Origin: a virus
Lineage: Duplodnaviria; Caudoviricetes
Direction: 5' to 3' (one strand)
Length of the DNA stretch: 59,246 nt
IMG/VR virus record: IMGVR_UViG_3300029309_000034
Span: 1-59,246 of that record
Positions 1 through 59,246 of the stretch are shown piece after piece (the first letter of the stretch is position 1; each line of letters opens with the position of its first letter). The notes under the pieces are model-generated. The model was not told the origin of the DNA, made no database searches, and was given only the letters and a program-made list of their open reading frames with translations. Position numbers and translations under genes: made by a program.

Positions 1-99
1 AATTACAATATTATGTTATTAGATGCTGTTAAACAAAGACTTGAGTTTCCAGAACTCAAAGAGTTATGCATTGAAGAATATAAATCTTGGGAACCAGAT
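1..99. repeat. 99-bp terminal overlap, identical to 59148-59246 (circular assembly)
   Basis: Exact identity with the last 99 bases; the TerL frame continues across the join. Confidence 0.97.
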
Positions 100-456
100 G
101 CGTTTGTAGTAGAGAAAAAATCAAATGGTGCTGCACTTTATCAAGAGTTTAGACGTATGGGCATACCTGTAGGAGAGTTTACACCAGGCAAAGGACAGGA
201 TAAAATTAGTCGTGTGAACGCTGTATCTGACTTATTTAGGTCAGGTATAGTATGGGCACCAGATAGAAGATGGGCACATGAAGTGATAGAAGAGTGTAAC
301 GATTTTCCATCAGGTGCGAATGATGACCTAGTAGATGCGACAACGCTTGCCTTAATGAGATTTAGGCAGGGCGGATTTATTAGGTTGCCTAGTGACGAAG
401 AAGATGACATTCCTGGTTACAGAAGGTACAATCAAAAACGTCATTATGTTATTTAA
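1..456 (+). CDS. terL: Terminase large subunit, C-terminal nuclease part (gene starts at 58080; about 507 aa in total)
   Basis: In frame with the ORF from 58080; RNase H-like terminase motifs VVEKKSNG and FPSGANDDLVDA. Confidence 0.93.
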   Translation, partial: NYNIMLLDAVKQRLEFPELKELCIEEYKSWEPDAFVVEKKSNGAALYQEFRRMGIPVGEFTPGKGQDKISRVNAVSDLFRSGIVWAPDRRWAHEVIEECNDFPSGANDDLVDATTLALMRFRQGGFIRLPSDEEDDIPGYRRYNQKRHYVI

Positions 457-470
457 CAACGGGGATAATT

Positions 471-584
471 ATGTTATACCAATTTATAAGAGATAAAATT
501 AAGTGGCTGAAAAAAACACACGCTAAATATAATTTAATAATAAACATAGTGCTGTTAGTGCTAGTAATCATTTGCTTACTATAG
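471..584 (+). CDS. 37-aa membrane peptide (not in ORF track)
   Basis: GGGGA RBS; MLYQFIRDKIKWLKKTHAKYNLIINIVLLVLVIICLL with a C-terminal hydrophobic helix; fills the TerL-portal gap. Confidence 0.55.
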   Translation: MLYQFIRDKIKWLKKTHAKYNLIINIVLLVLVIICLL

Positions 585-593
585 GAAAAAATC

Positions 594-3050
594 ATGGCTG
601 ATGACAATAATGTCGACAAGGGTTTATATCAAGCTCCTAAAAGTATGGAAGAAATGGCTCAAGGTGAGCCTGATTTAGAAATAGAAATTGTAGACCCAGA
701 AGAAGTTAACATTAGTGTTGACGGCATGGAGATTAACATTGACCCTGACCGCATGGACGATGATGAGTTTTCTGCAAACTTAGCAGAAGAGATGGATGAT
801 GACGTACTTGAGGCTTTGGCTAGTGATTTGATTGACGACTATACGGGAGATGTCAATTCAAGAAAAGACTGGCTAGACACTTATGTTGATGGACTAGACC
901 TTTTAGGTTTAAAGTTGGAGGACAGAAGTGAGCCATGGGAAGGAGCTTGTAATGTTTATCATCCATTACTCACCGAAACACTTGTTAAGTTTCAAGCAGA
1001 AACTATGACTGAAACATTCCCTGCAGCGGGACCTGTCAAAACAACTATCATTGGTAAAGAAACAAAAGAATGTATAGACGCTGCTAATCGTGTAAGAGAA
1101 AACATGAACTATCAGCTAACTGAAAAGATGACTGAATATAGACCAGAACACGAAAGAATGTTATGGGGTTTAGGTCTTGCAGGTAACGCCTTTAAAAAAG
1201 TTTATTATGACCCTAATCTAGAACGTCAAGTATCTATGTACGTTCCAGCTGAAGATATAGTTGTACCGTACGGTGCTTCAGATTTAGAAAGTGCAGAAAG
1301 AGTTACTCATGTCATGCGTAAAACAGGAAATGATTTACGTAAATTACAGGTTGCAGGATTTTATCGAGATATAGACTTAGGTGAACCCACCTACGATTTA
1401 GATGATGTAGAGAAAAAGATAGCTGAGAAGATGGGTTTTAGTGCAACTACTGATAGTAGATTTAAAATATTAGAAATGCATGTAGACCTTAATTTAGAAG
1501 GATATGAAGATAAAGATAAAAATGGCGAAGAGACAGGTATAGCTTTGCCTTATGTGGTAACTATAGAAAAGTCAACTAACACAGTTTTATCTATTAGAAG
1601 AAATTATGACCAAGATGACAACACAAAACAAAAACGACAGCATTTTGTGCATTATGGTTATGTTCCTGGTTTTGGTTTCTACCACTTTGGTTTAATACAT
1701 TTAATAGGAGCGTTTGCTAAATCAGGCACCATGATACTAAGACAGTTAGTGGACGCAGGTACATTATCTAATTTACCAGGCGGATTTAAGTCTAGAGGGC
1801 TTAGAATCAAAGGCGATGATACTCCCATCTCTCCAGCAGAGTTTAGAGATGTAGATGTACCATCAGGTAGCATCAGAGATAATATACTACCACTTCCTTA
1901 CAAAGAGCCAAGTCAAGTTCTTAATCAGTTGATGAATCAAATTATTAATGAAGGTAGAAGATTTGCTAGTGCAGCTGATTTGAAAGTATCTGATATGTCA
2001 GCACAAGCTCCTGTTGGAACAACCCTTGCTATTTTAGAAAGAACATTAAAAGTAATGTCTGCGGTGCAAAGCCGTATTCATTATGCAATGAAACAAGAGT
2101 TTAAATTACTTAAAGGTATTATTAGAGATTTCACTCCGCCAGATTATAAATACGAACCAGACACAGGTTCTAGAATGGCAAAACGTGATGACTATGATAA
2201 AGTAGAAGTAATACCTGTAAGTGACCCAAATGCTGCAACGATGTCACAAAAAGTAGTTCAGTATCAAGCAGTGATGCAATTAGCACAACAGAATCCAGAT
2301 TTATATGACATGGTAGAACTTAATCGTCAGATGCTAGATGTATTAGGAGTTAAAAACGCTAACAAGTTAATACCCGACAAGGATGATATAAAAGCGTTAG
2401 ACCCTGTTTCAGAAAACATGAACATTATTAATGGTAAACCTGTAAAAGCATTTGCTCATCAAGACCATGAAGCACACATCAAAGCTCATTTAGCATTTAT
2501 AAATGACCCTATAATTAGGGAGATGATAGGACAAAGTCCAAATGCTAATAAAATATTTGCAGCTATGGAAGCACATATTGCAGAGCATATTGCGTTTGCT
2601 TACAGAAACAAGATTGAAGAAGAGCTTGGAGCTCCTCTACCTCCACCAGGTGAAGTGCTACCTGATGATGTGGAGATTGAACTATCAAGACTTATTGCTA
2701 AATCAGCTGACCAACTACTACAGAAAAATACAGCTGAAACTAAACAAAAAGAAATTGTTAAGCAACAGCAAGACCCATTGATACAAATGCAACAACAAGA
2801 GCTTCAAATTAAACAAATGGAAGCTCAAGCAAAAGCTAAGAAAATGTCAGATGACGCTACGCTTGATGTGGCAAAACTTCAGCTAGAAAAAGATAGACTA
2901 GAGTCGCAAGAAAGAATCGCTGGTGCTAAACTTGGTGCTGACGCAGTCAATCGACAGAAAGAGCTGGATGCAAAAGAATTTATGGAAGGCACTAAGTTAG
3001 GTGCTGAGGCCGTAAAACAACAGCAGGAACGTAATAATACGCAAACTTAA
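594..3050 (+). CDS. Portal protein
   Basis: 818 aa directly after TerL; PWEGAC..HPLL and GFYHFGLIHLIG motifs; long Gln-rich coiled-coil tail typical of P22-like portals. Confidence 0.9.
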   Translation: MADDNNVDKGLYQAPKSMEEMAQGEPDLEIEIVDPEEVNISVDGMEINIDPDRMDDDEFSANLAEEMDDDVLEALASDLIDDYTGDVNSRKDWLDTYVDGLDLLGLKLEDRSEPWEGACNVYHPLLTETLVKFQAETMTETFPAAGPVKTTIIGKETKECIDAANRVRENMNYQLTEKMTEYRPEHERMLWGLGLAGNAFKKVYYDPNLERQVSMYVPAEDIVVPYGASDLESAERVTHVMRKTGNDLRKLQVAGFYRDIDLGEPTYDLDDVEKKIAEKMGFSATTDSRFKILEMHVDLNLEGYEDKDKNGEETGIALPYVVTIEKSTNTVLSIRRNYDQDDNTKQKRQHFVHYGYVPGFGFYHFGLIHLIGAFAKSGTMILRQLVDAGTLSNLPGGFKSRGLRIKGDDTPISPAEFRDVDVPSGSIRDNILPLPYKEPSQVLNQLMNQIINEGRRFASAADLKVSDMSAQAPVGTTLAILERTLKVMSAVQSRIHYAMKQEFKLLKGIIRDFTPPDYKYEPDTGSRMAKRDDYDKVEVIPVSDPNAATMSQKVVQYQAVMQLAQQNPDLYDMVELNRQMLDVLGVKNANKLIPDKDDIKALDPVSENMNIINGKPVKAFAHQDHEAHIKAHLAFINDPIIREMIGQSPNANKIFAAMEAHIAEHIAFAYRNKIEEELGAPLPPPGEVLPDDVEIELSRLIAKSADQLLQKNTAETKQKEIVKQQQDPLIQMQQQELQIKQMEAQAKAKKMSDDATLDVAKLQLEKDRLESQERIAGAKLGADAVNRQKELDAKEFMEGTKLGAEAVKQQQERNNTQT

Positions 3051-3065
3051 AAACAGGAGAGAGAA

Positions 3066-3254
3066 ATGGACGAGCTAATGACCCTTGCTAAACAATTAGG
3101 TGAGGAAGAGCAACGCATAAAAGATGATATGGCACAAGGTAGAGCTGAAGAATACGCACAATACATGCACGCATGTGGTATTATTCGAGGCTTTCAAATT
3201 GCTCAAGGCCATGTGGCTTCCTTGATAAGAAACAGGGAGGAAGATGATGAGTGA
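3066..3254 (+). CDS. Small helical head-module protein
   Basis: AGGAG RBS; lies between portal and GroES. Confidence 0.75.
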   Translation: MDELMTLAKQLGEEEQRIKDDMAQGRAEEYAQYMHACGIIRGFQIAQGHVASLIRNREEDDE

Positions 3255-3669
3255 TATACAAACCCCAAATAAAGAAATAGTATCTGCATCTGGTGCACCG
3301 ATGAATACTGCTAAATCAGAGGTAGATGAAACTAAACCCACACAATTACCTGACGTTCAAGGCTACCGCATATTATGTGCTGTGCCTGAAGTAGAGGAGA
3401 CATATGAGAGCGGGTTAATTAAATCTGATAAAACTAAAAATATTGAAGAGCATTCAACTGTAGTTTTATTTGTGCTGAAGTTAGGAGATATGGCTTATAA
3501 AGATAAAGAGCGATTTCCTACTGGTCCTTGGTGTAAAGAAGGAGACTTTGTTATAACAAGGGCATATTCTGGAACTCGAATCAAAATTCATGGAAGAGAG
3601 TTTCGCATTATTAATGACGACACAGTAGAAGCCGTAGTGGACGACCCACGAGGCTACGAACGTGCATAA
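3244..3669 (+). CDS. groES: GroES/Cpn10-like co-chaperonin
   Basis: P..GYRIL, ETYESGLI mobile loop, KEGDFVI..YSGT.IKI.G.EFRIINDD.V.AVV pattern of Cpn10. Confidence 0.85.
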   Translation: MMSDIQTPNKEIVSASGAPMNTAKSEVDETKPTQLPDVQGYRILCAVPEVEETYESGLIKSDKTKNIEEHSTVVLFVLKLGDMAYKDKERFPTGPWCKEGDFVITRAYSGTRIKIHGREFRIINDDTVEAVVDDPRGYERA

Positions 3670-3683
3670 ATGGAGAAGTAGAT

Positions 3684-4733
3684 ATGGCAAACATAATCAA
3701 TGAGATTCCTAATGAATTACAAACGGAAGAACAAGAAGTTGAGCTAAAAGAGAGCAAAGCTGAAAAAGTTGCTTCTGAGGAGAGGACAGGTGAGGTAGAA
3801 GTGGCTAAAAAAGAAGCCGAACCTGTGCAAGGAGAGTTAGATTTTGATATTGAGATAGAGGATGATACTCCTAAAGCTGATAGAAACAGAGAACCTTTAC
3901 CTGAGAATGTAAAAGAAGAGCTTGAAGCTGATAATTTAGAAGAATATTCTGAAAGAGTAAAAAACAGAATGGCTCAACTTAAAAAAGCTTGGCATGACGA
4001 GAGGCGAGAAAAAGAAGCATCTGAAAGAAGAAGAACAGAGGCAGAAAGAATCGCTGCTATGCAAATGGAAGAAAACAAAAAACTTAAACAAACACTTTCA
4101 ACAGGCGAAGAAGATTATCTTAAAACTCTTGAAGCAAGATATGAAAGTGATTTAGCCATGGCTCAAAGAGAATATAAAGAGGCTTATGACCTTGGAGACA
4201 GTGAAAAGTTAGTAGCAGCTCAAACAAAAATGAACGAAGCTCAATATAAACTGGGACAAGCTCAAGATAGAAAACCACAATATAGCAAAGAAACTTTACA
4301 AACTGAAGAAAATGCGATATTGTCAGGGCAAGAAACAGTTAAACCGCAAGTTCCACAACCAGATGCTAAAGCTCTTGCGTGGCAAGACAAAAACAAATGG
4401 TTTGGACAGGACGATGAGATGACTTCATTAGCGTTAGGACTGCATGAAAAATTAGTCAAAAGTGGGGTAGACCCATCTTCTGACCAATATTATCGTAGTA
4501 TTGATAGTACTATGCAAAAACGATTCCCTGAATATTTTGGGGAGACTGATTCGTTGGAAGAGGCACAACCCGCCCAACGCAAACCTTCAACTGTAGTTGC
4601 TCCAGCAACAAGGTCAACTGGTCCTAAAAAGGTTAGATTGACTAAAACACAGTTAGCTTTAGCAAAGAAATTCAAGCTAACCCCAGAGCAATATGCACGT
4701 GAATTAATTAAAACGGAGACCAAAAATGGATAA
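3684..4733 (+). CDS. Capsid scaffolding protein (putative)
   Basis: Acidic N-terminus, long coiled coil, short basic C-terminal helix; upstream of the capsid genes. Confidence 0.7.
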   Translation: MANIINEIPNELQTEEQEVELKESKAEKVASEERTGEVEVAKKEAEPVQGELDFDIEIEDDTPKADRNREPLPENVKEELEADNLEEYSERVKNRMAQLKKAWHDERREKEASERRRTEAERIAAMQMEENKKLKQTLSTGEEDYLKTLEARYESDLAMAQREYKEAYDLGDSEKLVAAQTKMNEAQYKLGQAQDRKPQYSKETLQTEENAILSGQETVKPQVPQPDAKALAWQDKNKWFGQDDEMTSLALGLHEKLVKSGVDPSSDQYYRSIDSTMQKRFPEYFGETDSLEEAQPAQRKPSTVVAPATRSTGPKKVRLTKTQLALAKKFKLTPEQYARELIKTETKNG

Positions 4734-5181
4734 AGCTAAAAATCGTAAGAGTAGAGAAGCAGTAACTCGTGAAGAAACTGAAGTTCGAAATAAACAGTGG
4801 GAACCTCGTTCTACGTTACCAGAAGTCAAGCATGAAGCTGGCTGGGCGTATCGTTGGATTAGAGTTTCACTAGCGAATGAAGCGGATAACATGAATGTGT
4901 CTTCCCGTATGCGTGAAGGCTGGGAGCCTGTGAAACATTCAGACCACCCAGAAGTAAATTTACCGACAAACCCTAACTCAAGATTCAAAGACGGTATTGA
5001 AGTTGGTGGATTGTTATTATGTAAGATGCCACAGGAAATGGTAGACCAGAGGAATGAATACTTTAAGGAGAAAGCTAGAGCTCAGGAACAGGCTGTAGAC
5101 AACAGTTTAATGAGACAGAATGACCCTAGAATGCCGTTATTCTCTGAGAAAAAATCTACCACATCTAAAGGCAGAAAATAG
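4726..5181 (+). CDS. Head-module protein of unknown function
   Basis: GGAG RBS, overlaps scaffold stop; YRWIR and REGWEPV motifs. Confidence 0.75.
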   Translation: MDKAKNRKSREAVTREETEVRNKQWEPRSTLPEVKHEAGWAYRWIRVSLANEADNMNVSSRMREGWEPVKHSDHPEVNLPTNPNSRFKDGIEVGGLLLCKMPQEMVDQRNEYFKEKARAQEQAVDNSLMRQNDPRMPLFSEKKSTTSKGRK

Positions 5182-5199
5182 TAGATAGGAGATAATATT

Positions 5200-5805
5200 A
5201 TGGCAAGCACAGCCGCACCTTATGGGTTTAGACCCGTAAATTTGATTGGTGGACAGCCTTATGCTGGTTCTACTCGTCAAATTAAAATTGCGTCTGGGTA
5301 TAATACTAACATTTTCAATGGGTCAATCGTTTCTATTGTAGGGGCAGGCACTATTGAAATAGTTACTACAAATGGTGATAACTCTACTGGTTTTCCAGCA
5401 GGAACTATCGGTGTGTTTGTAGGATGTACATATACAGACCCAAATACAAATCAACTAACCTTTAGTCAGCATTTTCCAGCTAATACAGCTGCGTCTGATG
5501 CGAAGGCTTATGTTGTAGATGACCCTGATGTAGTGTTCCAAGTTCAAGCAGATGCTACAGTTGCTCAAACAGCGTTAGGTTCTAATGCTCACTTAGCAGC
5601 CGTTCAGTCTTCTTCGACTGGTTCTACCACAACAGGTAATTCAACCACAGCACTAGATGCAACAGTTAACACTACTGCTGGATTTGCGTTTAGAATTGTC
5701 GACTTTGTCGATGGTCCTAAATCTTCCGTAGGAGATGCTTTTACTGATGTGCTAGTTAAGTTTAACCCTGATAGCCACAGCTATCTAAATAAGACTGGTA
5801 TTTAA
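5200..5805 (+). CDS. Capsid decoration/cement-like protein (putative)
   Basis: Beta-rich G/T/A composition; immediately upstream of the major capsid gene. Confidence 0.55.
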   Translation: MASTAAPYGFRPVNLIGGQPYAGSTRQIKIASGYNTNIFNGSIVSIVGAGTIEIVTTNGDNSTGFPAGTIGVFVGCTYTDPNTNQLTFSQHFPANTAASDAKAYVVDDPDVVFQVQADATVAQTALGSNAHLAAVQSSSTGSTTTGNSTTALDATVNTTAGFAFRIVDFVDGPKSSVGDAFTDVLVKFNPDSHSYLNKTGI

Positions 5806-5817
5806 GGAGAATAAATC

Positions 5818-6726
5818 ATGGCAATTTCAAGAGCTCAGTTATTAAAAGAGTTGCTCCCAGGCCTTAATGCTTTATTCGGAATGGAATACGAGCGTTATGG
5901 GGAAGAGCATAAGGAATTCTACGAAACTGAAACATCAGAACGTAGTTTTGAAGAAGAAACAAAACTAGCTGGTTTTGCTGGAGCCCCTGTGAAAGCAGAA
6001 GGTGCCGCAATCGCTTATGACAATGCTCAAGAAGCGTTTACAGCTAGATATAACCACGAAACCATAGCTTTAGGTTTCTCACTAACAGAGGAAGCTGTAG
6101 AGGATAACCTTTACGACACTTTATCTGCGAGATACACAAAAGCTTTAGCACGTTCAATGGCTAACACAAAACAAGTGAAAGCTGCTAACGTATTAAACAA
6201 TGGTTTTCCAGGTGGTCCTACAGGTGGTGATGGTAAAACATTATTCGCTACAGACCATCCATTAGTGTCAGGTGGCACAAACAACAATTCACAAACAACA
6301 GCTGCTGACTTAAATGAGTCATCATTAGAGAACGCAGTTATTCAAATTAGTCAGTGGACTGATGAGAGAGGTTTGTTGATTGCTGCTAAACCACGTAAAC
6401 TAATCATCCCACCAGCGTTACAATTCGTTGCGACACGTCTATTAGACACTGAGCTAAGAACAGGCACAGCTGATAATGACCTCAACGCATTGAAAAATAA
6501 CGGTGCAATTCCTGAAGGATATGCAATTAATCATTACTTAACAGATACTGATGCATACTTCTTAACAACAGATGTACCAAATGGTATGAAATACTTTGTA
6601 AGAACACCATTAACTACATCTATGGACGGTGACTTCGACACAGGTAATGTTAGATACAAAGCCCGTGAAAGATATTCATTCGGATTTTCCGACCCATTAG
6701 GAATGTGGGGCTCACAAGGTGCTTAA
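5818..6726 (+). CDS. Major capsid protein (Mu gpT-like, HK97 fold)
   Basis: MAISRAQLLKELLPGLNALFG start, TEEAVEDNLY, PRKLIIPPAL, KARERYSFG; strong AAGGAG RBS; followed by a terminator. Confidence 0.9.
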   Translation: MAISRAQLLKELLPGLNALFGMEYERYGEEHKEFYETETSERSFEEETKLAGFAGAPVKAEGAAIAYDNAQEAFTARYNHETIALGFSLTEEAVEDNLYDTLSARYTKALARSMANTKQVKAANVLNNGFPGGPTGGDGKTLFATDHPLVSGGTNNNSQTTAADLNESSLENAVIQISQWTDERGLLIAAKPRKLIIPPALQFVATRLLDTELRTGTADNDLNALKNNGAIPEGYAINHYLTDTDAYFLTTDVPNGMKYFVRTPLTTSMDGDFDTGNVRYKARERYSFGFSDPLGMWGSQGA

Positions 6727-6740
6727 TAGGCACACTTGAG

Positions 6741-6810
6741 GGTGTTTAGTTTTTCATAGTTCTAAACACCATTCGAAAGCCCAACATATCTCTCGTTGGG
6801 CTTTCTTTTT
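6741..6810 (+). terminator. Tandem hairpins ending in an intrinsic terminator after the capsid gene
   Basis: GGTGTTTAG/CTAAACACC (6741-6770), then GAAAGCCCAAC/GTTGGGCTTTC (6775-6805) plus TTTTT. Confidence 0.85.
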
Positions 6811-6847
6811 GCTTTTAATTATTTTTAGAAAGAGTATACTTTATACA

Positions 6848-6923
6848 TCGGGAAACATAGAACTTATCTAACTGCCCCCGAACAGACGCATACACGATAG
6901 ATAAGTTTTAACTTTGTATGGAG
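6848..6923 (+). ncRNA. Structured RNA with two pseudoknots, candidate Mu-gpT-DE-like motif
   Basis: 10-bp stem 6861-6870/6898-6907; TCGGG 6848-6852 with CCCGA 6877-6881; CATACA 6889-6894 with TGTATG 6915-6920; downstream of a gpT-like capsid gene; TATACT at 6835-6840. Confidence 0.6.
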
Positions 6924-6930
6924 ATATAAG

Positions 6931-7470
6931 ATGGCTACATCAACTTTTTCGGGTCCAGTAGTATCCAAAAATGGATTTATTAACACAGGACCAGGTAATG
7001 TCGTAGATGCTGATTCAAGCATATCTTTAACAGTCGCTGCACATGCAGGTAAAATTATTCATAATGATGCCGCTGGAGCAGTAACTTACACATTACCAGC
7101 ATTAAATGCAACCGCAGATGGAGCAAGTTCAGGACCAGGTTCTGACCTTGACAATCTAAATAATATTGGTTCCACTTTTACAATAGTTAGCTCAATAACA
7201 AAAACTGGAGACTTAGTGGTTCAAGTTGCAAACGCAAATGACGTTATGACTGGTTCAGCGACAATCGTTGACACAGATACAAATGATAACATGGAAGGAT
7301 TTGTAACAGCAGCTGCATCAGATACTATTACATTAGATGGAAGCACAACAGGTGGTGTAACACACGCTACAATCACATGTACAGCTATTAGTTCAACTAA
7401 ATGGAGTGTTTCAGTTATCACAGGTGGTACTGGAAACTTAGCTACACCTTTTAGTGCAGCAGTTAGTTAA
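6931..7470 (+). CDS. Virion structural protein (head fibre/decoration-like)
   Basis: MATSTFSGPV start, beta-rich T/S/A/G composition, GGAG RBS. Confidence 0.7.
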   Translation: MATSTFSGPVVSKNGFINTGPGNVVDADSSISLTVAAHAGKIIHNDAAGAVTYTLPALNATADGASSGPGSDLDNLNNIGSTFTIVSSITKTGDLVVQVANANDVMTGSATIVDTDTNDNMEGFVTAAASDTITLDGSTTGGVTHATITCTAISSTKWSVSVITGGTGNLATPFSAAVS

Positions 7471-7482
7471 TAGGAGAAAAAT

Positions 7483-8088
7483 ATGAGCAGTAATGGAGAA
7501 ATATGGGCAGTAACCCCTTCCACAAGTGCTACATACTATAGAGCTGCAGCATCTATATCAGGTGCTGGGGCTCTGACTCTACTCACAGATGACGCAGGTC
7601 CCAACGGGGTCGGTTATAAAGTTAGATTTACTTCAGCAGGAGATGACAGCGGAGATACTTTCACTATTGTCGGAATCACTGTGGCTGATGTAATTACAGG
7701 AAACTCAACTACAGAAGTCGTTACGGGTGCTGATACTGGAACAGCTGATTCTACTAATTTTTTTGCTAAAATTACAAGTATTACAGCTTCAGGTGGTTCA
7801 GCAGGAAACGTAAGCATAGGAACCACTGGGTCCATAGCGTTACCTAGAACTAGACTGAAAGGGTTTTATTATCTAGCTAGTGGTAGTGGAGGTAGTATTA
7901 AATTAAATTTAAATAGTACTTCAGGTACAGAATTGTTAAATATAGCGACACCAGCAAGTGCTACTGGCACGCAGGATATGTTCCTTCCTGGTCAAGGTAT
8001 ATTGACAACGTCTACTGGTAGTAGTGTTAGAGATTTTTCTATAGTTACTATAACTAATGTAACTAACACAGTTTTATTCTGTGGATAG
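7483..8088 (+). CDS. Virion structural protein
   Basis: AGGAG RBS; beta-rich T/S/G composition. Confidence 0.7.
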   Translation: MSSNGEIWAVTPSTSATYYRAAASISGAGALTLLTDDAGPNGVGYKVRFTSAGDDSGDTFTIVGITVADVITGNSTTEVVTGADTGTADSTNFFAKITSITASGGSAGNVSIGTTGSIALPRTRLKGFYYLASGSGGSIKLNLNSTSGTELLNIATPASATGTQDMFLPGQGILTTSTGSSVRDFSIVTITNVTNTVLFCG

Positions 8089-8094
8089 CTAAAT

Positions 8095-8388
8095 ATGGCT
8101 ACTAGAAAAAAAGGAATGGGAATAAAGACTTCGGTTAAGTCTGGTAATTTTAGAAAGACTAAAGCTGGAGCAGGGATGACAAAGAAAGGTGTAGCAGCCT
8201 ATCGAAGAGCCAACCCTGGTAGTAAATTACAAACAGCAGTAACTGGAAAGGTTAAAAAAGGTTCTAAAGCTGCTAAGAGACGTAAATCATTTTGTGCACG
8301 TAGTGCAGGGCAAATGAAGAAGTTTCCAAAGGCGGCTAAGAATCCCAACTCAAGGTTACGTCAAGCTCGTAAGAGATGGAAATGTTAA
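8095..8388 (+). CDS. Small K/R-rich protein (RRKSFCAR...RWKC family)
   Basis: No acidic residues in 97 aa; motif recurrent in aquatic phages (recall). Confidence 0.75.
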   Translation: MATRKKGMGIKTSVKSGNFRKTKAGAGMTKKGVAAYRRANPGSKLQTAVTGKVKKGSKAAKRRKSFCARSAGQMKKFPKAAKNPNSRLRQARKRWKC

Positions 8389-8389
8389 C

Positions 8390-8617
8390 ATGGAAGACAA
8401 AGTGCAACAGACTATAGCAGTACATTCGGCAGAAATAGACCATATGAAAAAGGATATAGACCATATCATTGTCAAAGTCGATAAAATGGATAAGTCTGTT
8501 GATGATATCAAAGAAACTCTTGCAGAAATTAGAGGTGGCAAAGCCGTTGCAATATGGTTCTTTGGTATATTTGGAGTGATTTTAGGGTCACTTGTAACTT
8601 GGTGGATAGGTAAATAA
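8390..8617 (+). CDS. Coiled-coil protein with C-terminal transmembrane helix (XhlA/holin-like)
   Basis: Heptad region followed by AVAIWFFGIFGVILGSLVTWWI. Confidence 0.65.
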   Translation: MEDKVQQTIAVHSAEIDHMKKDIDHIIVKVDKMDKSVDDIKETLAEIRGGKAVAIWFFGIFGVILGSLVTWWIGK

Positions 8618-8632
8618 CCTAGGAGATTTAAA

Positions 8633-9163
8633 ATGAAATACGGTAAAAAGAAAAAAATGAAAGATGGTGGTATGGCTAAAAAAGTACACGATGCTACTGT
8701 GAAGGCTATGAAAGATATGGATGCAAATTTTATGAGTAAATCCCCAAAAAATTTCCAAAAAGATTATGAGTCTTTAAGAAAAAAAATAGAGGAAAGTATG
8801 AAGACAGGAAAATCAGGTATGAAAGATGGTGGTATGGCTAAGAAAAAGATGGCCATGGGTGGTAAACTGAAACCTGTAGATAAAAAGAAAAATCCAGGTC
8901 TAGCTAAATTACCAACAGAAGTTCGTAATAGAATGGGCTTTATGAAGAAAGGTGGTGATGTTAAAAAAGCTGGTCAAAAAGCTGGAGAACTAGGTGCTGC
9001 TATTGCGAAAGTCAAAAAGAAACAAGGTATGAAAAAAGGCGGTATGGCTAAAAAGAAAATGATGGGTGGCGGTATGGCTATGAAATATAAACACGGAGGC
9101 AAGACTGGTAAATGTCCTCGTGATGGTATCGCTATGCGTGGTAAAACAAGAGCGGGGCGTTAA
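8633..9163 (+). CDS. K/M/G-rich basic protein with repeated MKxGG motifs and C-terminal RDGIAMRGKTRAGR tag
   Basis: AGGAG RBS; MKDGG x2, MAMGG, MKKGG x2, MMGGG, YKHGG. Confidence 0.8.
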   Translation: MKYGKKKKMKDGGMAKKVHDATVKAMKDMDANFMSKSPKNFQKDYESLRKKIEESMKTGKSGMKDGGMAKKKMAMGGKLKPVDKKKNPGLAKLPTEVRNRMGFMKKGGDVKKAGQKAGELGAAIAKVKKKQGMKKGGMAKKKMMGGGMAMKYKHGGKTGKCPRDGIAMRGKTRAGR

Positions 9164-9165
9164 TT

Positions 9166-9360
9166 ATGATGAAATCTAGAGGTATGAGTAGGATAATGAA
9201 GCCTATACGCATGAAAAAAGGTGGTAGCACTAAAGATGCTTGTTACCACAAAGTAAAAGCTAGATATAGAGTTTTTCCTAGTGCGTATGCTTCAGGTGCC
9301 ATAGCTAAATGCCGTAAAGTTGGTGCTGCTAACTACGGTAAAGGTGGGAAGAAAAAATAG
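9166..9360 (+). CDS. Small basic protein (KDACY..PSAYASG family)
   Basis: Tight operon packing; contains MKKGG. Confidence 0.75.
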   Translation: MMKSRGMSRIMKPIRMKKGGSTKDACYHKVKARYRVFPSAYASGAIAKCRKVGAANYGKGGKKK

Positions 9361-9644
9361 TGGCTGTCCGTAAGACTAAAAAAGGTCTTGCTTTAAAAAG
9401 ATGGTTTAAGGAAGACTGGAAAGACGTAAGAACAGGCAAAGCCTGTGGTCGTCAAAAAGGTGAGAAACGTGGTACACCTTATTGCAGACCTAGTAAACGA
9501 GTGTCAAGTAAAACTCCTAAGACATCAGGAGAAATGACGGCAGCTCAAAAGAGGAAGCGTATTGCTCAAAAGAAAAGACTTGGGCAACCAGCTGGAAAAC
9601 CACGTAGAGTACAGGCAGTTAAAAGGAAGAAGAGGAAAACATAA
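9360..9644 (+). CDS. Small basic protein (KRWFKEDW..PYCRPSKR family)
   Basis: GTG start overlapping upstream TAG; highly basic. Confidence 0.75.
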   Translation: MAVRKTKKGLALKRWFKEDWKDVRTGKACGRQKGEKRGTPYCRPSKRVSSKTPKTSGEMTAAQKRKRIAQKKRLGQPAGKPRRVQAVKRKKRKT

Positions 9645-9982
9645 TGGCTATTAAAGTAAAAAAAAGAGACCCGTTAACAAGAATGATGGATAATACGGCC
9701 TTTATGAGATACTTAAAGAGTCCAGAAGCTCGAAATAGATTTTTGGCTATACCTGGATTAGAAATGGATAAAATCCCTGCTATAAAAAGATTGAGAGAAA
9801 AAAGATTAAAGGAAATGCAAGAAACTTATAAAGATAAAAATAGAGTTAGAGATGCAAGAAAAAAATTTGATAAGGATAAAAAGAAAATTAAAAAGAAAGC
9901 AGGTGGTAGGGTTAAAAAAGTCAAAGCCCATCGTGGTGATGGTATTGCTAAACGTGGTAGAACAAGAGGAAGGATAGTATAG
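9644..9982 (+). CDS. Basic protein with C-terminal RGDGIAKRGRTRGRIV tag
   Basis: TAATG coupling; KKAGG motif precedes the tag. Confidence 0.75.
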   Translation: MAIKVKKRDPLTRMMDNTAFMRYLKSPEARNRFLAIPGLEMDKIPAIKRLREKRLKEMQETYKDKNRVRDARKKFDKDKKKIKKKAGGRVKKVKAHRGDGIAKRGRTRGRIV

Positions 9983-10662
9983 TGGCAGTATCAGGAACAA
10001 CAACATTTAATTTAGACTTAAATGGTATTGTAGAAGAAGCATTTGAAAGATGTGGTGCAGAATTACGTACAGGCTATGACTTACGCACGGCTCGTAGAAG
10101 TTTAAATTTACTTACTGCAGAGTGGGCTAATCGAGGTGTTAATCTTTGGACTATAGAAGAGGCTAGTGTATCTTTAACTGAAGGCACTATAACTTATAAT
10201 CTTCCAGCTGATACTATTGATTTGCTAGAGCAAGTTATTAGAACAGGCACAGGCACTAATCAACAGGACCTTACTATTAGCAGAATATCAGCAACTAACT
10301 ATGCAACCATACCTAGTAAAAACCTTACAGGTAGACCTAATCAAGTATGGATAAACAGACAAGCAGCACAACCGAATATAAATGTATGGCCTACTCCAGA
10401 GGATAATAGCTATACATTTGTGTATTGGGCACTTAAAAGAATAGATGATGCAGGTAATGGTGTGAACACCCAAGATATACCATTTAGATTTTTACCGTGT
10501 TTGATAGCAGGACTTGCTTATTATTTAAGTTTAAAAATACCTGAAGCAGGTGATAGAATTCAATTCTTAAAAGGAGAATATGAAGAACAGTGGGCTTTAG
10601 CTTCTACTGAAGATAGAGAAAAAGCCGACTTAAGAATAGTTCCACGTAAACAACATATATAG
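9982..10662 (+). CDS. Head-tail adaptor / tail tubular protein A-like
   Basis: IVEEAFERCG, LNLL.AEWANRG.NLW, VWPTP, PFRFLPCL.AGLAYY motifs of podovirus adaptors. Confidence 0.65.
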   Translation: MAVSGTTTFNLDLNGIVEEAFERCGAELRTGYDLRTARRSLNLLTAEWANRGVNLWTIEEASVSLTEGTITYNLPADTIDLLEQVIRTGTGTNQQDLTISRISATNYATIPSKNLTGRPNQVWINRQAAQPNINVWPTPEDNSYTFVYWALKRIDDAGNGVNTQDIPFRFLPCLIAGLAYYLSLKIPEAGDRIQFLKGEYEEQWALASTEDREKADLRIVPRKQHI

Positions 10663-10672
10663 GAGATGTCAA

Positions 10673-10951
10673 ATGAAGAAGATGACTAAGGCTGAAGCTA
10701 ATTTTAAACCACACATGATGTATGATAAAAAGTCAGGTAAAGGTGTAAGAGCAGGGACTTTTAAGAAACATCTAGATTTAAAGAAGAAAGGATATGGACA
10801 CACTAAACCAAAAGCTAAAAAGAAAATGATGGCTGGTGGCATGGCTAAGAAAAAAATGATGGCTGGTGGCATGGCTAAGAAAAAAATGATGGCTGGTGGC
10901 ATGGCTAAGAAAAAAATGTATGGCGGTGGCATGGCTAGAAAGAGAAAATAA
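10673..10951 (+). CDS. Basic protein with four KKKMMAGGMA-type repeats
   Basis: AGGAG RBS; FKPHMMYD N-terminal domain plus tandem repeat. Confidence 0.75.
   Translation: MKKMTKAEANFKPHMMYDKKSGKGVRAGTFKKHLDLKKKGYGHTKPKAKKKMMAGGMAKKKMMAGGMAKKKMMAGGMAKKKMYGGGMARKRK
10814..10936 (+). repeat. 30-bp tandem repeat, 4 copies
   Basis: GCTAAGAAAAAAATGATGGCTGGTGGCATG units. Confidence 0.95.
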
Positions 10952-11305
10952 ATGAGTAGTAAGTACGCTTCAGCAAAATACACGATTGCAGAGTGTGATA
11001 GATGTGGTTTTCAATTTAAATTAAATGAATTACAAGACATATTTATAAGAACTACCGAAACAAATATTAAAGTATGTAAAGAGTGTTATGAGCCTGACCA
11101 TCCACAGAATATGCAAGGTATGTATCCTGTAGATGACCCACAGGCCGTTTTAGACCCTAGACCAGATAGAAATTTAGATGAACAAAGAAATTTTCAGTAC
11201 GGTTTTAATCCTGTGGGACTTAACAATCCTTTGGGTTTGGAAGGACTAGAAGATGATTTAGAAGGTGCTGGACAAGTTGGGTCAGTTACCGTAACAATAA
11301 CGTAG
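10952..11305 (+). CDS. Zinc-binding tail-module protein
   Basis: CDRCG...CKECYEPDHPQ. Confidence 0.75.
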   Translation: MSSKYASAKYTIAECDRCGFQFKLNELQDIFIRTTETNIKVCKECYEPDHPQNMQGMYPVDDPQAVLDPRPDRNLDEQRNFQYGFNPVGLNNPLGLEGLEDDLEGAGQVGSVTVTIT

Positions 11306-11314
11306 GAGTATATT

Positions 11315-11482
11315 ATGAATAAAGATAGAAAAGGCGTGAAGCCAACTTATAAACAACCTGAAACTGTTGCTACACCTAATACAGGTGGATATCCTGAGAA
11401 GGACGTAAAGACAGAAGGAGTGGTAACTCGTGGTAACGGAGCAGCTACAAAAGGAACTAAGGCTAGAGGGCCTATGGCATAA
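11315..11482 (+). CDS. 55-aa protein ending RGNGAATKGTKARGPMA (not in ORF track)
   Basis: AGGAG RBS; stop overlaps next ATG; C-terminus resembles the tag of neighbouring basic proteins. Confidence 0.75.
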   Translation: MNKDRKGVKPTYKQPETVATPNTGGYPEKDVKTEGVVTRGNGAATKGTKARGPMA

Positions 11483-12123
11483 TGACATATACGGAGTTAG
11501 TAGCAGCAATAAAGTCTTACACAGAGAATGACTATACTACTACTGATGTAAATACTTTTATTAAAAACGCTGAACAACGTATATTTAATGTCGTGCAGTT
11601 ACCTGACTTACGTAGAAATGTAACAGGAACTATGACATCAGGTAATAAATTTTTTGCTTTACCTAGTGATTGGTTAGCTACTTTTAGTATTTCTGTTATT
11701 AATAGTGATAATGAACACTCGTTTCTTTTAAATAAAGATGTAAATTTTATTAGAGAGGCTTTTCCTGACACTGATTCAGGATTCTTTGGTAAACCTGAAT
11801 ATTATGCTATATTTGACGATGAGACAATGATTTTGGGACCAACGCCTGATGCTAATTATAGTGCTGAATTACACTATTATTTTTATCCTCAAAGTATTGT
11901 TACTGCTGGTAATTCTTGGTTGGGGGATAACTTCGATACTGTATTATTTTATGGTGCATTACTTGAAGCAGCTGCGTTTATGAAAGAAGACCCAGATACG
12001 ATAACTATGTATTTGGGTAGATATAATGAATCTTTACAATTACTTAAAAATTTAGGTGATGGTAAAAATAGAAGAGACGCTTATAGAAGTGGACAATTAA
12101 GGATACCCGTAGGAAGTGGATAA
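11482..12123 (+). CDS. Second adaptor / tail tubular-like protein
   Basis: MTYTEL start, FI..AE.RI, LGPTPD..Y..ELHY, LFYGALLEA motifs. Confidence 0.65.
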   Translation: MTYTELVAAIKSYTENDYTTTDVNTFIKNAEQRIFNVVQLPDLRRNVTGTMTSGNKFFALPSDWLATFSISVINSDNEHSFLLNKDVNFIREAFPDTDSGFFGKPEYYAIFDDETMILGPTPDANYSAELHYYFYPQSIVTAGNSWLGDNFDTVLFYGALLEAAAFMKEDPDTITMYLGRYNESLQLLKNLGDGKNRRDAYRSGQLRIPVGSG

Positions 12124-12403
12124 TAAAGCAGAAATAATACAAGGCGTTGACTATGATGTACAAACTACATCGTATGGTGGCATGACACCAGAGCAAGTAG
12201 CAGAGTTAGCTCTTGCTAAAATAATTCATGTAGGCGAGAACGCTAATCCTTTATTAAAGGAACAAGCACTAGCTTACAAAGATAGCATTAGGCAAGTTCT
12301 AGTGTATTATATGAAACAGGCTATAAAGTCTAATCATACAACCGTAGCGAATAAACTGCGTGAAGCAGGGCATTCAGAATTAACTAAACTTTTGGAGGTA
12401 TAA
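12116..12403 (+). CDS. Hypothetical tail-module protein
   Basis: GTG start overlapping the upstream gene. Confidence 0.65.
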   Translation: MDNKAEIIQGVDYDVQTTSYGGMTPEQVAELALAKIIHVGENANPLLKEQALAYKDSIRQVLVYYMKQAIKSNHTTVANKLREAGHSELTKLLEV

Positions 12404-12404
12404 A

Positions 12405-12851
12405 ATGGCAATTTCACAAGCAATGTGTACATCATTTAAAGTTGAGTTGTTGAATGGTATTCATGCTTTTAGCACAACAGTAGCTCGTGGTGACACATCT
12501 GCTGATAGTTTTAAATTAGCATTATACACTTCATCAGCTTCTTTAGGTGCTGGTACTACAGCGTATACATCATCAAACGAAGTTTCAGGAACAGGATACT
12601 CAGCAACAGGTTCAGCACTTACTGTAGTAGCTCCTACATCTTCTGGGACTACAGCGTTATTAGATTTTAATGATTTGACGTTTTCAACGGCTACAATTAC
12701 AGCTCGTGGTGCGTTAATTTATAACGACACACAAAGTGACAAAGCAGTTGCAGTGTTAGATTTTGGTGGTGATAAAACATCTACAGCGGGAGACTTTACT
12801 ATAGTATTCCCTACAGCTGATGCCTCTAACGCTATTATACGTATAGCTTAG
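12405..12851 (+). CDS. Tail structural protein
   Basis: GGAGG RBS; FKLALYT, ARGALIYN, AVLDFGGDKTST motifs. Confidence 0.7.
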   Translation: MAISQAMCTSFKVELLNGIHAFSTTVARGDTSADSFKLALYTSSASLGAGTTAYTSSNEVSGTGYSATGSALTVVAPTSSGTTALLDFNDLTFSTATITARGALIYNDTQSDKAVAVLDFGGDKTSTAGDFTIVFPTADASNAIIRIA

Positions 12852-12863
12852 TAGGAGTGTTAA

Positions 12864-13376
12864 ATGGCACTTGTTGTAAACGACAGAGTCAAAGAGACTA
12901 CTACCACAACAGGTACAGGGACAGTCACTTTAGCTGGTGCTGTATCTGGGTTTGAAACTTTCGCTGCTGGTATAGGAAACAGTAATACTACATATTATTG
13001 TATTCAACTAGGGTCAGAGTTTGAAGTAGGTTTAGGCACATTATCAAGTGACAGTTCAACCCTAGCTCGTACCACAGTTATATCAAGTTCTAACAGCGAT
13101 AGTGCTGTTAATTTTTCTGCAGGGACAAAGAATGTTTTTTGCACTTTACCTGCCAGTAAGACACCTATACTAGATGCAAGTGGAGACGTAACACTCTCTG
13201 GAACTTTAGAGGCTAGAGAATTAGAGGCATCTAATGGTATAATTGCAAACAGTGAAACAGTTAGTGCTAATTATACTTTTCCTACAAACTATAACGCTAT
13301 GAGTGTAGGCCCAATAACTATAGCAAGTGGAGTAACAGTAACCGTCCCTAGTGGACAAAGATGGGTGATATTATGA
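12864..13376 (+). CDS. Tail fibre proximal/attachment protein
   Basis: DRVKETTTTTGTG start and NAMSVGPITIASGVTVTVPSG.RW end, typical of fibre joints. Confidence 0.7.
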   Translation: MALVVNDRVKETTTTTGTGTVTLAGAVSGFETFAAGIGNSNTTYYCIQLGSEFEVGLGTLSSDSSTLARTTVISSSNSDSAVNFSAGTKNVFCTLPASKTPILDASGDVTLSGTLEARELEASNGIIANSETVSANYTFPTNYNAMSVGPITIASGVTVTVPSGQRWVIL

Positions 13377-14065
13377 CATGTAAAATTAATGCAGATACAA
13401 GTAGTGGACTACAATTAGAATCAGATACAAGTGGTGAAATCGATATTCAATCTGGTGGTAATACAGATTTTAGTATTACTGCGAACAACTTAAATGTAAA
13501 ATCTGGTTCAACCTTAACGATTGATTCAGGTGGCACTATAACCAATAGTGGCACGTTAGGTTCTGGGTTTAAATTAAAACAAACTGTAGCTGATAGTGAC
13601 CATTTAAGTTATACCATAAGTGTTACTAATTCTACTTCAGACCATGCTGGTACAAAAGCTTACTCGATAACACCAACTTCATCCTCAAATAAAATTAAGA
13701 TAGATTTTTTTATACCCCAAGTAAGAAATTCTGCTAATGTTGCTGGGTTACGAATGAGGCTGTATAGACAAATAAATGGTGGCGGTTATTCACATGTAAC
13801 AGCGTTATCAGGTGATGCAGCAGGTAATCGTCTTGCATCTCTTGCAGGTAACTATGACCAAAATGGCGATGGTAATAGGTCAAGTGCTTGGTTTGGTGGA
13901 ACGATTGTTGATAGTCCAAGCACAACAAATCAAGTAGATTATAAATTTTATTTTGGTGCTGGAGACGGCTCTACAACATTATATGTAAATAGAACTCAAA
14001 ACGATGCTGACTTTAATTATACAAGTAGATGTCGTACTCATGTATGTTTAACGGAGATTGAATAA
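13373..14065 (+). CDS. Tail fibre distal/receptor-binding subunit 1
   Basis: ATGA coupling at 13373; ITPTSSSNKI...DSPSTT...LTEI tip motif. Confidence 0.65.
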   Translation: MTCKINADTSSGLQLESDTSGEIDIQSGGNTDFSITANNLNVKSGSTLTIDSGGTITNSGTLGSGFKLKQTVADSDHLSYTISVTNSTSDHAGTKAYSITPTSSSNKIKIDFFIPQVRNSANVAGLRMRLYRQINGGGYSHVTALSGDAAGNRLASLAGNYDQNGDGNRSSAWFGGTIVDSPSTTNQVDYKFYFGAGDGSTTLYVNRTQNDADFNYTSRCRTHVCLTEIE

Positions 14066-14373
14066 TGACAGAAAATGTGTACCCAGGAAAAGACATAGCA
14101 GCAGCTATAAAAGCAATAGACCCTAATGCATCTTTTGTAATGATAGAGGATGATATAGATAACATTGACTGGGTTACTACACCAGTAGCAAAAGATGATA
14201 TTTTAGCAAAAGTAACAGAATTAGAGACTGCTTATAATAATCTTGAGTATGCAAGGAAACGTAAAGCTGAATATCCCTCCATATCAGAACAGTTAGATAA
14301 AATTTATAATGATGGTATTGATGCTTGGAAAGCAGACATCAAAGCAATCAAAGACAAATATCCAAAGGGGTAG
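14065..14373 (+). CDS. Tail fibre assembly chaperone-like protein 1
   Basis: YARKRKAEYPSISEQLD...IKAIKDKYPK. Confidence 0.65.
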   Translation: MTENVYPGKDIAAAIKAIDPNASFVMIEDDIDNIDWVTTPVAKDDILAKVTELETAYNNLEYARKRKAEYPSISEQLDKIYNDGIDAWKADIKAIKDKYPKG

Positions 14374-14376
14374 ATT

Positions 14377-15300
14377 ATGGCAATAACAATACATGGCACA
14401 AAAGGAGATAATACAGATTTACAAACTACAGAATCTAGTGTTGATTTGAATGGCACAGAGTTAATATTGGACGCAGATGGCGACACAAGTATAACTGCTG
14501 ATACAGACGACCAAATTGATTTTAAAGTAGGTGGCTCTGACCTTTTTAAAATGTCAAGTACAGATGGCACTTTTAATTTTGGAAATACAGGAAATTGTAC
14601 TCTAAGTGCTAATGGCAGTAATCAAATCACTTTAAAAGCTGGAAGTGCATCTGGAGATAATATAAAATTTTCAAGTTCTAATGCTGTACAATTAGATATT
14701 TTTAGTACCTCAAATGCAGTAAACCATACAAGAATTGTTGGTTCACTAGCTAATGCTCCTGTATTAATAGAAGGTGTAGGAACTGATAGTAATATAGGTA
14801 TAAGATTAGTACCAAAAGGTGTTGGGACTGTACATATTTCTGGACAACTTACTAAAGATAGTGGTTCATTTAAAATCCCACATCCATTAGAAAGTAAAAA
14901 TAGCTCACATTATTTAGTTCATTCTTTTATTGAAGGGCCACAAGCTGATTTAATTTATCGAGGTAAAGTTGATTTAGCTGGTGGAACAGCTACTGTTAAT
15001 ATAGATACAGTATCAGGTATGACAGCAGGTACATTTGTTGCATTGAACACAGACGTACAATGTTTTACCAGTAATGAAAGTGGATGGACCGCAGTCAAAG
15101 GTTCGATATCAGGAAATATTTTGACCATTACAGCACAGGATAATAGTTGCACGGACACTATCTCATGGATGGTAGTGGGTGAAAGACAAGACCAACACAT
15201 GAAAGAGACTGGTTGGACAGATGAAAATGGTAAAGTAATTTTAGAACCAGAAAGAGAACCAGAAGGCACTGTATTAACTACTGAAGGGTTAGGAGGATAA
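14377..15300 (+). CDS. Tail fibre protein
   Basis: LDADGDTSITADTDDQIDFK fibre segment; C-terminal SFKIPHPL..LVHSFIEGP..YRG domain. Confidence 0.7.
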   Translation: MAITIHGTKGDNTDLQTTESSVDLNGTELILDADGDTSITADTDDQIDFKVGGSDLFKMSSTDGTFNFGNTGNCTLSANGSNQITLKAGSASGDNIKFSSSNAVQLDIFSTSNAVNHTRIVGSLANAPVLIEGVGTDSNIGIRLVPKGVGTVHISGQLTKDSGSFKIPHPLESKNSSHYLVHSFIEGPQADLIYRGKVDLAGGTATVNIDTVSGMTAGTFVALNTDVQCFTSNESGWTAVKGSISGNILTITAQDNSCTDTISWMVVGERQDQHMKETGWTDENGKVILEPEREPEGTVLTTEGLGG

Positions 15301-15879
15301 ATGCCATTAGTAATCAAAGGCAGCAGTTCAGGACAAGTAACGGTTGATGTACCAGCAGCTGCAGGTACTAATACATTAACCTTTCCAGCTGCGACAGGTA
15401 ATATCATAACCAATAAAACTGCTGGAACGATTATACAAGTTGTAAATTTCACCACTGGAGCTTCGGCTACAGGTACAACTCAAATGGTTGGGGATGATAC
15501 TATTCCACAAAATGATGAAGGGGATGAGTACATGACTTTAGCTGTAACTCCAACTAATTCCTCTAATAAATTAATAATAAATGTTAGAGCAAATGTAATA
15601 CATAGTGGTACTGCTGGTTCTCATTACGGAGCTTTGTTTCAAGATTCCACTGCAAATGCTCTTGCAACTGCTTGGGCAGCTAAAAATGCTGCTGCACATA
15701 ACCCTACCATGTTAGTAATAGACCATTACATGACAGCTGGTACAACTAGCGAAACTACTTTTAAATTTAGGTCAGGTATTTCTGTTTCTGGCACTACAAC
15801 ATTCAACGGTGTTTTAGGAGCAAGGTTTTTTGGTGGCTCTTTTGCATCGTCCATTACAATAACGGAGGTAGCAACGTGA
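15301..15879 (+). CDS. Tail fibre distal/receptor-binding subunit 2
   Basis: LTFPAATG.I, G.IIQVV, VTPTNSSNKL...ITITEVA motifs. Confidence 0.65.
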   Translation: MPLVIKGSSSGQVTVDVPAAAGTNTLTFPAATGNIITNKTAGTIIQVVNFTTGASATGTTQMVGDDTIPQNDEGDEYMTLAVTPTNSSNKLIINVRANVIHSGTAGSHYGALFQDSTANALATAWAAKNAAAHNPTMLVIDHYMTAGTTSETTFKFRSGISVSGTTTFNGVLGARFFGGSFASSITITEVAT

Positions 15880-16184
15880 TTACTAATATCTATTATGATA
15901 TAGCTTCCGCTATTTTAGCAATAGACCCAGACGCTAAAGTTAAAGTAAACAATGAAGATATTGATGATATTGAATGGACTAGCTCTGAGATATCAAAGTC
16001 AGATATACAGGCAAAAATAGTTGAACTTAAAGCAGCACATGATGCGTTAGCATACGCTAGAAATAGAGAGCCAGAATATCCATCTATTGGCGACCAACTA
16101 GATGCTTTGTATCGTGCGGGAGTATTTCCTACAGATATGGCAAACAAGATAAAAGCAGTTAAAGACAAATATCCAAAGGAGTAA
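15876..16184 (+). CDS. Tail fibre assembly chaperone-like protein 2 (paralog of 14065-14373)
   Basis: Shares DIA.AI.AIDP, DID.I.W, YPSI..QLD and IKA.KDKYPK with the first copy. Confidence 0.7.
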   Translation: MITNIYYDIASAILAIDPDAKVKVNNEDIDDIEWTSSEISKSDIQAKIVELKAAHDALAYARNREPEYPSIGDQLDALYRAGVFPTDMANKIKAVKDKYPKE

Positions 16185-16187
16185 TTA

Positions 16188-16694
16188 ATGAAATGGTCTA
16201 CTGTAATTATAGTATTAGGATTAGCATGGTTAATGCTGTATGTCACTGATAGTTTTGGAGCAGATACAACCATACGTTACAAAGACCAACCACCACCTTC
16301 AGCTATAGCACCATCGTTGTCTATCGGTAGTGGTAGTGATGTTTGTATAGTGGTGAGAACAGGAGCGATTGGTACGGGAATTTTCTCTGGCTCATTTGCA
16401 ACTCATGTGATTGATAAAAACTGTGAAAGAATAAAATTAAGTAGAAGTCTTGCTCAACTTGGACTGAAGGTATCAGCTACAAGTATCTTGTGTCAAGACG
16501 ATAGAGTTTTTACAGCTATGTTGGCTGCAGGAAGTCCTTGTCCTATAGATGGTTTAGTAGGAAAGGAGGCTAAAAATAAATATTTAGAACTAGGGATTAT
16601 AGATGAGAACAATAATATTGTGGGCTCTCGTGATGCTCTTCGCATCAACATTAGCCAGCCACGCAGACACGACTACGGACAACCTACTCAATAA
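16188..16694 (+). CDS. Secreted Cys-containing protein
   Basis: N-terminal signal peptide; PPPSAIAPS, C..IKLSR, LCQD.RV..AM..AG.PCP. Confidence 0.75.
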   Translation: MKWSTVIIVLGLAWLMLYVTDSFGADTTIRYKDQPPPSAIAPSLSIGSGSDVCIVVRTGAIGTGIFSGSFATHVIDKNCERIKLSRSLAQLGLKVSATSILCQDDRVFTAMLAAGSPCPIDGLVGKEAKNKYLELGIIDENNNIVGSRDALRINISQPRRHDYGQPTQ

Positions 16695-18153
16695 CCCAAA
16701 TTTTACTACTGATACCAGTGGTTGGGAGTTGTCTGATAACAACCAAAACAAGGTTAAAAGAGACCCTGCGACTTACTCTGGTTCTGCATCTAAAAGTGTA
16801 AGGTTTAGATATCAAGGTGGTAGCATTAGTCAAGATGTAGATATATCAGGTGTATCTGAGAATCATTTAATAAAAGAAATAAATATGAATTTTGACTCTA
16901 TAGGCTGTGGCAATACAGGCAGTCAATGGTGTAATGCTGGAGCTGATGATACGGTAGTATCAACCATTACTTTATCAACTGAATCAACATCAGAGGTATT
17001 ATCAGAAACTACAGCTGTGCCATACGAAGATGGATGGGAAAGTTATTCTTTTACTAAAGATGTAACAGGGGATTTTAATACAGACGATACCTCATTAAAC
17101 TTAACAATCACAGGTAATGACACAGGTAATTCTAGTAATTGGTATGGTCCTATTATTGATAATCTAAGTTTATCTTTGACCATAGAAGAGTATGTGGCTC
17201 CTGTGGTAATTGAGCCTATCGTAGTTCAACCAATAATTGAACCTTTGGTAGTTGAGCCTATAGTTGAGCCTATAATAGAGCCGATTGTGATTATTGAAGA
17301 AACTTTGATTGAGGGTTTAACTTTGGACACAGAGATTGTTAATGATGTAATATTACAACCTGTGGCTATTGAAATACCTACATTACCTGACTTACCAGAT
17401 TTACCTGAGGTTAGTGAGATATCTCCTGAAGTTCCTGAGGTATCTGAATTACCTGAAATATCCATGGATATTGAGATACCAGAAATTTCTGTAGATGTAA
17501 GTGAAATATCCATAGAGGTTCCTGAGATTGAGGTCGTTGAGGAAATTCAAGAAATTGAGGTTAGCGAGCCTGTGGTTGAAGAAATCGCTGAAGTTGAGTT
17601 AGAGACTCCAGAAGAATTAAAAGAATCAAATATGGAAGAGGATGTTAAGGAGGGTTCCACAAATGATGAACCAGAAGAAATGGCAGAACAAGAGGCAGAA
17701 ACAGAGACTGAGACAAATGAAAACAGCGAGTTATCAGACTCCAGCGAAGCCGAAGTCAAAAGTGACGAAAGTAAAGTCGTCAAAAAAAGTAAATCTAAAG
17801 ACAGCAAAACTAAAAAGAAAGATGGTGTTAAAAAGGAAACAGCTAAAAATACCCCTAGTAAAACAACTAAAACTAACAAGCCAAAAGCTGTGGCTAAGGT
17901 TAAAAAACCTGCTACAAACGCTGATAACTTAGGACAAATAGATATAACGACTATGGTGTATTTGCAAGTAATACCTCAAACAATTACAATACAAGAAACA
18001 ATCTCATTGACACAGGAGAACATATATGAGCAAGACGTTGGTACTCTCGCCAGCAGTGCTACTTACGATAATCTTATCGGTAGTGCCAGCCGCAGGTGGG
18101 TTCGTATGGTGGATGTCAGACCTAAGCACACGTTTAGTAGCTATGGAAGATAA
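16603..18153 (+). CDS. Secreted protein: carbohydrate-binding-like beta-sandwich, Pro/Glu-rich stalk, Lys-rich segment
   Basis: Signal peptide ending ASHA; NLLNNPNF..GW..ISQ.V..WYGP.ID pattern; long EP/EI-rich linker. Confidence 0.7.
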   Translation: MRTIILWALVMLFASTLASHADTTTDNLLNNPNFTTDTSGWELSDNNQNKVKRDPATYSGSASKSVRFRYQGGSISQDVDISGVSENHLIKEINMNFDSIGCGNTGSQWCNAGADDTVVSTITLSTESTSEVLSETTAVPYEDGWESYSFTKDVTGDFNTDDTSLNLTITGNDTGNSSNWYGPIIDNLSLSLTIEEYVAPVVIEPIVVQPIIEPLVVEPIVEPIIEPIVIIEETLIEGLTLDTEIVNDVILQPVAIEIPTLPDLPDLPEVSEISPEVPEVSELPEISMDIEIPEISVDVSEISIEVPEIEVVEEIQEIEVSEPVVEEIAEVELETPEELKESNMEEDVKEGSTNDEPEEMAEQEAETETETNENSELSDSSEAEVKSDESKVVKKSKSKDSKTKKKDGVKKETAKNTPSKTTKTNKPKAVAKVKKPATNADNLGQIDITTMVYLQVIPQTITIQETISLTQENIYEQDVGTLASSATYDNLIGSASRRWVRMVDVRPKHTFSSYGR

Positions 18154-18367
18154 AATAGCTAGTAGTGATACTGGGTCTTTGAATGATAGATTAACTCAAG
18201 CAGAAGAACGAGTACAGTTCAACAGTGATAACATTGATGATGTTTGGGAAAGTTTTGAGAAACTTGATGCAGAAATGAATAATATGGAAGATGAATTAGC
18301 TGCTTGGATGGAACGAGAGTTAGCTAAAGTATACGATATTATTAATGATAACCCATTAGGAAACTAA
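18026..18367 (+). CDS. Membrane-anchored coiled-coil protein
   Basis: AGGAG RBS; N-terminal hydrophobic helix then acidic heptads. Confidence 0.7.
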   Translation: MSKTLVLSPAVLLTIILSVVPAAGGFVWWMSDLSTRLVAMEDKIASSDTGSLNDRLTQAEERVQFNSDNIDDVWESFEKLDAEMNNMEDELAAWMERELAKVYDIINDNPLGN

Positions 18368-18368
18368 T

Positions 18369-19202
18369 ATGGCATTTGGTATTACCGCCTTTGCTGAAGA
18401 TTCTTTTGCTGCCCTAGGTAGTACAAGTGCTGATGTATCGGTTACAGGTGTAGTTGGAACAACGGCTTTAGGGTCAGAGACAGCCGCAGCTGGTGCTGAT
18501 GTATCAGTCACAGGAGTAGCTGCCACAAGTGCCCTAGGTTCAGTTACTACAGTTGCAAAAGCTAATGTAGCTGTTACAGGGGTAGTTGGTACAAGTGCTG
18601 TAGGGTCAGAGGCAGTAACAGCTGATGCGAATTTTGCAGTCACAGGTGTAGCTGGCACAACGGCTCTAGGGTCAGAGGCAGTCACAGCTGATGCAGACGT
18701 AGCAGTTACAGGAGTGGCTGGTACAAGTGCTTTAGGTTCAGTAACCACAGTTGCGAAAGCAAACGTAGCAGTCACAGGTGTAGCTGGTACAAGTGCTCTG
18801 GGTTCAGAATCAGTAACAGCAGATGCGAATGTAGCAGTCACAGGTGTAGCTGGCACAACGGCTCTAGGGTCAGAGGCAGTCACAGCTGATGCGAATGTAG
18901 CAGTCACAGGTGTAGCTGGTACAAGTGCGTTAGGGACAGTCACTCTTAGAACAGTAAATAATATATTTGTTACAGGGGTAGCTGCCACAGGAGCTGTAGG
19001 TTCAGTTACCACAGTTGCTAAAGCTAATGTATCTGTTACAGGTGTTAGTGGCACTTGTGAAACAAATGTATTTACACTGGTATGGGGCGATATAGATACT
19101 TCACAGACAGCAGGATATTCAGATGTAACCACATCTCAAACACCAAATTATACGGACATAGATACTTCCCAAACAGCAGATTATGAGGATATAGCAGCAT
19201 GA
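18369..19202 (+). CDS. Repeat-rich virion fibre protein (about ten 22-aa repeats)
   Basis: ANVAVTGVAGTSALGS-type units at 66-bp period; 11-aa DIDTSQT repeats at the C-terminus. Confidence 0.75.
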   Translation: MAFGITAFAEDSFAALGSTSADVSVTGVVGTTALGSETAAAGADVSVTGVAATSALGSVTTVAKANVAVTGVVGTSAVGSEAVTADANFAVTGVAGTTALGSEAVTADADVAVTGVAGTSALGSVTTVAKANVAVTGVAGTSALGSESVTADANVAVTGVAGTTALGSEAVTADANVAVTGVAGTSALGTVTLRTVNNIFVTGVAATGAVGSVTTVAKANVSVTGVSGTCETNVFTLVWGDIDTSQTAGYSDVTTSQTPNYTDIDTSQTADYEDIAA

Positions 19203-19402
19203 TAGTAGAGGCAAAAAAATTAGATGATGGTACAATACAATGTAAATATGAAGTAAACTTAGAGTGTTCAGATTGTGGGCTAACTGTAGACGCAGAAGAA
19301 TACGAATCGGGAACTTGCTCAGATTGTGGTGCCACGTGGAATCAGAAGAAACATACTAAGATTCACGTAACAAGTGTTCCATTAGCAGGTAAATCAAGCT
19401 AA
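19199..19402 (+). CDS. Zinc-ribbon protein
   Basis: Two CSDCG motifs; ATGA coupling. Confidence 0.7.
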   Translation: MIVEAKKLDDGTIQCKYEVNLECSDCGLTVDAEEYESGTCSDCGATWNQKKHTKIHVTSVPLAGKSS

Positions 19403-19414
19403 TAGGAGGAGAAA

Positions 19415-20692
19415 ATGGCTAGTACATATTCAGATTTAAAAATAGAACTAATTGGTACTGGAGAACAATCAGGTAGTTGGGGTACAACTACTAATACTAA
19501 TTTAGGCACAGCATTAGAAGAAGCGATTGCGGAGTCAGTCGATGTAACATTTTCAAGTGGTACAATTACTCTTACCTTAACAAACTCAAACGGAACACAG
19601 TCGGCCCGTCATTTAAGGCTTAACTTGACAGGCACGTCAGGTGGAGCACAAAACTTAGTAGTACCAGCAATAGAAAAACCATACTTAGTTAATAATGGTT
19701 GTGCTGATGCAATCACTGTAAAAACTTCTGGAGGTTCAGGTATTGCTGTTCCTGCAGGTAAAACTATGTGGGTTTACGTTGATGGTACTAACGTAGTAGA
19801 TGCAGTTACTGCTTTATCATCTTTAAAAGCAGATGGTGGAGTAACAGTAGATAATATGACCATTGATGGCACAGAGATTGATTTAAGCTCAGGTGATTTA
19901 ACACTAGATGTAGCAGGAGATATTGTTTTAGACGCTGATGGTGATGAAGTTATTTTTAAAGATGGAAGTACGAATGTCGGTCATGTAAGCATGGATAGCG
20001 ACAACCTAACCATAAAATCTTTGGTTAGCGACAAGGATGTCATCTTTCAAGGAAATGATGGTGGGAGTGGTATTACAGCTTTGACACTTGATATGTCAGA
20101 GGCAGGAGAAGCTACATTTAATGCAGGTCTTACAGCTCCTGGCACCATAACTTCTTCGGGTACACTGGCTGTTACTGGAAATCTAACTTTTGATGGTGCT
20201 TCAGGTACATCTGGACAAGTGTTAACATCAGCTGGTAGTGGAGCAACCCCTACATGGGCTACTGCTGTGCCATCAGGTGTAATTATGTTATGGTCAGGTG
20301 CCACTGATGCTATTCCTACTGGATTTGTAATATGTGATGGAAACAACTCAACACCTGATTTAAGAGATAGATTTGTAGTTGGTGCAGGTTCAACTTATTC
20401 TGTAAATGATACAGGTGGTTCAGCTGCAATAACTCCAGCAGGTACAAACGCTGGAACAGCTTTATCAACAGCTCAATTACCATCTCATACTCATTCTACA
20501 GATATTCAACAAGCTCAGTTTGGCACAGGAAGCGAAACTAGAGTGGCACAAGGTGGTGGTGCTAATATATCTTTACAAACTTATACATCAGCTTCAACAG
20601 GTAGTGGAGATACTCACACTCACACTTTTAGTGGTAATTCACAAAGTAACTTACCACCGTACTTTGCATTAGCATATATAATGAAAACTTAA
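19415..20692 (+). CDS. Tail fibre with tail-collar domain
   Basis: GEQSGSWGTTTNTNL start; PSGVIMLWSG..IPTGF..CDG..TPDLRDRFVVGAG collar; HTH metal motifs; NLPPYFALAYIMK end. Confidence 0.8.
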   Translation: MASTYSDLKIELIGTGEQSGSWGTTTNTNLGTALEEAIAESVDVTFSSGTITLTLTNSNGTQSARHLRLNLTGTSGGAQNLVVPAIEKPYLVNNGCADAITVKTSGGSGIAVPAGKTMWVYVDGTNVVDAVTALSSLKADGGVTVDNMTIDGTEIDLSSGDLTLDVAGDIVLDADGDEVIFKDGSTNVGHVSMDSDNLTIKSLVSDKDVIFQGNDGGSGITALTLDMSEAGEATFNAGLTAPGTITSSGTLAVTGNLTFDGASGTSGQVLTSAGSGATPTWATAVPSGVIMLWSGATDAIPTGFVICDGNNSTPDLRDRFVVGAGSTYSVNDTGGSAAITPAGTNAGTALSTAQLPSHTHSTDIQQAQFGTGSETRVAQGGGANISLQTYTSASTGSGDTHTHTFSGNSQSNLPPYFALAYIMKT

Positions 20693-20702
20693 AGGAGTTG
20701 AT

Positions 20703-20846
20703 ATGAAATATATTTTAACATTTATAACAATAACTTTTTCAAACACAGCATGGGCACACCACGAATCATTTATGTATGATACTAATTATCTTGTCCTTGC
20801 TTTGGTAATGTTGTTTTTTACTTTACTCAATAGGAGTACAACATGA
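20703..20846 (+). CDS. 47-aa signal-peptide/membrane peptide upstream of the holin (not in ORF track)
   Basis: AAGGAG RBS; MKYILTFITITFSNTAWA-HHES..YLVLALVMLFFTLL; ATGA overlap with the holin. Confidence 0.6.
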   Translation: MKYILTFITITFSNTAWAHHESFMYDTNYLVLALVMLFFTLLNRSTT

Positions 20847-21220
20847 TTGGACTAATAGTAAATGGTTTAAGTAAAGCGGTTGGAGGATACTTTGAGCACT
20901 CTGCTAAAAAATCTAAAGCTAAATCTGATTTGAAGATTGCAGAAATAGAAGCAAAAACTGCTGTAAAAAGAAAAGTTGCAGAAGGTAAAGTTGAGTGGGA
21001 AACCGCTATGGCAAAGGCTTCTGACGATTCCTGGAAAGATGAGGCTTGGACTCTCACGTTTATAGCCATAATAATTTTTAGCTTCATACCATACTTTCAA
21101 CCATTTGTTGCTAGAGGTATTGAGTTCTTAGCTACATTTCCAGAATGGTTACAATGGAGCATAATGGCAAGTATTGGAGCGTCCTTTGGACTTAAATCTA
21201 TTGGTAAATTTACAAAGTAA
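20843..21220 (+). CDS. Holin (3TM-type)
   Basis: SWKDEAW motif, hydrophobic helices, SFG.K end; adjacent to the endolysin. Confidence 0.7.
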   Translation: MIGLIVNGLSKAVGGYFEHSAKKSKAKSDLKIAEIEAKTAVKRKVAEGKVEWETAMAKASDDSWKDEAWTLTFIAIIIFSFIPYFQPFVARGIEFLATFPEWLQWSIMASIGASFGLKSIGKFTK

Positions 21221-21594
21221 TGTTTAAGCTATCTAAAAAATCAATAGCTAAACTAGATGAGGTGCATCCAGACTTACAAAAGTTAGTTAAAAGTGCTATA
21301 GGTTTATCAACTATGGACTTTGGTATTAGTGAAGGGTTGCGTAGTAGAGAAAGGCAAAAAGAATTGTTTGATGATGGCAAAAGTCAAACTATGAACTCAA
21401 GACATCTTACAGGTCATGCGGTAGACGTGTATGCATGGAAAGATGGTGCAGTATCTTGGGAGTTTGAGGATTATGAAACAATTAATATTGCTTTTAGTCA
21501 AGCGTCAAAACTTACAAATATAGATTATGTGTGGGGTGGTTCGTGGAAGTCTTTTAAAGATGGACCACATTTTGAACTAAGAAGAGAAGGTTAA
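21220..21594 (+). CDS. Endolysin, M15 peptidase (L-Ala-D-Glu endopeptidase-like)
   Basis: EGLRS..RQ, SRHLTGHAVD, WGGSW..F.DGPHFEL zinc-peptidase motifs. Confidence 0.9.
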   Translation: MFKLSKKSIAKLDEVHPDLQKLVKSAIGLSTMDFGISEGLRSRERQKELFDDGKSQTMNSRHLTGHAVDVYAWKDGAVSWEFEDYETINIAFSQASKLTNIDYVWGGSWKSFKDGPHFELRREG

Positions 21595-21595
21595 A

Positions 21596-23758
21596 GTGCT
21601 AAAGAAACTCGTATTTCAACCAGGTATTAATAGAGATAGAAGTAGCTATTCTTCCGAGGGTGGCTGGTACAACTGCGACAAAATAAGATTTAGACAAGGT
21701 TATCCTGAGAAGATAGGTGGTTGGAAGCCAATCAACATCACTAGATATGTTGGCACGGCTAGTAGCATGATACAGTATGGAACTTCAGACGGGAACCAAA
21801 TAATTAGTGTGGCTACTAATGAAAAAAATTATATCATTAAAGGTACCGCTCTCACTGATGTGACTCCTCTGAGGGATACTTACACCACGTCTACTACTCC
21901 GTCAACAGACAACTGTTTTGCAACCACAGATGAGTCAACTACGGTGGTAGTGACGATTACGGGTCATGGTGCTTCAGAAGGTGATTATGTAACTTTTAGT
22001 GGCTCTGCTGCTGTTGGTGGTGTATCTGCTGCTAACTTAAATACAGAGTTTAAAATAGCTAATGTTACAAGTAACACTTTTGAGATTACAGTTGCAGCTG
22101 CAGCCACATCTACAGTTTCTTCAGGTGGTGGCACGGGTATATCAGCAGCTTTTCAATTTCCTGTAGGTAACGCTAATGTTGAATTTGGTTACGGTTGGAG
22201 TGCAGGAGCGTGGAATAGAAACACTTGGGGTTCTGCTAGTGATACCCCTGTAGATTTACCACCAAGAATAACATTCCAAGACCAATTTAATAATGATGTA
22301 ATTTATAATATTGAAGATAATGACATATTTTTCTTTGATTATGATGCTTCAATATCAAACCGAGTTGTTAAATTAAATACATTAGTTGGCTCAAGAGCAG
22401 TACCAGAGCAAGTTGGTAAAGTTATGTTTGCTTCTAGTGGACATTTACTTTGTTTGCGTGGTACTTCTTATGCACGTGCTTTTACTGCAGGAGCTTCTAT
22501 ATCTAGTATTACTAGGTCTGGCACTACAGCTACAGTAACTACAGGTTCAGGACACGGCCTAGCAATTAGAGATTGGGTAGAATTTAGTGGTCAAGCACCA
22601 CAAGCATATCAAGGAGAGTTTCAAGTATTGACTGTACCATCAGGCACTACTTTTACGTTTACTTTGCCATACGACCCAGGTGGAAGTGCAAGTCCAGTAG
22701 GCACTTATCAAAAGATAGATTATTCAGGAACTTTTGACCCAATGCTCATAAGATGGGCTAATGTAGATACCGATATAGGACCTCAACCCGAAGAGTGGAA
22801 ACCAGAAATTACTAACTCTGCTGGATTTATACGGGTAAAACAGGGTTCACAAATTATTACTGGATTTAGAACTAGACAAGAGGTACTTATTTTTACTGAT
22901 ATTGCATTATCAACATTACAGTTTTTAGGGACAGAAGAAGTATTTGCTATTCAAGAAATTAGTGACAGTATAAATATTATAGCTCCTAAAGTAGTAGCAG
23001 AGGCAAACAATGTTGTTTACTGGATGGGGGTAGATAAATTCTTCGCTTATGATGGTAGAGTTAATACCTTGCCGTGCACTGTAAAACAGTATGTGTTTGA
23101 AGATATGAACAAAGATAGTGGGTTTTTAAATTTTGCTGGTATCAACAGTGAGTTTAACGAAGTCATTTGGTTCTACTGTTCAGGTGGTTCTAATAGTATA
23201 AATAGATATGTCATTTACAACTATGAAGAAAAAATTTGGTATTTTGGTAATTTAACTAGAACAGCATGGGCTAATACTGGAACTATTAAGTTTCCATTAG
23301 CTACTTTTGATGGTTATGTATATAGACATGAAGATGGCAAAGATAATGTCGTTGCACCTGGTGATAGTCCAACTGCCATATCAGCATTTATTGAGTCAGG
23401 GGATATGGGTATTGATGAAGGAGATTCATTTATATTAACTAAGAGAGTTATACCTGATGTAAACTTCACTAACTCTGATACCTCAACCGCACAAGGAGTG
23501 GCTTTGACACCAGAAGTGCAAGTAACAGTAGGAGTTAGAAACTTCCCTGGTGCTGCTACTAGCACAACTGATGTTGTCAGTAATACTCTATCTAGAGATG
23601 TTATCACTACGGCTACTGTTGACGAATACACTAATCAAGTGTTTGTAAGAGCACGAGGTAGACAGATGAACTTTAAAATAGCTAGTGAAGATATTGGAGT
23701 GCAGTGGCAACTCGGTACAACTAGAGTAGACTTTAGACCAGACGGTAGGAGAGGATAA
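21596..23758 (+). CDS. Tail nozzle / DNA stabilisation protein (P22 gp10 / tubular B-like)
   Basis: 720 aa; RFRQGYPEKIGGW start, beta-propeller-like body, RARGRQ...RPDGRR end. Confidence 0.7.
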   Translation: MLKKLVFQPGINRDRSSYSSEGGWYNCDKIRFRQGYPEKIGGWKPINITRYVGTASSMIQYGTSDGNQIISVATNEKNYIIKGTALTDVTPLRDTYTTSTTPSTDNCFATTDESTTVVVTITGHGASEGDYVTFSGSAAVGGVSAANLNTEFKIANVTSNTFEITVAAAATSTVSSGGGTGISAAFQFPVGNANVEFGYGWSAGAWNRNTWGSASDTPVDLPPRITFQDQFNNDVIYNIEDNDIFFFDYDASISNRVVKLNTLVGSRAVPEQVGKVMFASSGHLLCLRGTSYARAFTAGASISSITRSGTTATVTTGSGHGLAIRDWVEFSGQAPQAYQGEFQVLTVPSGTTFTFTLPYDPGGSASPVGTYQKIDYSGTFDPMLIRWANVDTDIGPQPEEWKPEITNSAGFIRVKQGSQIITGFRTRQEVLIFTDIALSTLQFLGTEEVFAIQEISDSINIIAPKVVAEANNVVYWMGVDKFFAYDGRVNTLPCTVKQYVFEDMNKDSGFLNFAGINSEFNEVIWFYCSGGSNSINRYVIYNYEEKIWYFGNLTRTAWANTGTIKFPLATFDGYVYRHEDGKDNVVAPGDSPTAISAFIESGDMGIDEGDSFILTKRVIPDVNFTNSDTSTAQGVALTPEVQVTVGVRNFPGAATSTTDVVSNTLSRDVITTATVDEYTNQVFVRARGRQMNFKIASEDIGVQWQLGTTRVDFRPDGRRG

Positions 23759-23943
23759 TGTCAAATATACCATCAACCAAAGGACCTAACTTAGCTAACC
23801 CACCAACAGAGTATGATGCAGGACAAGAACTACAGCTAGTAAATCAGTTGCGTCTATACTTTAACCAAATAGACGGTAACAATAATGAAGTAAAAGAGAG
23901 TGTAGATGCACTAGCTACATTGAATTGGTTGGGGGACAACTAA
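23758..23943 (+). CDS. Small tail protein
   Basis: P.L..PP.EYD...LRLYFNQID; TAATG coupling on both sides. Confidence 0.7.
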   Translation: MSNIPSTKGPNLANPPTEYDAGQELQLVNQLRLYFNQIDGNNNEVKESVDALATLNWLGDN

Positions 23944-24710
23944 TGGCACAGAATATTACTAAAAGACGTGGTAAGTCTTCAATCAAAACAAGATTGGAAC
24001 AAGAGCGTAAAGCTGCTAGACTAGACCCTGCAGGTAAAAAAGCATTTACAAAAGGACTCGACACTGCAGCAGAACTACTTGCTTATGGTGTGCCTATAGG
24101 TGTCGTTGGTAACTTAAGTGCTAAAGCGGCAACTAAATTATTAACTAAATATAAAAAATATCAAAAATTTCAAAACACTCCAAGCATATCCTTATATAGA
24201 GGTGAGCCTGTTATGAAAAAGTCATTTGGTAGAACAAAACAATTACTAAAACAAAATCCTCAAACAGGAAAGTGGTATACTACAAATAAAGATTATGCTA
24301 GAGACTATGCTGGTGGTTCTGTATTAGATAATAAAGGTGAACCCAAAGCATTTAGAATACTTAAAGAAGTAAAAGTTAGTCCAAAAGAATTTAAAAAATT
24401 ACAAAAAGGTATGGTGGATAAAAAACAACCTTTTGCAGGGAGTCAAGTAAAACATTTAAAGAAATATTTAAAATTTAAACCTAATAGAACAGTAGCCCCT
24501 ACCTCTAAAGTAATGGACTCTATTGGCGGTGGGATGAAACAAGGTAAAGATTTTCATGGAACTATTCCTGGTGAAATTAGAAGACGAGCAAAAGTGATAC
24601 CAAAAGCAAAAGGAGGCGTGGTTAAAAAACGTGCTGTTAGTAAACGTGTTAACGTAACTAGAGGAGATGGTATAGCTAAACGTGGTAAAACAAGAGGGAG
24701 AATGGTCTAA
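23943..24710 (+). CDS. Basic protein with ADP-ribosyltransferase-like motifs and C-terminal RGDGIAKRGKTRGRMV tag
   Basis: ATG at 23943 coupled to the upstream stop; LYRGE and GKWYTTNKDYARDYA; AKGG then tag. Confidence 0.6.
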   Translation: MAQNITKRRGKSSIKTRLEQERKAARLDPAGKKAFTKGLDTAAELLAYGVPIGVVGNLSAKAATKLLTKYKKYQKFQNTPSISLYRGEPVMKKSFGRTKQLLKQNPQTGKWYTTNKDYARDYAGGSVLDNKGEPKAFRILKEVKVSPKEFKKLQKGMVDKKQPFAGSQVKHLKKYLKFKPNRTVAPTSKVMDSIGGGMKQGKDFHGTIPGEIRRRAKVIPKAKGGVVKKRAVSKRVNVTRGDGIAKRGKTRGRMV

Positions 24711-25048
24711 TGGCATTTCAAAAGATTACACCAATAAGATTAGCTCAAGCAGCAAGCACTACAGCTTTTTTGGCTATTTACACTTGCCCAACTAACACTC
24801 GTACTTATGTAAAAGATATAACAGTATGTAACACTACAAGTGGAGCAGTGACTTTGTTTGTAAGTTTAGTGCCTGACCAAGGCACAGCAGGAACAGCAAA
24901 CGCATTATTTAGTGGAGAGAGTATAGCTGCAAATACTACTTTTCAATGGAAGGGTACACAGATTTTAAATGCAGCAGAAACTATACAGTTTAAAGGTGGT
25001 GCAACAGGTTTAACAATTCACGTATCAGGGGCTGAAGCCGTTGATTAA
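24710..25048 (+). CDS. Small beta-sandwich tail protein
   Basis: IYTCP..T.T.VK.I.VCN pattern; TAATG coupling. Confidence 0.7.
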   Translation: MAFQKITPIRLAQAASTTAFLAIYTCPTNTRTYVKDITVCNTTSGAVTLFVSLVPDQGTAGTANALFSGESIAANTTFQWKGTQILNAAETIQFKGGATGLTIHVSGAEAVD

Positions 25049-25075
25049 GGTTATAAAAAGGTTATAATGACGCTA
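25041..25075 (+). promoter_or_regulatory. Sigma70-type promoter giving a probable leaderless transcript
   Basis: TTGATT (25041-46), 16 nt, TATAAT (25063-68); ATG at 25075 with no adjacent Shine-Dalgarno. Confidence 0.6.
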
Positions 25076-26100
25076 TGAGTTTAGGAAACATATTCAGAAC
25101 AATCGCACCAATAGCCGCAGGAGCTATGTTTGGACCTGGAGGTGCAGCGTTAGCTTCTGGTACCATGGGAACTGCTATTGCTGCAGGAGCTGCTACAGGT
25201 GCAGGGATTGCTGCATTATCAGGAGATGACCCTTTGATGGGTGCTGTTTCAGGTGGTTTAGGTGGTGCTAGTGGTTCAGGAATAGGAAAAGCTATGAGTG
25301 GAACTGCAGCTGTAGCTCCTACTACTGCAAACATTCCTTCAGGTATGTATGATGCAGCTTCGCCTACACTTGCTAATGCTGCAGGTCAGCTACCTGCACA
25401 AAATTCAGCTCTTATGGCACCATCTACTGGCACTAATTTTGGAGCTGGTACTATGAGAAATGTAACAATGCCAAATACAACACAAACCGTAGGTTCATTT
25501 GGTAAGCCATCAGACAGTACTTTCTTAAGTAGATTAGGTGGTGGCAGTGAACTTATGGGTGCTGGTAAATTAGGTGTTGCGGGTTTACCTGTGCTTGGTG
25601 CTGCAGCCATGCCAGATACTGCTAGCCCTGACAGTAATCCTATGAACAGATACGACCCTAATCGTAGATTAAATTTAAATATGACTACAGGTATTAGGAA
25701 TGCATTGATGAGAAATTCAGGACTAAGATTACAAGAAGGTGGTATTTTAGACCTACCAATGTCGGCTCCAGAGGAGATGGAGGCATTTAGAAGATTTGAA
25801 CAAGAGCGTCAACTTAGAGAATCAATGTCACCTAACATGAATAAAGGTGGTTATTTAGAGACAGGTATGGGTGATGGTGTATCAGATGAAATACCAGCTA
25901 GTCTTGATGGTGAGCAAGATGTTCTATTGTCAGAAAATGAATTTGTAGTACCCGCAGATGTAGTTAGTGGGTTAGGTAATGGCTCTTCAGATGCAGGAGC
26001 AGAGCAACTTTATGCTATGATGGATAGAGTTAGAAAAGCTAGAACAGGTACTAAAAAAATGGGAAGAGAGATAAACGCAGAGAGGTTAATGCCAGCTTGA
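25075..26100 (+). CDS. Internal virion / ejection protein
   Basis: Gly/Ala-rich hydrophobic N-terminus; GDGVSDEIPA.L...LSENEFVVPADVV domain; LQEGG and MNKGG motifs. Confidence 0.7.
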   Translation: MSLGNIFRTIAPIAAGAMFGPGGAALASGTMGTAIAAGAATGAGIAALSGDDPLMGAVSGGLGGASGSGIGKAMSGTAAVAPTTANIPSGMYDAASPTLANAAGQLPAQNSALMAPSTGTNFGAGTMRNVTMPNTTQTVGSFGKPSDSTFLSRLGGGSELMGAGKLGVAGLPVLGAAAMPDTASPDSNPMNRYDPNRRLNLNMTTGIRNALMRNSGLRLQEGGILDLPMSAPEEMEAFRRFEQERQLRESMSPNMNKGGYLETGMGDGVSDEIPASLDGEQDVLLSENEFVVPADVVSGLGNGSSDAGAEQLYAMMDRVRKARTGTKKMGREINAERLMPA

Positions 26101-26519
26101 AGAAAGCAACGATTGTTCCAAAAGAACATATCGCAGATGTTTGGGAAGATATAGAAGAGTATGTAAAAAACTGTGCTAAATATACATACGGTAGATTCAC
26201 CGAACAAGATATACTGAGAGATGTGTTATCAAAAGACCAGCAGTTATGGGTTTCATTTGATGTAGAAACTAAGGTAATTGTAGGATTTTTGATAACAGAA
26301 GTAGTACAGTATCCTCAAGCAAAGATGTTAGTGATGCATTTTACAGGAGGACAAGATTTTAAAAGTTGGGTGCCTGATGGCTTACCAAAAATACAAAAGT
26401 TTGCAAGAGATAACGGATGTATTAGGATAGAGTCACATGGCAGACCAGGTTGGGAAAAGATGTGGAAAGAATATGGATATAAAAAACGATTTGTATTCTA
26501 TGAATTACCAGTGGAGTAG
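26097..26519 (+). CDS. GNAT-fold-like virion assembly protein
   Basis: FAR.NGC..IE..GR.GW.K motif; position among ejection genes as for T7 gp13-like proteins. Confidence 0.55.
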   Translation: MKKATIVPKEHIADVWEDIEEYVKNCAKYTYGRFTEQDILRDVLSKDQQLWVSFDVETKVIVGFLITEVVQYPQAKMLVMHFTGGQDFKSWVPDGLPKIQKFARDNGCIRIESHGRPGWEKMWKEYGYKKRFVFYELPVE

Positions 26520-26522
26520 CGG

Positions 26523-27794
26523 ATGTTGTTAAAGTTAGTACCAAATAAATTAAAAGTATGGTTGATTAAGCAACTATACACAGACCTTGCATCTAAAGGT
26601 CGCATGGGTGATACCCGTTTAGCTCACGTTAATGATTATGAAGCTAAATTACTTAAATCAATAGGTGGCTCAGGTACAATCAACCCTGCTACAGGACTAT
26701 TTGAGTATGGTGGGGGTAGTGGTGGTGGAACCACTAAGTCAACCACAACTAACTTACCTGAGTACGCTCAACCTTTCTACGAAGAACTTTTAAAGCAAAC
26801 AGGTAGACAAACATACACCACAGACGCAGCAGGCAACGTTACAGGCGTACAAGATATACCACAGTATGAAGGCACTAGAGTTGTAGGGTTTACCCCAGAG
26901 CAAAGAGCAGTGCAACAAGGAGTTATGGCATTAGATACTCCTGGACAATTCGCTACTGCAGGTCAAACATTAGATGATTTGTCTACAGTGGGTACAGCAG
27001 CCGCAGCACGAGGTATCGCAGGTGCACTAGATTACACTCCTGGCACAGTAGAAAGTTTATCTATGCAAGCTCCTGGTACATTTGACCAAGCAGCTATGCA
27101 ACAGTACATGAGCCCATTTAGTGAAGCAGTAACAGATAGAGCTATATTAGAAGCTCAAAGACAAAGAGATATAGCTAAGAGTCAAGCAGCTATGGGTTCT
27201 ATTGGTAGAGGCACATTTGGTGGTGGACGAGAAGCGTTATTGACTGGAGAAGCTGATGCTCAAACTAGAGCATTAATAGCAGATTTAAGAGCTAAAGGAC
27301 AACAAGATGCTTTCTTAAATGCTCAACAACAGTTTGAAAGAGATAGAGCCGCTGGTATGAGAGCTGATGAACAGACTCTTGCAGCTGAAAGAGAAAGAAG
27401 ACAAATGGAGCAACAAGGCGGTCAGTTTAGTGCTCAACTACAAAGAGATTTAGGTCTTGGAGGATTGGGTACTGCAGTACAAACAGCTCAAGCTCAAAGT
27501 GGGTTAGGGCGAGATGCACAAATAGCTAATTTAGAAAGACTTAAAGCTCAAGCAGTAACTGCTGCACAACAACAAGCACTAGACCAAGAGATTGCAAACG
27601 TAGAGTTTCAAAAATTCAAAGAAGACCAAGATGCACAAAGACGATTATTGGAGTTTCAATCAAACATACTTCGTGGTCAAGCGGGTGCATTGGGTTCAAC
27701 ACAGGTGCAATACGCTCCACCACCTAGTCTAGCCAGTCAAATTACAGGTACAGGGATTGCAGGTCTTGGACTATATAGAGCGATGGGTGGTTAA
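26523..27794 (+). CDS. Internal virion / ejection protein
   Basis: GRMGDT.LAHV...EA.LLK..GGSGTINP.TGL.EY motif; Q/A-rich helices; hydrophobic Gly-rich end. Confidence 0.7.
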   Translation: MLLKLVPNKLKVWLIKQLYTDLASKGRMGDTRLAHVNDYEAKLLKSIGGSGTINPATGLFEYGGGSGGGTTKSTTTNLPEYAQPFYEELLKQTGRQTYTTDAAGNVTGVQDIPQYEGTRVVGFTPEQRAVQQGVMALDTPGQFATAGQTLDDLSTVGTAAAARGIAGALDYTPGTVESLSMQAPGTFDQAAMQQYMSPFSEAVTDRAILEAQRQRDIAKSQAAMGSIGRGTFGGGREALLTGEADAQTRALIADLRAKGQQDAFLNAQQQFERDRAAGMRADEQTLAAERERRQMEQQGGQFSAQLQRDLGLGGLGTAVQTAQAQSGLGRDAQIANLERLKAQAVTAAQQQALDQEIANVEFQKFKEDQDAQRRLLEFQSNILRGQAGALGSTQVQYAPPPSLASQITGTGIAGLGLYRAMGG

Positions 27795-27802
27795 GAAACA
27801 AC

Positions 27803-29020
27803 ATGAATATTATACAACTACAAGATAGACTTAAAGGAATGCCAACTGAAACTTTAGTTAAGTTTGTAGAACGACCTATGGGTGAAGTGCCCGTATATTT
27901 AGCGTTGGGTGAGTTACAAAGACGTAAGGAGATGAAAGAAAGATTTCAAGCAAGCCAAACAGAAAAACCTAGTGTATCAGAGCAACTTGTAGCAGAAGCA
28001 AAACCAAAACCAATGCAAATGGGTTTAGGTGCCATGGCTAGACGACAAATGATGCCTGGACAACAAATGATGCCTGGAGCTCAAGGCGTAGGTGCTCCAC
28101 AACCAGCACCACAAATAAGCCCAAGACAAATGGCAGCAAGTGGCATAGCCGCTAACCCTGTAAGAAACGTAGGTAGCCCAGCTATGATGGCTGCAGGTGG
28201 AATTGTAGGGTATCAACCAGGTGGACTTATTGACCCAGATGACTTTGCTCCTAATCCTTTTGATAAACTTGCAGGCACAGGAGGCACAGGAGGCACAGGA
28301 GGCACAGGAGGCACAGGAAATATAACAAGAGATTCTATTGCTGGTTTTTTTGATGATGTTAATGTTGATAGCCCATACAATCCATATCCTTTCTTTACTC
28401 GTGAATTAACAGGTATTCCATATTTTCCTAAAAGTTTGACTCCAAAAGACTTCATGAAAAGACGTGAAGCTGTAAACAAAGAATTAGGAATAGATAATAT
28501 GTACTTTGATGAACAAAGAGACAGAGCACTTGACATGGGGCTAATTGAAGCAGGTCTTCGTATTGCAGGAGGCACATCTGCTAACCCATTAGCAAATATA
28601 TCTGAGGGAGCTATACCTGCCTTAGAGCAATACAACAAACAAATAGCAGCTGCTGACGCTGGCACTAGAGCAGAATTAATAAATGCAAGAGATGCATTTA
28701 TAGAAGAGCAATCTGAAATTAGAAAAATGCAATCTGATTTATTAAATGATTATTTTGCAGCACAAGCTGCAGCTGCAAATGCTCAAGGAGGTTTAGCTAA
28801 AGAGGCTTTTGACGCAACTATAAAATATTTGGGCTATTACATACCTGAAGCAAGTATAAGAACATTTTTTGATAAATACCCACGAGAGGCAGCAGCATTA
28901 TTCCAAGACATAAATTCAGTTGTTATAGATGCATTTAAAGAAAATAGAGCGGTTGACCAAAGTGAAATAGATAGAATAATGTTAGATATACAGAAATATA
29001 TAAAAAAAGATAAAAAATAA
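27803..29020 (+). CDS. Internal virion / ejection protein
   Basis: Helical, Q/M/G/P-rich; MAAGG and YQPGG motifs; precedes the giant protein. Confidence 0.65.
   Translation: MNIIQLQDRLKGMPTETLVKFVERPMGEVPVYLALGELQRRKEMKERFQASQTEKPSVSEQLVAEAKPKPMQMGLGAMARRQMMPGQQMMPGAQGVGAPQPAPQISPRQMAASGIAANPVRNVGSPAMMAAGGIVGYQPGGLIDPDDFAPNPFDKLAGTGGTGGTGGTGGTGNITRDSIAGFFDDVNVDSPYNPYPFFTRELTGIPYFPKSLTPKDFMKRREAVNKELGIDNMYFDEQRDRALDMGLIEAGLRIAGGTSANPLANISEGAIPALEQYNKQIAAADAGTRAELINARDAFIEEQSEIRKMQSDLLNDYFAAQAAAANAQGGLAKEAFDATIKYLGYYIPEASIRTFFDKYPREAAALFQDINSVVIDAFKENRAVDQSEIDRIMLDIQKYIKKDKK
28274..28318 (+). repeat. 9-bp tandem repeat, 5 copies (Gly-Thr-Gly)
   Basis: GGCACAGGA x5. Confidence 0.95.
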
Positions 29021-29029
29021 GGAGGATTA

Positions 29030-32000
29030 ATGGCCACCTTAGTTGAAAAAATACAAGAAGCTCTACAGTCAGGATTCACAGAAGACCAGATTAGAAACGA
29101 ATTACAGAAAAAAGGTATTGAGCTACCTAAAAATTATTTTGGTGCTCCCCCCGAACCTGAGCCTAAACCTGAGCTTAAACCTGAGCCTAAACCTGAGCCT
29201 AAACCTGAGCCTGAATCTCAACTCAAACCAGACGTTACAGAAGAAACACCTACTTTTTTAGGTATGTCTATAGATGAGGACGATGATTTTTTAAGAGCCT
29301 TAAAAACATATATTCCAGAGACAAAAGAACTTTTTGGTGGGTTACAGGTATTAACAGGTAAAGGCCTAGAAACGCTTGGTTTTGACGGAACAGGAGCGAT
29401 TGAATCAGGGCTTGAAAATATAGAAGAAGCTCAAAAAGAAATACAACCGTTTACAAAAGAAACTGATTCATTTTCTGCAGTAATAGACGAAGGTCTTGGA
29501 AGTTTTTTAACAGAATTTTTACCTTACTATGCAGGTAAAGGGGTTGCGATGTTTAGTGAGGCAGCTTTGTCTGGTCTTATTGGAGCCATAATAGGAACAA
29601 CTGCAGGTCCAGGAGGTACTGTAGCTGGAGGACTTAGTGGAATTGTTGCTAAGTCGCTTGTTAAAAAAGGATTAAAAGACAAAATTAAAAAAATTAGAAA
29701 AGAACAAGGTTTTATCAAAGGAAGAGCTGCTGTTAAAGACCTTGTAAAAAGAGAAGTCGCAAAAGAAATAGCCACTAACCCTGCTTTACGAAGACAAGTA
29801 AATCGAAAAATAGGACAGACTCTTGGTATAGGCACAATGTCAGCACGATATGGTGCGGGAGAAGTTACAACTAGAGCTGTTGATGAGGCTATTGCAGGAG
29901 TAGACGACCCTCAAGAACAAATGCGTATTATAAAAGAGTTGAGCACAGGTAAGTTAGCTGCTTTAAGTACAGGTCATGCTCTTGCACAATATGTGGGTTT
30001 AAAAATTGGTTTGGGTTCTTTAGATGCAATGAACACTGTCACAAGAAATATATTTATAAATGTATTTAAAAATGTAGGAATTACAGGTTTAAAAGAAGCT
30101 CCTGTTGAAATTTTTCAAAGTATATTAGAAAGGTATGGAGCTGACTTACCTTTAAAAGATGCTCAAGCTATACGAGAATATGTAGATGCTGCTGCGGGAG
30201 GATTCTTTATGCCTATCGTGCCAGCAACAATAGGTGGAGCAAGAAGACCTAAAAGCCCAACAAAACCTACTGATGCAAAAGGAGACCCTACTACTGATGC
30301 AAAAGACGACTCTGAAGGTACAGATACAGATACAGATGCAGATACAGATACAGATACAGATGTAGATACAGATAGAACTATAAAAGAAGAACGTAAAAAA
30401 ATTACAAGTGAAATAAAAAAAGAAGCAGATAAGATAAAAGCAGAAAAAATAAAAAAACTTAAAGTAGATACTCTCACTCGTGAAATACTAAAAGACTTAG
30501 GTATAAGAGGTAATGTGAGTGGATTTTCTGAGTTAGAAGGTGCAGAACTTAATACTGTTGAAAACATAGAAACAGTAGATAACATTTTAGAAAGTAAAGA
30601 AGCTTTGCCATCAACTAATACTGAAGCAATTCAAAACTTTAGAAAAAAACTTAAGAGAAAACGAAACAAATTATTAAAAGAACAAAAAGATGTTAAACCA
30701 AAAGAAACAAAAGATGAAGACGGCACTGATGTAGCTGGAGAAGAGGTGCAATCTACTATAGTGGACCCTGTGGTAGACCCTGTGGTAGACCCTGTGGTAG
30801 ACCCTGTGGTAGACCCTGTGGTAGACCCTCAGGAGCAACAAATTTTAGATTTTGTTAAGACAGAAGACGGAACAACTGTGTCCGCTATACAAAAGAAATT
30901 TAAAATAGGTCTTAACAAAGCCAAAAATATTATGAAAAAAGCTGTTGACGCAGGATTAATTACAACAGAAACTAAAGGAAGAAGCACTATTTATAAGGAG
31001 GTGCAAGATACTCAAGGAACTAGAGAAGGAATTGTCGGAACAACTGGAGCTGTTGACCAAGAAGGACTTGGAGCTCGCGATGATGCACCTGTACAGACCA
31101 CAGAAGAGACCGCTACCGAAGTCGTTGACGAAACTGACGGAGATGCAGTGGTTACTCCTAGACCAGATACTGGACAGCTTACTGGAAGAGAAGAAGGAGT
31201 CGATAGTACATTAGATTTACCTACTAGAGTTAAAGAAGTTAAAAAACTTTTAAACAATATAGACCCAGATAATGAGTTGTTCCCAGAGTATAAAGAAACG
31301 CTTAAAGATGTTGATATTACTCAAGAAGAATTAACTCAAATAGAAAATGATTTATTTGAGGTTATTAAAGAAAAAGATTTTTCAAAACGACCAGGTAAAG
31401 AAAGCGATAGAGAAACTATTCAAGGGCTAAATAAAGTAAAAACTTTAGGACAGGCTCTAAATACATTAACAAGTAACTTTAATGATTCTTTATCAGATTT
31501 ACAAAAAGGCACTATTGAAAGGCTTATAAGCACCCCTAATATAGGTAAAACTAAATTCGTAATTAATCCTGAGTTAGAAGAAAAAGAAGGAGCTTATGGA
31601 GCCTATGACACAAATACTAATACTGTAGAAATATCACAAAATGCTGATGTAGATACTGTACTACATGAAGCAGTCCATGCAGCTACCACTAATCAAATCA
31701 ATAAAAATATAACTAAAGATGGTAAGGGAAGAACTAGAGTTGGTAGAGATTTAATTCAACTTTTAAACGATGCTAAAGAAGCGGATAAAAATAATGAATT
31801 TAGTGAAGCATTAAGCAATGTTAAAGAATTTATTTCGGAAGGATTTAGCAATTCAGAGTTCCAAAAATTTTTATCAAGAACTCCAAGCACGCAGGGTTTA
31901 AGTTTATTAGGAGAAGAACGTGCTTATAGAGCTAAGTTAAGAGAAGAAGGAACTAATAAACGTATAGCTGACAATATTATAAAAGAAAGAAGGAACGCTG

Positions 32001-35000
32001 CTAGTTTAATTAATACTATGTGGGGTAATTTTGTAAAACTTATTAATGAAATGGTAGGTAAAGCAGACATAACTTATAGCGTTATGAATGATATAATAGC
32101 TTTAGCTCCTGAGTTGTTTACAGGAGTAGACAAAAATCAAACTGAAAGTCCTGGTGAAAGACTATTAAAGAAAAAAACTAAACAAGAGATAAAAGAGTTT
32201 AATCAAAAACAAAAAACACCAGAAAAAATAAAAAGGGAAAATCAAAAACAAAAAGACCCAATGGATGAGCAATTCCCTAACCGAACCGAAGTAGGAAATA
32301 TATTTAATATTAAAGATAAAATTGACCAACAACTTTTTTCTTTTGATAAAATTCTTAATGGAGAAATTATCAAAAACATCAAAAAAACAAAAAATAAAGT
32401 ATTTGGTATATTTTATGGAAAAGCTGATTGGAAATTTATTCAAGATGAAATATTAAAAATAAGCTCTTCTCAATCTTTACATAATGAGGGAGTTGCGACA
32501 GCTAGTCTAAACTATGGTAAACCTGTTTACAGAGAAGAAGGTTCATTCTTTGACCATGAGGTTGACCCTGACACTGATACAAACGACCAAGCTAGTTATA
32601 AAAAAGTTTTAAGGGGATTAAGAGATTACTCAAAAAAATTAGGGGCTCCCTATAAAGATGTTCGTGAAATGGCTCATAATGCATTTGTTGCTCTTCGTGC
32701 AAACGGTATACGAATAAAAAATGAAGAGAAAAAACAACAAGCTGTAAATTTACGAGTGCAAGGAAAAGATAAAGAGGCGAGAGACGTGGAAAAAACTATT
32801 ATTCCTATTGATTTATCTAATGAGCAAATAGACAATGGAGTAGAACTTTTTAATAGCAGTCCTGAACTGCAACAAATATTTGAAACTTGGATTCAAGCTA
32901 AAAATGATATAATTCAGTTACTAGTTGAACATGAAGTAATGAGTCCTGAAATGGCTAAAGAATTTTCTCAAGTTATAGATGTAGAGGGAATTGAGGCTTT
33001 TGATGACTATATTACTTACTATAGAGATGGGCAAGAATTGTCTGGAACCTACACAAAAAAACAAGGAGACCGCGGAACATATTTTAAATTAAAAGGTAGT
33101 TTTGTTCCTGTAGCTGACGTTTTTGATAATATGGAAACATGGATTCGTACTGGAGTTAGACGAGCAGTTTCAAATAGAACAGCAATTAACAAAGTAGAAT
33201 CTTCATTTAAGTATTTACCTAATGATATTAGAGAAATATCTGAGGCAGAAAAAAGAGCAGACACTCCTAATGTAGTTAGTTTTAGTAGAATAGATGAAAA
33301 AACTGGAAAAAGACAAATTAAACATTATCAATACTCATCACCATATTTTGCTGCTGCTTTTGGAGAACAATTAGGAAAACTTGAAATAGATGGGCACCAA
33401 TTTCTTAAAAATAATTCTAACTTTTTAAGAACCAACGTAGTTTATTACCCATTATTCGGCTTGACTCAACTTCCAATGGACGCTTACAACGCCATGTTTT
33501 CTTCAGGAATACGTAATCCTCTTATGATTCCACTAAGAATTATGAAAGAGTTTCCATTAACTTTACTTAATATGAGTGAAACACATAAAATAGGTCAACG
33601 AGTAGGATTTACTGGAACTTATAATTCTTTTGTACAAGGAGAAACTCTTTCAGATAATGAATTAAAAAATCAAAAAGGTCTTTACGCATCTATGACTAGA
33701 TTTATTAATAGTGTTCCTGGACTTGGAAAAGACATAAGTCTTGACCGTATTGGTATTGAAACACCTATTTCTGTGAAAAGACTGTTGGAACGTATTGCTA
33801 TGTCCTCTGACAACGCAATAAGACAGGCTGTTTATGAACAAACCATGGCAGAGACAAATGATAAAGGGCTAGCGGTTAATAGAATGGCTGAGATAATTAA
33901 CTTTAAAAGAGCAGGAGCTAACAAAACTATTGCTTTTCTTCGTGGTGTAGTTCCATTTTTTGGAGCTTTTATGCAAGCAACTGCAATACAAGGACGAGTT
34001 TTATTTGGTGATGGAGTTTCACCTCAACAAAGAGCGTTTGCTCTTGCTAAGTATTTAAATGCAGGAACTCAAGCTACAGTAGCTGCACTTGCATACACTC
34101 TATTAATGCAAGATGATGATGAATACGAAAGACTTGACCCCAGCACAAAAGATAGCAAATTTATATTTCCTAATGGGTTTCATTTACGTTTACGTCCAGA
34201 TATACACACCCTTTTATGGAAAATAATTCCAGAAAATGTTTTAAATAATATGCTAGGTAATTCAGATAACCAAAAAGTTGCAGACGCTATAAAAAGAGGT
34301 TTACGTGAGGCATTTCTTACGAATAGGATGTTACCTCAAGCGATTAGACCTATCATGGACTTATCTTATAATTTTGACCCAAGAACGCAAAGAGACATAA
34401 CAACTCAATCACTAAAAGACCTTCCTGCTGGAGAGCAGTTTACTAAAAACACAAGTGAATTTGCTAAATTTCTATCTCAAAAAATAAATCTTGATGAACT
34501 TGGAGTTACCCCAATACAAATAGATTTTTTTCTTCGCCAATATTTCGGGTACACAGGAGGCCTAGCGACCATGTTGATAGACGAAATTCTCAAAGATTTG
34601 GGAGTATTTGATGTTGAACCTGCTAGCAAAACCGAAAGAGACCTTATCGCTAGTATTCCAGGCATGGGAAGCTTTATTTCAAGAGAATATGGCAATAGAC
34701 ATACAAGTGATTTCTTTGAACTAAAAAAAGAAGTTGAAACTGCTTACCAAGCATATAAAAAGTTGATAGCAGAAGATTATGATACAGATAAAGCTTTAGA
34801 CCTATACCAAGACAAAGCTAAGTTAATTGATGCTAAAGACGAAATAAATACTTATATGAAAGTAATTAAACAAATAAGAAAAGAAAGAAATTTATTGTTA
34901 AGAAAACCAAAAGATATGATAAGTTCTGACGAAAAAAGAAAAGAATACGAACGTCTTAACAGAATAGAAGAGAGAACTTTAAATAGTATACTAAAAGTTC

Positions 35001-35083
35001 GTCAAAGAGTATATGGAACTATGGAAAGCCCAAAACTACAAGAATTTTTAACAGAAAAGGGTCTTCTTAAAAAGAAAAACTAA
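29030..35083 (+). CDS. Giant internal virion / polyvalent protein (winged helix, HExxH zincin, LPD38-like C-terminus)
   Basis: 2017 aa, last late gene; VLHEAVH; SAIQKKFKIGLNKAKNI; INFKRAG...VPFFGAFMQ. Confidence 0.75.
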   Translation: MATLVEKIQEALQSGFTEDQIRNELQKKGIELPKNYFGAPPEPEPKPELKPEPKPEPKPEPESQLKPDVTEETPTFLGMSIDEDDDFLRALKTYIPETKELFGGLQVLTGKGLETLGFDGTGAIESGLENIEEAQKEIQPFTKETDSFSAVIDEGLGSFLTEFLPYYAGKGVAMFSEAALSGLIGAIIGTTAGPGGTVAGGLSGIVAKSLVKKGLKDKIKKIRKEQGFIKGRAAVKDLVKREVAKEIATNPALRRQVNRKIGQTLGIGTMSARYGAGEVTTRAVDEAIAGVDDPQEQMRIIKELSTGKLAALSTGHALAQYVGLKIGLGSLDAMNTVTRNIFINVFKNVGITGLKEAPVEIFQSILERYGADLPLKDAQAIREYVDAAAGGFFMPIVPATIGGARRPKSPTKPTDAKGDPTTDAKDDSEGTDTDTDADTDTDTDVDTDRTIKEERKKITSEIKKEADKIKAEKIKKLKVDTLTREILKDLGIRGNVSGFSELEGAELNTVENIETVDNILESKEALPSTNTEAIQNFRKKLKRKRNKLLKEQKDVKPKETKDEDGTDVAGEEVQSTIVDPVVDPVVDPVVDPVVDPVVDPQEQQILDFVKTEDGTTVSAIQKKFKIGLNKAKNIMKKAVDAGLITTETKGRSTIYKEVQDTQGTREGIVGTTGAVDQEGLGARDDAPVQTTEETATEVVDETDGDAVVTPRPDTGQLTGREEGVDSTLDLPTRVKEVKKLLNNIDPDNELFPEYKETLKDVDITQEELTQIENDLFEVIKEKDFSKRPGKESDRETIQGLNKVKTLGQALNTLTSNFNDSLSDLQKGTIERLISTPNIGKTKFVINPELEEKEGAYGAYDTNTNTVEISQNADVDTVLHEAVHAATTNQINKNITKDGKGRTRVGRDLIQLLNDAKEADKNNEFSEALSNVKEFISEGFSNSEFQKFLSRTPSTQGLSLLGEERAYRAKLREEGTNKRIADNIIKERRNAASLINTMWGNFVKLINEMVGKADITYSVMNDIIALAPELFTGVDKNQTESPGERLLKKKTKQEIKEFNQKQKTPEKIKRENQKQKDPMDEQFPNRTEVGNIFNIKDKIDQQLFSFDKILNGEIIKNIKKTKNKVFGIFYGKADWKFIQDEILKISSSQSLHNEGVATASLNYGKPVYREEGSFFDHEVDPDTDTNDQASYKKVLRGLRDYSKKLGAPYKDVREMAHNAFVALRANGIRIKNEEKKQQAVNLRVQGKDKEARDVEKTIIPIDLSNEQIDNGVELFNSSPELQQIFETWIQAKNDIIQLLVEHEVMSPEMAKEFSQVIDVEGIEAFDDYITYYRDGQELSGTYTKKQGDRGTYFKLKGSFVPVADVFDNMETWIRTGVRRAVSNRTAINKVESSFKYLPNDIREISEAEKRADTPNVVSFSRIDEKTGKRQIKHYQYSSPYFAAAFGEQLGKLEIDGHQFLKNNSNFLRTNVVYYPLFGLTQLPMDAYNAMFSSGIRNPLMIPLRIMKEFPLTLLNMSETHKIGQRVGFTGTYNSFVQGETLSDNELKNQKGLYASMTRFINSVPGLGKDISLDRIGIETPISVKRLLERIAMSSDNAIRQAVYEQTMAETNDKGLAVNRMAEIINFKRAGANKTIAFLRGVVPFFGAFMQATAIQGRVLFGDGVSPQQRAFALAKYLNAGTQATVAALAYTLLMQDDDEYERLDPSTKDSKFIFPNGFHLRLRPDIHTLLWKIIPENVLNNMLGNSDNQKVADAIKRGLREAFLTNRMLPQAIRPIMDLSYNFDPRTQRDITTQSLKDLPAGEQFTKNTSEFAKFLSQKINLDELGVTPIQIDFFLRQYFGYTGGLATMLIDEILKDLGVFDVEPASKTERDLIASIPGMGSFISREYGNRHTSDFFELKKEVETAYQAYKKLIAEDYDTDKALDLYQDKAKLIDAKDEINTYMKVIKQIRKERNLLLRKPKDMISSDEKRKEYERLNRIEERTLNSILKVRQRVYGTMESPKLQEFLTEKGLLKKKN
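30761..30829 (+). repeat. 12-bp tandem repeat, about 5.75 copies (VDPV linker)
   Basis: GTAGACCCTGTG units; similar PEPK and DT repeats near 29150-29215 and 30322-30372. Confidence 0.95.
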
Positions 35084-35301
35084 CTTATCCGCCATACTCT
35101 AACCCCTAAATGATTATCTTTAGAAGTTACAAATACTTTAACCCTAATCCCTGCTCGTTTAGCCCCTGATTCAACCGCATAAATTAAATGAGATGTCTTG
35201 AGCGTAGGTATAAAAAAACTTTCTCCTACGTCCATAGCTTCAAATGGGAATATCCACTCTATATCATCATACAAGTTCAGGGTCAATCTCCTTAATAACA
35301 T
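35080..35301 (-). CDS. Small putative DNA-binding protein
   Basis: FPF..M.VGESFFIP...GVRVWRI motif; start uncertain. Confidence 0.6.
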   Translation of the reverse strand: MLLRRLTLNLYDDIEWIFPFEAMDVGESFFIPTLKTSHLIYAVESGAKRAGIRVKVFVTSKDNHLGVRVWRIS

Positions 35302-38116
35302 CTGGTGGTAGTGTATCTGTGCTAATTATATACGCCATGCTGTTGAACTCGTCTAGTCCTGGTTTCCAATCAGCTGCCATTTTCTTACGTTTTTCTACAA
35401 TCTTAATGCCGTGCTGTTGCATTTGATACACAAACTGCTTAGGTGATACGCTATTTTCCTCTATTAGAAACTTTCTAAATACTGACTTAGTGATACATAG
35501 CTCTTTCTTATCTGTATCTAGGCGTATATATAGTGAGTTCCTAGGTTCTATGATGACTTTAGTATCGTGAATCTCAAGTATCGAGTTATTGTGCTGTGAT
35601 ATAAATTCTCCTATAAGAGAAAGATAGTTTACATTGTTAGCTTTCACTACGTTATCTCTAATATCTATCATCTCTGCAACGATTTTACTGTAAACTCTAT
35701 CTACATCTATATGCACAATACCAGCTTTATCACATATCTCACCTGCTAACATACAAACAGCCACTAAATTTTCATAAAATCTAAATGCTGTGTTGTCACC
35801 GAAGTCAGTCTTAAATTTATTAACCCAATGCTCAATACGTCCATCAAGATAATCTTTTTCATATGATACTAACGCTTTGATAAAGTCAGGTCCTGCCCAT
35901 CCGTGATTAGTTAATAATGGGTTGAACATCTGACGACCTTCTTCAGGGTTATCTTTGAGTAGCTGTGGTTTATGCAAATAAAACTCAATTAATCTTGCAA
36001 TCTCTCCATTTGGGTCTTTCTTAGTAATCGTAAGCTTGTCAATCAATGAGTGATTAGTAGTAAAAAGACCCACCAAAGAAGCTGACATCTCATGCTCTCG
36101 TTCTGCGTTAATAGATGCTTGCATACGAATCTTTGCTTTACCTTGTGATATTTTATGGACAAGTTGTGAAAGTAGTCTACCATGCATGTTTCCCACTTCA
36201 TCAAGCCCTATAGGTAGATTATGTAGCCCTAAAAAACGTCCTGTAAGGCCATTGTCAGTGGTTTCAAGCACCGCCATATCCTTTGGGTGCCCCCATATAC
36301 TTAGTGCGGCATATAATGCACCTGTCTTACCAGCTCCTGTGTCTCCTGTCAGCGATACACTTACACCTGAAGTTGAAGTATAGTTTAATAAGGTAGAGCC
36401 AAACCCTGTCAGCATAACAAATGCATGTACTTCTAATCCTTCTCTGTTTAATTTGTTAGCTACTTCTTTCCATTTATCGTAACTTCCTGCTCTTACAATA
36501 TGTCTTGCGATGTTACGGCATAATGGTGACGTGGGGCTGTTGACTTCACTGCCATCTCTTTTTATTTCCACATCTCCCACAACAAAAGCGTCATGGTCTG
36601 GAGTCCAGCCCATTTGAGTTCTCATCTTAGCAGCTGCTTTATCTGCCTGTAGATAACTACCCCATGATAATAAATAGTTCATAATAAGTTTCCATTGGTT
36701 GCTATGAGGGTTAAATAATACTCCATGTTTTGATATAACTTTTCTAAGCTCGTGACTATCATATATCACGCTAAACGGCACGTAAAACTCTGCTGGTTCA
36801 TCGTGAGGAGGGTCAATCTTCATCAATAGACAGTTGCCCTCATGTGCACTAATCACTCGCTTCAAAGAATATAAGTCGTAGATAGAGACAACCTGCGTTT
36901 TCTGTTCCACTACCTCTCCACTCTCATCAAATACAGGAGCTGGTTTAAAATATATACCCCCACTCTGACCACGGTAAAAGCCTTCTCGTTCTATCTCAGG
37001 TGGCAGTCCTTGTAGGCTTGTCTTGACTAAAGGTTTGCCGTTGGGTAGTGTTACCACCTCAGTTTTGATAGGTTCTATCGCTGTAGGTGAAGATACAAAA
37101 GTTTTACCTAATATAAGTGGATTAGTAATCTTACCAAAGTGTGGGCACTCTGGACAAATATCAGGGTTCAAATCGTTAAAGACGGCACAAGACTGCGGTT
37201 TGTCCTGAGTTTGTGTCGCCTTCTTTTCTGTCTTATCTGGTTCATAACCTGGGTGGTCTTTGGATAACATATGAATGAATACATCTCTGTCAACACAATG
37301 CTGTGCAATAGATAGTCCTGCGTACCACAGAGGTTCAGATAAACTTTGTCTGTTTCTTATAATGTGCTTTATTTGAGCACACCCTTCATTTGACTCTTCG
37401 TCTAAACTTTTTCTAGATATAATATCAAATTTTGAAGAAAAGTTACTGAGCCCATTCATTTGTCTTGATACTTCTGTTAATTTAGTTTTGATAATTTCTT
37501 CGAATGGTGTGTGCTCTTCTTCTCCTAAAAACTCTTTGAACATTTCAAACTTGTATACTTTGATAGCTCCACTCAATATTCTCGTTGGTGTTGGTGGGCT
37601 TGATTTAAAGTTAAATGTGTCAGGACATCTTAATATACGAGCTTTATCAGCTGTTACCGCAGGGTCTATTCGTAGTCCGTTGTTAAGACATAACTGCTTA
37701 AACTTATCTGCATAAATTTTCCATTCTTCCGCAGACACCTCTGTATCCAACATCCAATACCCATGTATCCCATTACCGCTGTCTACAACAACAGGTGGTG
37801 GTAGCTCCTGCGATTGTATAAATTTTCCTAAGGCGTTGACAGCTTCTTCCTGGGAACTGTAGTCCTTAGTGTCACCTACGTCTAAATCTATAAAGAAAGA
37901 CTTAAGTGTTTTTGCCTTTTTACGACTGTGCCCATCGAAGTTTGCTATACCAATAAATACATGGCTGTCTTGTTTTTTGCTATCTATAGTCTCACTAAGT
38001 TCCTCTATAGAATCTACAAAAATGTGTTTCATGTGTTGACCTTCTCCTGTAGGTAACACAGCTACACAATAAGTCCCCTCGTTTGGCAATAGTTTATTAT
38101 AAAATTCTATGCTCAT
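35267..38116 (-). CDS. Primase-helicase (N-terminal primase-polymerase, Cys cluster, DUF927-like P-loop helicase)
   Basis: FIDLD, SGNGIHGYW, D.ARILR.P primase motifs; CPECPH; Walker A GDTGAGKT; Walker B LDE. Confidence 0.85.
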   Translation of the reverse strand: MSIEFYNKLLPNEGTYCVAVLPTGEGQHMKHIFVDSIEELSETIDSKKQDSHVFIGIANFDGHSRKKAKTLKSFFIDLDVGDTKDYSSQEEAVNALGKFIQSQELPPPVVVDSGNGIHGYWMLDTEVSAEEWKIYADKFKQLCLNNGLRIDPAVTADKARILRCPDTFNFKSSPPTPTRILSGAIKVYKFEMFKEFLGEEEHTPFEEIIKTKLTEVSRQMNGLSNFSSKFDIISRKSLDEESNEGCAQIKHIIRNRQSLSEPLWYAGLSIAQHCVDRDVFIHMLSKDHPGYEPDKTEKKATQTQDKPQSCAVFNDLNPDICPECPHFGKITNPLILGKTFVSSPTAIEPIKTEVVTLPNGKPLVKTSLQGLPPEIEREGFYRGQSGGIYFKPAPVFDESGEVVEQKTQVVSIYDLYSLKRVISAHEGNCLLMKIDPPHDEPAEFYVPFSVIYDSHELRKVISKHGVLFNPHSNQWKLIMNYLLSWGSYLQADKAAAKMRTQMGWTPDHDAFVVGDVEIKRDGSEVNSPTSPLCRNIARHIVRAGSYDKWKEVANKLNREGLEVHAFVMLTGFGSTLLNYTSTSGVSVSLTGDTGAGKTGALYAALSIWGHPKDMAVLETTDNGLTGRFLGLHNLPIGLDEVGNMHGRLLSQLVHKISQGKAKIRMQASINAEREHEMSASLVGLFTTNHSLIDKLTITKKDPNGEIARLIEFYLHKPQLLKDNPEEGRQMFNPLLTNHGWAGPDFIKALVSYEKDYLDGRIEHWVNKFKTDFGDNTAFRFYENLVAVCMLAGEICDKAGIVHIDVDRVYSKIVAEMIDIRDNVVKANNVNYLSLIGEFISQHNNSILEIHDTKVIIEPRNSLYIRLDTDKKELCITKSVFRKFLIEENSVSPKQFVYQMQQHGIKIVEKRKKMAADWKPGLDEFNSMAYIISTDTLPPDVIKEIDPELV

Positions 38117-38424
38117 TTTTCTAATTTAATATCAGACTCTATAAAAACCCTAGCACAAGCTATATCGTGAGCTGGTAAAGTACCCTTTGTTAAACCACGC
38201 TGCACTTGTTTCATAAATTTTTTTACTTTCTGATGGTTATGGTACTTCATGGGTCCTCCCCTGAACCATGAATGTACTGTCATACGAGTTGTACCTATTC
38301 CTTCAGCTACATATTTTATTGGTAAATTAGCTTCTAAACATAATTTCGCTAGTTGTATGCCTAAAATACTGTCGTCAGCTTGTTCCAATCCTAAAATAAA
38401 ACTATCACTATACGGTCTTGGCAT
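38113..38424 (-). CDS. Cro/XRE-like helix-turn-helix protein
   Basis: IKYVAEGIGTTRMTVHSWFRG. Confidence 0.7.
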   Translation of the reverse strand: MPRPYSDSFILGLEQADDSILGIQLAKLCLEANLPIKYVAEGIGTTRMTVHSWFRGGPMKYHNHQKVKKFMKQVQRGLTKGTLPAHDIACARVFIESDIKLEK

Positions 38425-39257
38425 TATTTATCCCTCCATTTATCCATTATTTCATTAATACTTTTAGCTTCTTTCGCTGATTTAACTTTAGCTTTTTCTT
38501 CATTTGATGCTTCAAATGCTTCAAACTTAACAGGTTCTCTATCTTCTTCATCTACCTGATACACAGTTAATTTAATAGCGTTGTAAGCTGCTTGTTTTTC
38601 TGCTTGGTCTTTTATAACCTCTAAAACCCAATCTTCTGCCGCCTCTACAGGAGAAAATAAAGCTCTAGGTTTAATTGAGTTTGGGTCAAACTGCATTCTA
38701 GTAACAATTCTACCCGCACTCACATTATTGGTTGCTAACATTTGAACATATGTTTTAAACGGCCATCTCCCTTGCTCTTCTTTACCAAAACAAGAATTAG
38801 AAGGAAGAACTAATTCCAAAATATCACCCTCTGGGTCATTAGCTAAAACTATAGCCACTCTCCATGAAAGTCTGCATGAAGTGCTAACACCACCAAAGCC
38901 AGAGCCTCGCACACTGTTTGGGCAAGTATGACAAGACTTGGCTTGGGGTTTCCTCACCTCTACATCTGGATTTTTAGAATTATTTGACCAACATACGGGG
39001 CTTACTCTTTTACCCTCTTCATAAGAATCTTTATAATATACTCTTGATGGATTATGTGCCATCTTAATAATTATAATATTCATTATAGAGGAGTTAGCTG
39101 TGCTAACTTCTTTTCCCCCAACTATTTTTCTAAACACACCTCCCCGTAAGGATATGCGTTTTGTTTGATTAGAGAAGCTACTATTTGCAACAGCAACGGT
39201 ATCTTCATCTAATCCAATATTAGGGTTCTTTTCCAGAATGCCCTTGAGTTTGTCCAT
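38424..39257 (-). CDS. Putative ssDNA-binding/annealing protein with Cys4 site
   Basis: RISLRGGVFR, P.CWS, C..CP, SCR motifs; position in the replication operon. Confidence 0.55.
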   Translation of the reverse strand: MDKLKGILEKNPNIGLDEDTVAVANSSFSNQTKRISLRGGVFRKIVGGKEVSTANSSIMNIIIIKMAHNPSRVYYKDSYEEGKRVSPVCWSNNSKNPDVEVRKPQAKSCHTCPNSVRGSGFGGVSTSCRLSWRVAIVLANDPEGDILELVLPSNSCFGKEEQGRWPFKTYVQMLATNNVSAGRIVTRMQFDPNSIKPRALFSPVEAAEDWVLEVIKDQAEKQAAYNAIKLTVYQVDEEDREPVKFEAFEASNEEKAKVKSAKEAKSINEIMDKWRDK

Positions 39258-39260
39258 CTG

Positions 39261-39932
39261 TTAATCTTTAGCTCCCCACTTATCTACAATGTCAGCAATA
39301 TCCGTACTGCCGTCATTCTCTGGTTTGCTTTTTACAACCTCTGGTTCTGCTACTTTTTCTTCAACTACTGATGGAGAGTTATCAAAAACTTCTGAACCCT
39401 CTTCTTTTTCTTTTTTAATGTAGCCTGAAGTTTTTTCAAAACCAAAACGTCCTGCACCCTCTGAGCCCTCAACAAGAGCGATAACTTGTACTGCTCTTAG
39501 TTTTAATGACACACCTGCTCCTATGGTAGAAACAAAGTATGGGTATAGTGCTGCGTTTACTCTTATTTCAGAGCCACCCCATATTTGAGTGTCTGTAAGA
39601 GTGTCTCCCCCAGCATCAAATATAGCAGGTTTATAAGCTGCTTTTGATTTGAATTTAAAGATAACATTCCCTGTAGGTTTACCATCATCATCTAACTCGT
39701 CTGCATAAGGTGGGTTAGCTGTTTTAATAGTTTTTTTCTTTTGCTTTTTTAGTTCATCTTTTAGATTCTCTGAAAAAACTTCATTGATAGTATCAATAAT
39801 AGGTTGTGCTTCTTTTTTAGAGAGCACAAGATTAACTTTGTACTCCCCGTCTTTATTATACTCTGTATCTGGTTTACTCAACCACGGATATAGAGCTATG
39901 CCTGTCGGTGTGGTTATGGTTTGTTTTGCCAT
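39261..39932 (-). CDS. ssb: T7 gp2.5-like single-stranded DNA-binding protein
   Basis: TP.G.A.YPWL.KPD, G.YKV.L, FKFK, IWGGSE, GVSL.L.AVQVI.LVE; charged tail. Confidence 0.8.
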   Translation of the reverse strand: MAKQTITTPTGIALYPWLSKPDTEYNKDGEYKVNLVLSKKEAQPIIDTINEVFSENLKDELKKQKKKTIKTANPPYADELDDDGKPTGNVIFKFKSKAAYKPAIFDAGGDTLTDTQIWGGSEIRVNAALYPYFVSTIGAGVSLKLRAVQVIALVEGSEGAGRFGFEKTSGYIKKEKEEGSEVFDNSPSVVEEKVAEPEVVKSKPENDGSTDIADIVDKWGAKD

Positions 39933-39944
39933 AATATATACTCC

Positions 39945-40388
39945 TTATTTACTTGGTTTACGAACTACTATACTGAATGCCCTCATGGAACTAATTCCTG
40001 GTGGCAGTCCTTCTTCTGTACGACTAGATAAAAACTCTTTAAAATTTGCTTGGTGTATGCGTTGTTGTAATAATTCTGGTGCTTCATTCTCTAAAATAAA
40101 GTCCTTAAAATTACTCCAGTCAGAACACACAAAGTTTTCTTTTAAAGATTTAATAATCGTACCCCTCGAAGTTTTTATGCTATCTGCATTTACTTCATTA
40201 CAAGAATTAAGCATGACTTGCTCTAACTGCTCAAGGTCGTTTTTTAACTCTTGGTCTTTCTTTTGAAACTCTCTAGCTCTTCTGTCTTTTTCGTTGCGAA
40301 TCGTTATGTAAGTATCAACCACTTCATCTAACGGAATCTTTTCGTTGTCGACAGACTTTTCTAGAACTTCACTTACTTCATCACTCAT
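39945..40388 (-). CDS. Coiled-coil replication-module protein
   Basis: Y..IR..K helix, SIKT..GT, DW..F..FI, LLQ.RI.Q, LPPG pattern. Confidence 0.7.
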   Translation of the reverse strand: MSDEVSEVLEKSVDNEKIPLDEVVDTYITIRNEKDRRAREFQKKDQELKNDLEQLEQVMLNSCNEVNADSIKTSRGTIIKSLKENFVCSDWSNFKDFILENEAPELLQQRIHQANFKEFLSSRTEEGLPPGISSMRAFSIVVRKPSK

Positions 40389-41950
40389 AGGTCTAATTCC
40401 TCCCTATATAAGTCAACTAATTTAGTATGCTGGTCTACTTTACCTTGTAGCATCGCATACATTCTTTTTTCAACATCAGACCCTTGCAGATGAACAACTG
40501 TCATTTTGTTCTTTTGCCCAACCCTATCCATTCTGGCAACACATTGTAAGTAAACTTCAACAGACATTACAGGAGACCAAAACACAACTGTGTCTGCTCT
40601 AGTTAGTGTCACTCCGTGAGAAGCTGACTGTGGTTGTATTACAAGAACTTTAGGTTCGTCTTGATTTTGAAATCGGCTAATAATACTTGCTCTTTGATTA
40701 GCAGACACATCACCATTGATTACTTCGTTAGTTATGTTTTTTGAGTCTAAAAACTCTGATAAAAACTCTATAGTATGTCTGTAAGGCACAAAGAGAAGCA
40801 CCTTATTGTTTGTTTCGTCCAACACTTCCATCAAAGCGTTAAGTCTTGGTTTAATATCAAACTTGATAGTTTGTTGCTCGTCAGTATAAACTGCACCGCC
40901 AGAGATTTGTAACAATTTTTGTAAGCCCGCAGCTGCGTTCACCGCACTAACAGATTCAGTATCGGTAGCTATAATCATTTGCGTTTTTAGTTGTTTATAA
41001 AATTTTTCTACTTGTTTTGTCAGAGGTACGACTCTAGTTTGATACATTACATCGGGTAAATCTAAACATTGGTCTTTGGCAAATCGTATCGCAGGTTGTA
41101 ATGCTTGAAACACATAATCTTTAGCTTTAGGTCTAGGTAGCCACTTAAATCTTGATACTTGATACATTACTTTTTCTCTCCAAGCTGCCGATAATTTAGG
41201 TATCCTATTAGGACAAATAAGTTTTGCAATCCCAAAAGCGTCCATAGGAGATTGTGAGGCAGGTGTGCCTGTCATCATCCATACTCTTGTTTTAGGAGTT
41301 AATATTTTATTAATTGTTTTCCACCTAACTGTAGTATGTGATTTATATGCGTTACACTCATCAATTATAATTAAATCGTAGTCTATGTGTTTGATTTCAT
41401 TTTTGACTATATTCACTCCATCATAATTAATAATAGTAAAATCATAGTCGCTTTCTATTATTGTTTTTCTTTTGTGAGCAGAGCCATGACAAACAACAGA
41501 ACTTCTATGCATACAAGTGTTAAATACATCTCCCTGCCATGCGGAGTACATAATAGATAGCGGACAAATAATTAAAACTTTTTTTATTTTACCTTGTTCC
41601 ATTAAATAATCGGCTGCCCAAAGAGCAGACGAAGTTTTACCTGTACCTGCTTCATTGAAACAAAAAGCTTTTCTGTTAATACTTAAAAATTCAGCAGTAG
41701 TTGCTTGGTGTTTAAACGGTTTGTATAGTCCTGGATATGAATAGTCTCTTCTCATAGGTGAAGGGAGATTATTTTTAAGTCGCATGAGTTTATTTATTTG
41801 AGTCATTTCATCAAGACCCCAATAAACTACAACAGAAGAACGCTTATCTTCTGTATTTAATATTTCGCTCTGTGGTATTGTTTCTTTAACAAGTTTACCT
41901 AAGTGTTCAGGCAACACAAGTTTAACGGCTCTCTCTCCAATTAATTTCAT
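40385..41950 (-). CDS. SNF2-family SF2 helicase
   Basis: GTGKT, IIDEC, MTGTP, GVTLT.A, Q...RMDR.GQ. Confidence 0.9.
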   Translation of the reverse strand: MKLIGERAVKLVLPEHLGKLVKETIPQSEILNTEDKRSSVVVYWGLDEMTQINKLMRLKNNLPSPMRRDYSYPGLYKPFKHQATTAEFLSINRKAFCFNEAGTGKTSSALWAADYLMEQGKIKKVLIICPLSIMYSAWQGDVFNTCMHRSSVVCHGSAHKRKTIIESDYDFTIINYDGVNIVKNEIKHIDYDLIIIDECNAYKSHTTVRWKTINKILTPKTRVWMMTGTPASQSPMDAFGIAKLICPNRIPKLSAAWREKVMYQVSRFKWLPRPKAKDYVFQALQPAIRFAKDQCLDLPDVMYQTRVVPLTKQVEKFYKQLKTQMIIATDTESVSAVNAAAGLQKLLQISGGAVYTDEQQTIKFDIKPRLNALMEVLDETNNKVLLFVPYRHTIEFLSEFLDSKNITNEVINGDVSANQRASIISRFQNQDEPKVLVIQPQSASHGVTLTRADTVVFWSPVMSVEVYLQCVARMDRVGQKNKMTVVHLQGSDVEKRMYAMLQGKVDQHTKLVDLYREELDL

Positions 41951-41998
41951 ATGTTTTTACTAATTTTAACTATTAACTTTTTACTAAACTAAACATTA

Positions 41999-42028
41999 AC
42001 TATATCACTACCTAAAAAAATATGTCAA
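41999..42028 (-). promoter_or_regulatory. Sigma70 promoter for the helicase/SSB/primase operon
   Basis: TTGACA (42023-28), 18 nt, TGn-TATAGT (41999-42004) on the minus strand. Confidence 0.75.
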
Positions 42029-42171
42029 GTCTTTCTTTTCTTTTTACTTTTCTTTTTACCTGCTTTAGACAATGCAATAGCTATTGCTTGTTTGTGGGGC
42101 TTTCCTGCTTTCATCTCTTTTCTAATATTAGATGATATTGTTTTTTTAGACTTTCCTTTTTTTAGTGGCAC
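42025..42171 (-). CDS. 48-aa basic protein (not in ORF track)
   Basis: GTG start; [48 protein letters not shown], a recurrent phage family (recall). Confidence 0.7.
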
Positions 42172-42454
42172 GTTTCTTCCTTTCTCTTGTACTTGTTTCT
42201 GATACTAACTTTCTCTGTGAGTTTCTTTTAAATGACCTATTCTTTGACCTAGATTGCACTATTAAACCATCAGAGTTTTTACCGCCTTTGGATAAAGCTT
42301 TTTTATGGGATACATCTTTGCCTTTACGGTCTATACCTTTTGCGTCTATTTTTCTACGAGCTCTAGCACGAGCAGCTCTAGCTTTCTTTTCATTTCTAGC
42401 TTTCTGCTGTTGATATTCTTTTTTATAAGGTCTTGGTTTATTTACATACGGCAT
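42146..42454 (-). CDS. Basic, degenerate HNH-like protein
   Basis: [14 protein letters not shown]...SRSKNRS; TGn-TAAAAT 7 nt before the ATG. Confidence 0.6.
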
Positions 42455-42472
42455 AGTACAAATTTTATCACA

Positions 42473-43144
42473 TCAAAATGGAGATGTCTTGGGTCTGTTG
42501 AATTCGCAAGTGTCCACGGAACACCAGCCACACAACGGTGTAGGATTAGGTTGCCATTGGTCATAATCATAGCTTGTTTCTAGTCTACTTAAGGGTGCTT
42601 CAAAAGATTTCCAAAGTTTATCCATGTCATTTCTGTGATACTCTTCTGTCAAAAAACTATTTTTTAAAACAAACAAAAGTCCTGCTTTAATTTTGACGAT
42701 TTCTGGCATTTGAGTAAATAACATGATAGCCATAAGTTTTAACTGCTTTGGGTCAGGGTATTTATTACTGCCTGTCTTATAATCAACAATATACGCTTGC
42801 TCACCATCTATAATAACTAAGTCAGCGATACCTCTAACCCACCTATTTTCAGCATAAAAATCACATGGCTCTTTGTTATACGTAAGTGCCATTTCATATT
42901 CACAAAATTTTTTGCCTTTTATATTTATTAAAGCATCAACCATTTTTTTAAATCGTTGGTAGTTTTTAGCTAAAGGTTTGCCGTCTCGCACATATTCTTC
43001 TAAAGCCGTATGAACTTCTTTTCCATATATCATGGCTTCACTTTGTTGTACAGTATAATTTTTTAATACTCTTATCTCGTGATATTGTTTTGGGCAGTTT
43101 TGATATTGTTTAAGTGATGAGTAACTCCATGTAAAATCAGTCAC
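42473..43144 (-). CDS. PD-(D/E)xK exonuclease (RecB/Cas4-like)
   Basis: SYSSL..Y..CP, G..VH..LE, RG.ADL, DYKTG, QL..., C.WC...C; GTG start after GGAG. Confidence 0.85.
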   Translation of the reverse strand: MTDFTWSYSSLKQYQNCPKQYHEIRVLKNYTVQQSEAMIYGKEVHTALEEYVRDGKPLAKNYQRFKKMVDALINIKGKKFCEYEMALTYNKEPCDFYAENRWVRGIADLVIIDGEQAYIVDYKTGSNKYPDPKQLKLMAIMLFTQMPEIVKIKAGLLFVLKNSFLTEEYHRNDMDKLWKSFEAPLSRLETSYDYDQWQPNPTPLCGWCSVDTCEFNRPKTSPF

Positions 43145-43207
43145 TTTGTCTCCGCACTCTTTATTATAGTTATTAAATATTATCATATATTGATGTTCTT
43201 TGTAACT

Positions 43208-45073
43208 TCAACAGTCTCCATAGTTGTCTGCGTAACCGCCCTCACACGCTATCGGACAGTCCTTTGCCCAACCTGGAGGCTTAGACATTTCTGCTATAAT
43301 ATAATTTAAAGCATCATCTTTATCCTTTTCTGCTGCGACACAAACAATAGCGTCATGCACTGTTAATGCAGGTCTATACTTATCACTTATGTTTATCATT
43401 TGTTCCCCAATAACTATTCGAGCTAATGCTTGTACTATATTTTCAACCATACCACCACCCCAAATACCAACTTTGCCATTTCTTCTTTTATATGTGTATC
43501 TACTTTTAGTTTCAGAAGTGTCCCACTCTAAATCTGGATAGTAAATATATAAGCCATTCGGTAGCTTTATTCCCTTAGGAGTAATCATTACACACTCACC
43601 CTCACCAATGTAGTACGGTTCTTTGCCCTCAGGCCATGACGCTATGTCTGCTAATGCATTATCACATTCTTGCCACAACTGAATTACTTTATCGTTAACC
43701 TCTCTGTAAACTCTTACTAATCTTTTACATTCATCTTCATTAAAGTCTACACCTGCTCCCAACTTCAAAACATTTTGTAGTTTCATAGCACCTGTGCCAT
43801 AACCTAAACCAAGAATACAGGTTTTACCAACTGCTCGTTCTGTTTTTTCTTTCTTAGTAATCTTCTTGTTATACACTTTACTAGCAAACTCACAGTACAC
43901 ATCTCTGCCCTCTCTGTACCACTCTGTAACATCTTGCTGCCCTGCCAACCAAACCAATAGTCTTGCCTCTATCTGTGAAGAATCTATGTTCATACAAACA
44001 TAACCCTCAGGCGGCACTATGGCTTGTTTCAATGCTTTCTTTTTAGCGTCCCTTGACGGCAAGTTTTGAAAGTTAACTTTATCTGCACCGCTCCATCTAC
44101 CTGTGTGTGCTCCATAATACTTAAGCGGTATTGGTAGTTTGCCTCTGTTTCTTGCTCCTATATCAATAAAGCGTTCTATGCGAGACTCTTCAATCGTTGA
44201 CTTTGTGCCTAAACGAACTGAACATAAGTCTTGAATTAACGGGTCTGCGTGGTTTTGAAGGGCGATAAAGGCTTCATCTGTCTTTGCTAAAGCAAATGTT
44301 GGTTTGCCTGTGGTGGGACTTTCTTTCATAGGCACAGGAACACTAAGTTCTTCAAGTAATTCTGCAAATTGTTTATTACTCGCTAATTTTTTACGCACTT
44401 CTTCTGCTGATTCACAGTTTAATTTAGCCTTTAATCCATCTAACAACAGTTGTTTTTCTTCTTTGATTTCCGCAAGTCTATCTATTAACAAAGCATCATC
44501 TACTTTTAACTGCGGTTGTGTAAACATTCTTATGGTTAAATCAATAAGCTTCAGCTCGCCTAGGGGATAGTGTACTTTTAAAATATTAAATAGTTTATAA
44601 GTTAGCTCTACATCATTAACACAATAGTTACCATACGCACCCAGCTCCTCACCATCAAAGTTCTCTAAGCGTTTGCCCTTAGCATCTAATACTTCTGTGC
44701 CCTTTTCTCCTAGCTGATAGCGTTCTGCAAGTGCTTTCAAAGAACCACCTGCATTAGTGCCATGATAAGCTCGAGCCATAGACAAGGTATCAAAATACAC
44801 CTTAGGAGATATGTCAAAAACAAATGATAAGATTGCACCATCAAACATCGTATTGTGACACACTAGGGCCGAAGCCCTCCAATCAATAGTGTCTAGCACA
44901 GCATGAATATCTTTATGTGTCCCTGTATGCCAATGAGTAAGCCCATCATCAATTTTAATACCTACGCCTATGACTTGAAAACGTGAGTCTCTTATGTATT
45001 CTTCTGTAGTAAGCTTGTTAAGACTATAGCCAACATCATAAAAAGTCTCAAAATCAATCGTAACTAACTGCAT
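43208..45073 (-). CDS. polA: DNA polymerase family A with 3'-5' exonuclease
   Basis: DFET, HN..FD, Y..ND exonuclease motifs; TGRWS, NFQNLP, DSSQIEAR, KTCILGLGYG, VHDA. Confidence 0.93.
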   Translation of the reverse strand: MQLVTIDFETFYDVGYSLNKLTTEEYIRDSRFQVIGVGIKIDDGLTHWHTGTHKDIHAVLDTIDWRASALVCHNTMFDGAILSFVFDISPKVYFDTLSMARAYHGTNAGGSLKALAERYQLGEKGTEVLDAKGKRLENFDGEELGAYGNYCVNDVELTYKLFNILKVHYPLGELKLIDLTIRMFTQPQLKVDDALLIDRLAEIKEEKQLLLDGLKAKLNCESAEEVRKKLASNKQFAELLEELSVPVPMKESPTTGKPTFALAKTDEAFIALQNHADPLIQDLCSVRLGTKSTIEESRIERFIDIGARNRGKLPIPLKYYGAHTGRWSGADKVNFQNLPSRDAKKKALKQAIVPPEGYVCMNIDSSQIEARLLVWLAGQQDVTEWYREGRDVYCEFASKVYNKKITKKEKTERAVGKTCILGLGYGTGAMKLQNVLKLGAGVDFNEDECKRLVRVYREVNDKVIQLWQECDNALADIASWPEGKEPYYIGEGECVMITPKGIKLPNGLYIYYPDLEWDTSETKSRYTYKRRNGKVGIWGGGMVENIVQALARIVIGEQMINISDKYRPALTVHDAIVCVAAEKDKDDALNYIIAEMSKPPGWAKDCPIACEGGYADNYGDC

Positions 45074-45230
45074 AATTTCTCTCTTTTTTTTCTTCTCTAC
45101 ATCTACCTACTAAATTGTATGCCCCTTTTTTGCTTTTCCATGTGCACCACCACACGCCTCTATCAAGAAATTTAGCTTTCTCTCCGCACTTATTACACAC
45201 TTCTTTGTGTGTTTTTTTATTATCACTCAT
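45054..45230 (-). CDS. 58-aa Cys-containing protein (not in ORF track)
   Basis: ATGA coupling; CNKCGE...WWC...C. Confidence 0.55.
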   Translation of the reverse strand: MSDNKKTHKEVCNKCGEKAKFLDRGVWWCTWKSKKGAYNLVGRCREEKKERNYAVSYD

Positions 45231-45514
45231 TTTTTATGTTGTTTTCTAAGTGCTTCTTTTCCTTTTTTAAATATAGACGCAACTTGTGTTTTGCCCATAA
45301 CTTTAGCTCGTTGCTCACCAACTGTTAGGATTTGTATTTTACGTGCGTATGGCTTGTTAATTTTTTTAACTTTAGCCACAGTCTTTCTTGCGTCTGTAGG
45401 AGTCGCAAACTTTATGCCTACAGTGTCCTTCGGGTTTTCGTCAGTATATAGTCTACGACCACTACCCTTTGGTTTTTTACCTGTTCCTACTTTTGGGTCT
45501 TTTCTTTTTTTCAT
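45227..45514 (-). CDS. Basic protein (RLYTDENPKDT family)
   Basis: GAGGAG RBS; highly basic. Confidence 0.75.
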   Translation of the reverse strand: MKKRKDPKVGTGKKPKGSGRRLYTDENPKDTVGIKFATPTDARKTVAKVKKINKPYARKIQILTVGEQRAKVMGKTQVASIFKKGKEALRKQHKK

Positions 45515-45744
45515 GTCTCCTCACTGTCTAAGTCATAGCCAGTTCCCAGCCCTTTTTTAAAAAATTCTTCATCAGTCATTCCTAACACTGCTTCATGTTG
45601 ATTTAAATTTAACTGTTTATTTTTGTCAACGTAAATCGTAAGATATGTGATTCTATCCTTAGGGTGCAGACTATCATAAGTGTTGGAATTTCTACCTCTC
45701 TCAATGATGTCGCTTATGGTTGTGGGTTTTTTCTCTTCACTCAT
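45511..45744 (-). CDS. Hypothetical protein
   Basis: Operon packing with ATGA overlap. Confidence 0.6.
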   Translation of the reverse strand: MSEEKKPTTISDIIERGRNSNTYDSLHPKDRITYLTIYVDKNKQLNLNQHEAVLGMTDEEFFKKGLGTGYDLDSEET

Positions 45745-45749
45745 AATTT

Positions 45750-46046
45750 TTAAATGTTACTTTCACTTGATAGTATCAAACACTCTAACATGTCAACATT
45801 TGTTTCGTCAACAACTAATGATTGACCTAGTGAATTTTTTATATCGTTGAGATTTTTTTCTTGAAGTGCTGTGGGTTTGTTGCCGTTGGCTTTGCACTCG
45901 ATACCAATGAACTTGCCACGATAAGATACAATAAAGTCTGGTACACCACTAAAGCCATAGCCACCTGTTGCAGGTGTACAGTAATAACAGCTAAGTTCCT
46001 TTAAAATTTTTTTTACTTTCTGCTTGACTTTTTTCTCTGGTGTCAA
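45750..46046 (-). CDS. VRR-NUC nuclease / Holliday junction resolvase-like
   Basis: E.KV, GVPDF, IECKA, PTALQ. Confidence 0.85.
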   Translation of the reverse strand: MTPEKKVKQKVKKILKELSCYYCTPATGGYGFSGVPDFIVSYRGKFIGIECKANGNKPTALQEKNLNDIKNSLGQSLVVDETNVDMLECLILSSESNI

Positions 46047-46434
46047 TACTAATTCCTTTCAGTTCAAATAGTTCATGTTCAGACATGACTATAACATATA
46101 TACTATCAGACACACACCAACCGATATGTTCGAACTCTGGATTTTCGCTTGTGAATTTCTTCCCGACATAACAATCTAGCTCCACAAAAAATTCATCTTC
46201 AAAAGCATTCCAATCTTTTTTAGAAATAGAGTTAATCATGGCTAACTTTGATTTAATAAAGGAAGGTAATGTTTCCGCCTGGAGTATTCTTTTTGTGTTA
46301 TTACCAGTATAAAATTTATATGATAGAGAAGCTGAGTTTTCCCGTTTGCTTACGGGAACTTCCGTTTCTAGGAGCACCATGTGGTGGTGCTCTGAAAATT
46401 GTTTTGGACTGTATAATATCTCTCCTACTCTCAT
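45991..46434 (-). CDS. Hypothetical protein (contains palindrome copy 1)
   Basis: 147-aa ORF on the coding strand of this arm. Confidence 0.6.
   Translation of the reverse strand: MRVGEILYSPKQFSEHHHMVLLETEVPVSKRENSASLSYKFYTGNNTKRILQAETLPSFIKSKLAMINSISKKDWNAFEDEFFVELDCYVGKKFTSENPEFEHIGWCVSDSIYVIVMSEHELFELKGISIDTREKSQAESKKNFKGT
46339..46358. promoter_or_regulatory. TTCCCGT-N6-ACGGGAA palindrome, copy 1 (intragenic)
   Basis: TTCCCGT ttgctt ACGGGAA. Confidence 0.85.
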
Positions 46435-46544
46435 AGTAGGAACTATAATTACACTTATTTTATTTTTTGTCTATTTTTTTCTTCGTTATTTGCGATTTAA
46501 GGTACTTAAAAAAACTTTCGCTTATCTAAGTACCCCCATTTTAA

Positions 46545-46724
46545 TTATGAGTAATAGTGTTCAAAAATAACTTTGCCGTTTTCATCTTCAATTAAATATT
46601 CATAATCTGGATTTAGTGATAAATGCTCGTCAACCACTCCCTCGCCATAAATTTTCATTATTTCTTTATCGTCTTTTGCCTCGACCACTATTTTCCTTGT
46701 CCTAGTCACAAAGTATTTTTTCAT
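46545..46724 (-). CDS. 59-aa hypothetical protein (not in ORF track)
   Basis: GGAGG RBS, ATGA overlap; MKKYFVTRTRKIVVEAKDD... Confidence 0.65.
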   Translation of the reverse strand: MKKYFVTRTRKIVVEAKDDKEIMKIYGEGVVDEHLSLNPDYEYLIEDENGKVIFEHYYS

Positions 46725-46915
46725 AATTCACCTCCTTCATAAGCTTTATAATCTTCCTCAAGTTCCCACTCATGCCATCCAAAGCATTGGTCTATCCCAT
46801 AAAGAAAAGCATTTAATTCTTCAATGGTATCAAAAGTATATGTTTCTTTTGTTTCCTTATCCATTCCCCAAATTATTGTTACTTCTTGTTTAACTTTTTC
46901 TTTATCACTCATCAT
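46721..46915 (-). CDS. Acidic hypothetical protein
   Basis: GGAGG RBS; YTFDT.EEL.AF..G. Confidence 0.7.
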   Translation of the reverse strand: MMSDKEKVKQEVTIIWGMDKETKETYTFDTIEELNAFLYGIDQCFGWHEWELEEDYKAYEGGEL

Positions 46916-47075
46916 TCACCTCCTCTAACATGTCCTCTGTAAAACTTTCCTCAAAATATTCTAATTCTTTACAACGAATTTCTGGTTTTAAACGATATGT
47001 TTTACCGTCATCATTACCATCTTCATCTATCATATAAAATGTAATCTCGTTAAATCTTATGTATTTATCACTCAT
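46905..47075 (-). CDS. 56-aa acidic hypothetical protein (not in ORF track)
   Basis: GAGGTGAAAAACTATG leader; MSDKYIRFNEITFY... Confidence 0.65.
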   Translation of the reverse strand: MSDKYIRFNEITFYMIDEDGNDDGKTYRLKPEIRCKELEYFEESFTEDMLEEVNDE

Positions 47076-47094
47076 AGTTTTTCACCTCTCTCTT

Positions 47095-48342
47095 TTAAAA
47101 TTTAGGTTTAGGCACAAGCACCCAACTTACATTACTTAGTGCTGTCTTGTTGCTAGAGGCGTTAACATAATAACAACCAATATCTTCAAGCCACTTTCTA
47201 TCACCATAACTAATACGTCCTTTATAATACTTTCTATGTATTTTACCATCAGTTTCATTCTGCCAATTCTCTAGCTTTAGTTTAAGCATAGCGAATGTAG
47301 GTTTTAAACTATCATAAAAACACAAGTCGTCTAGGTGGCGTACCCTTTGTGAATTTGTAAGTTCTAGTCTTTTAAAATCTATCCCATACTTACGATTGCC
47401 TGTCTCGTCAGCAAATGCAGATTCTGGATTTTGAGTTACTTCGCCCACCAAATAACCTACATTATTAGACACTCCGATTGCAATAAACCCATTATCCATT
47501 TCTTGTTTAATTTGTTCATAAGCATCTTTTATGTCCTCTCGGTGTTCATCAAGAGCTGTTAGTTCCTTAGTATAGTGTTCAGCAATATTATGAGGTATCG
47601 CTGTTTTGTTTTTAAACAAGCACATAAGTATCTCACTTAAATAGCTTTTCTTATCATCTGTCAAATTATAAACTTTAGCTTCATAATCTCTACAAAGCTG
47701 TTGTAAGTTTGCCTGTGCACCCGTACGAGTAATATCCGCAATATATTCATAGCACATATCTCTAGTATCCATGTGATAATTAAAAACATAATGACCTACA
47801 GTTCCCAAATCATAGCTATCAGTGGTATGATTGTGTTCACCTCTAAGAGGTACATACTTCTTACGTTTTAAAGCTCTTAACACTTGTGATAGTTTCTTTG
47901 ACCTAATCGTTCTTGTATCCCATGAACTATGACCTCTGTCTTTGATTTCAAAGTCTGCATGAAAACAGTAATCATTTTTATCATCAATACAAACTACAGC
48001 CACATCAATTCCTTTGTGTGCAAGTGCGAAACTCTCAAAGTCTTGCCAACCACTGAATTCATTTCTAATTGTTTGCCCATGTGGACTATCGTCATCATCA
48101 TAAGGACAATATTTGTTATCATTTTGTCTATCGTCAAGAGGGAAATCAGAAAGTGCATATTTAGTACGATGACTGTGGTTCCCAGCTGAATTAGGACGTA
48201 TGTACTTCACCAATCTTCGTTGACTTACTTTGAGGTCGTGGGCATGACATATGTCCCGTACCATGGGCAAGACTTTACTCTCGCTTAAACTCTTCTCTAG
48301 GTCTGGTGTCCACATAGCTTTTTCAATATATTTCTTAATCAT
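47095..48342 (-). CDS. Hypothetical early protein, 415 aa
   Basis: GGAGAAAAACTATG leader; long ORF with no recognisable motif. Confidence 0.8.
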   Translation of the reverse strand: MIKKYIEKAMWTPDLEKSLSESKVLPMVRDICHAHDLKVSQRRLVKYIRPNSAGNHSHRTKYALSDFPLDDRQNDNKYCPYDDDDSPHGQTIRNEFSGWQDFESFALAHKGIDVAVVCIDDKNDYCFHADFEIKDRGHSSWDTRTIRSKKLSQVLRALKRKKYVPLRGEHNHTTDSYDLGTVGHYVFNYHMDTRDMCYEYIADITRTGAQANLQQLCRDYEAKVYNLTDDKKSYLSEILMCLFKNKTAIPHNIAEHYTKELTALDEHREDIKDAYEQIKQEMDNGFIAIGVSNNVGYLVGEVTQNPESAFADETGNRKYGIDFKRLELTNSQRVRHLDDLCFYDSLKPTFAMLKLKLENWQNETDGKIHRKYYKGRISYGDRKWLEDIGCYYVNASSNKTALSNVSWVLVPKPKF

Positions 48343-48545
48343 AGTTTTTCTCCGTTGTTAACATCGTCATTATTCTCTTTGACATCAGTTATTAAATTTG
48401 CAGATACTTCAATTATTTCTAAATCAGTCGCAGTATATTGTTCTAAAAGTTGATTACCACGCATTACATTAATTCGTAAATCTCCGTTCCAATCATCTTC
48501 GTGTATTTCTACTGCTACTTTAATCATTGTAAATTGTTTTGCCAT
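48339..48545 (-). CDS. Hypothetical protein
   Basis: GGAG RBS directly after palindrome copy 2. Confidence 0.65.
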   Translation of the reverse strand: MAKQFTMIKVAVEIHEDDWNGDLRINVMRGNQLLEQYTATDLEIIEVSANLITDVKENNDDVNNGEKL

Positions 48546-48563
48546 TTTAATTACTCCATAGTT

Positions 48564-48583
48564 TTCCCGTTAGCTTACGGGAA
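48564..48583. promoter_or_regulatory. Palindrome copy 2 (intergenic)
   Basis: TTCCCGT tagctt ACGGGAA. Confidence 0.9.
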
Positions 48584-48592
48584 TATTTAGTA

Positions 48593-49681
48593 TTAATTAA
48601 ATTTAGATAGTATCTCGTCAATGCCTTGCTTGACATCTTCTCTGGTACTATCACTCTCACGCAATAACTCGGTACTGACACCACCAATTACTTTTTCCAA
48701 GTCATCAACTGCATTCTGCAACTTAATGCTTTGCTCGTTGTCGGTTGGTCTAAAGTTCTTGATAGTATTTACTAATGCTTTTGCTCGTTCAAAGGTTGTG
48801 TCAAAAATAGCTCGTTTTCTAAAGATAGGCTTACCCTCTTTGTCAACACTTTCATTGTGTCCACAACAATGTGAAATACTTTTCATCACATCAACAATAC
48901 GATTGACTTGTGTGTCAATAACGTTATGCACAATGTTATCTGCCTGTTGTTGATATTCTGCCTTTAGATTTTCTGCTGTGTCTTGTGCCACTTGACATCT
49001 AAAATCGTGGCTTGGTACTTCCGATACATACAATCGCATATTAAACTTTTGTCGTAACTCCTCAATACTTGGATAGTCATTCTTATCAAACATATCACCT
49101 TGTTTAAATGCCTCATCACTTACAAGAGTTTGATAGTTGTCCAGAAAGTCCTCTACTGCTGTAGTAAATTCACTCTCATACTTATCATACTCTTTCTTGA
49201 ATTTTTCAAGGTCAACTGTTGGTAGCAAGTCTTGAGCATTGTTCCACCTATAAGTAGAGTGCTTGAGCCATTTAAGTATCAACTGTCGTAACTTCACAAT
49301 CCTATGGTGTTTAGGATTTTTAGCAAACAGATACTTGGTAACTTTCGCAGTACCCATTTCTGCTTTTTTCATAGTCGTTACTTCATCAGAGATACCTCTG
49401 TCTTGCTTGGTTGCAGTCCACACATTGACATCAACTGACACCAACATGCTTGATGTTGCCAACGACACAATGTGTTCTGGTTGTTGTAGCTTATAGCTAT
49501 CTGTGGTTATACTACTTTCTTTTTTTAACATAGTTTTTACTCCTGTTGTAATAATTGTTTCAGTTTTACATTCTTGACAAACAAAAGGCACACACCCATA
49601 TTTGACATCATGTTCATCATGCTTTGTTTCTTTTTTACAAGTTTCGCAAAATCTCCACTCATACCATTCTTCTTCTGTCAT
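48593..49681 (-). CDS. DUF3150-like helical protein with in-frame N-terminal zinc ribbon (second start at 49531)
   Basis: V.V.V..WT..K.D and F...DYP..EEL..KF motifs; two RBS leaders, before 49681 and 49531. Confidence 0.65.
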   Translation of the reverse strand: MTEEEWYEWRFCETCKKETKHDEHDVKYGCVPFVCQECKTETIITTGVKTMLKKESSITTDSYKLQQPEHIVSLATSSMLVSVDVNVWTATKQDRGISDEVTTMKKAEMGTAKVTKYLFAKNPKHHRIVKLRQLILKWLKHSTYRWNNAQDLLPTVDLEKFKKEYDKYESEFTTAVEDFLDNYQTLVSDEAFKQGDMFDKNDYPSIEELRQKFNMRLYVSEVPSHDFRCQVAQDTAENLKAEYQQQADNIVHNVIDTQVNRIVDVMKSISHCCGHNESVDKEGKPIFRKRAIFDTTFERAKALVNTIKNFRPTDNEQSIKLQNAVDDLEKVIGGVSTELLRESDSTREDVKQGIDEILSKFN

Positions 49682-49707
49682 AGTTTTTCTCCCATAGTTT
49701 AAATTAA

Positions 49708-50895
49708 TTAATCATACTGCACGACAATACTTCCAGTCGTACCTTTAAAGTCTTTGTTACCCTTAACAATGTGTAGTGTGGGTGTAGACATATTCCAATC
49801 AATATCATGCTCCACCCAGCCGTCAGTAAACACAATGATTGCCTCTGCTTGTATTCGTTCCTTTGTGATGTATTCACTAACACAAGATAGTCTAGTGCCA
49901 CCACCACCCTCAACTTTAAGTACCTTGCTTATATTTTCGTATTGGTCTGGTCTGAATATCTGCTCACTACATACCTCATAATCCCACCACAATACTCGTA
50001 TTAAGTCTGGTGTAACTGTGTCTACGATACTCTGCAATTCGGTAGCAAAGATTGTCAGTTCTTCTTGACCGATACTTCCAGAAGTATCACATGCAATCAC
50101 CAGCTCACCTACACTTTCGTTTTCCATAGAGGGTAGATACAAGTCATTAGGTAACATTCGCTTGTTAAACTTTCGCCAAGTAAACTCGTCATTACCCTTA
50201 CAGGTTGATGATATAAACTCCCTCATCATTTCTCGCCAATCAAGTTTTGGCTCAAACAGTTCGTCAATAGCTCGTGGTATTTTCTTACCAAGTTTACCTG
50301 CAAGTATCCCACCCTCTTTGAGTGCGTTTTCAATTTTCTGTGTCATTTCTCTCTGTTCTTGAGGTGTCATAGTCTGACTGCTATCGCCAAAGTCGTGTTC
50401 ATCAAGAGGTTCAAGATTTCCCGTATGCTCACGGGAATTTCCATTTCCGTTTCCGTTTTCGTCTTTATCTTGTTCCTCTAAGTCTCGCAGTATCTCGTTG
50501 ACTGACCAATTATGATACTTCTCTTCATACAAACAACCATCGGGAAGTTTGCACAATGATGTATCCTCTAGGTGCACAATTACATCATTCACTACGTAAT
50601 CAGCACACACATTCATATGATATGGATTTTTCTTAAACTGTTGCTTAAACCTACTGACATGATTAAGTGCCACGTGCAAATTCTCGTGCAAGACCAATGC
50701 TCGTAGTTCTTCATCTGTCAGTCCCTCAACAAACTTTCTGCCATAGAATTTGTTGTAGCCGTCAGTCTTTGCAGTTGGACAATCATCTACAATCTCATTC
50801 TTACCCATGAGAATTATCCCAGAATACAATGCGGTTTCTGGGTGTTTCATCAGACTAATATGAGCTTTCTTTAGCCGTTCTTCGGTTGTTATCAT
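49708..50895 (-). CDS. Metallopeptidase plus vWA protein (DUF2201-like)
   Basis: TAKTDG, LHENLH, N...DYVVN; MIDAS DTSGS, GGGGT, FTDG; start MITTEER after AGGAG. Confidence 0.85.
   Translation of the reverse strand: MITTEERLKKAHISLMKHPETALYSGIILMGKNEIVDDCPTAKTDGYNKFYGRKFVEGLTDEELRALVLHENLHVALNHVSRFKQQFKKNPYHMNVCADYVVNDVIVHLEDTSLCKLPDGCLYEEKYHNWSVNEILRDLEEQDKDENGNGNGNSREHTGNLEPLDEHDFGDSSQTMTPQEQREMTQKIENALKEGGILAGKLGKKIPRAIDELFEPKLDWREMMREFISSTCKGNDEFTWRKFNKRMLPNDLYLPSMENESVGELVIACDTSGSIGQEELTIFATELQSIVDTVTPDLIRVLWWDYEVCSEQIFRPDQYENISKVLKVEGGGGTRLSCVSEYITKERIQAEAIIVFTDGWVEHDIDWNMSTPTLHIVKGNKDFKGTTGSIVVQYD
50418..50437. promoter_or_regulatory. Palindrome copy 3 (intragenic, in a low-complexity linker)
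   Basis: TTCCCGT atgctc ACGGGAA. Confidence 0.85.
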
Positions 50896-50914
50896 AATAT
50901 TTCTCCTATCATAA

Positions 50915-51979
50915 TTACATAATGTTAAAGTTATCCACAGCCCAGTCTGCAATCTCTTTGTTACCTCTAGCAATCTTGACTGTGCGTGAGTTTTTCATAA
51001 GCATAGTAAAGAAAATAGCTTGTATCTCATTACTCGCCATGCGATTGACAAACTTCATAAATGCAGTCAAGTCGCTTTGCTGTTTGACTTTATCAACAGC
51101 TTGGAACATCAACATCAGTTGAGCCGAAATACTTTCTGGCACAGGAGTTGACTCTGGCTCTTTGAGTACGTCATCAAAGGTCGGTAGCTCTTTCTCAAGT
51201 CGTAGAAAAGCCGACATATCAGCACTCGCACTCTGACCGATTGTGCCACTCAATGCACACATAGTTAGATTGTCGCCTAGCTTATCCCTGTTATCCACAA
51301 TCACACTAGCTTTTTCTAGTGAACGTGGACTGACAAAAGACAATATAGGTTTTTTTGGATTAAAAATGTAAGGATTATCCTCTTGCCCCTCGTCTCGGTA
51401 ACTCGCAAGACATCTAGCGAATGTATGTACGAATGCTCGTATCAAAGGACTAACTCCATTTTCAGTCGCCCATACTAGCCAATCTTCTACTTGTGGTTTT
51501 TGCATTTCCACAATGCACACTCTGTTACCAGCATGTGCCAATACTGAGTCGCCCAAACCGTCAGCTTGATTGTTAGAAGTACCAAACACAATACTTCCTT
51601 TTGGTAGAGGTGTATCACCTACAGTTCTTTCCAACATCATTCTAGTATAAAGTGTCTGACATAACCTAGGCGATTTCATAAACTCATCTAATAGTATGAA
51701 CTTAGGTTTATCACTATCAAGTTTAAACAATGAGCCAGTATAATTGTCTAATGTTTTAGTATTATGGTTAGGAATAGTCATAGCAATATCTGACATATCC
51801 TTGACTGGACAATCTACATAAATGTAGTCGTACTTATCTCCATATTTTTTCTCAATCGCTTTGAGTAAACTTGTCTTACCGCAACCAGGCTCACTCTGTA
51901 TGATTACTGTTAGCTTCTCTCCAATGGTGGGTATTAGAGTTTCACACTCTTTAATTGTTGCTCTTAATTGTATAGCCAT
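50915..51979 (-). CDS. MoxR/CbbQ-like AAA+ ATPase
   Basis: Walker A SEPGCGKT, Walker B LLDE, TSN sensor, NR finger, SPRS. Confidence 0.85.
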   Translation of the reverse strand: MAIQLRATIKECETLIPTIGEKLTVIIQSEPGCGKTSLLKAIEKKYGDKYDYIYVDCPVKDMSDIAMTIPNHNTKTLDNYTGSLFKLDSDKPKFILLDEFMKSPRLCQTLYTRMMLERTVGDTPLPKGSIVFGTSNNQADGLGDSVLAHAGNRVCIVEMQKPQVEDWLVWATENGVSPLIRAFVHTFARCLASYRDEGQEDNPYIFNPKKPILSFVSPRSLEKASVIVDNRDKLGDNLTMCALSGTIGQSASADMSAFLRLEKELPTFDDVLKEPESTPVPESISAQLMLMFQAVDKVKQQSDLTAFMKFVNRMASNEIQAIFFTMLMKNSRTVKIARGNKEIADWAVDNFNIM

Positions 51980-51984
51980 AGTTT

Positions 51985-52131
51985 TTACTCCTGTGGTTTC
52001 CCACTATTTGAGGCATATCTGCCTGTTCTGTTTTCTAAGTCTTTCATATCTTGGTGTTGCAGTATCATTAGTAACCCAATAGCTGTTACTATCAATCCTA
52101 ATGCAAACCCTATTACAAACATCATTATCAT
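51985..52131 (-). CDS. 48-aa membrane peptide (not in ORF track)
   Basis: GGAGTAAAAACTATG leader; MIMMFVIGFALGLIVTAIGLLMIL...; stop lies inside the next gene's leader. Confidence 0.7.
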   Translation of the reverse strand: MIMMFVIGFALGLIVTAIGLLMILQHQDMKDLENRTGRYASNSGKPQE

Positions 52132-52151
52132 AGTTTTTACTCCTGTGGTTT

Positions 52152-52171
52152 TTCCCGTATGCTGACGGGAA
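52152..52171. promoter_or_regulatory. Palindrome copy 4 (intergenic)
   Basis: TTCCCGT atgctg ACGGGAA. Confidence 0.9.
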
Positions 52172-52172
52172 T

Positions 52173-52628
52173 TTAAGTTATTAATTTATTGTCTGGGTCG
52201 AATGTAAGCTCAAATACTTCAATATAAGGTTTTGATATACAAGCCAAGTTGTAACCCATATCACCATAGCACTCTTCCACTAAGTCAGAAGTTTCTTCAC
52301 CCACTCGTAGAAAACAAGCCGACATTCCAAACTTATCGTCCTCGCAGTAATGACTTGCTTTACCGATAATACAATTATAACTCTGTACCCATTCATCTGT
52401 GTCGTACCACTTGACATCTTGAAAATGCACATACAAAGAGCAGTTTTTCATATCAATCCCATTTTCCCCAAGCTCCTCGTGCTTTTTGCCATTCATAAGT
52501 TCACGCATAGCCATATCACATTTAGGGTCAGATTTAAGTTCAGCGATAAACAAGTGCCAATTCCTAACACTTTCCTTATCATTGTCATCCATTTGTACAG
52601 CTATACAAACTTCACTACGATATCCCAT
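52173..52628 (-). CDS. Hypothetical early protein
   Basis: MGYRSEV, VKWY, F.RVGEE..D.E motifs. Confidence 0.75.
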   Translation of the reverse strand: MGYRSEVCIAVQMDDNDKESVRNWHLFIAELKSDPKCDMAMRELMNGKKHEELGENGIDMKNCSLYVHFQDVKWYDTDEWVQSYNCIIGKASHYCEDDKFGMSACFLRVGEETSDLVEECYGDMGYNLACISKPYIEVFELTFDPDNKLIT

Positions 52629-52629
52629 A

Positions 52630-52737
52630 CTAACCCCCTATGCTACGCATGTAGACTGTTACAGCACAAGATACCACCACTAACAAGGGTATAAGTGCTA
52701 TAATCGTTAACTTAAAATATATTATTAGTTTATCCAT
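52630..52737 (-). CDS. 35-aa membrane peptide (not in ORF track)
   Basis: GGAG RBS; MDKLIIYFKLTIIALIPLLVVVSCAVTVYMRSIGG. Confidence 0.5.
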   Translation of the reverse strand: MDKLIIYFKLTIIALIPLLVVVSCAVTVYMRSIGG

Positions 52738-52840
52738 TTTCACTCTCCTGTTGTTCTAACTTCAAAAGTTCATTAGCATACTCAAGTTCATAATCGTATT
52801 CTTCGTCATTGTCTTGATATTGAAACACTTCTTTACTCAT
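52730..52840 (-). CDS. 36-aa very acidic peptide (not in ORF track)
   Basis: GAGGTAAACTATG leader; MSKEVFQYQDNDEEYDYELEYANELLKLEQQESENG. Confidence 0.55.
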   Translation of the reverse strand: MSKEVFQYQDNDEEYDYELEYANELLKLEQQESENG

Positions 52841-52843
52841 AGT

Positions 52844-53110
52844 TTACCTCTCTGATTTTTTAGATAATACATTGTATGTTTTAGGTGGTGCGACTTTCTG
52901 ATATGGTTGGAACCAATTAATATGTCCTTTGACTGCACCGACTAATTCTGGTTTATCCCATGGTTCTCTGTCCCTATATTCTGGTGTTGCGGACATTAAT
53001 TGCTCGAACATTCCATCAATATCCTCTTGCGTGTGTATGTTGCCGTCTGGATACACATGTAAAAATCCAAGTACATTATCGTCTTTTACTACTAAAGTTA
53101 ATTTTGACAT
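52844..53110 (-). CDS. Hypothetical protein
   Basis: GAGG RBS. Confidence 0.7.
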   Translation of the reverse strand: MSKLTLVVKDDNVLGFLHVYPDGNIHTQEDIDGMFEQLMSATPEYRDREPWDKPELVGAVKGHINWFQPYQKVAPPKTYNVLSKKSER

Positions 53111-53128
53111 TATATTTACCTCTCTGTG

Positions 53129-53299
53129 TTAAGTTTGTTTGTTGTCATCTTTACCCCCTTGCACATACTCATGCAATATTTTGATTTGTTCCTCTCTCGT
53201 AAAACTTTTAGCTATGTATTGTTTGAGTGCTATTTCATACTCTTCTTTAGTTACATTAGGTCTATTCATCTCCCACCATAGATATGCAAAGTCAGTCAT
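53129..53299 (-). CDS. 56-aa hypothetical protein (not in ORF track)
   Basis: GAGGTG RBS; MTDFAYLWWEMNRPNVTKEEY... Confidence 0.55.
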   Translation of the reverse strand: MTDFAYLWWEMNRPNVTKEEYEIALKQYIAKSFTREEQIKILHEYVQGGKDDNKQT

Positions 53300-53444
53300 C
53301 TTTCACCTCTTCGTCATCTATTATCTCTACATCAAAATCACCTGCAAAACTTGTGGCTAACTCAATAGCGTTTTCTATGTAATTGTCATCATCTTTTACT
53401 TCAACATCTTTATAAACTCTTACTGTTATGTACTCTTCACTCAT
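53292..53444 (-). CDS. 50-aa very acidic protein (not in ORF track)
   Basis: GGGAG RBS; MSEEYITVRVYKDVEVKDDDNYIENAIELA... Confidence 0.6.
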   Translation of the reverse strand: MSEEYITVRVYKDVEVKDDDNYIENAIELATSFAGDFDVEIIDDEEVKDD

Positions 53445-53868
53445 CTGTAAAATTCTCCCATTCGTCTGGTATTAATTGTTTAATATCTATTTTAAATCCT
53501 TCTTCCATATTATTGTAAAGATAGTCTGCAATTTTTCGGACTACTTTAACTGTCACATATTTATATCTTAAGTCCATTCGTAAAAGAATTTCTGTAGTCT
53601 GCTGTGACACTTCTGTAAACCTTCCAAACTCATTAAATCGTATTGAGTGTTTTTTCAAATATTGTACTAATACTGAAGTATCTACTTTTATTCTTGTGAA
53701 TGACCCCGAAATGTACCTACCCTTATTTTTTAATTTATATCTTTGCCTAACTATTGGGTGTTGTCTTTTAGGTTCATCAATATCGTTATAATTTTTATGG
53801 TGTTTCATTTGTATATTTTTCATTTGTATACCTAATTTTGTATTAATTTCGGTAGTTAAAATATTCAT
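53437..53868 (-). CDS. Hypothetical basic protein
   Basis: ATGA coupling; AT-rich ORF. Confidence 0.65.
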   Translation of the reverse strand: MNILTTEINTKLGIQMKNIQMKHHKNYNDIDEPKRQHPIVRQRYKLKNKGRYISGSFTRIKVDTSVLVQYLKKHSIRFNEFGRFTEVSQQTTEILLRMDLRYKYVTVKVVRKIADYLYNNMEEGFKIDIKQLIPDEWENFTDE

Positions 53869-54080
53869 CTGTGAAATCCCCCTTTGTTGTTAATACCCTT
53901 TAAGTCTTTTAAGTCGCTAACTACAACATAGTTGGATTTGTGCATAGGTGCGATTGTGTGCTTTACTTTTCTGGCTTGAGTTTCCCCACAATCTAGGCAG
54001 GTGGTGAACCCTGCCTCTAATCGTTTCTTGCTGTAATATGCACCACAGCTAGAACAGATTGCTTTCATTGATTTACTCAT
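53865..54080 (-). CDS. DksA/TraR-type C4 zinc finger protein
   Basis: CSSCG...KRLEAG..TCLDC. Confidence 0.7.
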   Translation of the reverse strand: MSKSMKAICSSCGAYYSKKRLEAGFTTCLDCGETQARKVKHTIAPMHKSNYVVVSDLKDLKGINNKGGFHR

Positions 54081-54099
54081 AGTTTTTACTCCCGTGATT

Positions 54100-54119
54100 T
54101 TCCCGTATGCTGACGGGAA
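54100..54119. promoter_or_regulatory. Palindrome copy 5 (intergenic)
   Basis: TTCCCGT atgctg ACGGGAA. Confidence 0.9.
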
Positions 54120-54122
54120 TTG

Positions 54123-54497
54123 TTATCTTGTTAAGAATGCGACCTCTTGTGTTGCTTTGCGTTCCATATACCTCATCATAGAGCCACATCTTATATACTC
54201 TTTCATTTCGGCAGTATCTAGCCAACAATGTATTTTCTCATTAGGTCTACATTGTGATTGATGTTTTGAAGTTGAAGATGAATAGCTACCTTGATTGCCT
54301 ATCCATATCCCAGCTTGTCGGTCATAGATGTACATAGGAAAATGATATCCATAGCTATATACGACATATAACCCTTCATCATCAAAGGATACTTTATTTT
54401 CTGCAAAGATACTTGCGTCAGCATATCTATTATATGAGCCCTTAAATTCTTTCAGCTCGTTGACATATTTTTTTGCGTTTTTATTTGCTACTCTCAT
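54123..54497 (-). CDS. Hypothetical early protein
   Basis: YVVYSYG.HFP and YS.STSKHQ motifs; GGAGCAAAACTATG leader. Confidence 0.75.
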   Translation of the reverse strand: MRVANKNAKKYVNELKEFKGSYNRYADASIFAENKVSFDDEGLYVVYSYGYHFPMYIYDRQAGIWIGNQGSYSSSTSKHQSQCRPNEKIHCWLDTAEMKEYIRCGSMMRYMERKATQEVAFLTR

Positions 54498-54515
54498 AGT
54501 TTTGCTCCTGTAATT

Positions 54516-54535
54516 TTCCCGTTAGCTTACGGGAA
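54516..54535. promoter_or_regulatory. Palindrome copy 6 (intergenic)
   Basis: TTCCCGT tagctt ACGGGAA. Confidence 0.9.
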
Positions 54536-54679
54536 TAGTTAGTTAATATTAGTCGTCTGGTTTTTAAATATATTTGTACCATTATGACTATTATACTATA
54601 GGTCAAGTGATAAGTACAGTGTTCTGCACTTTTAATACAATCTAAATGAGCTGATGTTTTTCACTATCCTAACATGACT

Positions 54680-54718
54680 ACTACACTAACTACACCAACT
54701 ACATCAACCACATCAACC
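54680..54718. repeat. Degenerate 9-bp tandem repeat, 4 copies
   Basis: actacacta actacacca actacatca accacatca acc. Confidence 0.8.
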
Positions 54719-54765
54719 TGTGATTATCCTGCGGACATCAGGTCAGGGTTAGTGTTATGTATCGC

Positions 54766-54998
54766 TGTAAACTTTTGCTGTTGGTATAAACTCAGGCTCT
54801 TCTGCCTAGCCATAAAACTAAGTTTTTTGTTATTGTGAACTTTTGTTGGTGGTGTAAAACTGTTTCATCATCTCCTTGTTTATTCTGTATGTTTTTTATG
54901 AGTGTAAACTTTTGTTGGTGGTGTAAAACTCTACGGCTCGTATACGTCCAGCGTCTTAAGTTATCTATTGTAGTATACATCTGACTGCGATTAAAACT
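54766..54998. repeat. Regularly interspaced 27-28 bp repeats (period 68-69 bp)
   Basis: TGTRAACTTTTGYTGKTGGTRTAAA(A)CT at 54766, 54834 and 54903; degenerate copy near 54973; 41-bp spacers. Confidence 0.8.
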
Positions 54999-55117
54999 TA
55001 AAGGTCGATTCCCATTGTTCAGACTCTAACTTTGTGTCTTTCTCCCTATCTAAATGTTACTCTCATAAAAACTTAATAGAGGCTACGATGCTAGATAGTG
55101 TCGCTTTCTGCTAGTTT

Positions 55118-55137
55118 TCCCCGTAAATTTACGGGAA
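55118..55137. promoter_or_regulatory. Palindrome copy 7 (one mismatch)
   Basis: TCCCCGT aaattt ACGGGAA. Confidence 0.75.
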
Positions 55138-55140
55138 TCT

Positions 55141-55500
55141 GCGGTTCACGGTTCACAAAGGGGTCAACTTTACATATAGAACTGGAACCGAACATTTTGT
55201 CGAGCTGTAGTCAGACTTAAGTGTCTGTTTTATTTAAAGTATAGTATAGTATATATTAAGTTTATTTTAGTAATTTTATGGTCGGTTCCATAGTTCCTAT
55301 CTTTTTTATAGGACAAATCCTTTTTGCTACAAATACTACACCGCAAAAATCAGAGGCACGACTCCAAGTAATTTAAAAAACTTCTCACTATCTAAATAAA
55401 ATAGGAACTACGGAACTGGTCTTATATATCAAGCACTTAAGTAGGAACCAAAAAAGGAACTGAAGTACTTTACATATAGAACTGAACCTCACTATCCACA
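55141..55500. other. Candidate phage replication origin (GGAAC/GTTCC iterons, 18-bp direct repeat, IHF-like site)
   Basis: ACTTTACATATAGAACTG at 55167 and 55467; inverted repeat 55284-55300/55401-55417; TATCAAGCACTTA at 55427-55439. Confidence 0.45.
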
Positions 55501-55579
55501 TAGACCCACTATCTAACTGATAACTGGTGTTAAAAGTCTTGCTGAGGTTTTTCAAAAAAAATTCTAAAAAATTTTAGAC

Positions 55580-55613
55580 AAAAAAACCCCCGTATACTCA
55601 TAATATACAGGGG
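55580..55613 (-). terminator. Intrinsic terminator after the 220-aa gene
   Basis: Minus strand CCCCTGTATA-loop-TATACGGGGG followed by T7. Confidence 0.75.
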
Positions 55614-55639
55614 AAAAATAACTTCCATGTTAGTCCTAA

Positions 55640-56302
55640 TTATTCAATTACTTGAATATCGTTCTCATCTTTGAATTTTTGGATTTTATCCGCAATAACC
55701 TGTAAATCATTTTTAATAATTTTGTAAAATAATTTTTCATTTGCGGAATGTAAATCCTTATTTTTATCTAGTAAAGCATTAATTACAGGCGTTGAGGTTC
55801 TTGTAATATTTTTATCTAGATTGACAACAAGATGCTGTTTGATGGTGTTTTTCTTACTTTCACCTTTAGCCCTATTTTGTAATTTAGTAAACTTTCTTTT
55901 CATATTGCCGTCAGCATTTTCCAAAATACCACGTTCGGACTTATCGCCTACTTTATAACCTTTTAGAGTATTTGCGATTTCTTCAGTATATTTTGGTTTT
56001 CCTTTACCATCTGTTACTTTTAGAAAATCACCCTTTGAAAGTGGCAAGTCAAACATATCAACCTTGTTAGTAATAACATACTTGCTAATGTCTTCATCTT
56101 CCATGTAAACATTGATTTTAATAACAGAATGTAAGTCAACATCTACTTTTTTAAGTTCTCTCATACTTGAAACTTCAAGTAATGCAGGGTTACTTATTGC
56201 CATTTTTTGAGCTACACCCGTAGCTAGAATATCACTATCTTCAGAATTTTTTAAATGGTTACTGAAATTTTCCATTTGTTTATATAAGTTTTTAATACTC
56301 AT
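55640..56302 (-). CDS. Stand-alone early protein, 220 aa, unknown function
   Basis: GAGG RBS; own promoter and terminator; K/N-rich. Confidence 0.75.
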   Translation of the reverse strand: MSIKNLYKQMENFSNHLKNSEDSDILATGVAQKMAISNPALLEVSSMRELKKVDVDLHSVIKINVYMEDEDISKYVITNKVDMFDLPLSKGDFLKVTDGKGKPKYTEEIANTLKGYKVGDKSERGILENADGNMKRKFTKLQNRAKGESKKNTIKQHLVVNLDKNITRTSTPVINALLDKNKDLHSANEKLFYKIIKNDLQVIADKIQKFKDENDIQVIE

Positions 56303-56337
56303 TTTTATTCCCTCGTTTTAAAAGTTTAAGTTTAAAT

Positions 56338-56357
56338 TTCCCGTATGTTGACGGGAA
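56338..56357. promoter_or_regulatory. Palindrome copy 8 (5' leader of the 220-aa gene)
   Basis: TTCCCGT atgttg ACGGGAA. Confidence 0.9.
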
Positions 56358-56401
56358 ACCCCGTATAGTGAAATACAACTTTATTAATCACTATACCTTT
56401 T

Positions 56402-56429
56402 ACTATACACGAATGTATATAATTTACAA
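56402..56429 (-). promoter_or_regulatory. Sigma70-type promoter for the 220-aa gene
   Basis: TTGTAA, 16 nt, TATAGT on the minus strand. Confidence 0.45.
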
Positions 56430-56479
56430 TAGTAGAACACAAAAAAACTAAAATAAATGAGCCGTAAAAACTGGCGATG

Positions 56480-56560
56480 TAAGTTGTTGATTTTATTAAG
56501 AAATCCCGAAAGTATCCACAAGTTATCCACAGAGTTATCCACAGAATAATTTAAATTATT
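56480..56560. promoter_or_regulatory. IHF consensus site, three tandem DnaA boxes and AT-rich palindrome
   Basis: TAAGTTGTTGATT (56480-92, reverse of WATCAANNNNTTR); GTATCCACA 56512, TTATCCACA 56523 and 56535; AATAATTTAAATTATT 56545-60. Confidence 0.75.
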
Positions 56561-56567
56561 TTAAGAA

Positions 56568-56587
56568 TTCCCGTTATTTTACGGGAA
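56568..56587. promoter_or_regulatory. Palindrome copy 9
   Basis: TTCCCGT tatttt ACGGGAA. Confidence 0.85.
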
Positions 56588-56785
56588 ACTGGTTATACCA
56601 CGCATACCCCATACGGCAAAATTTTTGTACACGCACACAGTCCCCTATACACTGAGTTTTACGCAAATAATCGGCAAAATATGTAAAGCCATAGACCTAC
56701 CCTTGCTATATGTAAAGTAGCCCCCTATGAAATAAAAAGGCGAGTGCAAAAAAATTTTCTGCAAAATTTTGAAAAACCAAGGGGC

Positions 56786-56811
56786 AAAAAAACCCCCAGC
56801 AAGTGTGGGGG
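56786..56811 (-). terminator. Intrinsic terminator downstream of the 121-aa gene
   Basis: Minus strand CCCCCA...TGGGGG followed by T7. Confidence 0.65.
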
Positions 56812-57020
56812 AAAAGAAAAGTAACGACACTTAATTAAACTTTAACCCGAGGGGAGTAAAAAATCGTTACTATGTGAAAACTGATGTAGGCCGAATCTTG
56901 TACTTTCACCACTCTCTAACTATTAATAATTAATCAAAACGACCTACTACATATAAACTATACATGATTTTAGTGCCAAGTCTAGCCCACTCCGACCATT
57001 ATTAAAAACAGTTGGACTTT

Positions 57021-57386
57021 TTACTTGTTCTTATTTCCCACAAGAACAAGCGTAGGTTTAGAACTTTCTTTTGCTTCGGGAGGACAGAAAGATTCTAAAA
57101 ATTCCTCTCCTGACAAAAATTGTTTTATTATCCTTAAATTCTTCAATATATCGTTTGGGTGCACTTCAATATGAGTTACGCCATCTATATTAGTGTGAAT
57201 GACCTGAGCCTCCGCTTCAGCTAGAAGTCCTTTGGTGTATAAGGCATAGTATGCATTCTCAAATTTTTTCTTAACAGAACGAGGCAATCCCATATAGTAA
57301 TATATGAATTGGTCTTGGTCTTCTTGAGTTTCTACATCAAATATGTTTAAATGTAAAACTCCGTCTCTAGTTAGGTTCATCTCCAT
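57021..57386 (-). CDS. Hypothetical protein divergent from TerS
   Basis: GAGG RBS; 121-aa ORF. Confidence 0.65.
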   Translation of the reverse strand: MEMNLTRDGVLHLNIFDVETQEDQDQFIYYYMGLPRSVKKKFENAYYALYTKGLLAEAEAQVIHTNIDGVTHIEVHPNDILKNLRIIKQFLSGEEFLESFCPPEAKESSKPTLVLVGNKNK

Positions 57387-57405
57387 AAAAACCTCTCAAG
57401 TTTCG

Positions 57406-57434
57406 TTGTATTAAAAATAATTATATATTATACT
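57406..57434 (+). promoter_or_regulatory. Sigma70-type promoter for the packaging/late operon
   Basis: TTGTAT, 17 nt, TATACT. Confidence 0.6.
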
Positions 57435-57487
57435 TTTAGTAAGTAAAGTAAGCTGCAATTAATGTACATGGGTGTAAACAGCGACAC

Positions 57488-58087
57488 ATGAAGACAGAAA
57501 ACACTCCCGAAAACCAAGTAGTGATGGTCCCTAACATAGAGGACGATGTTGCTCTCCCAAAAAATGCCCGTGAAGCTTTACCCGATATGTCCCCTGAGCA
57601 AGAACTCACTATGAGGTCAAACACTGTCAAGCTAATATCTGACTTGGCGGGTGAAAGTATACAACCATCACAAGAAAATATGGAAGAGGCAGAAGAAGTT
57701 GCCAAGCAGATGATGGTAAATCCTAAATTGAAGCCAGACTTTGGTACTTACCCAAATGAAACTATAGCTTATCTTGCTGGTATGGTGGCACAGACTAGCC
57801 ATATGGTAGCCAAAGACCTTGCCGATATAAAATTATCAGTTGTAAATGGACTACTGCAAGAAGCAACTCTAGCAAAATCATCAAGAGAACGTATTGCTGC
57901 GTGGAAAGCTATAGGTGAAGTGGACGGAGTTGACGCATTTAAGAAAAAAACTGAGGTAACACATATCAATAAGTCTGGTGAAGAGCTAGAAAAAGAGCTT
58001 AAAAAGACGATTGATGAACTAAAAGGTAAAATTATACATACTAAAGAGGTCATTGAAGTACAAGACGTGGAGTTTGAGGATGATTAG
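57488..58087 (+). CDS. Terminase small subunit (putative)
   Basis: Directly upstream of and overlapping TerL; RI.A...IG...G.D.F....EVT helical pattern. Confidence 0.55.
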   Translation: MKTENTPENQVVMVPNIEDDVALPKNAREALPDMSPEQELTMRSNTVKLISDLAGESIQPSQENMEEAEEVAKQMMVNPKLKPDFGTYPNETIAYLAGMVAQTSHMVAKDLADIKLSVVNGLLQEATLAKSSRERIAAWKAIGEVDGVDAFKKKTEVTHINKSGEELEKELKKTIDELKGKIIHTKEVIEVQDVEFEDD

Positions 58088-59246
58088 TCCTAAAGATTTA
58101 GAGTTATTAGAACAAGCCCTACCTCAAATGAGTGAATCAGAGCGACAACGCAACTTAAAACTACTACAAGCTTATAAAAAAGAGCTAGTTAAACAAGCTG
58201 GTGGTAAAACTTTCTTAGAATTTATTAAACATGTCTATCCAGACTACAAAGTAGGAGCACATCATGCAAAACTTGCTAAATTATTTGAAGAAATTGCAGA
58301 CGGAAAACGTAAAAGAGTTATTGTCAACATCGCACCACGTCATGGGAAGAGTGAGCTCATATCTTATCTCGCTCCTGCGTGGTTTTTGGGAAAACACCCA
58401 GCCAAAAAGGTCATCATGGCTTCGCACACTGCGGATTTGGCTGTCAACTTTGGTCGTAGAGTTAGAAATTTGGTTGGTTCGGACTCGTACAAGGATATAT
58501 TCCCAGATGTATCACTACAGGCGGATTCTAAGTCAGCGTCCAGGTGGGGTACGAACTTTAATGGCGAGTATTTTGCTATTGGTGTGGGCGGTGCTTTGGC
58601 TGGTCGTGGAGCCGACCTATTTATTATTGACGACCCTCACTCGGAGCAAGACGCTAAGTTAGGAAAGCCAGATGTTTTTCTACCAGCATGGGAATGGTTT
58701 CAATCAGGGCCACTACAACGTCTAATGCCAGGTGGTGCTATTATTGTGGTGATGACTCGTTGGTCAAAACTTGACCTAACAGGACAGATTGTAGACCAGA
58801 TGATAAAAAATGATGAGGTAGACGACTGGGAAGTGGTAGAGTTTCCAGCGATACTAGAGAAAAAAGGAGAAGAAGTAGCTTTGTGGCCTGAGTTCTGGCC
58901 GATAGAAGAATTACAATCTAGACGTGCTGCCTTAGATATACGATATTGGAATGCACAGTATTTACAAAACCCTACATCAGAAGAAGGTGCTTTGATAAAG
59001 CGTGAGTGGTGGAATGTATGGGAAGAGGAAAAGCCACCTCCTTGTGAATTTATTATAATGACACTTGATGCTGCTCAAGAAAAAAATAATCGTGCCGACT
59101 ATAACGCATTATTAACATGGGGGGTGTTTCTTAACGAAGAGACAGATAATTACAATATTATGTTATTAGATGCTGTTAAACAAAGACTTGAGTTTCCAGA
59201 ACTCAAAGAGTTATGCATTGAAGAATATAAATCTTGGGAACCAGAT
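58080..59246 (+). CDS. terL: Terminase large subunit, N-terminal ATPase part (continues at 1-456; missing from ORF track)
   Basis: ATG at 58080 after GAGG; Walker A APRHGKS, Walker B LFIIDDP, coupling motif MTRW, YLQNP. Confidence 0.93.
   Translation, partial: MISPKDLELLEQALPQMSESERQRNLKLLQAYKKELVKQAGGKTFLEFIKHVYPDYKVGAHHAKLAKLFEEIADGKRKRVIVNIAPRHGKSELISYLAPAWFLGKHPAKKVIMASHTADLAVNFGRRVRNLVGSDSYKDIFPDVSLQADSKSASRWGTNFNGEYFAIGVGGALAGRGADLFIIDDPHSEQDAKLGKPDVFLPAWEWFQSGPLQRLMPGGAIIVVMTRWSKLDLTGQIVDQMIKNDEVDDWEVVEFPAILEKKGEEVALWPEFWPIEELQSRRAALDIRYWNAQYLQNPTSEEGALIKREWWNVWEEEKPPPCEFIIMTLDAAQEKNNRADYNALLTWGVFLNEETDNYNIMLLDAVKQRLEFPELKELCIEEYKSWEPD
59148..59246. repeat. 99-bp terminal overlap, identical to 1-99
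   Basis: Exact identity. Confidence 0.97.

What the first reader, a model, noticed from the sequence alone, without database searches (positions are those of the whole stretch)
46339..56587. Nine TTCCCGT-N6-ACGGGAA palindromes confined to the early 10 kb, with about 2-kb spacing
Seen: copies start at 46339, 48564, 50418, 52152, 54100, 54516, 55118, 56338 and 56568; I found none in the other 49 kb. Fourteen fixed bases are expected about 2e-4 times by chance in 59 kb under uniform composition. The first five are 2225, 1854, 1734 and 1948 bp apart. Two lie inside genes, one in the NGNGNGNSREHTGN linker of the vWA protein, as if spacing along the DNA were under selection. The spacer is asymmetric and co-oriented (NNGCTN in six copies). 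Inference: a site-specific system rather than simple leaders. Options are binding sites that protect or pull in the first-entering DNA, hairpin promoters or boxB-like antitermination hairpins, operators of the Cro-like protein (38113-38424) or the 220-aa protein, or recombinase-type arm-spacer-arm sites.
Basis: partly seen in the sequence, partly recalled or inferred. Interest (0 to 1): 0.82.

Follow-up and report, generated by a model that had tools for sequence, protein, structure and literature searches.

The report
Lineage-private palindromes punctuating a phage early operon
Nine copies of one 20-base palindrome mark the first-expressed 10 kb of this uncultured marine phage, and its relatives keep the same places but each uses its own palindrome, which points to a recognition code read by a fast-evolving phage protein that has not been identified.

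Summary
There are 8 exact copies and 1 one-mismatch copy of TTCCCGT-N6-ACGGGAA, all at 46339-56587, against 0 expected. They lie in the leftward early operon of a complete 59-kb phage.

The pattern runs through the family. 62 of 81 related loci carry at least 4 copies of their own palindrome, in at least 21 motif classes. The copies sit at orthologous places, including the two sites inside genes. In every larger genome checked they are confined to one 9-10 kb segment.

Both arms change together between lineages. Within a genome they are held to one sequence: there is no G.U excess (31 against 34 A.C) and no excess of compensated variants. The sites are therefore read by sequence, by a phage-encoded factor.

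The Cro-like protein, the first early protein, the primase-helicase and the AAA ATPase are excluded as that factor. The 220-aa protein, whose own leader carries a copy, the 415-aa protein and the 2017-aa virion protein still track the motif. None has a known fold.

My best reading, at about 0.4, is an operator/"stoperator"-like DNA site network that controls host-RNAP transcription of the early operon. The rivals are boxB-like RNA hairpins, N4-style hairpin promoters, and sites for the injected giant protein. The roughly 2-kb spacing and the co-oriented spacer do not generalise.

The parts
56568..56587 (.). Palindrome copy 1 (exact). It lies after the terminator of the first early gene, is preceded on the minus strand by TGgTATAAc, and is followed by three DnaA-box-like 9-mers.
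56338..56357 (.). Palindrome copy 2 (exact), in the leader of the 220-aa gene, 35 nt before its ATG.
55118..55137 (.). Palindrome copy 3 (one mismatch). It lies downstream of the strong terminator and is preceded by a non-coding block that is conserved in relatives (..GTTGACCCCTTTGTGAACCGTGAA..).
54516..54535 (.). Palindrome copy 4 (exact), 18 nt before the ATG of the 124-aa gene.
54100..54119 (.). Palindrome copy 5 (exact), 3 nt after the stop of the 124-aa gene and 19 nt before the ATG of the 71-aa zinc-ribbon gene.
52152..52171 (.). Palindrome copy 6 (exact), 1 nt after the stop of the 151-aa gene and 20 nt before the next ATG.
50418..50437 (.). Palindrome copy 7 (exact), inside the DUF2201/vWA gene in a variable linker. 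Relatives have their own palindrome at the same place.
48564..48583 (.). Palindrome copy 8 (exact), 9 nt after the stop of the 362-aa gene and 18 nt before the ATG of the 68-aa gene.
46339..46358 (.). Palindrome copy 9 (exact), inside the 147-aa ORF. This is the last copy, and relatives have theirs at the same place.
55640..56302 (-). The 220-aa early protein, best candidate for the cognate factor. It has no Pfam or PHROG family and a mostly helical model with no known fold. Its gene is bracketed by a palindrome-bearing leader and a strong terminator.
47095..48342 (-). The 415-aa protein, second candidate. It is syntenic throughout the family and evolves very fast. It has a conserved basic motif (IK-RG..WD..T..S.K.SQ) and no known fold.
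29030..35083 (+). The 2017-aa virion (polyvalent) protein, third candidate. It carries LPD38, an FtsK-gamma-like winged helix and an HExxH motif, and also differs between motif lineages. No RNA polymerase signal was found.
55587..55613 (-). Intrinsic-terminator-like hairpin (12 pairs followed by a T run) directly after the 220-aa gene.
56793..56811 (-). Intrinsic-terminator-like hairpin after the first early gene (121 aa).
57420..57447 (-). Sigma-70-like promoter match (TTTACT-16-TATAAT) ahead of the 121-aa first early gene.
56390..56429 (-). Two overlapping sigma-70-like promoter matches upstream of palindrome copy 2 and the 220-aa gene.

Best explanation
Shown: the nine palindromes are recognition sites of a sequence-specific factor that the phage itself encodes. 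The sites are private to each lineage, fixed in place, and restricted to the ~10-kb early operon, which host RNA polymerase must transcribe because no phage RNA polymerase was found. Inferred: they act as double-stranded, dyad-symmetric operator sites for a dimeric early protein. The best candidate is the 220-aa protein, possibly working with the 415-aa protein. That protein would be made first, from a sigma-70-type promoter whose leader already carries a site, and transcription beyond its gene is stopped by a strong terminator. It would then bind every site along the operon. This would autoregulate its own gene and gate or shut down elongation by host polymerase through the early genes. The arrangement resembles an operator plus 'stoperator' network like that of mycobacteriophage L5, but symmetric and confined to the early module of a phage in which no integrase was detected. 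Sites sit in the short stop-to-Shine-Dalgarno spacers where such spacers exist, and in tolerant protein linkers where they do not.
For: (1) The pattern is not chance and is clustered: 8 exact copies plus 1 near copy, none elsewhere. The same confinement to one 9-10 kb segment holds in G001 and G002 and in G004-G008. (2) It is family-wide. 62 of 81 loci have at least 4 copies of their own palindrome, in at least 21 classes. (3) The places are orthologous. The intragenic sites in the vWA gene and the 147-aa gene recur with each lineage's own arms, recoding a variable linker. In the compact L123 lineage, 4 of 7 sites lie inside ORFs. (4) Recognition is by sequence, not merely by pairing. Between lineages, 6 of 7 arm pairs change on both sides and 92.7% of cells stay paired. 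Within genomes the arms are near-invariant: G.T 31 against A.C 34 among 2226 pair cells, only 3 of 65 two-mismatch copies are compensated, and 254 of 266 exact-arm copies keep the lineage's spacer length. (5) The factor is phage-encoded. The window and G001 share 97-100% identical structural proteins, including the 720-aa tail protein, and 97-100% identical replication genes (DNA polymerase, SSB, SNF2 helicase, nuclease; the primase-helicase is 82%), yet they use different palindromes. (6) Many candidates are excluded: the 121-aa first protein is 100% identical between the window and G001, and between G001 and G002 the Cro-like 103-aa protein is 100%, the primase-helicase 96% and the AAA ATPase 96% identical. 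The 220-aa and 415-aa proteins follow the motif. A 201-287 aa ORF with no known family starts 90-140 nt after the first palindrome in 7 of the 12 further lineages inspected, and lies next to it in 2 more. (7) The contexts are mixed, as in operator/stoperator networks. In relatives, one site abuts the -35 of a consensus promoter and two overlap the -35 region ahead of TATAAT or CATAAT (my reading of the printed flanks, L181 and L163). Other sites lie in leaders, in intercistronic spacers or inside ORFs. (8) A cultured distant relative, Rhizobium phage RHph_TM3_14A, has 15 exact GTTACC-N6-GGTAAC sites in regions transcribed in both directions, which fits a DNA-level site.
Against: No binding was shown. 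The 220-aa and 415-aa proteins have no recognisable DNA-binding fold. Their tracking of the motif may be linkage within one fast-evolving module. The 415-aa protein can be 28-31% identical between genomes that share TGTCGA arms, and the giant protein also tracks lineage. A palindrome is equally a hairpin: the RNA stems fold at -9.4 to -13.0 kcal/mol, and a few copies with the same arms but other spacer lengths exist (12 of 266), which a hairpin reader tolerates better than a dimer on duplex DNA. 67% of copies (205 of 306) lie outside ORFs, typically 15-29 nt before a start codon, a placement that also suits an RNA-level role. No integrase or other lysogeny gene was seen, so the L5 rationale of prophage silencing does not carry over. 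L5 sites lack dyad symmetry and are oriented (PMC6550527, passages read), whereas these are symmetric.
Confidence: 0.4

Rival explanations
1. The sites act as RNA hairpins read by a cognate RNA-binding early protein. One version is lambda N/boxB-like processive antitermination. A hairpin in the leader of the 220-aa gene and at intervals downstream would load a factor onto host RNA polymerase, so that it reads through the terminators at 56793-56811 and 55587-55613 and through the 10-kb operon. The other version is hairpin-specific processing or 3'-end protection of the polycistronic early RNA.
For: The layout promoter, hairpin, small early gene, strong terminator mirrors pL-nutL-N-tL1 (the lambda layout is recalled). 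The stems are stable as RNA. Most copies sit between a stop codon and the next Shine-Dalgarno sequence. Loop sequence and, rarely, loop length vary while the arms stay fixed. Lineage-private hairpin and protein pairs are the rule for N/boxB (recalled).
Against: 101 of 306 copies, and 2 of 9 here, are inside translated ORFs at conserved places, where ribosomes would unfold them and where processing would cut the message. G.U pairs on the mRNA strand show no excess over A.C (31 against 34). The Rhizobium relative carries the site in regions transcribed in either direction. No arginine-rich small protein, NusG paralogue or Cas6-like fold was found.
Confidence: 0.25
2. The sites are bound on the incoming DNA by the injected 2017-aa polyvalent virion protein (FtsK-gamma-like winged helix, HExxH) or by co-injected proteins. 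They would protect, organise or help draw in the first-expressed segment, or recruit host machinery to it. This is a DNA-level function that is not primarily transcriptional.
For: Between the window and G001, which are otherwise 97-100% identical, the two clearest replaced blocks are the early region and the ejection-protein/giant-protein block with the adjacent primase-helicase and 103-aa genes (25-38.4 kb); a few tail-region proteins are also only 79-83% identical. The giant protein differs between all motif classes (24-39% identity) and is 74% and 51% identical within two classes. It has a sequence-reading winged helix of the FtsK-gamma type. Sites occur at most about 2.5-3 kb apart regardless of coding, and are genome-wide in the Rhizobium relative, which also has a giant protein.
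Against: There is only one weak winged-helix match (25 bits, below the Pfam cut-off). The giant protein is 51% identical between two genomes with the same palindrome. The true genome ends and the order of entry are unknown, because the record is a circular assembly. The close link of many sites to gene starts is not explained.
Confidence: 0.15
3. The sites are N4-style promoters: DNA hairpins extruded from supercoiled DNA and read by a phage RNA polymerase that sequence and fold searches here failed to recognise, with transcription starting a few bases after each hairpin.
For: The phage shares the AAA/vWA gene pair with N4-like phages. Its giant protein aligns with N4 gp50 residues 2157-2243 around the HE(A/L)VHA motif (E 0.0036, probability 9%). 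N4-like phage LUZ7 has nine early hairpin promoters with starts 13-14 nt from the hairpin centre (PMC9163698, passages read), and a start at that distance here would leave a 15-18 nt leader holding the Shine-Dalgarno sequence. The copy number, the intragenic copies and the lineage-private sequence resemble the co-evolution of phage polymerases with their promoters.
Against: No RNA polymerase was detected. Pfam, PHROGs, PDB sequence and profile searches and the Atlas search of the giant protein gave only polyvalent-protein domains. The polymerase core of gp50 did not align. The 415-aa and 220-aa families do not match N4 RNAPII subunits, and the 415-aa model has no polymerase-like fold match. 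N4 hairpins have a 3-nt loop with a conserved purine (PMC4496689, passages read), whereas here the spacers are 2-8 nt and variable. Sigma-70-like promoters and intrinsic terminators are present.
Confidence: 0.08
4. The sites are selfish or neutral palindromic repeats (REP/MITE-like) that spread by copying and have no role for the phage.
For: The units are short, palindromic, multi-copy and mostly intergenic.
Against: The copies occupy orthologous places in lineages whose palindromes differ entirely, including places inside two conserved genes. No transposase or RAYT-like gene was found. The copies are confined to one functional module in all 9 genomes checked.
Confidence: 0.03

Closest known systems
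Operator/stoperator network of mycobacteriophage L5 and other Cluster A phages (repressor gp71)
   Same: Both have many copies of one short site spread through transcription units. A few copies lie in promoters and most do not, and they sit mostly in short intergenic spaces. The motif differs between related phages and co-varies with the cognate protein (PMC6550527, passages read; PMC9283540, abstract in the search listing).
   Different: L5 sites are 13-14 bp, lack dyad symmetry, are oriented with transcription, number 20-30 over the whole genome, and serve lysogeny. Here the sites are dyad-symmetric and number 5-12. They are confined to the early 10 kb of a phage in which no integrase was found, and the candidate protein has no similarity to known repressors.
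Lambda-family N protein with boxB/nut hairpins
   Same: Both have a lineage-private hairpin of similar size, placed between an early promoter and the first small gene, with a terminator behind that gene. Protein and hairpin co-evolve (recalled knowledge).
   Different: Lambda has two nut sites per genome, and they must stay untranslated. Here there are nine sites, two of them (and a third of all sites family-wide) inside ORFs. No boxA was looked for, and no arginine-rich N-like protein was found.
Early hairpin promoters of N4-like phages, read by the virion RNA polymerase
   Same: In both, hairpin-forming inverted repeats occur upstream of early genes only, with several to nine copies. A giant injected protein is encoded at the end of the structural genes. 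The AAA/vWA genes are shared, and there is a short match to gp50 (PMC4496689 and PMC9163698, passages read).
   Different: No polymerase domain was detectable here. N4 hairpins have 3-nt loops with conserved bases, whereas here the spacers are 2-8 nt and whole arms change between lineages.
Phage-specific promoters of T7-like phages co-evolving with their RNA polymerase
   Same: Both show about 10-17 near-identical sites per genome, spaced 1-2.5 kb apart just ahead of genes or inside upstream genes. The sites are private to each lineage and change in concert (recalled knowledge).
   Different: T7 promoters are asymmetric, directional, and absent from the earliest region, and they need a phage polymerase, which is lacking here.
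KorB OB operators of plasmid RK2, and the conserved inverted repeats (CIRs) of Streptomyces phage phiC31
   Same: Both are a dozen or so palindromic sites for one global regulator, some at promoters and some remote (recalled knowledge, no paper read here).
   Different: No ParB/KorB-like or phiC31-repressor-like protein was detected by Pfam or PHROGs among the ORFs scanned.

Membership tests
L5-type operator/stoperator system | Many copies of one short site distributed through the transcription units, most of them not in promoters | tested here: met
   There are 9 copies here and 5-12 in relatives, and their contexts are mixed.
L5-type operator/stoperator system | Sites lack dyad symmetry and are oriented with transcription | tested here: not met
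   The sites are dyad-symmetric (92.7% of arm cells paired). Central bases flip within a genome.
L5-type operator/stoperator system | The motif co-varies with a cognate phage DNA-binding repressor | tested here: inconclusive
   The 220-aa and 415-aa proteins track the motif, but so does the giant protein. The 415-aa protein diverges to 28% identity within one arm class. No binding was tested.
L5-type operator/stoperator system | Temperate phage with integrase or partition genes | tested here: not met
   Pfam found no integrase, ParA or ParB on 40 window ORFs and PHROGs none on 20. Small ORFs on the + strand were not all scanned.
Lambda N / boxB (nut) antitermination | A hairpin transcribed downstream of the early promoter and ahead of terminators | tested here: met
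   Copy 56338 lies between promoter-like sites and the 220-aa gene, with a terminator at 55587-55613. The promoter calls are consensus matches only.
Lambda N / boxB (nut) antitermination | nut RNA is not translated | tested here: not met
   2 of 9 copies here and 101 of 306 family-wide lie inside ORFs.
Lambda N / boxB (nut) antitermination | A small arginine-rich N-type protein binds the hairpin | not testable with these tools
   No family match was found for any early protein. RNA binding cannot be computed here.
N4-type virion-polymerase hairpin promoters | A virion-packaged T7-like RNA polymerase domain | tested here: inconclusive
   None was found by Pfam, PHROGs, PDB sequence or profile search, the Atlas, or hhalign against gp50. 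The N-terminal 1400 residues of the giant protein were not folded.
N4-type virion-polymerase hairpin promoters | A 5-7 bp stem with a conserved 3-nt loop centred about 11-14 nt before the start | tested here: not met
   The spacer is 6 nt here, and 2-8 nt and variable in relatives. Transcription start sites are unknown.
T7-type RNase III processing sites | A long, roughly 20-bp interrupted double-stranded RNA stem between early genes | tested here: not met
   The stems are 7-8 bp. The length requirement is recalled knowledge.
REP/RAYT-type mobile palindromes | A cognate HUH transposase and copy-number or position polymorphism | tested here: not met
   No such gene was found. Positions are orthologous across lineages.

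The most novel reading that the evidence does not exclude
An undescribed cis-trans code is shared by a large family of uncultured marine phages (316 relatives were detected) and, genome-wide, by a cultured Rhizobium phage. Proteins of new fold (the 220-aa and 415-aa families) or the injected giant polyvalent protein would read a lineage-private 16-22 bp palindrome placed at least every ~3 kb through the first-expressed DNA. This would programme host RNA polymerase, or the fate of the entering DNA, without any phage polymerase. It would be a functional counterpart of T7 promoter/polymerase or N4 hairpin/vRNAP co-evolution, built from new parts.
Probability: 0.25. Interest if true: 0.8.

Novelty: new variant of a known kind. 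Interest (0 to 1): 0.62.

Why it matters
A whole family of abundant marine phages, with no cultured close relative in the phage collection searched (best identity 26-35%), appears to run its early programme through a private palindrome code. That code switches wholesale between phages that are otherwise 97-100% identical. If the reader protein is found, it gives a new sequence-specific nucleic-acid-binding fold with dozens of natural orthogonal protein/site pairs, which would be useful as orthogonal regulators. It also gives a handle on how phages without their own polymerase time early genes. And it may explain why the early module and the ejection-protein module are exchanged as blocks, which could work as an immunity or incompatibility barrier between co-infecting relatives. 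The Rhizobium phage offers a culturable system for testing this.

Tried and rejected
The motif is not shared with other viruses. In the scan of viral contigs, 116 stretches hold an exact match. I saw 80 rows, and each has a single site. None of the 9 first relatives has the motif at 2 mismatches or fewer.

There is no near-DNA relative in the phage collection. The 415-aa protein has no phage-collection or viral-contig relative by tblastn.

Rfam found no family at gathering score, and there are no tRNA genes.

Fold searches were uninformative. The 415-aa model (pLDDT 79.3) had no Foldseek PDB match at E<=0.001, and VIA gave only coiled-coil matches with Z<=7.5. The 220-aa model (pLDDT 81.6) gave only helical-hairpin matches with Z<=8.3, and in BFVD only its own identical entry. 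The Atlas search of the 220-aa protein gave no usable hit.

The 415-aa and 220-aa families do not match the N4 RNAPII subunits gp16 and gp15.

Complex prediction on two copies of the 220-aa protein returned no verdict. I count it neither for nor against binding.

The look-up of sequencing runs listed no RNA holder, so transcript ends could not be read. The runs laid are DNA contigs only.

Pseudomonas phage KPP25, a relative by DNA polymerase, has no repeated palindrome.

A host-factor site is rejected, because the window and G001 share near-identical virion proteins yet differ in motif. Selection for 2-kb spacing is rejected as a general rule. Co-orientation of the spacer is rejected as general.

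Gene-proximal copies are not sigma-70 promoters. The ATG lies 18-20 nt after the site, which leaves no room for a -10 element and a start.

Literature: five full-text searches gave no description of this family's palindromes and no paper naming RHph_TM3_14A. Supplementary files were not opened.

Full report
OBSERVATION. The pattern TTCCCGT-N6-ACGGGAA occurs exactly 8 times, at 46339, 48564, 50418, 52152, 54100, 54516, 56338 and 56568. None of 100 shuffles gave a match. Allowing up to 2 mismatches adds only 55118, which has one mismatch, and nothing in the remaining 49 kb (0.04 expected).

The window is an entire virus record of 59,246 nt. Its first and last 99 nt are identical and its large-terminase ORF runs across the ends, so it is a circular assembly and the physical ends are unknown.

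SETTING. Genes from about 35.3 to 57.4 kb are on the minus strand. They include:
- a DUF927 primase-helicase, a T7-type SSB, an SNF2 helicase, a PD-(D/E)XK nuclease and a family-A DNA polymerase;
- upstream of these, the palindrome-bearing early block, with an AAA ATPase, a DUF2201/vWA protein and many ORFs without a family.

Structural genes, including a 2017-aa virion protein, are on the plus strand.

No RNA polymerase was detected in the 51 window ORFs scanned against Pfam and/or PHROGs, nor in the PDB or Atlas searches of the giant protein.

Read on the minus (coding) strand, the start of the operon is as follows:
- a promoter-like site at 57447-57420;
- a 121-aa gene;
- a terminator-like hairpin at 56811-56793;
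- copy 1;
- three DnaA-box-like 9-mers at 56512-56543;
- promoter-like sites at 56429-56390;
- copy 2;
- the 220-aa gene;
- a strong terminator-like hairpin at 55613-55587;
- copy 3, then the remaining copies.

Four copies (48564, 52152, 54100, 54516) lie 1-9 nt after a stop codon where an ORF precedes them. They end 18-20 nt before the next ATG and 5-8 nt before GGAG.

RELATIVES. The exact motif is not multi-copy in any other viral contig that I saw (80 of 116 rows). Relatives found through the vWA protein (9 loci, 60-81% identity) lack it, but they carry their own repeated palindromes of the same geometry:
- TGTAGT..ACTACA, 7-9 copies;
- CGTCGT..ACGACG, 10 copies;
- TGTCGA..TCGACA;
- TGTCGT..ACGACA.

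The copies occupy the same slots. The site in the vWA linker, the site in the 147-aa ORF and the intercistronic sites all recur, each rewritten in the lineage's own arms. My reading of the printed sequences is that the vWA linker reads NSREHTGN here, CSELTT in L121 and SSSSDDE in L129.

A profile of the AAA ATPase found 316 relatives, of which 80 loci were kept. Of 81 loci, counting the window, 62 have at least 4 copies of a private palindrome. There are at least 21 arm classes, with arms of 6-9 nt and spacers of 2-8 nt. Many of the other 19 loci are short, and they were not examined further.

In every larger record tested, all copies fall in one segment:
- G001: 8 copies at 31012-41037 of 58.9 kb;
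- G002: 10 copies at 18568-28852 of the 60.0 kb held;
- G003 (27.4 kb, partial): 9 copies at 10370-19487;
- G004 and G005: 7 copies each within 9.5 kb;
- G006: 11 copies, G007: 9 copies, G008: 11 copies, each within 8.9-10 kb.

DNA contigs from other marine samples show yet other palindromes inserted at the 52152 and 54100 slots (table 5c).

WHAT KIND OF CONSTRAINT. Across 55 copies from six lineages, 92.7% of arm cells pair and 6 of 7 pairs change on both sides. The covariation score is 0.475 against 0.169 in shuffles and at most 0.126 for slid partners.

Within genomes, however, the arms are held to a sequence:
- among 371 distinct copies (2226 pair cells) there are 2052 Watson-Crick pairs, 31 G.T, 34 A.C and 109 other, so wobble pairs are not favoured on either strand;
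- only 3 of 65 two-mismatch copies are compensated, and a control suggests that about 27 of those 65 are chance hits;
- 254 of 266 exact-arm copies keep the lineage's spacer length.

So the arms are read as sequence, symmetrically. Pairing alone is not what is conserved.

Placement is biased. 205 of 306 copies lie outside ORFs although about 82% of the spanned DNA is coding. For those copies, the distance to the next ATG peaks at 15-29 nt. Still, a third of all copies are intragenic. In the compact L123 lineage, 4 of 7 sit inside ORFs, far from gene starts.

Gaps have a median of 923 nt and rarely exceed 3 kb. The roughly 2-kb spacing of this window is therefore not a family rule.

As RNA, the nine stems fold at -9.4 to -13.0 kcal/mol, with z-scores of -2.3 to -4.8.

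WHO READS THE SITES. The window and G001 are mosaics of each other. The portal, capsid and tail proteins (including the 720-aa tail protein), the polymerase, SSB, SNF2 helicase and nuclease, and the very first early protein (121 aa, 100%) are 97-100% identical, yet the palindromes differ.

G001 (TGTAGT) and G002 (CGTCGT) share a 100% identical 103-aa 'Cro-like' protein, a 96% identical primase-helicase (92-100% in every 50-column window) and a 96% identical AAA ATPase. These are excluded.

The proteins that are divergent between motif classes and conserved within the TGTAGT class are:
- the 220-aa protein (about 22% against 75-85%);
- the 415-aa protein (35-53% against 69-73%);
- more weakly, the 362-aa protein.

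The 2017-aa protein is 24-39% identical between classes, and 74% and 51% identical within two classes.

Several caveats apply. All of these proteins evolve fast. The 415-aa protein falls to 28-31% identity between genomes that share TGTCGA arms. Linkage within a module could produce the same pattern.

The 220-aa family is small: 12 representatives at E<=0.001 among 1.84 billion. In 7 of the 12 further lineages inspected, a 222-253 aa ORF of no known family starts 90-140 nt after the first palindrome. In 2 more, a 201- or 287-aa ORF ends just before it. In 3, the locus starts too close to show it.

Neither the 220-aa nor the 415-aa model matches a known fold.

The giant protein is a polyvalent protein (LPD38, an FtsK-gamma-like winged helix, an invariant HExxH). 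Its HExxH segment aligns weakly with N4 gp50 just after the polymerase core, but the core itself finds no counterpart.

A DISTANT CULTURED RELATIVE. Rhizobium phage RHph_TM3_14A shares the polymerase, the SNF2 helicase, the nuclease, the primase-helicase, the AAA ATPase and part of the giant protein. It carries 15 exact GTTACC-N6-GGTAAC sites, plus weaker variants. They are spread over the whole 60.9-kb genome, in regions transcribed in both directions, and most gaps are 2.1-2.8 kb. KPP25, which lacks the AAA ATPase and the primase-helicase and shows no match to the giant protein, has none.

INTERPRETATION. The following is established: these are cognate recognition sites of a lineage-specific phage factor, tied to the early module and conserved in position.

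How they act is inference. I favour double-stranded operator/'stoperator'-type sites for a dimeric early protein that autoregulates and gates host-polymerase transcription of the early operon (about 0.4). The reasons are:
- recognition is symmetric and by sequence;
- the spacer length is fixed;
- wobble pairs are not tolerated preferentially;
- a third of the sites are translated;
- contexts range from promoter-abutting to intragenic;
- in the Rhizobium phage the sites ignore the direction of transcription.

L5-type stoperators are the nearest described system, but they are asymmetric, oriented, genome-wide and serve lysogeny (PMC6550527, passages read), so this is not a member of that family.

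Three other readings remain open:
- An RNA-hairpin reading (boxB-like antitermination, or processing or stabilisation), at about 0.25. The promoter-hairpin-gene-terminator layout and the stop-to-Shine-Dalgarno placement fit it, and rare spacer-length variants exist.
- Sites for the injected giant protein, at about 0.15.
- N4-style hairpin promoters, at about 0.08.

No fold, family or RNA data could decide between these. No RNA run holds the phage.

LIMITS. No experiment or transcript data were available. Promoter and terminator calls are consensus matches. ORF calls in relatives are mechanical. Copies in related genomes are not independent events. The 220-aa gene of G001 is partly masked. The giant protein was not folded. 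Supplementary files of papers were not opened.

Noticed in passing
window 56512-56543: Three DnaA-box-like 9-mers (GTATCCACA, TTATCCACA, TTATCCACA on the + strand) lie 11-12 nt apart, between palindrome copies 1 and 2. The consensus was recalled from memory. Two further exact boxes lie at 50931 and 51291. The total count of matches with 1 mismatch or fewer is not above chance (25 against 19 expected), but the triplet cluster is striking and could mark an origin or a DnaA-controlled promoter.
   Followed up: partly
window 29030-35083 (residues 817-891): The 2017-aa virion protein has an invariant HExxH motif (H879, E880, H883 in three homologues). This segment aligns with N4 virion RNA polymerase gp50 residues 2157-2243 (ETLIHELVHAST against DTVLHEAVHAAT). 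This suggests that part of the giant protein is related to the non-polymerase part of gp50. The hhalign probability is only 9%.
   Followed up: partly
window 25075-38424 and 45511-56600 compared with G001 (the contig of L122/L146): The window and G001 are 97-100% identical in most proteins but are replaced in two main blocks. One block is the ejection and giant proteins with the adjacent primase-helicase and 103-aa genes. The other is the palindrome-bearing early region. A few tail-region proteins are also only 79-83% identical. Two separate modules appear to have been exchanged together.
   Followed up: partly
MN988472.1 (L216, L218), whole genome: Rhizobium phage RHph_TM3_14A carries 15 exact GTTACC-N6-GGTAAC palindromes, plus spacer-5 and arm variants, genome-wide. 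Many gaps are 2.1-2.8 kb and many copies lie inside genes such as the DNA polymerase, the SNF2 helicase and the primase-helicase.
   Followed up: partly
window 55138-55170 (minus strand, just upstream of copy 3); L121 ~6775-6812; L122 ~705-741; L128 ~6930-6969: A non-coding block (..ATGTAAAGTTGACCCCTTTGTGAACCGTGAA..) is conserved across lineages whose palindromes differ. It lies immediately 5' of the third palindrome, inside a ~1-kb mostly non-coding stretch (54536-55586). It could be a promoter or a small RNA. Rfam finds nothing.
   Followed up: no
window 53865-54080 (-): The 71-aa protein has CxxCG-x16-CxxC, conserved in all lineages. From memory it resembles TraR/DksA-type zinc fingers, which bind the RNA polymerase secondary channel. 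Pfam gave only sub-threshold zinc-ribbon hits.
   Followed up: partly
window 41999-42028 (-): This is the best sigma-70-like promoter match in the replication block (TTGACA-18-TATAGT with TG, 11 of 12), ahead of the SNF2 helicase gene. It suggests that the replication genes have their own promoter downstream of the palindrome zone.
   Followed up: no
L128 5640-5662 (also L141 ~4019, L142 ~6518, L143 ~6640): A conserved extra hairpin has the lineage's arms but a 9-nt spacer (CTGTAGT-N9-ACTACAG). It sits about 30 nt upstream of the canonical copy that precedes the counterpart of the 220-aa gene.
   Followed up: no
window 52152 and 54100 slots, in contigs of runs X5-X7: Marine DNA contigs from other samples join the flanks of these slots across different inserts. 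One insert carries TCGTCCCC-ATTT-GGGGACGA. The other carries the window's arms with a 5-nt spacer (TCCCGT-AATTT-ACGGGA).
   Followed up: no
window 1-456 and 58053-59246: The large-terminase ORF is split by the record's ends, and the first and last 99 nt are identical. The 'direct terminal repeat' label on the record is most simply an assembly overlap of a circular or permuted genome.
   Followed up: yes
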